A stretch of 64,000 nucleotides of DNA from Ophelia neglecta. Taxonomy: Eukaryota. Shown piece after piece: positions 1 through 64,000 of the stretch. Position 1 is the stretch's first letter, and every line of letters starts with the position of its first letter. A model generated the notes under the pieces. That model searched no databases. It saw only the letters and a program-made list of their open reading frames with translations, and was not told the origin of the DNA. The position numbers and the translations under genes are program-made. Location: positions 56,792,001 to 56,856,000 of the forward strand of contig OZ260664.1 of the NCBI GenBank assembly GCA_965285935.1. The letters run 5' to 3'.

Positions 1-403
1 TGAGTCAAACCTCCAAAACATGCACGCCATGCGCCACAAGTCTTCTGAATATGTGCAATTATTTATAGGCACTGCTTCTGATTGTTTAATATGTGCCAAA
101 CAGTGTTTTTATTTGAAAATAATGTAATGATTCTAAGTAAAAAGACAGGAGTGGGTACCCGGCAGGCAAAGCCAAATCAGTCATTAAGAATAGTCCATTT
201 AATCAGTCTGAATTGACCAGGAACCACTAATCACAGGCCCAAAGACATCAATACCCTTCAATCCCCCGCCCCCAAGCCTATTAAGTGCGTATATATAAGA
301 AATTGACACTTTTAGAACTGTGTATGCTACTACAGAGGGTCTGTCACCGAAGTTAGCCCTATTGGGCGAGTAAGTAAGACATAGGCCTATACCTACATCA
401 AAT

Positions 404-809
404 ATGGAATGGGAGAAACTGAGTAATGAGTGGAGCGGTCTCGCCAAGATCGTAGGGGGGAAAACTTATGTCCAAGAAGAAAAGCTGAAGCACCTTAAAA
501 AAAGGAGAACGGAATGTCTTGCGTTTCCCACCATGAAGCTTTTCTGTAATACCTTCATGGAGTACAGATACAGTGAGTGGCGGGAACCTGCGTCCACCTT
601 GCAAGCGGTGGGAGGTGTGCAGGCCCTCCTCCAGCTGGAGACAGGTACCTCGAACCTATAGAGGGGAATATGTTGACGGGGAGTGTAAGGCGTGTCCCGT
701 GTGTTATGACGGTCTTGTCACTTTTAGCCATTTCATACTTCAGTATCCATCTCTCGTCGAAGACCGCTCCGTCTTGCATCAATTAGCAACCAAATATATG
801 GTGACTTAA
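404..809 (+). mobile_element. Decayed 3' end of a non-LTR retrotransposon (LINE) ORF2, with one frameshift
   Basis: ORF 404..661 (KLFCNTFMEY...ALLQLETGTSNL) joined to ORF 573..809 (YRGEY...CKACPVCYDGLVTFSHFILQYPSL..DR) resembles the LINE ORF2 C-terminal pattern LxxLRxG...CxxC...HFxxxCP. Recognised by eye only. Confidence 0.55.
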
Positions 810-1084
810 ACTTAAATTCTATTAGATAGCATTCATTAATGATGTGTCTGTATTGTGGATAATTATTCCGCGAAAATTGTTTATTGTTTCACGCGACTCC
901 GGTGGCGCACGAGAACGTTTTGCTGGGTAGGTGTATATGCTCATCGGGTTAAGATCAGTATTTGCAAGAAAAAACAACATCTTGATCATGCCTATGTCTT
1001 TGAAGCAGGCCTATACTTTTATTGCCCGATTAAAAGAAAATGTATTTAATATTTTTCAATTTAATCTCGTGATTAATTTGCCCA

Positions 1085-1723
1085 TTAATTGTACCATTTT
1101 TCGCACCGTCCTAATGAACCCTGTTTGCACACCTCCCTAGATTCTTGAAAAGCACGGATTCTATTGGGATTGTTCATTAGAATCGTCCTCTCAGGATATA
1201 GCAGGACGGGCGGAGCAATATTCCTGGCTTTACTGGATCTCGTGTGGGCCGATGTCAATCTTGTGCTCACCTCAGACGGATTGCCGATAGAAGGTTTCCC
1301 TCCTTTAAATCTAGTTTCGATTCCATCTATTACCGGATATGCTTTCAACCCATATCCAATTGGAGTGAGATGGGAAGCGGGCCTACACTCCATTCCACCA
1401 CTACTACTCTTGGTGTGTGTCGATGTCAGGCGTTTAGATATATCCGCTATTGTCTCGTCTGTGGGGATTTGCCGGCAGCATATCTTGTCGTCAGCCCTGT
1501 ACGGTGGAAACCGACAAGGTCTGGCCGAAAGACTCTTTGTGCTGGTAGTGTACAGTCGGTCAATAATTTCGTCGAGCTCGTCCTCAGTAACCTTTCTAGT
1601 TTCTGGTCGAAATGGTGGTCTCTTTCTGGAATTTCTTGTTTCTGGTCGGTTGACATTGGTTTCATCCCGAGGGGAGGTGTCAAGGGAAATCTGTTGGCGT
1701 CCTTCGCCGCCACCTTTTTCCAT
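1085..1723 (-). CDS. Intronless uncharacterised 212-aa basic protein with three internal repeats (IDRLYTTSTKS / ISKRLTSTHTKSS / VSTRLTSAHTRSS)
   Basis: ATG at 1723 and an open 212 codons with natural soluble-protein composition. A repeated motif is conserved at protein level. A minus-strand AATAAA lies at 1018-1023, about 60 nt after the stop. Confidence 0.65.
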   Translation of the reverse strand: MEKGGGEGRQQISLDTSPRDETNVNRPETRNSRKRPPFRPETRKVTEDELDEIIDRLYTTSTKSLSARPCRFPPYRADDKICCRQIPTDETIADISKRLTSTHTKSSSGGMECRPASHLTPIGYGLKAYPVIDGIETRFKGGKPSIGNPSEVSTRLTSAHTRSSKARNIAPPVLLYPERTILMNNPNRIRAFQESREVCKQGSLGRCEKWYN

Positions 1724-3679
1724 TACAACAGGGGGGATTTCTTCTTTACTTTAGATTCTTTCCGTTTTGATATTGATTTCTTGTCCAGATGCCTAGCTGT
1801 CCTTGTTCAAGATATTAACGAATCGCTCCGTCAGAACCCTTCATTAATGTACAGAATCCCTAGTATCCGTGCACATAGAGAAAACGGACAAGTCGAAACA
1901 CAATATTTTTTACTATTTCGAATGGATCTGCTTTTCAGTGATTTGGATTTCTAGTGCGTTGATCAAGTTAGAGATGGCACTTTGGTTGCTATTATAAATA
2001 GCTACGACTGGATATAACTTGATCCATAAACTGTATACATAAGCGATCATAATCATATCACTATGCACAGCTTTAATTGCTCTCCTCTTGGCGTTCATGT
2101 ATAGCGAGGCGGCCAGCCGTAAGCAAACTTTAAACGCCTCGATAGACCTTTTGGTGGAAATAATCTAGTACCTATAGGCCGAGTCTATACAGTAAATAAC
2201 CAAAATATGTAAATGGCATTTTATTAATTTACGGGAGCAGGGTTTATTTTCTGGCAAAAATAAGCAACAACTCAAAAACTTTCAAAATTAAGACGCTTTT
2301 TTATAAATAAGAAAGAAAACCAAGTAAAGAGTCAACGAGTAATTGCTGTTTAACATTTTCTACGTATCACCTGTGTACAAGGTCTAACAGACTAAACCGG
2401 TATGTTAAATAGTCTTTGAAGCGCAAGAACACTGTTTGGTCCAACTCTTCCAACATCAGTGATCCTATACCATGCATGCACTGCATATGGCAGCTCACGC
2501 CCTCGTTTCCCACATCCAGAAACAAAATTAACCTGCGAGTGTTAAAAGCTTAAATGTGATAACAATAATTAATTATGCCAGGCAAAATGCATTCTCTGAA
2601 ATATCCAGTATTCATAGGCAAACATAGCTATATGTAAATTACCAATTCTAGCAAACTTCAAAAGATACGCTTTCAGTCTTTCTTTATCCTCCTCTCTCAA
2701 AACGGAACCCTGCGGCACCTTTTCACTCTCTATGCTCGGACTTGTGGAGTATAGATGGGGTCATTCCGTGTGATTTTCGACTCCTGAACGGAGGCTCAGG
2801 TGAATTTGCCTTGGAACCCCTTAGTGACTTTGAGTATGACCACCCTGCCATATTCCTTGCCGGGCATTTGCCTTATTAGTTTTATGTCTGCTCTCATGTC
2901 TGCTGGGGATAAAATCTTTTATTACGTTTAGTTACACCGTTCTTTGAGGTCTGAAAACATAAAGCCTATGCCTATTTTTAGACGTTCATTTTCAATGGGT
3001 AAAGACAACTTAATCTTCCGTCTTAAAATTGGTCTTGCAGTGAAAAAATCGGAGTGGATATCCGGCAGATTACTACTTGCAAAGCTTTGAAAATAATGGT
3101 CGCGATAGTTTTTTACAAGTGTATGTTATAACGTCCAATGAAAGAGAAACGACCGGAAAAATAATCATACAGAGCTTTAATAACGGTATATTAAAAATAA
3201 TATCCGGCAGCTTTAGTGTCTATATTATGCCTATATAGTAATCCTATATGTACTATTTGTGATGCCATCTGTAGGACCATATAGGGGCATGTGCTAAACG
3301 AATAGCTTGTTTTGTGTATAGTTTTGGTGATTGAACTACATGACCGTATTAGGTAATTTAAACCTGGGTTGAAATATACCATATGTCGTTTTCACAACCT
3401 ACAAACTTAGAGTCAAAAACAAGCATTTCGACAAGTATTGCATCATTGAGCTTGACAATTCAATTTGTTAGTCATCTCGACATTGGTAGTGGTCGTTGAA
3501 GTGCAAACGTTTTAAACCCTCACCAAACAATCGTAGACTCTCCCAGAGAGGTCCAAAGTACCCCCTTGTAAATAGAATTCGTGTAATATAGCCTAACAGT
3601 CGCTGAGAAAGGAAACGAGAACACGTAATAAGACAGAGAAAAAAATCCAGATTCCAAATTTATCAAGACATGAGCGAAA

Positions 3680-16143
<12,464 letters not shown>

Positions 16144-17358
16144 TCATGGTTTGGCCTGTTGACCTTAAGGAATGTTATTCAAGATCCAAACTGAAGAAAA
16201 AAAGTTCTAAATAAATGTTACTTTAGTTGATGAGTGATACAAGTAGATGCAGCTTGAAATGAAAAAAGCACAGAAAGGCGCAATCAGAATATCAGAAAAT
16301 TCCCTCATTTTGAAATATAGCAATGTTTGTGTGTAGACAACCCTATAAGTAGGCACTTTTAATTAATATTCAGGTCAGTATCAGCATAATGACACCATAC
16401 ATATAGTAATATATGCAGAATTTCTAGTCCTACAATGCCATCACCAGAATTACTAGTAGTTCTTGCCTTGTTTAGATTTGAAATGACAAAACACACAATC
16501 TTACTTTAAAGAAAAAAGGGTCAAATCCCCTCAGTTCTAACCCTTGCTGTCATCCAAATGTTCTACTTCATTTTAGCTAGACTCTTGACTGTGGTTGATT
16601 GGTTTTTGGCAAATAAAACGACATTTTCTGTTGTTTTTTCTCTTTGTAACTTCTTTTAATTGTTATCTTATATTGTTAGGACAAGATACTAAATTTACTT
16701 TCTAACTAGTTAAATGAAAAGTTATTTAATTAGCAATTCTCCTTGTGAAAAAAATCAATGCCAGCAGTCATATTTATGTCTTCTCTAAAGAGAAATTTAT
16801 TTACAAGTACAATGCAAAACAGTAGTTCATATCTTTCTTCATAAAATCACATCTTTTTTGACACAACTATCTTATCTCTATGTCTTCATAGTATTATTAA
16901 GTTAAATAAAATTATATAACTGTAAAATCAATCAGTAATAAATTTGAGTTCCAATTAGGCTATATCACAGATTTGTTCTATTCTCTGAAGAACCATTTAG
17001 GCATTGGTCAGACTTACATTCAAACGACAAGTCCAAACGCGATTTATTGTAGTTGATCACATTACTGTCTGTGGTAGTCCAAAAAGCCATAATTTTAGCA
17101 ACAAATACATATGTCAAAATTACATCATTCAAACATGTGTCACAATCAAGTTTTCATAAGCTTGGTAATACTGTTGGTAAATTAAACATGCCCAAATGTA
17201 ATATACTAAACTGTAGGTCAAAATTAGTATTTAGTAGATATATATTATTTGCATGTTGTGTACAAAAGGAACTATATGAATATGACATTATCATAGGTTC
17301 TTTAAAGTATTCATAAAGTTATTGTACTACTTCACTGACACATTGTTTATTGATCCTT

Positions 17359-20300
17359 TTAGTCTTTTTTCTCTTCTTCTGTCTTGCCATCATCTGAATA
17401 ACAAATCAATCAAAGTTTCCATATTTGAATGATGAGTCTAAGAACATAAACAAGACTTATGTTCATTTCAAAATTTATATTTGAAAAAATTTCATGTCAT
17501 GAAGGTTTTGAAGAAGATTGAGGCTGCAGGGAATGTATGTTGCATGTTACTTTTAAGATTATTAAGAAGCGCCACTAGATGATACTTATGTTGCATTAAC
17601 ATCTTTGCAGCACCCTTTTATTGCACATCTGTTGCCCAAAAATTGTGCATGGATAACAGTTGTTGTAATTATTTACCCACCAGATTTTGGTACTTCCTTC
17701 TCAAACTCATCACCCCTGTTGTCTTTCCACTCCATGAGCCTTTCCATGCAGGGTCGTGACCCTAACTCCACATGGTTGGCATAGTTCTGTAACATCTTGT
17801 GAGCAGCGGCCACACCAAAGAGGACACGTGAAGAACTGATGGTTTCAGTGTCATTCATGGCTCTGGCAATGTTGTATGATTTATTGAAATAATCCACAGC
17901 TTGATCATACCTTCCCTAGAACAAAGAACACACTTACTTAGATATTGTCATTCTTCTTCAAATTACAAGACATATAACAATGTTAATCCTAACTAAAGCC
18001 CAATGGAAGTAGAATAGCCCACCATACTGACTACCAAATCATTGAAACACATTATGAACATCTTGGATTACTGTGAAAATGACCATGATAGGCAAACTAC
18101 AGCTTAAATATGACTGTACCTTCCAATTCCCAAAGTATCATGTCCTAAATGCATTTAATACATTTAAAAATCTCAAAGCTGATTCAATTAAAAATTTCCT
18201 GTACTCATACTAATTTGGCCTAAGGCACATGTCATACAACTTGGTTACAAATTTATCAAATACTAATTGAGATCCAGGGATCACAGAACTTGTTTACCAC
18301 CTATTTACCATGGCAATATTTCTACAGGACCATTTGATCACAATTTCATTTCCTATATAAGGCACAAATACATTTTAAATGTCTCACTTGTCAAACTGAG
18401 AAATTAAGCACTGCTTTACTAATATACAACAATAATGAATTTATAAATGTGGCTGCTATGGCTGTAAGATATTATTTGATTTCCACCAATTCTGAATAAG
18501 CACAAACTTATGGCCTATGTCCAAATTGGTGTACTGGTAATGCTTTCTGAGTTAATGGTGCTTAAATCATTAGTTCACCATCCACTTACCATGGCAACAG
18601 TATTGAAATTGTCATAAGAAAATTACACCAACAAAATTCCGAAGGAACATATTTAAATCACACATATAAAACACCCCTTTGACTGTAGTAATGGTTTAAG
18701 GCTATACACATTACAAGGAATGCTGACCCCAGCTCAGGACATTTAATTGGGTTACAAAAACAAACCCCACTTTTTAATCCAAATGGTCAGTCTCACATTT
18801 AACAAAGAGCATATTATCAATTAGATACTGAGATATTGAATATTATGGTAGAGTCCAGAGCCTTACCAGAGAATTAAACATTGCTCCCAAGTCACTGCAG
18901 GCTCTGCTGATAGCCTTATCATTTTTACTTTTCTCAGCCACTTCCACAAACATCTCCAGGTACTTTATACTCTCCTCCACCTTTCCCTGGCTCTCGTATG
19001 ATTTCGCTATGGCTTCACAAGCTTTTCCGATGCCATCACTGTCATCAAGTGCTCTGCAGGCCTCAAGGAATCCATTCAAATACTGAAAAGTAAAATTTCC
19101 ATTTCTATGATCATTATGGAATTGTTTCCTACCAGAAGGGCAGATAACCTGTGAAGTTTTAAACTAGCAGCTTTGACACTTTTGAAGTTTACATTTGCCG
19201 AATATACAGCTTACACTGGTGTTGTGTCAGTGCCTCTCAAAGTGGTAAACTTTCACAAACTTAAAAATTGCTAGTCAAAAAGAGATCAACATGGTTACAG
19301 TATTTGATCTCACAGAAGACTTAACTTATTTCGATTTTTAGGATTTATTAGAATACAGCTTTAATACTAACCAACAGAGCAGTATCTGGATCCCCATTCT
19401 TCTCATAAGCCACTCCCAGTCTGTAAGAAGTATCACCCTCCAGCTTTCTGTCCCCACTGGTTTTAGCCATGTCGTAAGCTCTCCTCAGAAATGATAGGTA
19501 ATTCTCTAAATCTCCGTCTGCCTCAAACTGTCTGGCAATGGTGGTGTAGATTCTAGCCAGATGTGTGCATGCTGATGAGTGCATCGTCAGGCCCTCTTCT
19601 AGTGACCAATCTTGCTTGTCTTTGCATAACTCAAAGAATCTCTCAAAATTTTCAGCAGCATCGAAGAAATCTCCTGTGACAAGAATGATAGATGATTGCT
19701 TGATTTAAGCTCTATATTTTGACATGGTCTCATCATTGGGAGACACTCCCATCTTCTTTATTTAGGCATACTGGAACTCATAAGGGGTAGATAAGGTATG
19801 TGGCTATGATACTGTAATGATACTGTAATACGAGGAGTGTGGCTCCTGCATGATGTAATGTACCAGGGATAGATCTGAATATCAATCATTAGCCTTTCAA
19901 TACTTATAAATGCTCTTCATTAAAACTGCAGGCTGTGCCTCATTTAAACCCTATTTTCTAGAACCCATAAACAGCCTGACCATCCGATTATACCCAAATC
20001 TACTCTGATGCTAGATTAACAATATGTCAATCATGGTTTTTACTCACCACTTTCCTCTTGAGCCAGGCCCACATTGCAATGACCCTCGGCTTGCAATCGT
20101 CCCTCGTCGCCTTTTACACAGGCACTGGTAAAAAGGCAATTACTGAAGAAATGGTCAGCTAGCCATTTATCTCCCTTAGCTTGGAAGTACCTTGCTAACT
20201 GGAACTGACATTGGTACATTTCACTAAAATTCTCTGAAACATAAGGACAGTAAGTGTGAACAATTTAAGTATTTAGACCAAACTTTAAGTACTATTCATT

Positions 20301-21158
20301 ATAATTTATATACTGGTATCAATATTTATGACACAATCATTTGTGTGCTGCTTCATGCTTTACTGGTTAAGTGTTACATTATGAACTAGTTGTATTTTTT
20401 ATGTTATACCTTTCCTGTATGCCTGTTCAGCTTGTGTGAGGTATCCTTTCAATGTGTCTAATTTTTCAGGTTCACTTTCCAATAATGTTTGGTTCCATAG
20501 TGCTGATTCAGGTCCTGCATTCCGCCTTTCATCGTTCTGCTGTCTTATCAGTGCAAACAATTCAGCAAATGATTTATGGTATCCATCTTGTAACATGTCT
20601 AGGCATAAGTTGTGTTTGTAAGTGTTCCTATATCTGAAAAGTAAGAATATCATTCATCTTATTAAATGTAGCAACAAATTTGCACCATCAGCACATGTTT
20701 CGAACCAGTAACAACTGGAATGAGTGGAAATGGAAAGCCAAAATTAGGCTTGGTGCATGTACTTCATGTTATTACTGGTACCTATCAAGTGCAGGTATTT
20801 TCAAATTAATAAACTCTTAGCCCCAAGCACTCAATATTTATTAAATTTTACCTTTTTTTATATTACAGAATATAAGGACTGCATAATATGTCATGCAAAA
20901 ATGTTGTCTAGAAAAAAATACCTACTGTGATGTTTCAGATTTCATCAAATCTGGCATTTGTGCTCTCAGAGTGGCTTTTCTCTGTTCCAAGTCTCTTTCT
21001 TTCTTTCCGTGCGTTCTCTTCTTTGCTCCCAGCACATAGACTCTGGCAGAGCTGGCTGCTCCCTGGGAGGGTGGGGAGGGGGCCTTGTGCTGTTTCATCA
21101 TGGGAGACTGCTGGGAGTGCCTATCTCCTTGATGAATAGCAGGCAGGGTGGCTGCCAT
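17359..21158 (-). CDS. TTC29: Tetratricopeptide repeat protein 29 (motile cilium/flagellum), about 476 aa, 7 coding exons
   Basis: Exons (minus): 21158-20926, 20633-20410, 20233-20048, 19673-19372, 19082-18867, 17915-17681, 17393-17359 (1431 nt, in frame, all GT-AG). Diagnostic segments YRNTYKHNLCLDMLQDGYHKSFAELF and DKWLADHFF, plus TPR helices. Confidence 0.9.
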
Positions 21159-21809
21159 GATTAGGTCTGAAAAACAAAAATGTCTATGTTATTTATAAAA
21201 AGTTGGTGCAATATGTAGAAACTGGAAAATTCCTCAGCACAGGTTTTTTTGACATAGGTTCACACTAGGTACATTTATTTAAAAATTTGGCCATTATCTT
21301 GCAATAAAGGTTTACAATAATCAGCTTAGTACAGCAATTCATATTCAGTCAAGTCTGCCAATATCAACATTGACCATCGGGCTATTATCGGTACCTAGAT
21401 TATTAAGTTTTTGTAAGATTTGGGATAAGGAAAGTGATAGGTTCAAATATTTTAAACCCTTTTAAAGAGAATGCATTAGGCCAAGATCATCAACACTGCT
21501 AGAAAAAGTTGTGAGTGGAGATCGCCTGTTGTTAAAATTATGCTGGGTTTGCAGCTCCTCAGCCTGCGCTGGGCTTGACCTAAATTTGTTGTAAAGGTCT
21601 TGCACATTCTGTGTCATATGGCTTCGCCCTAGTATCATTGATTATACATGACATAGTAGTCGTATGGAGTCGGCAACCAACTCTTCTTCCTAGCATTTTT
21701 CATTGGGGTTTTCCTATATCAAGTCCTTTGAAAATGATAATATACTTATTGAAGAGTATAAATGACGCCACAGATTACACAAGGTTGTTTTATTTAATGA
21801 CAAAGAAAG

Positions 21810-21876
21810 TCATACGCGGTGGGAGTCAAAGCCACTGCCTCTAATTTCAAGAGCAAGTTGCAAGCACTCGGCCATG
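21810..21876 (-). mobile_element. tRNA-derived SINE head (degenerate)
   Basis: The minus strand reads CATGGCCGAGTGCTT...GGCTTTGACTCCCACC, giving Pol III A-box- and B-box-like motifs at tRNA-like spacing. No intact cloverleaf is visible. Confidence 0.4.
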
Positions 21877-22339
21877 GTGTTCAGGTGTTTGGATATTGTT
21901 TCCTAGAATTGTGAACCACTGACATGCAGTTGTTTTCCTTGCATTATTATTTGGAAACATCATATAGGCAGATTAATTGTGTTTTATATACATACATGCA
22001 TACACAAGTTGGAACTATAAAACAGACCTAATTAATTGTTCCAGACAAAATGAAATCTCCATCTAGGTTCTATCTAGATGACAATCTGTAGGTTCATAGT
22101 GTTTTGTATACTAGTAAGACATAATAATGTAACATGGTAATGCATGACATTTAACAGGTGGCGTATAATATTGAAAAAAGGTGCAATTGCGTTACTTTAA
22201 GGTCGATGAATTTCGCCCTTAGCTCAATTCATGTGAAAAAGTACTTACTGATTTTTTGTTTGAGATGGTTTATGCCTAATATACGGAGGAATATATGACT
22301 TAATATATCAAATCCACATCATACTGCATTGATGTTGTT

Positions 22340-22380
22340 ATCAACCAATATGGCGGTTCTCAAACTTCCTTGGCAACAGC
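22340..22380. promoter_or_regulatory. Putative core of the divergent TTC29/SUPT7L promoter: YY1-like motif and RFX X-box-like motif
   Basis: AATATGGCGG at 22347-22356 and GTTGCCAAGGAAG on the minus strand at 22365-22377. The locally CpG-retaining region lies between two divergent genes. A candidate TTC29 5'UTR donor (GTAAGT) is at 22248 on the minus strand. Confidence 0.45.
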
Positions 22381-23529
22381 AGAAAAAAATTACCTTGCCA
22401 ATCAGTTGAACATGGAAGTTAAATCAAAGACACCTATGCCATCAGCTATGAGATACATTATTTTCTATTTTATATGAAATGGATTTTGTTTTTTTGAACC
22501 AAAAAAATAACAACAGGTCCGCAGAAACGACTACAGGAAACCTATCAAGTGTTCTTGAAAGCAACATTTCAGTGTAAATTAGTTTTATTTGCCCTACCTT
22601 CACGTGCCCCTCTTGTGATTTTTACTCAGTAACGTATACAGAACTTCTTAATTAATAAAAGGTTAAAAGTGTAAGTTACGATTATAACGAATCAGTTTTT
22701 GAATGCGAGTTTACTTGAGGAATTGCTGAGCGATATAAGGCAATTTGTTGGTAGTGAATAGATATCATAGGAGGTATAATTATTTAACAAGGGGGGGGGG
22801 ATGCTCCCTCAGGGCGATACGCGGGGTCATTAAATTCAAACCCCTCTTGGAGGTGTGGAGGGGGTTCATGAAGATGAAGTAGCCTTAACCCGTGGAAGAC
22901 CTAAAGCAGGAGGGACCTAGCTATAGGCCGGCCTATACCTCTTAGCTGAGAGTAGGAACCATTACCTTGGGGGGGGGGGGGGGGGGAGGGTAGATTGCAC
23001 TCTTTATATTTTTATAATAGTCATGTGTGTACATCAACTTCAAAATCTTTCCCTTAATACTGACTTGGATGTGGGGAAAACCCAGGAAATATATTCCCTG
23101 AACACTGACTTATGTATTTGAAAATATGACCCTCATGGCAGACTATCTTGAAAATGGAACCCTCAACACTGGATGTGTGCGGAGATGTTTCATTGCTAGA
23201 TGTTGCCACTTTTATGGAAAAGAAGTATCCCATAGCCCATAGGGAAAACAGTGTTTCAGTTAGACCAAGATTTCACACTATTTCCATCCGGATTGGGAAA
23301 AAAAACATGGCAGCTTCATGGTCAGCAAATCTGTAAATGAAAATGGGACTATAAGCACAGACCTTGAGCAAGACTGCATGCTTGTTTAAACCTAATTTTA
23401 ATGATTGTTGGAATTCAAATAATCTTTATCCCAAATTTACAGATGGATATTTTGCTCAGTAAACTGAATAAAGACACTTTAATGCAGATTCTTCATCACT
23501 GTTAGTAATCTTGACTATTTTAAAGGGAA

Positions 23530-26500
23530 ATGAGTGGTGGTCACTGGGGTGAGCTGCCTGTGGTACCAGACACAGAGTCTGGAATAGCAGCTATAGAGAG
23601 GGAACAAATCACAAAGCCTCGTCCAATGGAAGTGGAGGGACCTCCACTACATCAGCCTTCTAGTAAACATTACCCATCCACAAACGAGTAAGTCTTAACT
23701 TTGATATGATATACATGTACATAAAAAATAAAATATCAGGACCCTAAACTTCTGTCCAACAGCCCACATTTAATTATAACAGCATGCTAATTTGTGCTTA
23801 CTGATGGTGCCAGAAATTGTTAATAGTGCATTTATATTTTGCAGCACTTTTTATATTTGGAATCCTAGTCATCGCAAAACTTGCACAAATAAGTACATAC
23901 ACAAATTTTCCTGTTATACAGTATGTACATATATTTTACCGTTATCGGTAATAGATATATGCGTGTCATCAATGTTGAGGTGTACAACATTAGTTCCTGC
24001 TTCATATTTTGTTATTTTATATAAGTGACTTAATTCATATTACCATAGACTGTTGATATCCATTCTATTGCAGACCATATCCAGCAGAACATTTTGTTAT
24101 AGATCCCATCACTCTACACACAGTCAAATTAATCCAATATTCAAGGAAGCTTAGATCCTTGATAAATAGTGTACAACAGCAATTTGAAAATCTGGTAGGT
24201 ATAGCTCGGGTTCATTAATATTATGCCTTTTTGATCACCTCTTCAGTTATAAATCACAAAAATATTTCTCTGTAATTAGCTATTAAGCACACACTGCACT
24301 GAAGACAGTATTGAGCAGAAAATAATTCTAGATGATTCCATAGACTGACAAATCATCTATAATTGTAAGTAACATATAGATCAGAATCACTAAGTTCTTG
24401 GTTTAATACAAAGTGGCAATGTAGTTCTTCATACCAAGTTTCTCCTGCATTTAAAAGATTCAACAATAAGTACAGACTATTATGACACTGTTCTCTATGG
24501 AAATCAGAAAATGAAACAGTCTTAAGAGCCTGATCAAGTTATACAGAGCATGGGCATGACTTTTATCAGTAGTTTCATTTTGTTGTAGAAAACAGAAGAG
24601 GGAGAAATTCCAAATTTTCCACCAGCCCCAGCAATGCCAGAATTTCATGGCAAACTGCCACAACATGTTCATAAGAAACATGTGCCCTTCTTAGCCAAAG
24701 ATCCTCAAAGGTACTCATGTGTCTCTTACTGTAGATGTGGAAATGATGCAAGGAGTTAAATTTGCTAATGTCTAATTCCTCAAGTTAATTCTCACAAAGT
24801 AATTTCCTGATCGGTTTACTATGTAAATCAAACAATTGCAAAGTCAGAAATGTTTGCAGGGGAATGTATTCCACATATTTCACCATTATTATGCACAATG
24901 GGAAATTAATTCCCACAAACATTCCGACTTAACAGAAGTCTGTGCTGAGATACTGGTGGACTGTGTATTTAAATTCCCACCGAAACACATGTATTTTTGT
25001 AGATTCCCAAAAAGAAATTCCAGCAAACATTTCCGACTTTAGAGTAATCGCAGAATTACGTTCCTGGAAAATGTGAGAAATTACCTAAAACTGTTCTTCC
25101 AACAGAAATTTCCACTTTTGCATTATTATACTCTTTACACGTTTTGCAGCAACCAGGTACTTAGATGTATGACATGTATTCAACTAACAAAATTGAATTA
25201 ATAATATTCAATATAAGTGAATTATCAAAAAACTCATTCCTGTCTGATTTTGTTCTTTTCCAGAAAATTTGTTAGAGGCATAGGAAAAGCACCACCTGAA
25301 ATAGACTCAAAAACAAATAGAAAACTTCTGAGAAGATCTGTTTCTGCACTTTGTGCCCATGCTGGGTTTGACAGTAAGAAAAAAAATTCACTAACTAGAT
25401 CTATTCCCATCATATGACTTTACAATAACCACAAAATGTAAACAAATAACCACAAAACAAAGAAGGTAAGATCCTAAATTATGGATATTTTCATTTGGCT
25501 GTATTAGGTAAACTTTCTGCCCAATAGTAGTCAAATAATTCTAAGCCCTTGCATTATACTTCATAAATATGGCTGAGACTTTTTACTGTAGATATGAAAC
25601 CAGAACCATCCCAAAATATCATAGTTTTTGACATTGAAATCTGTATTTTAGGTGCCTGAAATATTTGTATTTTGCTCTGATGCCATTTTCCATAAATATT
25701 TATGTTATTGGCCAGGATCGCTTTTTGGTCACAGCTTTTCTTTGGTTGTTTGTGTATAATTGAAAGGACCTACTGCCTAAAGCAAGAACTTGCAATATTA
25801 ATGATGTAAATTGCACACTGCTTTTCAACAACTCATGGTAAAGCTTGGAAAGTTTTGTAAGGCCATTTTCTTTATTGCTTCAATAAATTATTGGTGCACC
25901 ATCAAAAATATACAAAATTTGTTTTGCTCCCCCCCCCCCCCCCCCCTCTTCTTTGCTTATGGAGCCCTAATCAGAAAAAAAGCTAGATAATATAAGTAGA
26001 TCCTGCTGTTGTAACTCACTTTGGTTTTGAGCTCGCAGAATTAACATAAGAATGTCAGACCATTCAATTGTTGGATTGAGCCTAGATTTTTATAGATTGG
26101 GGGTGGAACGATGCAGGGCATATGCATCTAGAGTATACCTTCTTGTTTGCATTTATTCTTGGGTAAACTGGCAAGCATCAATATTCTGCCTACCTGTACC
26201 TTTTCTGAGGGGTCTCAATCGTTTGTAAATGCTATGTTCCAAAAAAGCACTCTGTTGCTGTTAGATGATGTATTGTCACTGCATTAACAGAAAAAAATGT
26301 GAAAGATAATGATATAAAATGATTAGGAAAATAACCATACTTCTGTCCCAAAATGTCCATTTCAAATTTCAGATTGTGCAGAATCAATCTTAGAAACATT
26401 GACGGACATATGCCAAGAGTACTTCCTACAAATGACACAGCTTTTGAGAAAGGCTGTAGACAGTGAAGCCATCCACGGGGATTCAGGATTTGCAGTAAGT

Positions 26501-29500
26501 ACTGAGTAATATTAACATATACATGTAGATACCTATATATTTTAGCAAAACATATTAATGTACAAAAATGAATGACAATAATCCATGAATATGTGTATGA
26601 GAATTAAGCCACAAGAATACCTTCATAATTGTATGTATTAGAATATTAAGCTCTCAGGTTGAAATTCTCATAAATATTTATTTTGTTATTCTTATTCAGG
26701 ATCCAATAGAGCGGGTGTTTCATGAGATGGGTATTGGCAGTCCTACTGTATTACATGAATACCATGAAAATCGCATACTAAACTATCATCAGAACATGCT
26801 TCTTACCTGTAAAAGGTTACGAGAGGAATATGAAAAAGTGAGAAGTCCAGAAAACCGGCCCATTGAAGATATAAAGCCTTCTATTAAGTGAGTTTGATTC
26901 CTTGTAAAAAATGGATGTGGCTCTAAGGAATTTAAGGTACTGCATCTGGTAAAGCTCACTTGTATATTGATTATGGTTTCTGTTGGATAAAATGTCTACT
27001 TCCTACAGTTGGAGAATCCCAAGTCTGCCAAAGGTATTAGTGTATTTATTTGTTGTTTCAATGAATTGTGTTTTTGTTTTAATATCTGTTTGTAAGTCAC
27101 AGTATTTGGAAGACTATTTATTGTATCCAATCCTAAATGTTTTGAACTCATGTTCAAAACTTCTGATATCGATTTCCTTATTATCATTTCAGTATAAACT
27201 GTTTTTTATCATTAGGGAGGAGCCGCTTTCTGATATCCAGTTTCCTACCCTGGATGACGGTGATGAGAATGGAGAAACAGACCATGTCCTGCATCTGGAA
27301 GGGCTGGGTCTAGAAATAAACATAGTCAACGGCTCCTCCTCCTCTCTCAACCCAGAGGAAGATTCTCAGAAATGGTCTCAACCATCAGTGAAACAAGAAC
27401 CCTGTGATACAAAGTGAGTACACAATGATCGCCTTCTAGGCTATTTATCTGATCATCAGTTAGCAGACAATATACTATTACTGCCAAGTTAGCACACTAA
27501 AGTTTCCATGTCCTACGCAGTGAACAACTTATTCTGGGTTCAGGAATCACAAAATGAAATGTTGCATAATCAATTAGCTTAACTTTAAGTTAACCATATT
27601 ATTTTAACCAATTTTGGATCTAAGAGAACTATGAAATGATAAATTTGCTTGTTAAACAAAACGTGACTGTTGCTTAAAAATTCAGACATAATTATGTTTG
27701 AATTTAAACTGTTGATAGGAATGACTTGTTCTACTCCCAGCTTTAAATAGTTTGTACTAGGATCCTGAAATGACAGGTCATTGTTGACACTGTCCAACAT
27801 GAATCCTGCATATAGTGTGCGAAATTAACGATTGATAGATAGAATCAGTCTGCAATGAAATTTAATGGTCTAAGGCTTTCGCATATCCATGAAACTTTTG
27901 TCTATAAATTTTTAGCACGATTTATGATTGATGTATCATATTTTCCAGCAAATAGCGTCTGCGTTGTTGACCATACTTCTATAGTAGTCTTCACAATGAA
28001 AAACATGTAGATCTACCTTTTTACTACTCTCATTTCCTTTAGCAACGAGGCAGGGAGCTAGTTGGCATATCTTGCTCTTGTTTTACGACAATGCTTTGCC
28101 TTTTTAAGGCTTCAAAGGAGCCTGGCACCTTACTTAAATAAGCATCCAGAACTATTCTCCATGTTTTATCAGCTTTTATCAAAGGAATGTAATACTTTTA
28201 TGAGGCCCAGTCACACAAGAGGAAATGCTCTGCCAAACAAGGTCAGATTATCTCCGAGATTATCCCTGAGATAAACAATTTAAAAAGAGATGTTAATGGT
28301 TGACAGGTCCAGGGCTGGCAGCCAGAAGTGTGCTTCACAGCTACGGCTGGCTGGCAATTCTCACTGTGTCAAAAAAAGAGCCATGATGACCGACTGCATT
28401 GATGACCTCTAGCACTGTCTAGTAAGACTTCTACACGATATGAGCACAATGAGCCATAACTGACCCATTCATTACTGGTATTTCATCATGTTTTATCCAA
28501 ATGGAAAAAATACTCCAGTTTACATGTATATTATGGACTGGGAGGGCCATTGTTTAAATCAGTTGGTTAAGAAACATAATGATAAGTTGCGGTGTATTTC
28601 CTTCTTTATTTAACAAGTAAAGAAACTTATCATAATATTAATTATGGGAGTAAAGCCATCTGTGTATTTTCTTTTTGATTTTTTTAGACCCAGGCCTATG
28701 ATGGCCAAAAAGTTAATGTCACATACTGTTCACATAATTATCACATTGTCAACAACAGCAAGCCCACTTCTCAGGCGTTTGTTGTGCTTTCATAATTTTT
28801 TGCCAAACTCTGTTTGATTATTACATTAGACCCACTGTCACCAGCACAGGAGCATTTGTCCAATGATATCCTCTTTCTGTGCTAGTAACAGACTTTATAC
28901 ACAAATTTGCATTGGTTTTGGATGGCAAGTAATGACATTCAACTTGTTGAAGTAGAAAGCTAGTACTTATCATGTACAAAAATGCTGATAGCAGCTTTCA
29001 GTCTATCTTGTTCATTATGTTTATCGAAAGTTTGTAGCCTTGCCTTAGCCTCTTTACACACATGTGTTTCTTCTAAAAATCGTGTTGCAACTGTATTTTT
29101 TCAACCACATGTGTTTCTTGATGTCAAAATGTATTTTTTAGAAACAAATTAAAACAGTTTAAATTATTTTTCTTCTAAAAACTTTTTGTTTCCCAGGCTT
29201 CTCCATCTACCGCCCACACTTCCCCCATTCCCCTTGATTATCCCCCCCAAAATAGCATTAAGCCATGTCAAGAAAAAGCTGTATGAAAAAGTCTTCAGCA
29301 AAAGGGCTGGGTGAGTTTCTCCGAAAGTTGGTGTGAGCATGGCCTGGTTTTCAAGTGTTGGGAAACCCAACACATTTTGTTTCAGCTTCTACTAGAGAGT
29401 AGTGACTAGGCTATAACCACTGTCCTACAAAACAAAGCTGTTTGCTCTGACATTCTTTCAGATTTTACTGCACTTCAAGCCCCGATCAGCATGACAGTTA

Positions 29501-30533
29501 TTGGTGAACCTGCACACTTGTGTGCTCCTTTTAAGAATTTATAGCAAATATACACTGGTTTCAAAAATCTCAGGTTAAAAAAAATCATTTGGGAAAATTA
29601 CATAAATGCAAACTCGTGTTTAATATTGTTCTGATAAAACAATAAGATATAGTTTCTCTTTATACCAGAAGACAATGAGACCACTGTATAAGGAAAAAAT
29701 GCTTTGTTATTTGTGAAGGATTATTCTATTTTGATTTTGCCAATTTCATTATCAATCAAGTTAAAGTAAACACTGTATAGGTACTAACAGAAAAAATCCT
29801 TAATTAACCAGTGCTATTATTGTTCTCATTGTTTATGTTGAATTTAATTAAACAAAATTTGTATAATTCGACTAGGGTTGCATAAAATATTTACATGTAT
29901 ATGCTAAGAAAGTGTGAACTTACATTCTCTTAATATTAACCGGATTTACACTTGAAATGAGAAGTCCAAACTGTACTGTATTATTATGTCTCCCATGAAT
30001 TCCTGATGTATTTTGTTGAGTGCTTGTTCCCTAAAAGTAAATGTGAACATATGGACACTTGCATTGACTTCCAAATGAAGTAGTTAAGGAATTGTGAAAA
30101 TTCTGAGCTGAGTCATACTCGGCGTTTATCTAATAAATTCCTCCCTATGTAGCTACAATAAGAAATATTCTGCAAAAAGACACTAGAACAATAAATGCAT
30201 ATTATTAGTTTATCACAAATTGTATTGGGTACAGATGGTTGATCACAATTTTTAGTAGGTAATTATCATACTATATTATATTTGTCATTTAATAGTTTTT
30301 AATGATTTGCATTAGTAATGTTTATTTGATTTTCTAGGGTGAGCACACTGGATTCTTATGATCATGATGATGCGCACAACATGAGTGACACCCTAGGGAG
30401 TGTTCCTAGCACACCAGTGCTGGGTAGCATACCACACACTCCTGGGGGGGATAGCATGGGAAATCCAGGCTCTGTCTCAGACATCATGTCACCACCATCC
30501 ATTGGATTAAGAAAACCACCCAAGAAAAAGTAA
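23530..30533 (+). CDS. SUPT7L: STAGA/SAGA complex subunit SPT7-like (STAF65-gamma), about 404 aa, 8 coding exons
   Basis: Exons 23530-23687, 24074-24194, 24589-24710, 25264-25373, 26373-26494, 26700-26887, 27216-27413, 30338-30533 (1215 nt, in frame). Motifs WGELP, EVEGPPLHQPS, TLHTVKLIQYSRKLR, histone-fold LCAHAGF...SILETLTDI, ERVFHEMGIGS, IKEEPLSDIQFP. Confidence 0.9.
27580..28900 (-). mobile_element. Possible highly decayed DNA-transposase (hAT-like) remnant in the last SUPT7L intron
   Basis: Broken minus-strand frames give ISLDKCSCAGDSGSNV (reminiscent of hAT DGAxNM) and FMLDSVNNDLSFQD. There are many stops and the similarity is weak. Confidence 0.25.
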
Positions 30534-31447
30534 GTTGAAATATGTTTATATTTTGTAACTGTTTCAAGAGAAGATAATTGCTCTTACTTGATAGGGCATG
30601 CTGTTTTAGAAGTGGCCTTTATACTGAAGGAACATAGAATGTTTGAATTTATGATAGTACAATGTTGGTTTTATGTTGTGGCAATGAATGTTTAAAAATT
30701 AGACAACTAAGAATAATATGCCACGGAGTCTTGTTCTTTTTGTGGTGGTAGTTTACTCTGAAGTAGGCCAAAAATGATCTACTGTTAATAAGTTTCTTAA
30801 AATGGGTTAGAAGTGGGAGAGAATAAATACATTTTTAATTTTAAAATATTTCTTTGTTCATCTTTAATATTAATCTTTGTAGATGGTCAATTAAATTTGA
30901 TTAATATTGTATTTTTCAGAAAAAAGAGATGATCATCATTTGTATGAACCTCCTGAAGATATTTTTATAAAACTACCGAATGTTCCGGGAAGATGAGGCA
31001 TACTTGATGTGAAACCAGTTACATGTTGCCAAATCCAATTTCCCTCCACAACCCATAAGAATGGTCATAGGCAGATCTAAGATGAAAACAATGTTAATAA
31101 GATTTTTGCAAAAATCATAGCAAAAATATGCAAACTTGTCAGGAATATTTGATATTTTTTCAAAAAACAATAATTGAATATAAGTATTTATTTGTCAGCT
31201 TTAATGAGTTGATATTCAAGTGGGGAACCCTTGATTGTAAGTCCTACTTGGAGTCCTACTTTGTTAATACATCAGCCATTCAAACAATTTTTTTCACTAG
31301 TTTGTTCCATTTTCAGCCCATTTCTATCTACTTAATTATATAAAATTGTCCAGGTGACAACATGCTACTGATTTTGTGCAGTTTTTCAATAGTGGACACA
31401 TCCTTCCCATTATAGAAACTGAATGAGTTAAGGTTGTCTATAACATA

Positions 31448-31629
31448 TCCAGAGGTCCCTGCTAAGAAGGGACCCTCTGATGAAGGAACTCCCTTCAACC
31501 ACAGGACATTTTTTAATTCCCATGTTCTATCTTTACTATTTAAATGTCCATCTAATGAAGGGACACCTGCAATAAACGGACCCTTTTGCTTGGAAGTAGA
31601 GATATCCCTACATTGCACGGACCACTGTA
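31448..31629. mobile_element. MITE, Tc1/mariner-pogo-like (TA-CAGTGGTCC termini); family copy 1
   Basis: Right end GGACCACTG-TA and degenerate left end TCCAGAGGTCC. It shares internal motifs (CAGGACA-TTTT, TTCCCATGT, CACCTGCAAT) with the copies at 48477 and about 51830. Confidence 0.55.
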
Positions 31630-33160
31630 CAGGTGTCTGTGTAGCATGTTTAAAGTGTGAACCAGTTGATATGCTCTTTCAGCCACGACATTCTTCCAGA
31701 ACACTTGTACATGTATACGTTTAGTATACAATTAGCTCATTTGGGGGTATTTTGCAATTGTTTGTACTAGGCTCAGTTGGAGAGTCCTGTGTTTATTAAC
31801 CTCTATTTATACTATGATAATTGCTAGATATCCATATATTACTAAATAATGTATTCATTTAGAGCCCTGTACAAATATATCTGCTGCTACTTCAGTTATT
31901 TATTATTCGTCTTTGTTTATTTATGAATTGTGAATAACTATATTAAAATAATTACTAAGCTTGATCATTTTTCTCCTGCCACAACATTTGGATGTAATTC
32001 TAATTAAATACTTAACAAGGTAAATTTAAAAGTTTGATCTTAAACACTCTATAAAATTGTCATGTTTTAAAGGGAATATTCAACACTGTGGAGTGATTAA
32101 GATTTGCCCATTTCTGATATTGAATATCCAAACTAAGCACTAAACATGCATAACAGTGATAGGGTTGTAGTCATGCCATTACCACATAACCGCCAAAGCG
32201 TGGCCGAGTGGTTAGGGTGTCCGCTGAAAATGACCTTGAACAGCAAAATATCACAAAAGGTCATATTGTTTTATTATTTAACATACTTAACAACTAGGCC
32301 AAATACAGATCCCAAGTACAATTCTGTAATGGGCACCATAGCCTACCATGAACGGTCTTATACATGACAAAAATCTGCCATGAATAATCATTTGCTATGG
32401 TTAAATCGAGTTTAACCATTCCCAGTAACAAATACCGCAATAGCAATTGCAATATGAAGGCTGCAAAAAACATTACATCAGGCAAACAAAAACTTGATCA
32501 GGAAAAGATCAACACTGCATCAACAAGAGATAAATGATCGGACTTATAGAACTTAGGGTGTCTCTGTGCATATTGCAAAAGGTGCTGGTCTTTTAGATAT
32601 AGAGTTTACGATATTCTCCTTTTACAAATATGCAGTCTCAGAAAAATCCTGTAGGGACTTTAAGAAAATGTATTTTATAATGAGTCTTAAACCTGAAACA
32701 GGGCAGAGGCTGATTATCAAATAATATACCATATATACTATGTGAAAAGTAAACTTTGACAGCTAATCCAATTAACATTATTTTTATTTATTGCATGTTA
32801 GTACAGGGCACAGGTCATAAAAAGATGGCCAAACACAATATTTAATAATACCACTGTAATTCCTGCTAAATAATTATACATTGAACTATTATATTCTATA
32901 TGATCAAGTTATGACAGGTGATGTCATTTTAAGTTTCATGGAGACTTTTAACATTCAACCATTATGTACGTAACCTTTTGAGAAGGCAGAGTGAATTCGA
33001 AACTAGTAAAGAATATAATGATTCTATTAGTGTCACCACCTCCTTTCTCAAAAACAGACTAATACTCCTAAACTTAACAGCATAATTTGGTAAATAAACA
33101 TATAATAAACACCAATAACATTAACGAGTTATTACAATATATCCCATTCTCATCTCATAA

Positions 33161-33292
33161 TATGCCAATAAATGGCTGAAAAGTTAAACCGTGAATTTGA
33201 AAGCTATGCCATTAAATGGCTGAAAAGTTAAACTGTCAATTTGAAAGCTATGCCATTAAATGGCTGAAAAGTTAAACTGTCAATTTGAAAGC
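33161..33292. repeat. 44-bp tandem repeat x3 (downstream of the SQSTM1 stop codon)
   Basis: Unit TATGCCATTAAATGGCTGAAAAGTTAAACTGTCAATTTGAAAGC starts at 33161, 33205 and 33249. Confidence 0.95.
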
Positions 33293-34281
33293 TGTTTCTC
33301 ACAATTTGAGAGTAAAAGGTAGAACTGTTTGGTTCATAGTTATCAGAGCTAAGTACTTCAACTCTTTTTTCACCACTGCTGCCAACCAGTGGTTACAGTT
33401 TATTTTCTTCATTATTTCATTTAATACTCATTAATTACCTTTATCCCTTTAACTGACACATCTCTTAGCTTCTGTTAACCAAAAGAATCTGGGAAGTTGA
33501 TTGGAATGACAGGTGCCTATGATATCCCTTTTTATATACTGGGAAATCTGGTTGATAAGTGCACTTTTTAAACTATCTTGATCTTAACCAAATGCATACC
33601 ATAATACCTGGTCTAATCATTGTATGAATTTCAAACACATTTATTGTGTATTGATTCTTACATTGTAAGATTAATCATAAATGAATGTAACATAGGTATT
33701 ATTCTATTATGGACATATTAAACTTCCCACATTCAACATCATTTTGGAAAATGTTTAAAATAAAAGGTTTAAAAGTTTACAGTTTGCAGTACCAAAAGGA
33801 GATATTGGAACCCTAGGCTTTTGCCAACATTATACCCATCAGACAGGGTAGGTTCAAAAGACAAGACCTGCTTTAGCCAAGCTTCCCCACATGGTATTAT
33901 TGTTGACAACTGTCTACGTCTATACCTCCTGATCTCTTTTGACTTTGGATATATTACTAGTATTGCTGCACACTATATACGAGTGAACAATGATAGCATA
34001 TATATATAATGTCATATTACTATCACTGTACGTAGTGTAAAGGAAGCTCTATAGCCTTCATCCGTAGTGTTTGATAAAATTGCAAATTATTGCCTGGCTG
34101 CTCTGAAATTCTACTCATGAGCAGACTCTTGAGTTAATTACTGTACTTCTCATTATTTGTGAATAATTTGTAAATAGTCAATAAATACATAAATACATAT
34201 ATATGTCCAAATCATGTACTACGATATAACACCAAGCTATAATGCTCCTTTTATTCTGAGCCTGTAATAAACACATTCACT

Positions 34282-36854
34282 TCACTTCTTGTGACCAGCC
34301 TGAATAACATCCAATGCACTACTGATGTTTCCATCTTCAGCTTGGATGAGCCTGGTCAGCCAACCTCCATCATCATCAAATCCCATGGCCTTCATGTGTT
34401 CAATGGCTTCATTGATACGCTGTTCTGTTAATAGAAAGGAAAAAAAAATAATACATCTAGGCCTACATAGAACCATCAGGAGAAACCAAAAAGAAGATTT
34501 TTTTTAATGGCAACTATATGCACTTTGGCACAAGTAATAATTTCAATCTATCTTTATCCCAATATCAAAAGAATTTGTAAATAATGTGAGATAGAAAATA
34601 ATTTAGAAACAAAAATACTACTTACCCATGGAGTCCTCCGGGGTCTTTGGGTAAGCTGAAGGTGAATCTGTTTGAGGTTTGCTTGCCTCTGAGCTTTTGA
34701 CAGATGCTTCATCACTTCCAATAATGATCCACTCCTTGTCAGGGCTATCATTGCTTCCCTGCTGGTCATTTCCCTGCAAATAAAGTTCCCTTCTATTGAA
34801 AAAACATTCCACTTTTTCTTGTAACATTAAATAAATTCAAAGCTTCATTTATCTACAATAAAAATTATATAGAAGCCAATCGTTACCTTTCTTTGGCTTT
34901 CATATTCAGAAGCTCCCTTTTCAATACTTTCTTCATTGAAAGTCTGCTTCTTATTTGGGGCTGGCACAGCAGTGTGCTCCGATACTTCCATCTCCACATC
35001 ATGGTTAGTAGAAGGTTCTGACTCATTAGTTGAAAATCCTCCTTGTGCTGCAGCCAATGTTGTTGATGGTTCATGTGACCCCCACCAGCGTGCATGGCCA
35101 GCATGGGCTCCTCCCCAAGGATGGTGACCACGGCCCCAAGGGCCTGAAGACCCCATGGATCCCCACCAACCATGTACACTTCCTCCCCTCAATCCACTCC
35201 GTCCACGATGACCTCTGTGTTCAACATCCACCTCTACATCTATGCCAAAGGGATCTAGCATGGCAGCAACAGACTCACCAACATTTTTCAGATAATCTTC
35301 ATAAGGGCTTACCTCTTCTTCATCACTGGATGATCCACTGGAGGAATCCTTCTTTTTACCATATTTTCCTTTCTTTCCTTTGTCCTTCTCGAAATGTTTA
35401 CCCATCTTTCCTTTCTTGCCTTTACACTTATTTGGGTTTCCATTTGTCTCTCTCCAGTAGCGTCTCCAGCAGTGTTTCATATACTTTCTCATGTGTGGAG
35501 GATATGCTCCTGGGGGCCAAAAGGGCAATTCACCCTCAGGGCCCTCTTCACTATGGGGCTGAGGAGGTGGTGGATATCCATCATGAGGGGCTGGAGGTGG
35601 TGGGGGACCTCCTTCATACTGGGGAGGAGGAGGTCCACCATATGATGGTGGCGGTGGAGGAGGAAATGTTCCTGGAAAAGGAGGTGCTACATGGAAGAAT
35701 CTCGGCATACTGGCCAAAAAGGGGTAGATCTGGGGCCATGTGATCTTCGTCATGTTGTGTCCACTGTGAAGACCTTTTCCCTTGCAGTCTTCACACAGAT
35801 CAAAGTCTGGGCAGACAATACACTTGAATCGGAACCCCTTGACAGGTGCGTCACAGCCATCGCAGACCACACCTGGGTGGATCACATTATGAGACTGATC
35901 ATTTTTGGGTTCTGTTGGTTTGGGTTCACTCTCTAAAATAAAGAAACAGAGGCTGTTTACTTGTTTATACATTACTGGTATATGCGATCATGCAAAAGCG
36001 ATCCCTACGATAGAAACTGGATACAAGAGAAATGGAAAACACAATTTAATGAGGCTCTGTTAGTAAAAGAAATATTATTACCTCATCAAGTACCAGTAAC
36101 ATATTTGCAAACCTTACCTTTGATGTATACCCTTAATATTGCATCATTCACATGGCCAAGTGCTTCAATCAATTCATCATCACTTGAGAAAGCAATGTAG
36201 TCATTGTCCTGATCTGAAATAAAACACAAGTGTGGTATTTATCCTACCAGTACACTGGTCTGATATCACATGACTACAATTTGCACATTATATATTATAC
36301 AAATATTGGCTTGAAGAGGAAGCAATGAGCAATGTGCTAAATTCGCAATATGCAATGTAATACATGTATATGCAAATAACTTGCTTCTGGCTAGGGTATT
36401 ACTTATTGCTTGTGCAAAGCAAGCCAATATTCAAAAGTTGGGAATAATGTCATGATTGACGTTTGGGTTTTTGCCTCAAATTTTCACAAATTTGAGTTGT
36501 TATTTCTTGGTGTGGTAAAAATATGACTGGTAAAAGGCAAATTTTACCCAATACCTCTTCTGGACTGGGACAAGTAAATTTTAAAATTATAGATTTTTTC
36601 CTTGTTTCTCTTTTTGATGCCCAATATTAGCAAGTGTAAATTATGAGAAGTAGTTTATCCTATTAAAGCCTACAGTGTCACTGACCTTTCCAGAACAAAC
36701 TAAAATCCTTAGCCAGGTGAGGAAACACCAGTGCTATCTTTCTGTACAGATATTCATATTTAGGAGTAGCGCTTTCCTCCCCAGCAAACCGGCGGATTTC
36801 TGTATTATCTCGCTTTTCTAAATAACCAAGGTACGCCTTTACAGTTAATGACAT
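34282..36854 (-). CDS. SQSTM1: Sequestosome-1/p62 selective autophagy receptor, about 533 aa, 5 exons
   Basis: Exons (minus) 36854-36686, 36213-36118, 35932-34887, 34773-34626, 34424-34282 (1602 nt, in frame). PB1 (MSLTVKAYL...EIRRF; OPCA DQDNDYIAFSSDDEL), ZZ finger (HPGVVCDGC...CIVCPDFDLCEDC), YLKNVGESVAAMLDPFGIDVEVDVEH, LIR-like EWIII, UBA (MKAMGFDDDGGWLTRLI). Confidence 0.96.
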
Positions 36855-37404
36855 TTTGCTACACTCGTTATCTGTCAAAATGGGCTAAGTTCGTAAATTC
36901 AACTTAACTGAACAGGTGCCCGTGTGACTCTCTAATTGACAACCATCGCTCTTGTTTATTGCAGTAGTCACGGCGCATGTTTACAAACATTAGGTGATGT
37001 CACAATTCCCGTTCCTGTGCGGCGCAATGTAATTCTGCGCGTGCCGGTGACATCAGCTAGGTGTAAAAGAAATTGTTTCCAATTGTTCATTCGTAATAAA
37101 AAGGCTATTTCAGCTTGTATCATTTTTCAATTGGCAGAAAATAAATTGCTTGTAACGTAACGTTTACTGACAACATTTTTCTTGTATTAATTTGGAACGA
37201 AGGGTAATAAAACAGGAAGTTTCATGATGAGCGATTCATGAAGAAACGGGGGCACTCCCCCTTCTGCACCGGGCATTGCTCGTACGTTCGCATTTGCATA
37301 CCCATGGTGGCACGTGACTTACATCACCCGATGTTGTTGTGAAGTCTGATTGGTGGAATTCCCGTGGTGTCACCTCGTGGGCTAGACCAGAACAAACCTT
37401 GAAG
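36855..37404. promoter_or_regulatory. Compact bidirectional promoter/5'UTR interval between SQSTM1 and SREBP
   Basis: 550 bp between divergent ATGs, CpG-rich. Motifs: TGTTTAC (FoxO-type) 36978-36984; TGATGTCA 36995-37002 and TGACATCA 37048-37055 (CRE/ATF-like); CAGGAAGT (ETS) 37213-37220; ATTTGCAT 37292-37299; GGCACGTGAC (E-box/CLEAR-like) 37309-37318; ATCACCCGAT (SRE-like) 37323-37332; inverted CCAAT 37349-37353. Confidence 0.75.
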
Positions 37405-40400
37405 ATGGCTGACCAGCTTGGTTGGCCCTTCTCCTCCGACTCTTTACAAGATATTGGGACAAGTTTATCAACTACTAATGATTTGGATAATGTGTCATTC
37501 AACGATTTAGATGGTAAGTTATTTATTGACAAATTTATTGACATTCAATACAAATCACACTAGTTTACACACCGCAATAAAATAACGACAAGTTTACCAA
37601 AGCACTGCAGTACATGCTGTACTCATGTACTCAGTGGTGCTCAAGGCTGTCTCCTTGTACTATCACTATATTGTAATTTTACGCCGAGGCAGCTTTCGCC
37701 ACATTTTCTTTTTACACTCATCCTCCATAGATCTCCCATATATGTGGTGTTTATAACCTGCCCTAAGTGTGCTGGTCACGGTCAGTTTATACTTTATACT
37801 ATTATTATTAAATTCAGGCAGGTCGAGTTAATATGCGCCATCGATCTCCATGATTCGCACATTATGATTATTGTTGTCATTGAAGCCTCCCAAACTCTTA
37901 AGTAAATGTAGATCTAGTGCAAAATAATACCTTGTCCTTTACTACACAGTAACCACAATAACCTGCTTATCGAAACGGTTTATATATAACAATGCAAAAG
38001 CCCCCCACCAATATTAAAAAAGGATAGTTAACCTGTATGTCGTAAGGTCGGCAACTACAAAAAAGTATTCTTGTCTATTTTTAACGTTAACAAGACAGGA
38101 GAGCAGAAAGTATTCTTGCCTATTTTTAACATAAGCCAGAACAGCAGTCTGGCTAAATATAACACAATATTTCATATACTGATCTAAATTTTGCAGCCAC
38201 TCTCAAACAATTACAGATGAGTAATGATTTTAGTTAAACTGAGCCCCCCCCCCTCCCCCTCTTTAACTTTTTTAATCCTTAAACACTTAAGATAGCCTGA
38301 AATGGCTTGCAGAAAAACGGTTACAATTTTTTTGCTGCCCTATTGTAAGTCCCCCGCCCCAATTTTACCTAGCCCAAAAAGTAATTGCTTTCATGTAGCC
38401 CCAGGGGGGGGGGGGGGGGGGCATTACATGATAACAAGTGCATTATATGATAAGAAAACTAATGTATTTTTGGGTTTCTTGCAGATATTGTTAAATACAT
38501 CAATCAAGATGCATCACTTGGGGGTGACCTTTCTGGCGATCTGTTTGGAGGACAGCTGAATCTGAACAGCATAAAGCAAGAAAACGAAGTTGTCACTACC
38601 CAAGATGAAGAACTGCCGGTGGATAATTTGGACTTGTTTTCATTCGCTAATAACCAAAATGGTACCAATACACCCAACACAACAAAGACTAGTACAAGCA
38701 GTACACCTTTACTGTCGCAGGCCATTGCGGCTCCTAATTCCCCCTTGAGCTCCCATGAATCACAGGCTCTTCTACAACAACAAGCACTACAAACACGCAT
38801 TGCAGCCACCAAGGCAAAGTCTGAGCCTGCCACCCAACAGACTCGCAGTGTTGTCACAACTCAAACAAGACAGTTCACTTTACATTCTCAGCTTGCACAG
38901 CACTTGACTGCTCCGCTTTCTCCTGTGCAGCAACAGTCACCCCCTCCACAGGTGGTGCCTCAGCAGCTAGCCACTGCCCAAATCTTGCAGCCTGCTCCAG
39001 TGGCATCCCCAGTGCAAATACAGATCAGCAATCAGCCAACATCAGTTGCGGCTCCGCCTAAAACACAGAAAATCATTGTGCAGCAAGTCCAACAGGCTGT
39101 GCCAACAGTACAAAGTTTTCAAGGTCAGCCACACCAGATAATTATACAGAATGCCCCCCAGCCTGCCTATAATACTCTGACCATACCTCAGATTCAGCAG
39201 GTAAGCTCTCCCTTGTAAAAATGTTTTAAATTGTGTTTACAACTGTTTAAATCTGTAGTTAAAGTTGTGTCTGTCAAATGGGGTTATACCTGTAAACGAG
39301 GGGCAAAAATTGTCTTAAAAGAAGTCTTAAAACAACAGTTCATGGTTGGGAGGGTAAATTCTATGGTTGGTCGGGAAACTGGAAACTAACCGTTTTTTTT
39401 TTTTACAAATAAACGAAAATGATGAATAAAGGGTTTATTCTTGCAGTTAGAGCCTAGAAGTATATTAAATACCGGGTATTTGTTCAATTCTTTTCAGTTG
39501 ATCCTACAGTCTCAATTGAAAACAGAGCCAGGAACAAACATTGTTACCATCACGACGACTCCTGCAACAAGTGTTGCTCAGACTACCACAACACCTATTT
39601 TGCAAAATGCAGTTGTGTCCACTGCCAATAGTACAGTCACCACAGGTATACCTGTTCAGATGATGGATACAAGTGAAAAAGTTCCCATTAATAGGATCAC
39701 TAGCAAACAGAGTCCCGGAACACCACCTAGGGGCGAGAAGAGAACAGCCCACAATGCAATTGAGAAGAGGTACCGACTGAGCATCAATGATAAAATACTT
39801 GAATTACAAGACTTGGTTGTGGGCCCAGAGGCAAAGGTTTGTAAAATTTTACCATTAAATGTAGATAGACTACAACACAGTGTATAAAGTTCCCAATTAA
39901 TCTTCATGGAAGTCATTTTTGCTTTCAGACATCTAAGACTTTTATCTATCCAATTCCAATCAGAGGTGGGCCTAAAAGTGTCGCTGTTCATGTAATTCAA
40001 TTTGATTTTCAGCTAAACAAGTCTGCCATTCTAAGGAAGGCCATTGATTACATTAGATATCTCCAAACAACCAATTCTCGACTGAAGCAGGAAAACACTG
40101 CCCTTAAATTGGCTGCTGCTGGGAGCACGGATGTGAAGAGCCTTCTTGCTGCAGTGAATCGTGAGCGAGAGAGAGTTACCTCTGAATCTAACTCCTTGCC
40201 TGACCTAGCGACTCCCCCGGACAGTGATCAAGGTAGCCCAGGTGCTCCTACTTCACCATCGTCCGGAGTCGAGAGCTATGGCTCAAATCCAGGCAGTCCA
40301 TCCAGTGTAGACGATATGAGCAGTAATGAGAATTCTTTGAAGCTGGATGGCTTTGGAGGCATGCTGGACAGGTCTCGCATGGCACTGTGTGTCTTCATGT

Positions 40401-43400
40401 TCGGCATCATGTTCTTCAATCCATTCAGCTCTCTGTTCACTGGTGGCAAATTTGGTGGTCATAATGTAGACTTTAACAAAGCCCATCAAGGAGGCAGGAT
40501 GCTGCAAGATGTTGGGGATATGTCTGGTAAATGAAAAACTTGTTGATATCATTATATTGAATAGTTCTAATAAATGCGCGTAAGATAATGAAAATATTGT
40601 CAACCTATGGTCTCAATTGCAGACTCTCATATGTTTACATTTATAGATTGTGATGTGCCTAAATTATTTGATTAATGACAATTATTTCTTTCCATACTTA
40701 TTATTTTATTGACTTTGGAACTGTTTTGGAAAATTATGATTCTGAGCTACAACATTTAAGAATCATTTTGCCAAAAAGTAAATGCTTCTACAGAGGCTGG
40801 TAGAGCCTGGTTGACCTACTTTTTTTTTACCTCCGCTGTTTTTCCACAGGGACCCAAATTGGTTGGTGGGATTGGATGATGCCAACAATCTTGATGTGGT
40901 TGATTAATGGTATCATAGCAGCTGTAGTGATGGCCAAACTGTTTGTGTTTGGAGAACCAGTCACCAAGTCTCACTCAGAACAGTCAGTCAGTTACTGGAG
41001 GTTCCGGAAACAAGCCGATGTGGAAATGTCCAGGGTAAGCACACATGAAATCATGTAGTCTGTTAAACCATTTAAATTTTGTGGGGGCTATTAAAAGAAA
41101 ATTAAGTGTGTATTTGTGGGTGGGGGGGGGGGGAATGTAATTGGAAAATATATAACAGACTTAAAAAGGGCGTGTGTGTGTGGGGGGGCAATTACCCCCC
41201 CCCCCAGCTCCAGCCCCCGACATCTAAAAATGGAATAGCCCTTAAGATATTTAGTATATCTATTGATTACATTTCTATCAAGCCGATTCATCTTCGCTTA
41301 TTGTTTCTTTCTTTCTTTTCACAATAGTTTTTTTGTGTCTATAGGGTGACTTCCCCAAGGCAGAGATGCACCTTCGAAGCTGTCTAAGAGCAGTAGGCCG
41401 CCCGCTACCAACATCAAAGTTTGATCTGACTGCCAGCCTGTTCTGGCAAATGTTGCGCCAGATTCTTCATCGTGTGTACATTGGACGTTGGTTGGCCAAC
41501 AAAGCTGGCAGCTTTGGGAATGGTGTGAGCAAAGACGATGTGAAGACATCGGCAAGGGATGCTGCTGTTGTCTACCACCAGTTACACCAGCTGCATCTGA
41601 CCGGGCATACCAACAATGGTGTGGCCAATGGACTGAACCTGGCCTTGTGCGCTGTCAATCTAGCAGAGGCTGCTGGTGATGCCATGCCAACTACAAAGTT
41701 GATGCAGATCTTCAGCACCACTGCTATCAACATCAAACTTGACTTTCCCTCTGTGCAGATCTTAGCAGTAAGCTCATTACAATTCACTTACACATGCCCC
41801 CGGCTATTAGAATATATTCTGTCAGGCAGTGTGCACTTTAAGAAGTCAAAACAAGGTCATCTTGAAGGTAAAATTAGTGTTAGCGTTTTTGGAACACAGT
41901 AAGGGTTATTTTTATTTAAACTGTCCCTCTACAGTGCAAGAATTCTCTTCATTTCAGCGTTACTTTCTCAGCCGCACACGTCGAGTAAGCGCTAATGATG
42001 CCGTTATCCCGCCGTCGTTAAAATGGCTCTGTCATCCCCTTGGGCACCGATTTTTCGTTGACGGCAATTGGACATGTGAGGGGGCTACTTCTATTTACAG
42101 CAGCCGTGGCAATGATGCTGATCCACTATCACATGTGACCCAGGCATTCAGAGAGTTTATTTTGGAAAAAGCCCTTTATTCGTTAGTTACCCCAGGCTAT
42201 CAAAACAACAACATAATTGGACCTAATAAGGGAAGTGACGGGTAAGGGCAGAATCTTTGCAATTCACATTTCATTCAAGTAGTAAAGATAATTGTAGTAA
42301 AATTGTGTCTCCTGTTGAATATTACACATTTGAGGTCAGTTCCATCTATATTTTGATTTTGCATATCAATGTGCAGTTATTATGCATTGTTACATTGATA
42401 TTGCAGAGCTCCCCACTCGGCTGACGCGTTACAGTATGTGCAGCTTTTGTCTGAATGCTCAAAGGCTGCAAGTGTTTCCAATGGCACAGCCTTTGCCATA
42501 GGGTGTGATCTCACAACCAGTGTAGACGAGGTGTCTAGGTGGTGGGCTGCTGCAGTTGGAATTGCCACCTATTGGCTTACTGGAGATGACAGTGCTGCTG
42601 AAAGGCTTTATACTATCATGGATTCCTTTCCAAAACAGCTTCAAAACTCTAATAATCCCCAGCCTAGAAGTTTATATCTCGCCTATAAGGCCAGGAAAGG
42701 GCTTTTGAATGACACAAATAATTCTTGCAACTACAACTGCATGAAACAGTGTGATAGAGCAGGAGAGCTGCTCAGGGAAAGCCTCATTCTTTCATCAGAA
42801 AAACATCATCATGGAATGATTGAGGTGAGTAAAGAGCATTACTCTTGGGCATTTTGTATATTTGTGGGACTTGTAAAGTGTACAGAACACATGTGGCAGC
42901 TTAGCTGGACAAAAGCGAATATTCCCAGCTACAGTGGTGCATTGTAGTTGCATTGCATTTTTAAAGCTGTGCAGTGCTTCTGCAGTGCAACCCCTGTGGT
43001 GGGTTCACACATCAAAGACCCCATATCACTCTGAATTGAAACAAAACTGATAGAATAATTAAAGATGTTCACATCAGTACCTGTTTATTAATGTAAGAGT
43101 GTGAAGTATGTATATTTTTAAGTGTTTTATGTGTATGATTATAGGCAGTCCAGTTATTGGTATGTGACTGGTTGTTGAGCACCCGTACAGAGGTGTGGCA
43201 GAGGGACCAGGGAGAGGCAGAAATCTCCTCAACAAACATGACGCAGGAAGAGCTACAATCCTTCCAGAAAGACCTGGGTAGTTTGAGAAAGCTTTCTCAA
43301 CAGCTCAAGGCTGCTTTGCCAAGGGTGAGTAATGCTTGATATTATGATGCTTCCCTTACCCATTTGACGGCCTGAAGTGAAAATAGTGGGGGGGGAAGCA

Positions 43401-44045
43401 TCATTTAGAAATTTGGTTTAAAATCCCCCCCCCCACCCCCCATTACATCTTTTAATGTAATGGCCCTTATCACAAACGTGGAAAAGTAGAATATCCTGTT
43501 GGTGTAACTAGTATGCTGCAAATTTTGTTTTCCAAATTTTAATATCCGAGTTCATTATTAATTTTACTGTCTGCAGGTTTTTCTCCATGAGGCCACAGCT
43601 CGTCTCATGGCTGGTGCCAGCCCAGCAAAAACACAGCAGCTTCTGGACCGGAGCCTCCGGAAGAAAAATGGACATTGTGACAGAGGTACTGTAATAAAGT
43701 CCTGCGTTATGTTTAAAGAACATTCTCGCTCCTTTGTAAAGTTGTATTTGGACAACGTTTTTCCATGCATTAAATCTTGAAACAAATTTTGACTTTTGCC
43801 ATACAGATGGTGATGACTGCCTGGAGGGTGAAGTGGGTGAAAGAGAACATGCAACAGCCCTAGTTATGGCGTGTCGTCATCTTCCCAGTCAGATTTCCAC
43901 TCCAGGTCAACGTGCCACCATGCTAGCAGAAGCTGCTAAAACATATGAAAAGATAGGGGATAGGAAAGCGCTACAAGACTGTCGGAACATGATGATGAAG
44001 TTTGGTAGTGGCATTGCCAACAACCCTCTACCTGTGCGGTGTTAA
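37405..44045 (+). CDS. SREBF: Sterol regulatory element-binding protein (SREBP), about 1171 aa, 11 exons
   Basis: Exons 37405-37513, 38485-39200, 39498-39836, 40013-40526, 40850-41034, 41345-41767, 41958-42241, 42407-42824, 43145-43324, 43577-43685, 43807-44045 (3516 nt, in frame). Acidic N-terminus and Q/T-rich region. The bHLH-Zip has the SREBP-specific Tyr ([21 protein letters not shown]). DRSR precedes TM1, which contains NP (S2P). Luminal RMLQ is an S1P-type site. TM2 and the regulatory C-terminus follow ([25 protein letters not shown]). Confidence 0.97.
42928..43000 (+). ncRNA. mir-33: miR-33 precursor in SREBP intron 8 (mature 5p 42937-42957)
   Basis: GTGCATTGTAGTTGCATTGCA matches the known mature miR-33 sequence. 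The complementary arm TGCAGTGCTTCTGCAGTGCAA lies at 42970-42990, with basal stem GCTACAG/CTGTGGT. It sits in the sense orientation inside the host intron 42825-43144. Confidence 0.97.
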
Positions 44046-45545
44046 GTACACCACAAAGTAACATTATGTGTTATCTAGTGACATTTGCCATGGATTTGGT
44101 ATTAATTTATTAGTAGATATGCTCTACTGCTTTGAAAATATAAAAATACAATTGTTTAAATATATTGTGCGACAAATCACTATAACAATATTAATCCTTG
44201 TTGTCAGTGCTCTTTAAGAAAGTTATTTACAGAGTGTTTTGCTGAAAGTCCATCCATTTTTTTTCCATTAGGATAGTTTGGATAGAAGAAACTACCAAAA
44301 CAGACAATAAGTTTTAGTTTTGTATTAATATCACCTATCAATAATGTCATATGAAATGTGTATCTGCTTTTATTTAACCCAGACCATCAATGTATTAAAT
44401 GTAAATAAAAACTGTATGTGATACTTTATTGTAGTTGTGGTTTTAAGAAAAGACCTAGAATATGGAAAACTAGATGGGGTAAAAAAATTTATTTATAGGC
44501 AGAGGTTCCTTATAAATCTAGATTGGGCTTCTTCCAGTTTTAATGGAAAAGCAACCATATAGTATAAACTGCTATTGGAATAAAACCAAATTCCTATTCT
44601 GTTCTAGATGATCTAATAAACTGGTTAGGAGTTTTTTTGTGAATATTAAAAAAAAAACTTCAACCAAGTCTACTGTAGTCAAAAATGGTTGCTTGAAATT
44701 AATTTTTCTGTTTTTCATGTGCAATTGAATTCAGGTATTGTGTTCTCTATCCTGTTCTAATAGTTCTTTTAAATTTTTGAAATAAAATTCCCATGAACAA
44801 CATTTCTGACTGTACAATAATAATTTGACCTACAAACTACCTAGTCCAGTTGGCAGCTTCCTGATCTAGAACAAACAAATTCTTTTTGTGAGACGAATTA
44901 TTAGTAACTAAGAAGCCTAAAATAGGTGACGGCTTGCTTGAAAGTATGAAATTGTTTGGTGAGAACTTTGTTTTTTTAAATAGTCAACACAACTTTGGCA
45001 ATAGTCAAAACCACTGCGGCCTTTTATATTTCAAACACTGTAAATGTTTTCCACAAGAGAGTACAGCATCACATCTGCTGGGTTAACCTTGACAGCTAGT
45101 AAGCATTCATTCATTTGGAAAACCTATTGATTGAATTATTGAGAGGTATGATGATAATTGGTTAACATGGCAGCTAAAGATGTAGGAGATGTCCACCAAA
45201 TAGCATTAAGCCATCGAAGAAGTCAATTAATGATATAAAACAATTTTTTTTCTCCATGTTCTATTGAAGAGCATTGACAAAGGTTAATCTTATGCAGCAG
45301 AAAATGTTCGTGCCCTTTAATTTCGCAAAAGTAAAGTGTACTCGGAAATTGTATGTTTAACAGTATTGCTAAATCGTCCACCCATTTATTGTGTGTATTC
45401 TGCCATATAGTCATAAGCATACCAACAAAACCAATCAAAGTTGTTCAGTTTTATCAAAATGACCTTGTAATAAAAGGTTATGTGCTAAATTAAGTATACC
45501 ATGTATGCCCTTGCATAGGAATTCTTGTGAGTAGTAGATCTACAT

Positions 45546-45742
45546 GGATATATACCATTTGCTCTCCTCCAGAGAGGTCCCTAAATAGAGAAGTTTCAGA
45601 GAGCTTTAATTTATCACTCAAAAAATGTGGTCTCCCTTACATTCTCTCATCATTATCAGACAATCAGAATACATAGAATACATTCATTTTCGCCGCTCCC
45701 AGAATTTGACATCACTCCCTGGAGAGCAATTGGAATATACCC
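45546..45742. mobile_element. MITE with about 22-bp terminal inverted repeats
   Basis: GGATATATACCATTTGCTCTCC ... GGAGAGCAATTGGAATATACCC form imperfect inverted repeats around about 150 bp of non-coding interior. Confidence 0.55.
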
Positions 45743-47522
45743 ATTAAGTTTGACATACCTATATTGCACCATTTAAAACACCCTAGTTAGGGCATGGACA
45801 TTTTAGTTTTCTCTATACTAGTGTTATTTGCAGCCAGTAGATCTAATTACCATAATAATTTAAGGTTCAACCAACCTATTTAAGAAGTAAGAGTGCTTAT
45901 GAAACTACAGTAATTTTTTGTTGCCATTGACATTGCAATTAAGTGTTTTCAGATTACTCTAATCGTAAAATGTGTGCAAGGTTTAAATTCTTGTTTTTCC
46001 AAAAGAGACACTTTTAGAGTATTGAGACAAAAGGTAGGTAGGCCCGACATATACATGTAATTGAACATACTATATTCATGGGTTTTTAATTTCACCACCG
46101 AGCCCTTTTTCATAAAATGCCCAAATTTAAACCCACATGAAGATTTTGACCATTACAGTATCTGAATTTTCAATCAGTTCAAGGCATATGTATAGGAGCT
46201 TCAAGCCTGTAAATTTTGGCTCTGTACCTATAATGCATATTTCTGTACAGTGTATTGTGCTAACCAGCACTGTCAATAAAATGATGTAAATCCAGTATTA
46301 GTTATAGTAAGTTTGTATAAGTTGACCCAAAAATTTCCTAGTCCCAAACACATTGTTCATGATTTTGAGTTCTGCTGTGTTGTTCCATTGATTTTCTTCT
46401 CTGGCTCTGAACCTTACAGTGGACAAGTACACTAACAGTTTTATTAGGTAGGGTTTAAAAATTTCTAAACCCCTTGCTATTATTGATAATTGGTAAAACA
46501 AGTGCATAAGGCAGGACAAGTGCACACCCCCAGTCCCACACACGTCTTAACAATAAGGGGTACAATCACAGAAGATTAAAATAACAAATTTTTATTTTCT
46601 TGTGTGCTTCCATGATTACAAAATAATAGACATATGATCTAGATCTAGACATTTCTTGAGAATTTTTTATCCAAGATTACTCTACAAAATGGGGCTTACG
46701 AGAAAAACAAAAAAAAGTTCTTGGTCCCTACTAAAAACAACTAACAGTTAAATACACATACTAGGCCTACCTCATGAACAGTTCATGCAAATAAAACTCT
46801 CTGCTTGTATATAACTAATATAATAGATCTAAATTGACATGGATATGGCTACTCTACACTCCATCCATTATTTAAAAAGAATCACTTTTAAAAATCAAAC
46901 ACAAGCACTCATATCAACTTAAATGCCTTTGTACTATACATAAGAGCTAGTTTTTTTCTTGAGTTTGTTTACTTTTTGTTTCTTTTTCTACAAGAATTCT
47001 AAATTTCAGTAGGTCTATATGTTGAAACATCATCTACTAATCCCAATAGTACCTGCAAATAGGATAACATTGTTGAGTCTATCTATAATAAAAACAAGGT
47101 TTAAATAAGGCATATATAATATATTGATTTCCTCTTCCTAACTAAGCTTTAAAAAAAACACAATATAATAACACAACTTGATTAAATACATGTTTAAATG
47201 ATGCTATGACTGTCAACACCTGAAACAATACACAAAAAATGGAATGGAGACTAGGAATGATTATAATATGTTTGAACAATATGGCATGCACTAGCAGTTC
47301 TATCTACCTCAAAGCAGCATCAGACTCTTCGACTTTTTTTTGGCAAACCTAGCACCACTACCACTACATGCTTCATTGTAGGATAAATGTTAGCATGTAA
47401 AACCAACTATTTTCCTAATATAATGAAAGCTTTGTGACTTCTTCAGAATATTTCTTGCTGGTAATGCCTATTACATATGCTCATAAGATGGTCATGAACA
47501 ATGTGTCACTTCTCCCAATTCC

Positions 47523-50336
47523 TCACAACTTGCAACATTCATAGAAGTTGGTCAGTCTCTTGGTTATTTCTTCACAAAGCACTTTCCACTCCTTGCCATG
47601 TTCTTCTTCATCGACCTTGTCCGGGTGGTAGTGCAAGATAGCACTGCAGAGAATCTTCTTAGTTGAGGCTTTGAATTCTGCAGGTAATTTGTGTGTTAAG
47701 TTCTTTGGAGGGTATGTTTTGTACACATACTTGAGCAGGTCAGTAGCATTATCTGTATTGTCATCCAACTCTTTTAGTTTGTCTTTAAGGATTTCTAAAG
47801 TAGCCGCTCTCGCTTCTTGTCTCCTTTTATCCTCCTCAACAAGTGATTCTTTCTGAAGTTCTGCTAGTCCAAGGGAACATTCCTTGTACCATTCTAATAA
47901 TGAAAATCACAATATAAATACATTTTATCAAATAACAGGAGGAAGAGCTATCGTAATCTGAGCTCAGTTCAGCAAAAACATAACCAATCATGAACTGTTT
48001 GCCCATGGATAACTACATATTGTTTATGAATAATGAGCTCAGCTTACTAGTTGAATCCTTGCATAAGATTTCCTACTAGACTACATGGTCACTGGTCATT
48101 AGACTTGATATGTCTGTTTTGCACCTGTATGCTAATAGAAAGCGCCAACAATTCAGTTTTCTTACTATGACCTTGAAATAGAGGTCAATGGCTAATTTAA
48201 GGTTACCAGCGGTGGAGTTCCGGAAGATTGGAGACTTCAGTTTTTGACTAAAGTCAGTTAATAGTAATGGGTTTGGCCCACATTCTTGTCTCAGACTTGA
48301 TTCTAAGACATGGACATGTGCAAAACTTTGTTATTTACTGACTTAAGTCAAAAACTTACTCCAACCTTCCAGAACTCCACCTCAGGAGATTGCCAGCCTA
48401 TGCCTAGGGTGCCAATACATTTGATGAGGCCTAACAATAAGTTAAGTAAGGCAGGCAGTGGAAATAATTGATGAAGTACAGTGGTCCTTGCGATATGGGG
48501 CCTCTCCGATGAAAGGCCACCTGCGATGGCAGGACAGTTTTGATTTCCCATGTCCTGTATTTCCCATGTTACAGTACCTCCGATAGAGGGCCACCTGCAA
48601 TGTAGGCCATTTTTTCTTTGGATTTAGGGGTGGCATTACCTCGTTGGTTTTTGAAGCATACATCTGCCACTGGCAGTAACATTTTACTTACCATCTGTAT
48701 AGAATGTTTTTGGGTGGAGTGATGCTGCCAGGTCAATGGCTTTAACATAATGTTGTTTTGAGATACTTTTGTACTTGAGGACCTGATGGTAGACTTTGCC
48801 TATACGGGCATATGCTATGGCTTCCAGCTCTATCTGAAAGGTTAAAGAAACTTTGCTATTGGCTTTTGCCATGAGAATAGTGGACATATGAGAATTTATC
48901 TAAATAAATATTTATCTTGAAATATTTCAATTATCATGATGTATACTTAGCAAACAATAGACATGCAAACATTTCTTACATCCTTCTCATTGCACAGAAT
49001 ACGTGCATTCCTGTAGACATCAATCACATCCCATATCAAAGGCATTGGCAAGGTTTCATAGTTACTTAATGCTGACTCCAACATCTGATCACCTGAAAGC
49101 AAAGAATAACTAAGTATTTCAAGGTTCCAAAAAAGGACCATTAGAAGCATAGACACTCCCTTTAAAATAAATTGGAGTCATTTGACTACAACTGATTTAT
49201 GTCCCCATCATGGTCTGCATAAATCCACCATGACTGAATTTACCAGTATCATTATGTGCTGCACCATGCAGGTGTCCTGTGTTACCATGCATGCCATGCC
49301 ATGTTTACTACACAGTTTTGCCCAGCCCTGCACCAGAATTGGAATGGCCCTGATCTTGCATTTTAATTTTGACCCAAGACCAAGAACCCCAAACAATTAA
49401 CCCCAATTACACTCTTGAGTGCAAATTCAAAACATTTAAGAAATGTTTTATTTAGCAAAGAAAAATTCAAATTTACCAAGCTGTTTAAAAATTCGAGAGT
49501 TGTGCACCCTTAAAAATTGAACGAGGATAGTAAATAAAAATTTTCCTTAAATAAGACTCGGTATGTCAGACCTCCTCTCAAGAAGGAACAGCCTGGGCTA
49601 ATTACTAGTGACATTATATTTATGCAACTTTTAAATTACCCATTGTTCTAGCTTGAATTGACTCTGCCACACATGTCTGCAAAAACACATCTTCTTCTAG
49701 GATTCTCCCTTCTGATAACAAATGTTCATCCTGGCTGAGTCTCCCATATAGTTTTGATTCTTCCAATGGTCTGTGACAGTCTCGGAGATTCGACAATGCC
49801 TTTCTGTAGTCTCCTTTGTCAAGGGCTAGTACAGACTCCTTGAAGTAGGTTGTGGCTATTTCTATAAGACACTCTCCCCGGTGTTGCTCTGTTTGTAAAA
49901 CATCCATGATCCTTTGAAGAATGTTTACTCGATCCTGACCCTGCATCTCATTTCGGGCATACTCATATACTGCTTGGATGCAGTCATACAGTTTCACTTG
50001 CATATCAGTCAGCCAATCAGTACACTTCACCGAGGATCCCTTAGTGATGGATTTATTTAAATATCTTATGCATTCACGATAGTAGTGAAGCACCAGTTTG
50101 GCACGAACCTTTGTGGTTTGCCTCTCTCTGTAGTAAGAAGCCATTTTCATGGCCACAACTCCATAATTCTTCATAGCAGATGCTGCCTCCTCAGCATTCA
50201 GGGCTGAATGTATAGCATTGTGATACTTGCCCATAGCACTATTCATCCGAGTCTCCCACACAATGGGTGCCAGGTCATCTGTTGCTGAAAGCAAGCACTC
50301 ATTTCCCTCAAGTCTTAACTGTTTCGAGAGTGACAT
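47523..50336 (-). CDS. Uncharacterised helical/TPR-like protein with a C-terminal J-domain-like HPD motif, about 440 aa, 4 coding exons
   Basis: Exons (minus) 50336-49640, 49092-48980, 48833-48692, 47893-47523 (1323 nt, in frame, GT-AG). TPR-like helices (LRLEGNE, ALDKGDYRKAL, EAIAYARIGKVY) and C-terminal ILHYHPDKVD...LCEEITKRL. An acceptor at 50361 implies an upstream non-coding exon; candidate donors are at 52717 or 52920. Confidence 0.85.
48477..48650. mobile_element. MITE, same family as 31448-31629 (intronic copy)
   Basis: Starts TA-CAGTGGTCC and contains the internal repeat GGCCACCTGC(G/A)ATG twice. The right end is degenerate. Confidence 0.55.
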
Positions 50337-51902
50337 TACTGCAACCGGAAATCAGTGGCCCTGTAAATTTAAAATAAATTATAAATTTATCAGACCACAA
50401 CTCAAGCTATTGAAAATACAGGTCACTGTGCCCACCCATGTGACAATTTTCACTTTAACTAGAAGTGGCTATTCCAGAGAGTTCTTCAGATACAATGCAG
50501 GCAATAAATCTTCTTTATCTCAAAAATGGAACCTCAAAGCAATATGTTATGCACTGTTCAGGGTTTGATAGATCTCATATGTGATTGATTTAGTGTGACT
50601 TTTTGATGATAGAGTCCCATACAGGAATTCTGAGAATTTTTAATATGTCCCACTGCACACTATGTGTCAGTATCGAATGTCCCCACATTCTCACTGGATT
50701 GATGATGACTTATGTCAAGAGTCATTTTGTTTTCATACAAAATTGATAAAAAAAATTTTTTTATGAAAATTGGGTTTATGAAAAAACAATAAGTGTCTCC
50801 AAATTGAAAAACAGCAGTCCCTGCAATGTGCAGTCGCCATATTGGGCAATCTCCTGCAATGGGTTGCCATAATTTAAATGTACAAATTGTCTTTCCATTA
50901 CAATACCTGGATTGACCGGCCACCTGCTTAATGTGATTGTGGATATTCATTTCGTGCTCGTTATTCCCTGATATGAGTGGCAATTTCATGCTTTTTGGCA
51001 ATTTATTCTGCAGAAAAAATTGGTCCATCCGTGAAAACTGGTCTGTCATGTTGCATGTCTTGAGGCCAGTAGCCGGATTTTCCCCACAATGTGGATTTTA
51101 TTGCAAGTACCCAATCATAAAGGACAAAGTATAGAGTTCACTGCCAGGCAATGAACAATATCAACAGATCAAAACAAATAAAAAAGGTTTAGGTAATTAA
51201 ATGTGTTTGTTTGTTGTGATCTGATCACACAGACATCATGGATGTGTCTGACCGATCGAGAACTAATAGAGGTGGGTTGTTTGTAACAGACCTTAAAAGC
51301 TGTGCTGGAGCTTGTCCGAGATTAGTCTTTGATCTTTTGTGGTCAAAAACTGTGGCTGTTGACAGCTTTACATTGATTATATAAGACAGATGTGTCTGTT
51401 CATCGTAAAAGTTGATACCAGTGTTGATATATAGCCTAGACAAGTGATCACTTTAAATGATGGTATGGTTCATGATAAAACTTTGTAGAAGTGACTGTTA
51501 AGAATCTCAGGCTTTACTGCTCAAGGATTTGTTCATCCCATGTTAGACGACGTGCCAGCAATGTGACACTACAGGTATAGTGTAGGCCCACTCGCACGCG
51601 AAGCAACTACTCAGAATTTCACATGGTACAGATTTACCCAGAAATGTTTGACAAATAAACTGTTCATTCCTTATTATTTGTTTGTTTAATAGTATTTTTT
51701 GAAAAGTGAAATACAAAAAAATTGAAATTATTCTTAAGTTTCATATCACTTTAAATAATTAAATAAGTATAGAATCAATGATTAATTCTTCAAACTTGAG
51801 TACATAAATGTTGTCAGGTGTCTTGTCTCTCTGATGGTCACCTGCAATGTAGGGTCACTTTTGCTCAGAAGGACGGGGGACCCAAATCTCCGGGACTGCT
51901 AG

Positions 51903-52276
51903 TTTAAATAAACTTACGTCATTTCAATAACTTGTATATTTTTTATTAACAAAAGCCTTATCCTTCATGTACACAAATCCACTCACATAATTACATAGTC
52001 CACCTTAAAACATACAAAACACCAATCCATAAAACAAAAGCACTACACAAAAGACGCAGATACCCGGATGTATATACCAACATCCGGGTATCAACGGAAA
52101 TAATATCCCAAGTTATTTTCATGACTACAATTTAAATAAACTTACGTCATTTCAATAACTTGTATATTTTTTATTAACAAAAGCACTACACAAAAGACGC
52201 AGATACCCGGATGTATATACCAACATCCGGGTATCAACGGAAATAATATCCCAAGTTATTTTCATGACTACAATTT
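51903..52276. repeat. Recent tandem duplication (228-bp unit plus 143-bp deleted copy), each copy with a perfect 13-bp stem hairpin
   Basis: Copy 1 is 51903-52130 and copy 2 is 52131-52273. Copy 2 lacks the 85 bp between two AACAAAAGC microhomologies. The hairpin GATACCCGGATGT-N8-ACATCCGGGTATC occurs at 52059-52092 and 52202-52235. Confidence 0.92.
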
Positions 52277-52329
52277 AGTTTATGTATTACTGGAATTAAT
52301 ATTAGCTTTTCTAACATTGCTCCATAACA

Positions 52330-52530
52330 TGTGAGATGACCTGTAAAGGCCTGGGACCATCTTTGATGCTCTCCTTTGAAATGTTTTAATAATTTCGAAG
52401 CCTTTTTCAGGTGAGAATGCCAGCATGCTTTTCCCCCAGTCTAGGATAGGTTCATTCAAGTGCTCGTGTCTGGTACCCGGGCTGGTACATCTGAAGTAGG
52501 CCTGGAGCGTACCCCAGTCTGAGAGTAAGT
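52330..52530 (-). mobile_element. CR1-type LINE ORF2 fragment (post-RT region)
   Basis: The translation LNEPILDWGKSM...FEIIKTFQRRASKMVPGL resembles the CR1 pattern LVRPxLEY...LExVQRRATKMxPGL. Confidence 0.55.
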
Positions 52531-53061
52531 AGAGCTCTATGCCAGCAAAGCACTGCTCGCTTAGAACACACACAGGGATCAGTGTCATCATATGCTATGC
52601 TATATAGTGCAATGAAAATGATAAGAGAAAGACAATGGAGTTATCTAAGAAATGCCATAGTTAGGTCCACATGCATTATTTCTATTTAAAAATGGTTACA
52701 TTCATCTATTAACTCACTTGGAAGTAGATCTAGTCTAGTTTATGAACGGCTGTAGCGTACGACTTCAAGTTCAAGAGTGCCCTCTTGCAGCTCCTCCAGC
52801 GAACTTCCTGAACAAACTTCCGGCGTGTATAAAAGACGAAACAGGATGGCAACAAGGGCTCAGTCTGAGCTGCCTGGCTTCAGAGCAGATCAGTAGTATC
52901 AAATAACAACACAAACTTACCAATTTTCAACATAAGATGAACTTCAATACATCGAGTTCTGAGAACCATGGATGGGAGGGGGGGGGGGGGGGGGGGCAAG
53001 TACAAGGGAAAACGAGGGGCAAGTAATGAAGGGCTTTAATATTGCATGTAAAAGGAAGGTC

Positions 53062-53510
53062 AGGGGGGGGGGGGTACTCACTAATTGGAGGTATACAGGT
53101 AGGTAGGCTCCGCTGGAATGACCCCCCTTTTTTCAGGTCACAGAATTTTGATACATACTGTAAACCAGGAAATTTTCGCGAGCAGGAAATTTTCGCGAGT
53201 TTCGCGAATAGCAGACACCCGCGAAAATTACCTGCTCGCGAAAATTTCGTGTCTAAATACTACTAGTTAAATCAGTTGCAACGCATGACATACTTCACTG
53301 TTTTGGTCAGAAGCGCGAAGTTTTCCTGGCGCGAAAATATCATGTGGGGATTCCCGCGAAATTTTCCTGTCGCGAAATTTTCCTGGTTTACAGTACTTTT
53401 TGCTTGCAACATAGAATTTTGACCCCCTGTTCACTCAACATAGAATTAAGCCCCTCATTTTGATTCCTTCCTCCCCCTCTCTCTGCCATCAATTCCCGAC
53501 TACCCCCCCC
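53062..53510. mobile_element. Outer MITE with G-run termini (GGGGGGGTACTC ... GACTACCCCCCC), interrupted by a younger MITE
   Basis: Inverted G-run/C-run ends and internal (C/T)AGAATTTTGA repeats on both sides of the inner insertion. Confidence 0.5.
53158..53393. mobile_element. Young MITE with about 24-bp TIRs and TA target-site duplication (Tc1/mariner-type)
   Basis: TA|CTGTAAACCAGGAAATTTTCGCGA ... TCGCGAAATTTTCCTGGTTTACAG|TA, with multiple internal CGCGAAA repeats and CpGs intact. Confidence 0.9.
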
Positions 53511-55199
53511 ACCCTTACTCTCTCCCTGCCTGCCTCCTGCCTCCATATTTAAAAGGCGCGTTACACCACGGCATGACGTAAGCAGACGACCACATTATGG
53601 GATAAGTGATGCTTTTGCCCATCAGAGAACACCTGTTGATCACGTGCCACGTCTGGAAAAAGTGTGCCCAAAACACTGTCGTCTGTTCCCAACATAAGAC
53701 GCCTGCAATTTGATCATATGATTGCAGCTTGAACGGTGCCATGCCTAGAAAGCAAAGATTGGGGATACAAATCCATTTCTAACTGGAAAAAAAGTAAGAA
53801 GTGTTATTAGAGAAAAAAGAGCATTTTTGTGGAAATTTCTAGCAGAAATTTATCCAGCATTACAGCTCATTACAGGGCAGAAGACGGGTGATTTTTCCGA
53901 ACTGAGACGGGACTCCAGAGCGCGAGCGATCAGCGAGGCCAGCTTCCAGTTTGGTCTGTGTCGCGCTCACTCTTTAATCTGTTAATACAGACAAGTTTAG
54001 CTATAGTTTGAACCCTTTCAAGAACTGAGAAAGTTGGGAAAGAGCGGAGGAGTTAAACGAGAGAAAAGGAGAAGGAAATTGACATTTAAATGGAAAATCG
54101 ACTACATTTTTTGCCAGCAGATAGATCATTTCTGAACTCAGCCAGCCTTCAGAAAGTGAAGGAGCCTTGAATATTTGATTTCCGCACCATTACCAGATTA
54201 CAGCTGCGAGCTTCTATGATGGCATATATCTTAATAGCTGAGACAATAAGAATGAAGAAATCATCATCGGCGTTGCTGCAGTGGATAGATTATAATCAAG
54301 ATTATAATGCTTCCAAACGGCAAGTCTAACATATTTTGCAGAAGTCCCTGTAAAAGGTGACGGTAAGTGTGACAAGTTCCCTTTAGCAGGCCATTGGGGC
54401 CCCTACGGTTAGGTAGCCGTCATGTTAGATGGGGGGAACTGTAGATTAGATTATTATTGAAAAACGATGACATTCTTTTCAGATGAATGTATTTAGATCT
54501 GTTAAGAATTATGCTTACTAACCTTTGCCTCTACATGGGTATAAAAAACTTATCAAATGATAAACCAACGTGGCCGAAGTGTTTCCAATTTCAAAATAAA
54601 AAAAAAGCCTGAAGTGTTTTAAAACCTGACCATATTAAATATTTGCAGAATTAAAACAAGTGTAAGCTGCCACAATTCTTATAAATTGACAGAATTTTTT
54701 TAGAGCACCCACGTGGAGGCACAAAGTGTCATCGTTATATAAAGTTTAATGAGAGTCAGGAGACTGTAGGGTGATTATATGACTATCTGGTGTAACCAGA
54801 TAACGATGTTGTCACTGTGATTATAATGCACTTTGCTTTATATCACAGCAATACATCATGATTTTATGCCTATCTTGGTTGCTGTGCCTACAGCTTGGCC
54901 CACCCTCCTTGTCCCGCCTGTCTACTGAACCATGCTATGTTTCAGAGTACAATTAACCAGAGGAACCATAAGAATATAAGTTATTAACATAGATAGAAGC
55001 TTCCTTCTCCTTCCTTTCATTTATTTGATGTATATAATTGCTATGCTTGAAATGTGAGGATTTTGATATTAGTGGACTTCATAAAGATCAACTGAAATGG
55101 ACAGACTTGAATATTCCAATTTGGCACTGTGAAATTATCCGAAAACCAAGTGCCAAGCAAGCCATGAAAACTATCTTAACCAAGGGCCTGCCTAAGCAT

Positions 55200-55405
55200 G
55201 TCCAGACTAGACAAATAAAGGGCATATCCAGTCTTGAAACCTAGGAAATAAGGGACATCTCCAACCTTGAAACCAGGTAAATAAGGGGCTTATCCAGCCT
55301 TGAATCCATGGAGGCAAATAAGGGGAATATAAAGCCTTGAAACCAGGCAATTAAGGGGAAATCTAGCCTTGAACTGTTAAAACCTAGAGCTTTGAAACCA
55401 GGCAA
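55200..55405. repeat. Degenerate about 30-bp minisatellite, about 6 copies
   Basis: Recurring unit approximately CCTTGAAACCAGGCAAATAAGGGGCATATCCAG. Confidence 0.8.
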
Positions 55406-55552
55406 ATGTCAAGAATGGAATGACCTAAATAGTAATGAATGGTTTTGCTAGCAAAGATAGTCACTCAGCAGAGATAACAGTAAAAATAGGGTGGGCATCT
55501 TGTCTTGCCTATGCTTACCCCACTCTACCCCAGAACTCGGAAATTGTGTCCT

Positions 55553-55975
55553 TCAGTTGGTGTGTATGCTGAACATCTCGTCCATAATAAAGTTATCTTG
55601 GAAGTGATAACCAGACTGGAGTTTTTCTGGAGTTTTATTCATCATTGGAATATATGTGATTCCTTCATGAGATTAGTTATCTAGCAAGTGATAACAAGAC
55701 TATAAACATTCTGGATTATCCTCTTCTCCAAGAGCAAGGGGGATTAGGACCAAACTCTGGAACATCAGTTGGTGTGTATGCTGAACATCTCATCCATAAT
55801 AAAGTTATCTTGGAAGTGATAATCAGACTTTCTGGAGTTTTATTCATAATTGTAATATATGTGATTCCTTCATGAGATTAGTTATCTTGCAAGTGATAAC
55901 AAGACTATAAAAATTCTGGATTATCCTCTTCTCCAAGAGCAAGGGGGCTTAGGACCAAACTCTGGAACGTCAGTT
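55553..55975. repeat. About 212-bp tandem duplication (2 copies)
   Basis: The unit beginning TCAGTTGGTGTGTATGCTGAACATCTC occurs at 55553 and 55765. Each unit has an internal repeat GTTATCT(T/A)G(G/C)AAGTGATAA. Confidence 0.92.
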
Positions 55976-56714
55976 AAGTAGTTTTAATTCCTGAGCATGA
56001 ATTGTCTCTGATACTTTATAGATAAGTACTGTAAAACCTGTAATAATTTGTCCACCTAAGGTCAATTAAATTTATGGATGTGTGAATTATAACTAGCAAA
56101 ATAGTAATTTTTATTATTTGAATAAGGACATTTCATAGTCTACACATTTATCTCCATATTTATCCTCAAAAAAGGTTTTCATGTAGGTGGGCTTGTTAAT
56201 ACAGGTAAATATTTAAAGTTGTTTGGAAATGCAATGTTTGAATGAATAAAGTTTGTCTATGAAGAGGCATTACAGTAATGTGCTTCTGGCAATGTGTTCA
56301 GGTTCAGGGGTTTGTTAACATTGAAGCAAAGTTGGCAAATAGTCCTAGTAGACAGGGAAATAGTTCTTATAGGCAGGGAAAAGAGTAGGGCTTTCAAGAA
56401 AGCAATGCAACACAAATTATGGACTTAGTTGCTGTGCGAATCAGAATAGGCAACATGTCAAACTGGCTAAATTGCCGGTAGTGCGTTGGAAACAAATAAT
56501 TTTCTTTTTCAGGAATATGTTTGTGTTAAGGACCTGGACCTGGTTTTTATGTTAGATAAGTTGCAATATTGACAGCTTAGCTTCTCCCCATAATCCCAGT
56601 TAGGTCCCAGCCTTCCCCCTCCTCCCTGTTGATATCATAGTTAAGGCAAACATTCAAACAGTAAAAGTCGTGTCAATAGACACTTTAACTTCTCAGCATC
56701 TGTCTGAACGTGTC

Positions 56715-56847
56715 GGTATTTTCCGTTAATTCGCAACACTTACAGTCGATTGTTTTTTACCGTTATTTAGCAGCATTGGATTCGATATTTTCCGTTCTTT
56801 TAATCGCAGCATCGGACATCGATATTTACTGTTATTTGGCAACCCTA
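56715..56847 (-). mobile_element. hAT-like transposon terminus with about 30-bp subterminal repeats
   Basis: The minus strand starts TAGGGTTGCCA (56847-56837). The repeats GATATTTTCCGTT...GCAGCAT are adjacent. No partner end was identified. Confidence 0.35.
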
Positions 56848-57087
56848 GGCATATTTCATTTTGGCATATTTGCAGCTTTCCATATATCAGTGATCACCTG
56901 GAGGTTAGTATACAGTATTTGTTTTTGTTCATGATTTATTTTAAAGATAATCATGCTCTGTGCTTAAGTAATTTCAGTGTGTTTAATTCATTTAGATCCA
57001 GCAGATGAAAAGCCAACCGTGGCTAGCCATCTTCCTAGGGAAACAGATGATCCCTGACCTCAATCCAGGTCTATTAGCAGCACTACG

Positions 57088-58515
57088 AGCAAGGAATGGA
57101 ATGGTCAAAAGCCAATGGTCAATGGTCAAAAATGGATCCTTCATAGGTGGGTATAGATGAATGTTACTTATACAAACTTCCACCCTCTAGGTTTACAGGC
57201 AGGTATGTATTTGGGTGGTCACTAAACCTCACGTGACATCAGTCCCAGAGGTCATGCAAGGTCTCATGACCACAATGATATCTGGGGAGGTTACTGGGGA
57301 ATAGGTGCTGTCCACCACGCTGTCGCCAGGAACCCTGACCAGGGCCTATTACCATGTGATGTTACCAAGGCTCCCAGGAGCATTACCAAGGACTTTCTCA
57401 AGGGTCGCCAGCAGGTGTTACTAAGGGAAGTAAGCCAGGGTTTCACCATGGACAATCACCAGCAAGCAAGGAATGGAATCATAGCAAAAACCACTATATT
57501 GGATCATTTAAAGGTGCGTATAGATGAATGTTATTAATACAAACTTCCACCCTCTAGGTTGATAGGCAGGTATGTATTGGGGGATAAATTTGAATAGTCA
57601 CTAAACCTCACATGACATCAGTTCCAGAGGTCATGCGAGGTTAAATGACATCAATGATATCTGGGGAGGTTACTGGGGAATAGGTGATGACCACCACGCT
57701 GTCACCAGGAACCCTTACCAAGGCCTATTACCATGTGATGTAACCAAGGTTTCCAGGAGCATTATCAAGGACGTTTTCAAGGGGTCACCAGCAGGTGTTA
57801 CTAAGGGTGGTAACTAAGGGCTTCACTGTGGACAATCACCAGCAAGCAAGGAATGGAATCGTAACAAAAGCCACTAAATTGGATCATGCATAGGTGTGTA
57901 TAGATGAATGTTACTAATACAATCTTCCACCCTATAGGTTGATAGGCAGGTCTGTTTTAGAGGATAAATTTTGGTGGTCACTAGACCTCACATGCTATCA
58001 GTCCCAGAGGTCATGCGAGTCACATGACAAGTTACTGGAGAATAGGTGCTGTCCGCCACACTTTCGCCAGAAACCCTGACTAAAGCCTAGTACCATGTGA
58101 TGTCACCAAGGTCCCAGGAGCATTACCAAGGACATTCTCAAGGGGTCACCAGCTGGTGTTACCAAGGACAATCACCAGCAGGCAAGGTATGGAATCGTAA
58201 CAAAAGCCACTTAAATGGATCATTCCTAGGTGGGTATAGATGAATGTTATTCATACAATCTTCCACCCTCTAGGATGATAGGCTGGTATGTATTGGGGGA
58301 TACATTTTGGTGGTCACTAGACCTCACATGACATCAGTCCCAGAGGTCATGCGAGGTCACATGACAACAATGATACCTGGGGAGGTTATTGGAGTATAGG
58401 TGCTATCCACCACGCTGTCACCAGGAACCCTGACCAAAGCCTATCACCATGTGATGTCGCCAAGGCCCCCAGGATCACTACCAAAGAAATTACCAAGGAC
58501 ATTCACCAGCAGGCA
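57088..58515. repeat. About 340-380-bp tandem repeat, 4 diverged copies
   Basis: The anchor GCAAGG(A/T)ATGGAAT occurs at about 57088, 57465, 57845 and 58181. Shared blocks are GTATAGATGAATGTTA, CTTCCACCCT, CCAGAGGTCATGC and TACCATGTGATGT. Confidence 0.93.
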
Positions 58516-60685
58516 TATCAAAAAGCTTTAACCAAGCACAACAGGACCATAAATCTACATGAGGTACTGTAAATTGACTTTTATGAAGTTATTAACCATG
58601 AATCAGGCAAATGGAAAAAAATGTAAACATTAATAGTCTATAGAGTTTGTCATTAACTGTATATTACATTTTTTTGGACTCAGCAAACTAAATAATTTGC
58701 GAACAGAGCATTTAAAGAAAAAGGAAACAGTAAGAGTAGCTTGAAATTGTCGTGTTGCAGTATTGACAGAATTACAGCTTTTCTACTGGGCACTCTGGTT
58801 TAGGATGGGGGGCTGTTTCATCGAAAATATATTTACTTAAATATTATTCATGCCTTTTATCGAAAGGTAATGAAATAGAAATTTAAGTAGTTTCTGGTCG
58901 TGATAGTTGAAGAAGTTGTGATGTCCAGTTTTTAGTGCTTGGGACAAATCTTGTCTTCTTTCATAGGTAAACATTATGGCATGAGAATAAATGGCTTTAA
59001 TGACAGAAAATGTAACTGCTTTTTATATAGTTTGGGTTGGATTTTAGAAAACAATACTTTTTATTTAAACCTAAAGAAAAAGCTTGGCCTAGGAAAAGTT
59101 TCTTCTGTGTTGAAACCAATGAAATTGATGTTTAGGGCTGCCAGCAAGTTTGAAATATCAAGGGACTTTTCTCCTCAACAACAACAAATTTTTGAAATGC
59201 CCAGAAACCAATAAAGCGTTTTTTCATGATGAACCGCCCAAATAAAATAATTTCAGCACTATAATTATTTTTCACAAGTTTGAGAAAAATTCAAACTTGC
59301 AAATTAGCAGCTTGTTATATATATTCGCGATACTCAAATTTCTTTTCAATTTCTCATGTTTTGTTGACCAAAGTCTCTGAGATAGTGTAACTATAATCAG
59401 TAGTATTGCTGTTAATAGAAATTTGGAATTAAATTTTGCAGGTCATTTTTATTAATCAATACTACTACTTGAACCAAAAAATGTGGAAGTCGTTATAAGG
59501 CAATACTACTTCTGGAAACCATTCAGCTTTATGTTCAACAATGGGAAATTGTGGTATCCCGTAGGTCCATTTTTCACATACTTTAAAGATCTGAAATGCA
59601 TAAAAGTTTTAACCACTAAATACCCCATTAACCTATCTCTAACCACAGCACTGACTTTAAACCTTAACTTTATTAATTCCTTTAAGAGTATGTGAAGAAT
59701 TAACCCATGGTTATCAACAAACCAACAACCATTGTGGCTTTTTGGCAGCCAAAAATTGAAATTCATGTAGTTTCTAGTTGAAATGCTTGTAGATAGAAAT
59801 AATTTGAATTATATTAATTAGCTCTATTGATCCAAAGTAAAGTCATAGCCTTTCGGTTATTCACATATACACAGATCAATTTGCTGAATAAATTTTTGCT
59901 ACCAAATTATTTTAATTAAATAAAAAGTATCCAAGAATATATTTCGCAGCACAAAGTTCAGTGGAAATATAGACTTTTACAGTATGATGGTATAAAAACA
60001 TGTTCAAATATTCAAAATGTCCCCACGTCACACAGATACTGAAGAAGGATACTTTAAAAATAATTGTCATTGTGCCCTTTCTTTTAAATTGTGACTGTGG
60101 GGTTGTTGTACAGCGATTGGTTATTTCATGGTCAGAGCTTGTTCAATTGGTATCAGTACCTGACCTGGAAATTAACCATTGATTCATGTACTGTAAACTT
60201 AAAATGTCCTTTTTTTAAATGAGATTTATTTAAAGATGTGATTTTCTTAATATGTACCAAAAACATATGAATGAGTGGAATTGATCCGGTATCTGTTGGT
60301 GACCTTCACAGGCATCAATCTGAAAGGTGAGGTTAGGGTGATCTGGGGCAAAATGTTAGGCAAAGGGTTAAGAAATGCTTACTAACCGTAACTAAAGTAG
60401 ACTGTCAAAACAAGGAGAGTATTGACTGTTTTAATTTTAAAAAGCAATTTTACTGATGATTTAATGGTTTTCTGCCAATTTCTTGTTAAACAGGCATCCC
60501 TACTATAGTAGTAATTAATTTCTCTTGACTTTTGACCATTTCATGATAATTTGGTGTGAAAATGGTCATAAAATGAACTTCTTAAACACTTTTAACCTGA
60601 TGTTACTGATAATAGATGTGACAGTCTGGGACTTCTATTTGGCTGATACAGACAAATCACACAGTGATGGTTCAGTGATTTCAGA

Positions 60686-61065
60686 CAGTGTTCCCGAAAA
60701 AGACGTCGGCCCCGTCGGACAAAGCTGGTATAAAATCGTTTTGTCCGGCATAACATGCCTTTTAACATCGATCATTTTGTCCGACGGACAGGTGTTTGTG
60801 GTGAATGCTGCTTTAAATTAAACAAAACATTTATTTCTCGGCCGAAACTACGCAATCTCGATTTCCATGTTGAACATCCTCCATCTGTTTCTGACCGGCA
60901 CTAGGTGATGAGTCTGCCTTGGCCAGATTTGCGTAGGGTGGAGCGATTATCCCGGAGAGTGTCGTTCGCACAGGCACGAGTGTTTAGTAAAATGGCGTCC
61001 TTGGCAGCAGCTGCTGTTGCTAACCAACATGTAGCAAAAAGCTAGGACAAGGACCTCAACGAGCT
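60686..61065. mobile_element. CpG-rich DNA-transposon terminal region (CAGTGTTCCCG end, hAT-like) abutting the truncated transposase
   Basis: An abrupt switch to CpG-rich sequence occurs at CAGTGTTCCCGAAAAA. The internal inverted pair CCGTCGGACAAA / TTTGTCCGACGG lies at about 60712-60787. The other end is not in the window. Confidence 0.4.
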
Positions 61066-61069
61066 CAAC

Positions 61070-63859
61070 GGGCAGCATCTTTGGCGGCGTGTTTCATATT
61101 TTCTTGAAACTTCTCAGGGTCAAATGTTCCATCTGCTGGTTTTCCGCAGGAAATACAGCACGAGAACTAATTGCACCATGCTGACTTAAGGCACGGTTTT
61201 CTGCGACATGGTATTCTTCTACACTGTGAAATTTTGAATCTCCTTCAGCGTAAGAGATGGTCTTCAATTTGTCCATGTCTAACAGTAAACGTAATGTGAC
61301 AAGAAGAAACTGTGTTAGGCCAAAACGAGGTCGTTCATCGCCCCCTCCATCAACAGTCAGAAGTAGTTGATACACTAAGCTACCATCAGTCGATGAAAAA
61401 AGGTTTGTAAGATGCATCCAGTGAAATAACGTACATTAATTCATTGAAATGTCTAAATGCACCTTCTTTCTGAAAATAGCTGGCTTTCACAAGAGTAACT
61501 GCAGGACCAGACGTCCTAGAGGATGAGATATTTAGGTGGCCTAGTTGTGAGAGCAATTCTGGATCGTCTAGTACAACTTTCCTCTGTATCAGTTGATAGG
61601 TTGACAGACATAATGTGCGATTAGGGTCTTTGGACCAATCATGGTCTTCATACTGGACTCGGACCCAAGACTTGCTTGGCCTTTGAACAATTTGCACATC
61701 TGTGTATACCAGGGCCTTATTATCCCTAGCCACCATTCCTGTGTCCGGATGCCACATCCCTTCAAGGGTGTATCTAACACCTGCTTTGGCAAAGTGACTG
61801 TTTACTGAAATTTTCTTTTGGCCATCACGTGTGGACCTTCTGAGGCTGATGTTTGGATTTTTATTTTTCCCATCATGGTGTCTCTTGGCTTGATAGGAAC
61901 CTTTTTCGTAGTTCTGGGTGTAGGTATATGCAGCAGAGATTGACAGGTCTATGCCAAAAACCCGCATCATAATAGAGACACATCTGGGTATATCCATCCA
62001 GTCTTTCTGCTCAATGAATAGTGTATCACATATGAGCCTTGGGTGCTGACTGAAACCACATCCAGTGGAGTCGAATAGTGAAAACATTATAGCTGTAAGT
62101 TCCGGGTACTTCTCAATCAAATATGGCCTACCAGATCCACTTATTCGCATTGTCATGGCCTTTTTCTGTTTTTCAACCTTGAAATTAGACACTCCTGCAT
62201 CTTTCAGTTCTTCATAACGACTAAGCATGACTTGGGTACTATGAATGGCATTTTTAACACACCCATCATCAAATGTCATTCCTAGTTTCCCTGATGATAA
62301 AGCATGGACTGACGTCAACTTGGCCAGGATAGTTTTAATCAGGTGGCGATCTTTGGCTGTAGATGCAAATTGTAGAGCTTCTCTGGTAAAGTTACCCAGT
62401 CGTTCCGCAACTATTTTGTTTACCATCTCGTGCCGCAAGGGCCACTTAATTGTCTCTGCTAGTTGTGTCCAATCTACTGTCCCTTTTCTCATGATTTATG
62501 CTTGATGCTCACCATACACAAGAAGAAGGGGCAAATGCCTTAAAAATAGGTCACGAGCATCGCTGGATTTATATTTATAGGTTGGCAACTTCAAGTTTTG
62601 TTTCTGTTTATTTACATATTTAATTTCTTCTAATGAACATGTGGCAAATATTGCATATGCGTCTCTCAAGGTGGGAGAAGTTTCCGTATCCACTAGTTCA
62701 GCCGCCTTCAGCAAGGCGTATGCCCGGATTCTAGTTAGTATATGTAGTTTCATGTTATTAACATTCTTAACAAGTTGAGCAGTTGCTTCCTCCCAAGACT
62801 TGTTACAGAGGTCAGTATCATAAAAAATTGAGTTCTTGTTTGCCAATCCTCGCTGCACTGATCGTCTTGTTTTGTCATTCCACACAGCTGTTTTGTACTT
62901 CATTAGATCCCCGGTCCTATGCCTCTCTGCTGTGTTATCTACTGTTATGTCTGTTCCCATTTCTGTTGCACTATGCCTCTCTGCTGTGTTGTCCACTGTT
63001 ATGTCTGTTCCCATTTTTGTTGCGCTATGCGTCTCCACTGTGTTGTCTACTGATATGTCTGTTCCCATTTTTGTTGCGCTATGCGTCTCCACTGTGTTGT
63101 CTACTGATATGTCTGTTCCCATTTTTGTTGCGCTATGCGTCTCCACTGTGTTATCTATTGTTATGTCTGTTACCATTTCTGTTACGCTATGCCTCTCTGC
63201 TGTGTTGTCCACTGTTATGTCTGTTCCCATTTCTGTTGCGCTATGCGTCTCCACTGTGTTATCTACTGTTATGTCTGTTCCCATTTCTGTTGCACTATGC
63301 CTCTCTGCTGTGTTGTCCACTGTTATGTCTGTTCCCATTTTTGTTGCGCTATGCGTCTCCACTGTGTTATCTATTGTTATGTCTGTTACCATGTGTTGTC
63401 CACTGTTATGTCTGTTCCAATTTTGTTGCGCTATGCGTCTCCACTGTGTTGTCTACTGATATGTCTGTTCCCATTTTTGTTGCGCTATGCGCCTCCACTG
63501 TGTTATCTATTGTTATGTCTGTTACCATTTCTGTTGCGCTATGCCTCTCTGCTGTGTTGTCCACTGTTATGTCTGTTCCCATTTCTGTTGCGCTATGCGT
63601 CTCCACTGTGTTATCTACTGTTATGTCTGTTCCCATTTCTGTTGCACTATGCCTCTCTGCTGTGTTGTCCACTGTTATGTCTGTTCCCATTTTTGTTGCG
63701 CTATGCGTCTCCACTGTGTTGTCTACTGATATGTCTGTTCCCATTTCTGTTGCGCTATGCATTTCTCTCTCTGCTGTGTGGTCCACTCTAATATCTGTTC
63801 CTGGCTCTGTTGCGCTGTGTCTGTCCCTCAGCTTTGGTGTCTTTTGCCATTGTTGTATC
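61070..63859 (-). pseudogene. Decayed DDE transposase gene (Zator/TP36-like) with an N-terminal 18-aa tandem repeat; probably continues past the window edge
   Basis: ORFs 63406-63786, 62496-63392, 61386-62492 and 61094-61417 form one reading path broken by an in-frame TAA (62496-62498) and frameshifts (about 63830, 63400, 61390 and 61140). Motifs in order: GRPYLIEKYPEL, QAKRH, ARDNKALV, EDHDW, SGPAVTLVK, VDGGGDERPR, AEGDSKFHSVE, DGTFDPEKFQENM. The superfamily call is from memory of motif order. Confidence 0.6.
62917..63822 (-). repeat. 54-bp coding minisatellite (MGTDITVDNTAERHSATE / MGTDISVDNTVETHSATK), about 16 copies
   Basis: Visible directly in the DNA and in the ORF translations. Two unit variants alternate, and a truncated unit near 63392-63406 shifts the frame. 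Confidence 0.97.
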
Positions 63860-64000
63860 CTGAATGTTCCAGGAAAGGAACACTACCTCTCCAATATATA
63901 TGTTGACAGCACGCAGGGAATTTGCCATATCATTAATGATGTAGTTAGCCAACTGCTTAAAGGTATCTGTTATTCTTATCATAAACAGTGCTTTACCTTT

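What the first reader, a model, noticed from the sequence alone, without database searches (positions are those of the whole stretch)
34282..44045. p62/SQSTM1 and SREBP (with intronic miR-33) sit head-to-head on a shared promoter of about 550 bp: candidate autophagy-lipogenesis co-regulation unit
Seen: the two ATGs (36854 on -, 37405 on +) are 550 bp apart, so both TSSs and 5'UTRs probably fit in this interval. It packs a CLEAR-like E-box, an SRE-like element and an inverted CCAAT within 45 bp, plus FoxO- and CRE-type sites on the p62 side. Established: vertebrate SREBF promoters autoregulate through SRE plus NF-Y; SQSTM1 is a TFEB/MiT (CLEAR) target; miR-33 is co-transcribed with SREBP and restrains cholesterol efflux and autophagy/lipophagy genes; human SQSTM1 and SREBF1/2 are on different chromosomes. 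Inference: here sterol-status (SREBP) and starvation (TFEB/FoxO) inputs could drive a selective-autophagy receptor, the lipogenic master regulator and miR-33 from one bidirectional switch. I am not aware of this linkage being described. It is the best candidate for a new system in the window.
Basis: partly seen in the sequence, partly recalled or inferred. Interest (0 to 1): 0.78.

Follow-up and report, generated by a model that had tools for sequence, protein, structure and literature searches.

The report
Ancient head-to-head SREBP–p62 gene pair
The lipid regulator SREBP and the autophagy receptor p62 lie back to back 550 bases apart here, as they do in an annelid, a brachiopod, a scallop, a sea urchin and amphioxus, so the pairing dates to early bilaterian animals; whether the two genes are actually regulated together is not shown.

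Summary
A complete p62/SQSTM1 gene (minus strand, ATG 36854) and the genome's only SREBP gene (plus strand, ATG 37405, miR-33 in a late intron) are divergent, with 550 bp between their start codons.

The same head-to-head pair occurs in Owenia (annelid), Lingula (brachiopod), Mizuhopecten (mollusc), Strongylocentrotus (echinoderm) and Branchiostoma (chordate), with gaps of 412-3529 bp. It was not found within 10 kb in Mytilus, Haliotis, Lineus, Antedon or a wasp.

One non-coding block is conserved across phyla. It is about 60 bp and lies 15-90 nt upstream of the SREBP ATG. It has four parts: a TGACG-type half-site, ATCAnCCGAT, an NF-Y-type CTGATTGGT and CTCGTGGTG.

The "single shared switch" reading is not supported:
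- The E-box is not conserved at its position.
- The p62-side FoxO/bZIP block is kept by two p62 paralogs that have no SREBP neighbour.
- Gaps vary widely between species.
- No p62 3' flank carries a miR-33 seed site.
- No expression data could be obtained.

The best reading is two separable promoters back to back in an ancient conserved gene pair. I found no paper describing the linkage. miR-33 inside SREBP is already known.

The parts
34282..36854 (-). p62/SQSTM1 gene. Coding exons 36854-36686 (PB1 start), 36213-36118 (PB1 end), 35932-34887 (ZZ plus a Pro/Gly/Lys-rich linker), 34773-34626 (LIR-like EWIIIG in an acidic context), 34424-34282 (UBA; stop TGA 34284-34282). AATAAA lies 27 nt after the stop.
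36967..37028 (-). p62-proximal promoter block. In p62 sense it reads GGAACGGGAA, GTGACATCAC (bZIP/CRE-like), TGTTTGTAAACA (forkhead/FoxO-type), CATGCGC. It is conserved with the promoters of p62 paralogs at G000:C7:77.2 Mb and C1:142.3 Mb.
   Evidence: Alignment A3; paralog exon maps.
37048..37055 (.). Second TGACATCA (CRE/MARE-like) site, followed by GC (GTGACATCAGC).
   Evidence: It is not conserved in the paralog alignment.
36855..37404 (.). Intergenic interval of 550 bp between the two start codons.
   Evidence: Orthologous intervals: Mizuhopecten 412 bp, Lingula 658, Branchiostoma 1133, Owenia 1838, Strongylocentrotus 3529.
37311..37318 (+). E-box CACGTGAC. It overlaps the position of the conserved (G)TGACG half-site of other species.
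   Evidence: CACGTGAC recurs elsewhere in the Lingula and Owenia intergenic regions.
37323..37372 (+). Core of the conserved SREBP-proximal module: ATCACCCGAT (37323-37332), a 13-nt spacer, CTGATTGGT (37346-37354, NF-Y-type inverted CCAAT), then CCGTGGTGTCA (to 37372; CTCGTGGTGCTA in Lingula, scallop and contig L023).
   Evidence: Alignments A2 and A4; pattern hits; blastn HSPs.
37405..44045 (+). SREBP gene. Exon 1 is 37405-37513. Later coding exons lie inside ORFs 38619-39218, 39441-39887 (bHLH), 40109-40534 (DRSR...NP, first membrane span), 40876-41058, 41366-41902, 41829-42245, 42438-42947, 43157-43339, 43607-43780 and 43833-44045. Exact splice sites after exon 1 were not determined.
   Evidence: It is the only bHLH exon of this type in the genome.
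42932..42996 (+). mir-33 hairpin in the SREBP intron between the exons in ORFs 42438-42947 and 43157-43339. It holds GTGCATTGTAGTTGCATTGCA, which I recognise from memory as the miR-33-5p sequence.
   Evidence: The hairpin is in the same relative position in Lingula and Mizuhopecten.

Best explanation
This is an ancient divergent gene pair that already existed in the common ancestor of protostomes and deuterostomes. SREBP, with its intronic miR-33, and p62/SQSTM1 point away from each other across a short spacer.

The spacer holds two separable promoter modules, not one integrated switch:
1. A roughly 60-bp SREBP-proximal module fixed 15-90 nt upstream of the SREBP ATG. It consists of a TGACG-type bZIP half-site, ATCAnCCGAT, an NF-Y-type CTGATTGGT box 13-14 nt further on, and CTCGTGGTG. 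I infer it is SREBP's own core/proximal promoter, probably NF-Y dependent and possibly autoregulated by SREBP. Vertebrate SREBF promoters are known to carry an SRE plus an NF-Y site.
2. A p62-proximal module within about 180 bp of the p62 ATG, with forkhead and bZIP-type sites. In other species it has a TATA box plus ARE/TRE/CRE-type sites. It works without SREBP next door, as the two p62 paralogs show.

Where the spacer is only 0.4-0.7 kb (this genome, Lingula, scallop), the two modules probably share one nucleosome-free region. Cross-talk is then plausible, for example NF-Y acting in both directions. That is inference.

Shown: gene identities, linkage and orientation in six genomes, conservation of the SREBP-side block, and conservation of the p62-side block among paralogs.
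Inferred: which factors bind, where transcription starts, and any co-regulation.
For: - Linkage and orientation: Lingula L001, Owenia L010 and Mizuhopecten L012, Strongylocentrotus L013, Branchiostoma L014.
- SREBP-side block: alignments A2 and A4. The composite pattern hits once per locus, always at the SREBP start, including amphioxus, which was not used to derive it. There are only 3 hits in the 762-Mb genome against 4 for the control.
- An unbiased all-against-all blastn of the intergenic regions gives this block as the only significant cross-phylum match: amphioxus-Lingula 79% over 58 bp, E 2e-7; amphioxus-window 75% over 57 bp, E 4e-6.
- CCAATCA is present in 6 of 6 intergenic regions against 1.28 expected.
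- A seventh copy of the block precedes an SREBP-like first exon on contig L023.
- There is no RNA-structure signal, and the 1-nt spacer length differences argue against coding.
- p62 module: a 62-bp block is shared with paralog promoters that lack the SREBP module.
- The spacer varies from 412 to 3529 bp while each module stays next to its own gene.
Against: - There are no transcript data.
- The ATCAnCCGAT element is not a canonical SRE. TCACNCCAC matches 0 of 6 intergenic regions. The base that would complete the TCAC half-site varies (T, G or C) between species, and only the scallop has a near-canonical ATCACCCCAT.
- The module lies so close to the ATG that it may be partly transcribed.
- The sea urchin has only a CCAATCA in the opposite orientation and no full module.
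- p62-side motifs across phyla are similar in type only. Exact k-mer tests do not beat shuffles, and several motif picks were post hoc.
- The paralogs may have diverged in function, so their independence from the SREBP module does not prove that the linked copy is independent of it.
Confidence: 0.6

Rival explanations
1. The interval is one bidirectional switch in which sterol status (SREBP via SRE plus NF-Y) and starvation signals (TFEB at the E-box, FoxO, CREB) jointly drive p62, SREBP and miR-33. Selection for that co-regulation has kept the genes together.
For: - Head-to-head orientation is kept in six genomes of five or more phyla for over 500 million years.
- The gap is 0.4-0.7 kb in three of them.
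- NF-Y boxes are a typical feature of bidirectional promoters (my own knowledge).
- Conserved ancient 5'-5' pairs are enriched for co-regulation (PMC3514665).
- CACGTGAC recurs in 3 of 6 intergenic regions against 0.10 expected.
Against: - The E-box is not conserved at its position.
- The conserved block travels with the SREBP ATG even when p62 is 1.1-1.8 kb away.
- p62 paralogs keep the FoxO/bZIP block without the SRE/CCAAT module.
Mytilus is ambiguous: a tandem p62 array fills the 10 kb upstream.
- There are no miR-33 sites near p62.
- There is no expression evidence.
Confidence: 0.17
2. Neutral retention. The adjacency is simply a surviving piece of ancestral gene order in slowly rearranging genomes, and there is no regulatory coupling between the two genes.
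For: - The neighbourhood is conserved beyond this pair. The TPR (RMD1-3-like) gene, convergent with p62, is next to p62 in Lingula, Antedon and the sea urchin. It lies 13 kb away, inverted together with a Bromo_TP gene, in this window. A shared promoter cannot explain that.
- All species that keep the pair are known (my own knowledge) as slowly evolving genomes.
- The pair is lost in about half of the lineages sampled.
Against: - SREBP-p62 is kept in more of the sampled genomes (6) than p62-TPR (3 adjacent plus 1 displaced).
- The orientation is invariant.
- Divergent pairs with short spacers are the class for which constraint is best documented (PMC3514665).
Confidence: 0.23

Closest known systems
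Conserved ancient microsyntenic pairs (CAMPs) in 5'-5' orientation (Irimia et al. 2012, PMC3514665), for example the HSP60/HSP10 bidirectional pair
   Same: These are unrelated genes kept adjacent and divergent across protostomes and deuterostomes. They have short intergenic DNA in several lineages and a conserved non-coding element in the spacer.
   Different: This pair is not named in that paper's main text, and its supplement was not available. The pair is broken in humans, and so probably in vertebrates generally, so human-centred surveys would miss it. Co-expression is untested, and the conserved element belongs to one side only.
Vertebrate SREBF promoters autoregulated through an SRE; SRE plus inverted CCAAT (NF-Y) composites of sterol-regulated genes such as FPP synthase and HMG-CoA synthase
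   Same: A TCAC-type element lies 13-14 nt from an inverted CCAAT box directly upstream of an SREBP gene. SREs on SREBP promoters and autoregulatory loops are described in PMC11156753. The FPP synthase SRE-3 (CTCACACGAG) resemblance is from memory.
   Different: The element is ATCAnCCGAT, not ATCACCCCAC, and its fifth base varies. Two further conserved blocks (TGACG upstream, CTCGTGGTG downstream) have no described counterpart that I know of. Binding by SREBP or NF-Y is untested.
miR-33 hosted in an SREBF intron (mammals; oyster Crassostrea gigas, PMC4138081)
   Same: A mir-33 hairpin lies in a late SREBP intron on the host strand. It is in the same relative position in Lingula and scallop.
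   Different: Nothing new here. No miR-33 seed match was found downstream of the neighbouring p62.
Known transcriptional control of SQSTM1/ref(2)P by Nrf2/CncC (ARE), TFEB (CLEAR), FoxO and ATF4
   Same: The p62 side carries forkhead and bZIP-type sites here. It carries ARE-type (RTGAYNNNGC) sites 215-240 nt from the p62 ATG in Lingula, Owenia and amphioxus, and TRE/CRE sites in scallop, amphioxus, Owenia and urchin.
   Different: There is no exact ARE in this window. The motif counts do not beat shuffles (ARE in 4 of 6 species, P about 0.13; FoxO in 3 of 6, P about 0.16). Only conservation among paralogs supports function here.

Membership tests
p62/SQSTM1 (sequestosome-1 / Ref(2)P) | N-terminal PB1 domain | tested here: met
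   Exons 1-2 align at 40-72% to the first roughly 90 residues of proteins carrying PF00564. Pfam on the 58-residue exon alone gave no hit.
p62/SQSTM1 (sequestosome-1 / Ref(2)P) | ZZ-type zinc finger | tested here: met
   PF00569, E 2.7e-11, 43.5 bits against a cut-off of 21.4.
p62/SQSTM1 (sequestosome-1 / Ref(2)P) | C-terminal UBA domain | tested here: met
   PF16577 UBA_5, E 2.3e-11, 44.1 bits against a cut-off of 27.
p62/SQSTM1 (sequestosome-1 / Ref(2)P) | LC3-interacting region (acidic W-x-x-L/I) | tested here: inconclusive
   SPDKEWIIIGSDE is read in exon 4. The motif is seen, but binding is untested.
SREBP | bHLH-Zip with the SREBP-specific tyrosine in the basic region | tested here: met
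   PF00010, E 4.8e-7. HNAIEKRYR is read in ORF 39441-39887.
SREBP | Membrane hairpin with a site-2 protease motif (DRSR...NP) and a C-terminal regulatory domain | tested here: met
   [23 protein letters not shown] is read in ORF 40109-40534. C-terminal exons match Lingula, scallop, Owenia and amphioxus SREBP at 41-64%. There is no Pfam model hit for that part.
mir-33 (RF00667) | Covariance-model score above the gathering threshold; sense orientation in an SREBP intron | tested here: met
   68.2 bits against 50, full-length model match, on the host strand.
Bidirectional promoter | Divergent genes with less than 1 kb between transcription starts | tested here: inconclusive
   The ATGs are 550 bp apart. 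TSSs are unknown, and run and read data were unavailable.
Bidirectional promoter | Correlated expression or shared functional elements | not testable with these tools
   No expression data could be obtained. The conserved elements segregate to one gene each.
Conserved ancient microsyntenic pair | Adjacency and orientation kept in distant phyla | tested here: met
   The pair is present in 6 of 11 genomes examined, spanning Annelida, Brachiopoda, Mollusca, Echinodermata and Chordata plus this genome.
SRE plus NF-Y sterol-response composite | Canonical SRE (TCACNCCAC / ATCACCCCAC) | tested here: not met
   0 of 6 intergenic regions hold TCACNCCAC. The window has ATCACCCGAT (8 of 10) and the scallop ATCACCCCAT (9 of 10).
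SRE plus NF-Y sterol-response composite | Adjacent inverted CCAAT box of NF-Y type | tested here: met
   TGATTGG is present in all five non-urchin species and in L023, 44-59 nt from the ATG.
CLEAR element (TFEB/MiT site GTCACGTGAC) | Palindromic GTCACGTGAC, conserved in orthologous promoters | tested here: not met
   The window has GGCACGTGAC (9 of 10). At the same place other species have CGTGACGCAA, ACGACGTAA or GTGACGAAA. CACGTGAC occurs elsewhere in Lingula and Owenia.

The most novel reading that the evidence does not exclude
SREBP and p62 have been kept head to head since the bilaterian ancestor because they form a selected co-regulation unit. On this reading the conserved NF-Y/SRE-like module near the SREBP start also drives or gates p62, coupling membrane-lipid synthesis to selective autophagy at the level of one promoter region. 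The roughly 60-bp block would then be one of the few cis-regulatory elements alignable between chordates and spiralians.
Probability: 0.22. Interest if true: 0.82.

Novelty: new member of a known kind. Interest (0 to 1): 0.6.

Why it matters
p62 and SREBP are central nodes of autophagy and lipid homeostasis. In mammals they are studied as unlinked genes. Having been physical neighbours with a common spacer across most of bilaterian history suggests an ancestral regulatory relationship. That can now be tested in tractable animals such as amphioxus, sea urchin, scallop, Owenia and Lingula.

Separately, a promoter block alignable between amphioxus, a brachiopod, annelids and a mollusc is rare. 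It gives a defined target for asking whether SREBP autoregulation through NF-Y composites predates vertebrates.

Against this, conserved ancient pairs number in the hundreds. The evidence here favours two modular promoters over one switch.

Tried and rejected
I did not try to get reads any other way, so read laying was never used.
- Global alignment of the window and Lingula intergenic regions was uninformative. Local alignment and pattern methods were needed.
- Exact shared k-mers across six intergenic regions: only the CCAAT box beats shuffles.
- The p62-side block of this genome is not alignable to p62 promoters of other phyla.
- miR-33 targeting of the neighbouring p62: no 6-, 7- or 8-mer seed match in the window. 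There is nothing beyond three isolated 6-mers, 0.6-1.5 kb downstream, in the other species.
- The other two genome-wide hits of the composite pattern have no recognisable gene within 1.5 kb. Together with the control count they look like chance.
- An RNA structure in the conserved block is rejected: -2 kcal/mol and no covariation.
- Amphioxus isoform X2 and the Pomacea p62 were not on record. Amphioxus was recovered through a cluster member.
- Literature searches for the linkage found nothing relevant. The oyster gene-number neighbours gave nothing.
All searches were exon by exon. For that reason SREBP could not be used as an anchor in the length-limited protein search, and the costly representative search was not run.
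Full report
**What is in the window**

The sequence is from a 762-Mb chromosome-scale animal genome; the window is G000:C7:56792001-56856000. Earlier notes of this scan point to an annelid or other lophotrochozoan. I did not verify that.

On the minus strand lies a complete p62/SQSTM1 gene of five coding exons:
- 36854-36686
- 36213-36118
- 35932-34887
- 34773-34626
- 34424-34282

I read these from splice sites on the reverse strand and from exon-by-exon matches to named sequestosome-1 proteins. Pfam finds ZZ (2.7e-11) and UBA_5 (2.3e-11). Exons 1-2 align to the PB1 part of relatives, and exon 4 holds an acidic EWIIIG motif.

On the plus strand, SREBP starts at ATG 37405 ([12 protein letters not shown]...). 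It has a bHLH exon with HNAIEKRYR (HLH 4.8e-7), a DRSR...NP membrane segment, and C-terminal exons ending at 44045. Rfam places mir-33 at 42932-42996 on the host strand (68.2 bits, gathering score 50). The two ATGs are 550 bp apart.

Every search used single exons by reference.

**The motifs**

- CACGTGAC at 37311-37318
- ATCACCCGAT at 37323-37332
- ATTGG at 37349-37353
- TGTTTAC at 36978-36984
- TGATGTCA at 36995-37002
- TGACATCA at 37048-37055

Singly they are close to chance. So the question became whether anything is conserved.

**Is the linkage conserved?**

I used p62 proteins found by word search as anchors. For each I fetched the gene with 10 kb on either side (12 look-ups) and checked neighbours by tblastn with the window's own exons.

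The head-to-head pair is present in five named species. The gap is measured from ATG to ATG.

| Species | Phylum | Locus | Gap (bp) | Note |
|---|---|---|---|---|
| Lingula anatina | Brachiopoda | L001 | 658 | mir-33 in the same intron |
| Owenia fusiformis | Annelida | L010 | 1838 | |
| Mizuhopecten yessoensis | Mollusca | L012 | 412 | mir-33 present |
| Strongylocentrotus purpuratus | Echinodermata | L013 | 3529 | |
| Branchiostoma belcheri | Chordata | L014 | 1133 | |

SREBP was not found within 10 kb upstream of p62 in five other species:
- Mytilus californianus, where tandem p62 copies lie upstream instead
- Haliotis rufescens
- Lineus longissimus
- Antedon mediterranea
- the wasp Microplitis mediator

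Two specific genes being adjacent by chance has a probability of the order of 1e-4 per genome. The arrangement is therefore inherited from the protostome-deuterostome ancestor and was lost repeatedly.

**What is conserved in the spacer**

By eye, then by alignment (A2; A4), one block stands out directly upstream of the SREBP ATG. Its parts, in order:
- (G)TGACG(T/C)(A/G)AAA
- ATCAnCC(G/C)AT(G)
- a 13-14 nt spacer
- (C)TGATTGG(T/C)
- a 4-8 nt spacer
- C(T/C)CGTGGTG

The pattern ATCANCCSAT-N11-16-TGATTGG hits once in each of the window, Lingula, scallop, Owenia and amphioxus loci, always at that place. Amphioxus was fetched after the pattern had been written, so it is an independent test.

In the whole 762-Mb genome the pattern occurs 3 times, against 4 for a reversed control. 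The other two hits have no gene nearby. The composite is therefore rare, and its orthologous position in five phyla is conservation, not chance.

An unbiased all-against-all blastn of the intergenic regions gives this block (-90 to -15 from the SREBP ATG) as the only significant cross-phylum match:
- amphioxus-Lingula: 79% over 58 bp, E 2e-7
- amphioxus-window: 75% over 57 bp, E 4e-6
- Lingula-Owenia: 72% over 67 bp, E 1.7e-5

A three-block version of the pattern found one further copy in the metagenome collection, contig L023. There it again sits about 20 nt upstream of an ATG that opens an SREBP-like first exon (METNETNWFSNDNLPDL...). No p62 lies in the 855 bp available upstream.

The block shows no RNA-structure signal. 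Its spacers differ by single nucleotides, so it is not coding.

The sea urchin has only a CCAATCA in the opposite orientation at -130, and no full module.

**What the block is likely to be**

CTGATTGGT(C)(A/G) is a textbook NF-Y site.

ATCAnCCGAT resembles an SRE. The scallop has ATCACCCCAT, 9 of 10 positions of the LDL-receptor SRE given in PMC11156753. The window's ATCACCCGAT is close to the SRE-3 type that I recall from FPP synthase. However, the fifth base varies (T, G or C), and the canonical TCACNCCAC is absent in all six species. SREBP binding is therefore plausible but unproven; I put it at about even odds.

The window's E-box overlaps the position where the other species have a TGACG half-site. 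As a CLEAR-type E-box it is specific to this genome. CACGTGAC does recur elsewhere in the Lingula and Owenia spacers (3 of 6 species against 0.10 expected; a post-hoc test).

**The p62 side**

This genome has three p62 copies but only one SREBP. I fetched the other two copies and mapped all five exons in each. I then aligned their upstream DNA with the window's (A3).

A 62-bp block is shared. It corresponds to window 36967-37028 and, in p62 sense, reads ...GGAACGGGAA..GTGACATCAC..AATGTTTGTAAACATGCGC... Similarity stops before the SREBP-side module. The paralogs have a TATA box and TRE/CRE sites that the window copy lacks.

They belong to a p62 promoter that functions without SREBP next door.

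Across phyla, p62 promoters share only types of site:
- a TATA box 86-165 nt upstream of the p62 ATG in Lingula, scallop, Owenia and amphioxus
- ARE-type sites at 215-240 nt in three species
- TGCGCAGC at 232-293 nt in three species
- CRE/TRE sites

None of these is alignable or clearly above shuffles.

**Other links tested**

No miR-33 seed match lies within 1.5 kb downstream of the stop codon of p62 in the window. In the eleven other p62 genes examined there are only three isolated 6-mers, 0.6-1.5 kb downstream. The window's p62 has an AATAAA 27 nt after its stop, so its 3'UTR is probably very short.

**Wider neighbourhood**

A TPR gene with RMD1-3-like hits is convergent with p62 in Lingula, Antedon and the sea urchin. 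In this window it lies at 17.7-21.2 kb. Together with a Bromo_TP gene (23.5-26.5 kb) it is inverted relative to Lingula. A shared promoter cannot explain that conservation. This is the main argument for the neutral-retention rival.

**Reading**

- Shown: an ancient divergent SREBP-p62 pair, a deeply conserved SREBP-proximal promoter block, and a separable p62 promoter block.
- Inferred: NF-Y binding, possible SREBP autoregulation, and possible cross-talk where the spacer is short.
- Not shown: any co-regulation.

TSSs and expression therefore remain open.

**Known or new**

miR-33 in an SREBF intron of a mollusc is published (PMC4138081). SREs on SREBP promoters and autoregulatory loops are textbook (PMC11156753). 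Conserved ancient divergent pairs are a known class of about 600 (PMC3514665).

Full-text searches found no paper linking SQSTM1 and SREBF by synteny or by a shared promoter. The microsynteny paper's main text does not name them, and its supplement was not available.

I class the finding as a new member of a known kind, with a notable extra: the cross-phylum promoter block.

Noticed in passing
G000:C7:77215663-77219960 (L021 3664-7960) and G000:C1:142257571-142261765 (L022 4572-8765): There are two further p62/SQSTM1 paralogs with all five exons. Their big exons are 67% and 56% identical to the window's, and the second has two TAA stops inside the match. Their promoters share a 62-bp block with the window copy and carry a TATA box plus TRE/CRE sites.
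   Followed up: partly
window 17685-21173 (-) and 23527-26497 (+): A TPR gene (RMD1-3-like hits in the urchin ortholog) and a Bromo_TP-domain gene. The same two genes flank p62 in Lingula, and the TPR gene also does so in Antedon and the sea urchin. Here the pair is inverted as a block and lies 8-13 kb from p62.
   Followed up: partly
L001 1840-1907 and 3455-3522: Lingula has two identical mir-33 hairpins. A segment of about 1.6 kb of SREBP (one exon plus the hairpin) is tandemly duplicated. This is either a real duplication or an assembly artefact.
   Followed up: no
L010 about 9016-9033 and L013 about 8107-8124 (positions 985-1002 and 1877-1894 counted from the p62 ATG): Owenia and the sea urchin share GTGTTCCGA(A/G)ATAGATTT (17 of 18) in the middle of their long SREBP-p62 spacers. 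In both it lies beside TGACGT sites (blastn E 0.35). It is a possible further element or a chance match.
   Followed up: no
L010 about 9036-9042 and 9663-9669: Owenia carries two extra CTGATTGGT boxes in the spacer, besides the one at the SREBP start. One of them lies next to GTCACGTG.
   Followed up: no
L002 1-8323; Sinanodonta proteins P0010, P0036, P0118: Bivalves have tandem arrays of p62 genes. Mytilus has at least two further copies upstream of the anchor gene, and Sinanodonta has three consecutively numbered genes. In these species SREBP, if still linked, would lie beyond the 10 kb examined.
   Followed up: no
window 4800-15500 (+): A multi-exon ABCB-type ABC transporter gene (ABC_membrane 1.3e-16; Walker/signature-like exon at 15153-15467).
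   Followed up: no
window 62500-64000: Strong AT skew (-0.35) and long overlapping ORFs with repeated Cys/His-rich units on both strands. This looks like a tandem repeat array at the window's end.
   Followed up: no
L023 (contig JAAUYG010292181.1) 840-1030: A short contig in the metagenome collection carries the SREBP promoter block and an SREBP-like first exon of an unidentified animal.
   Followed up: partly
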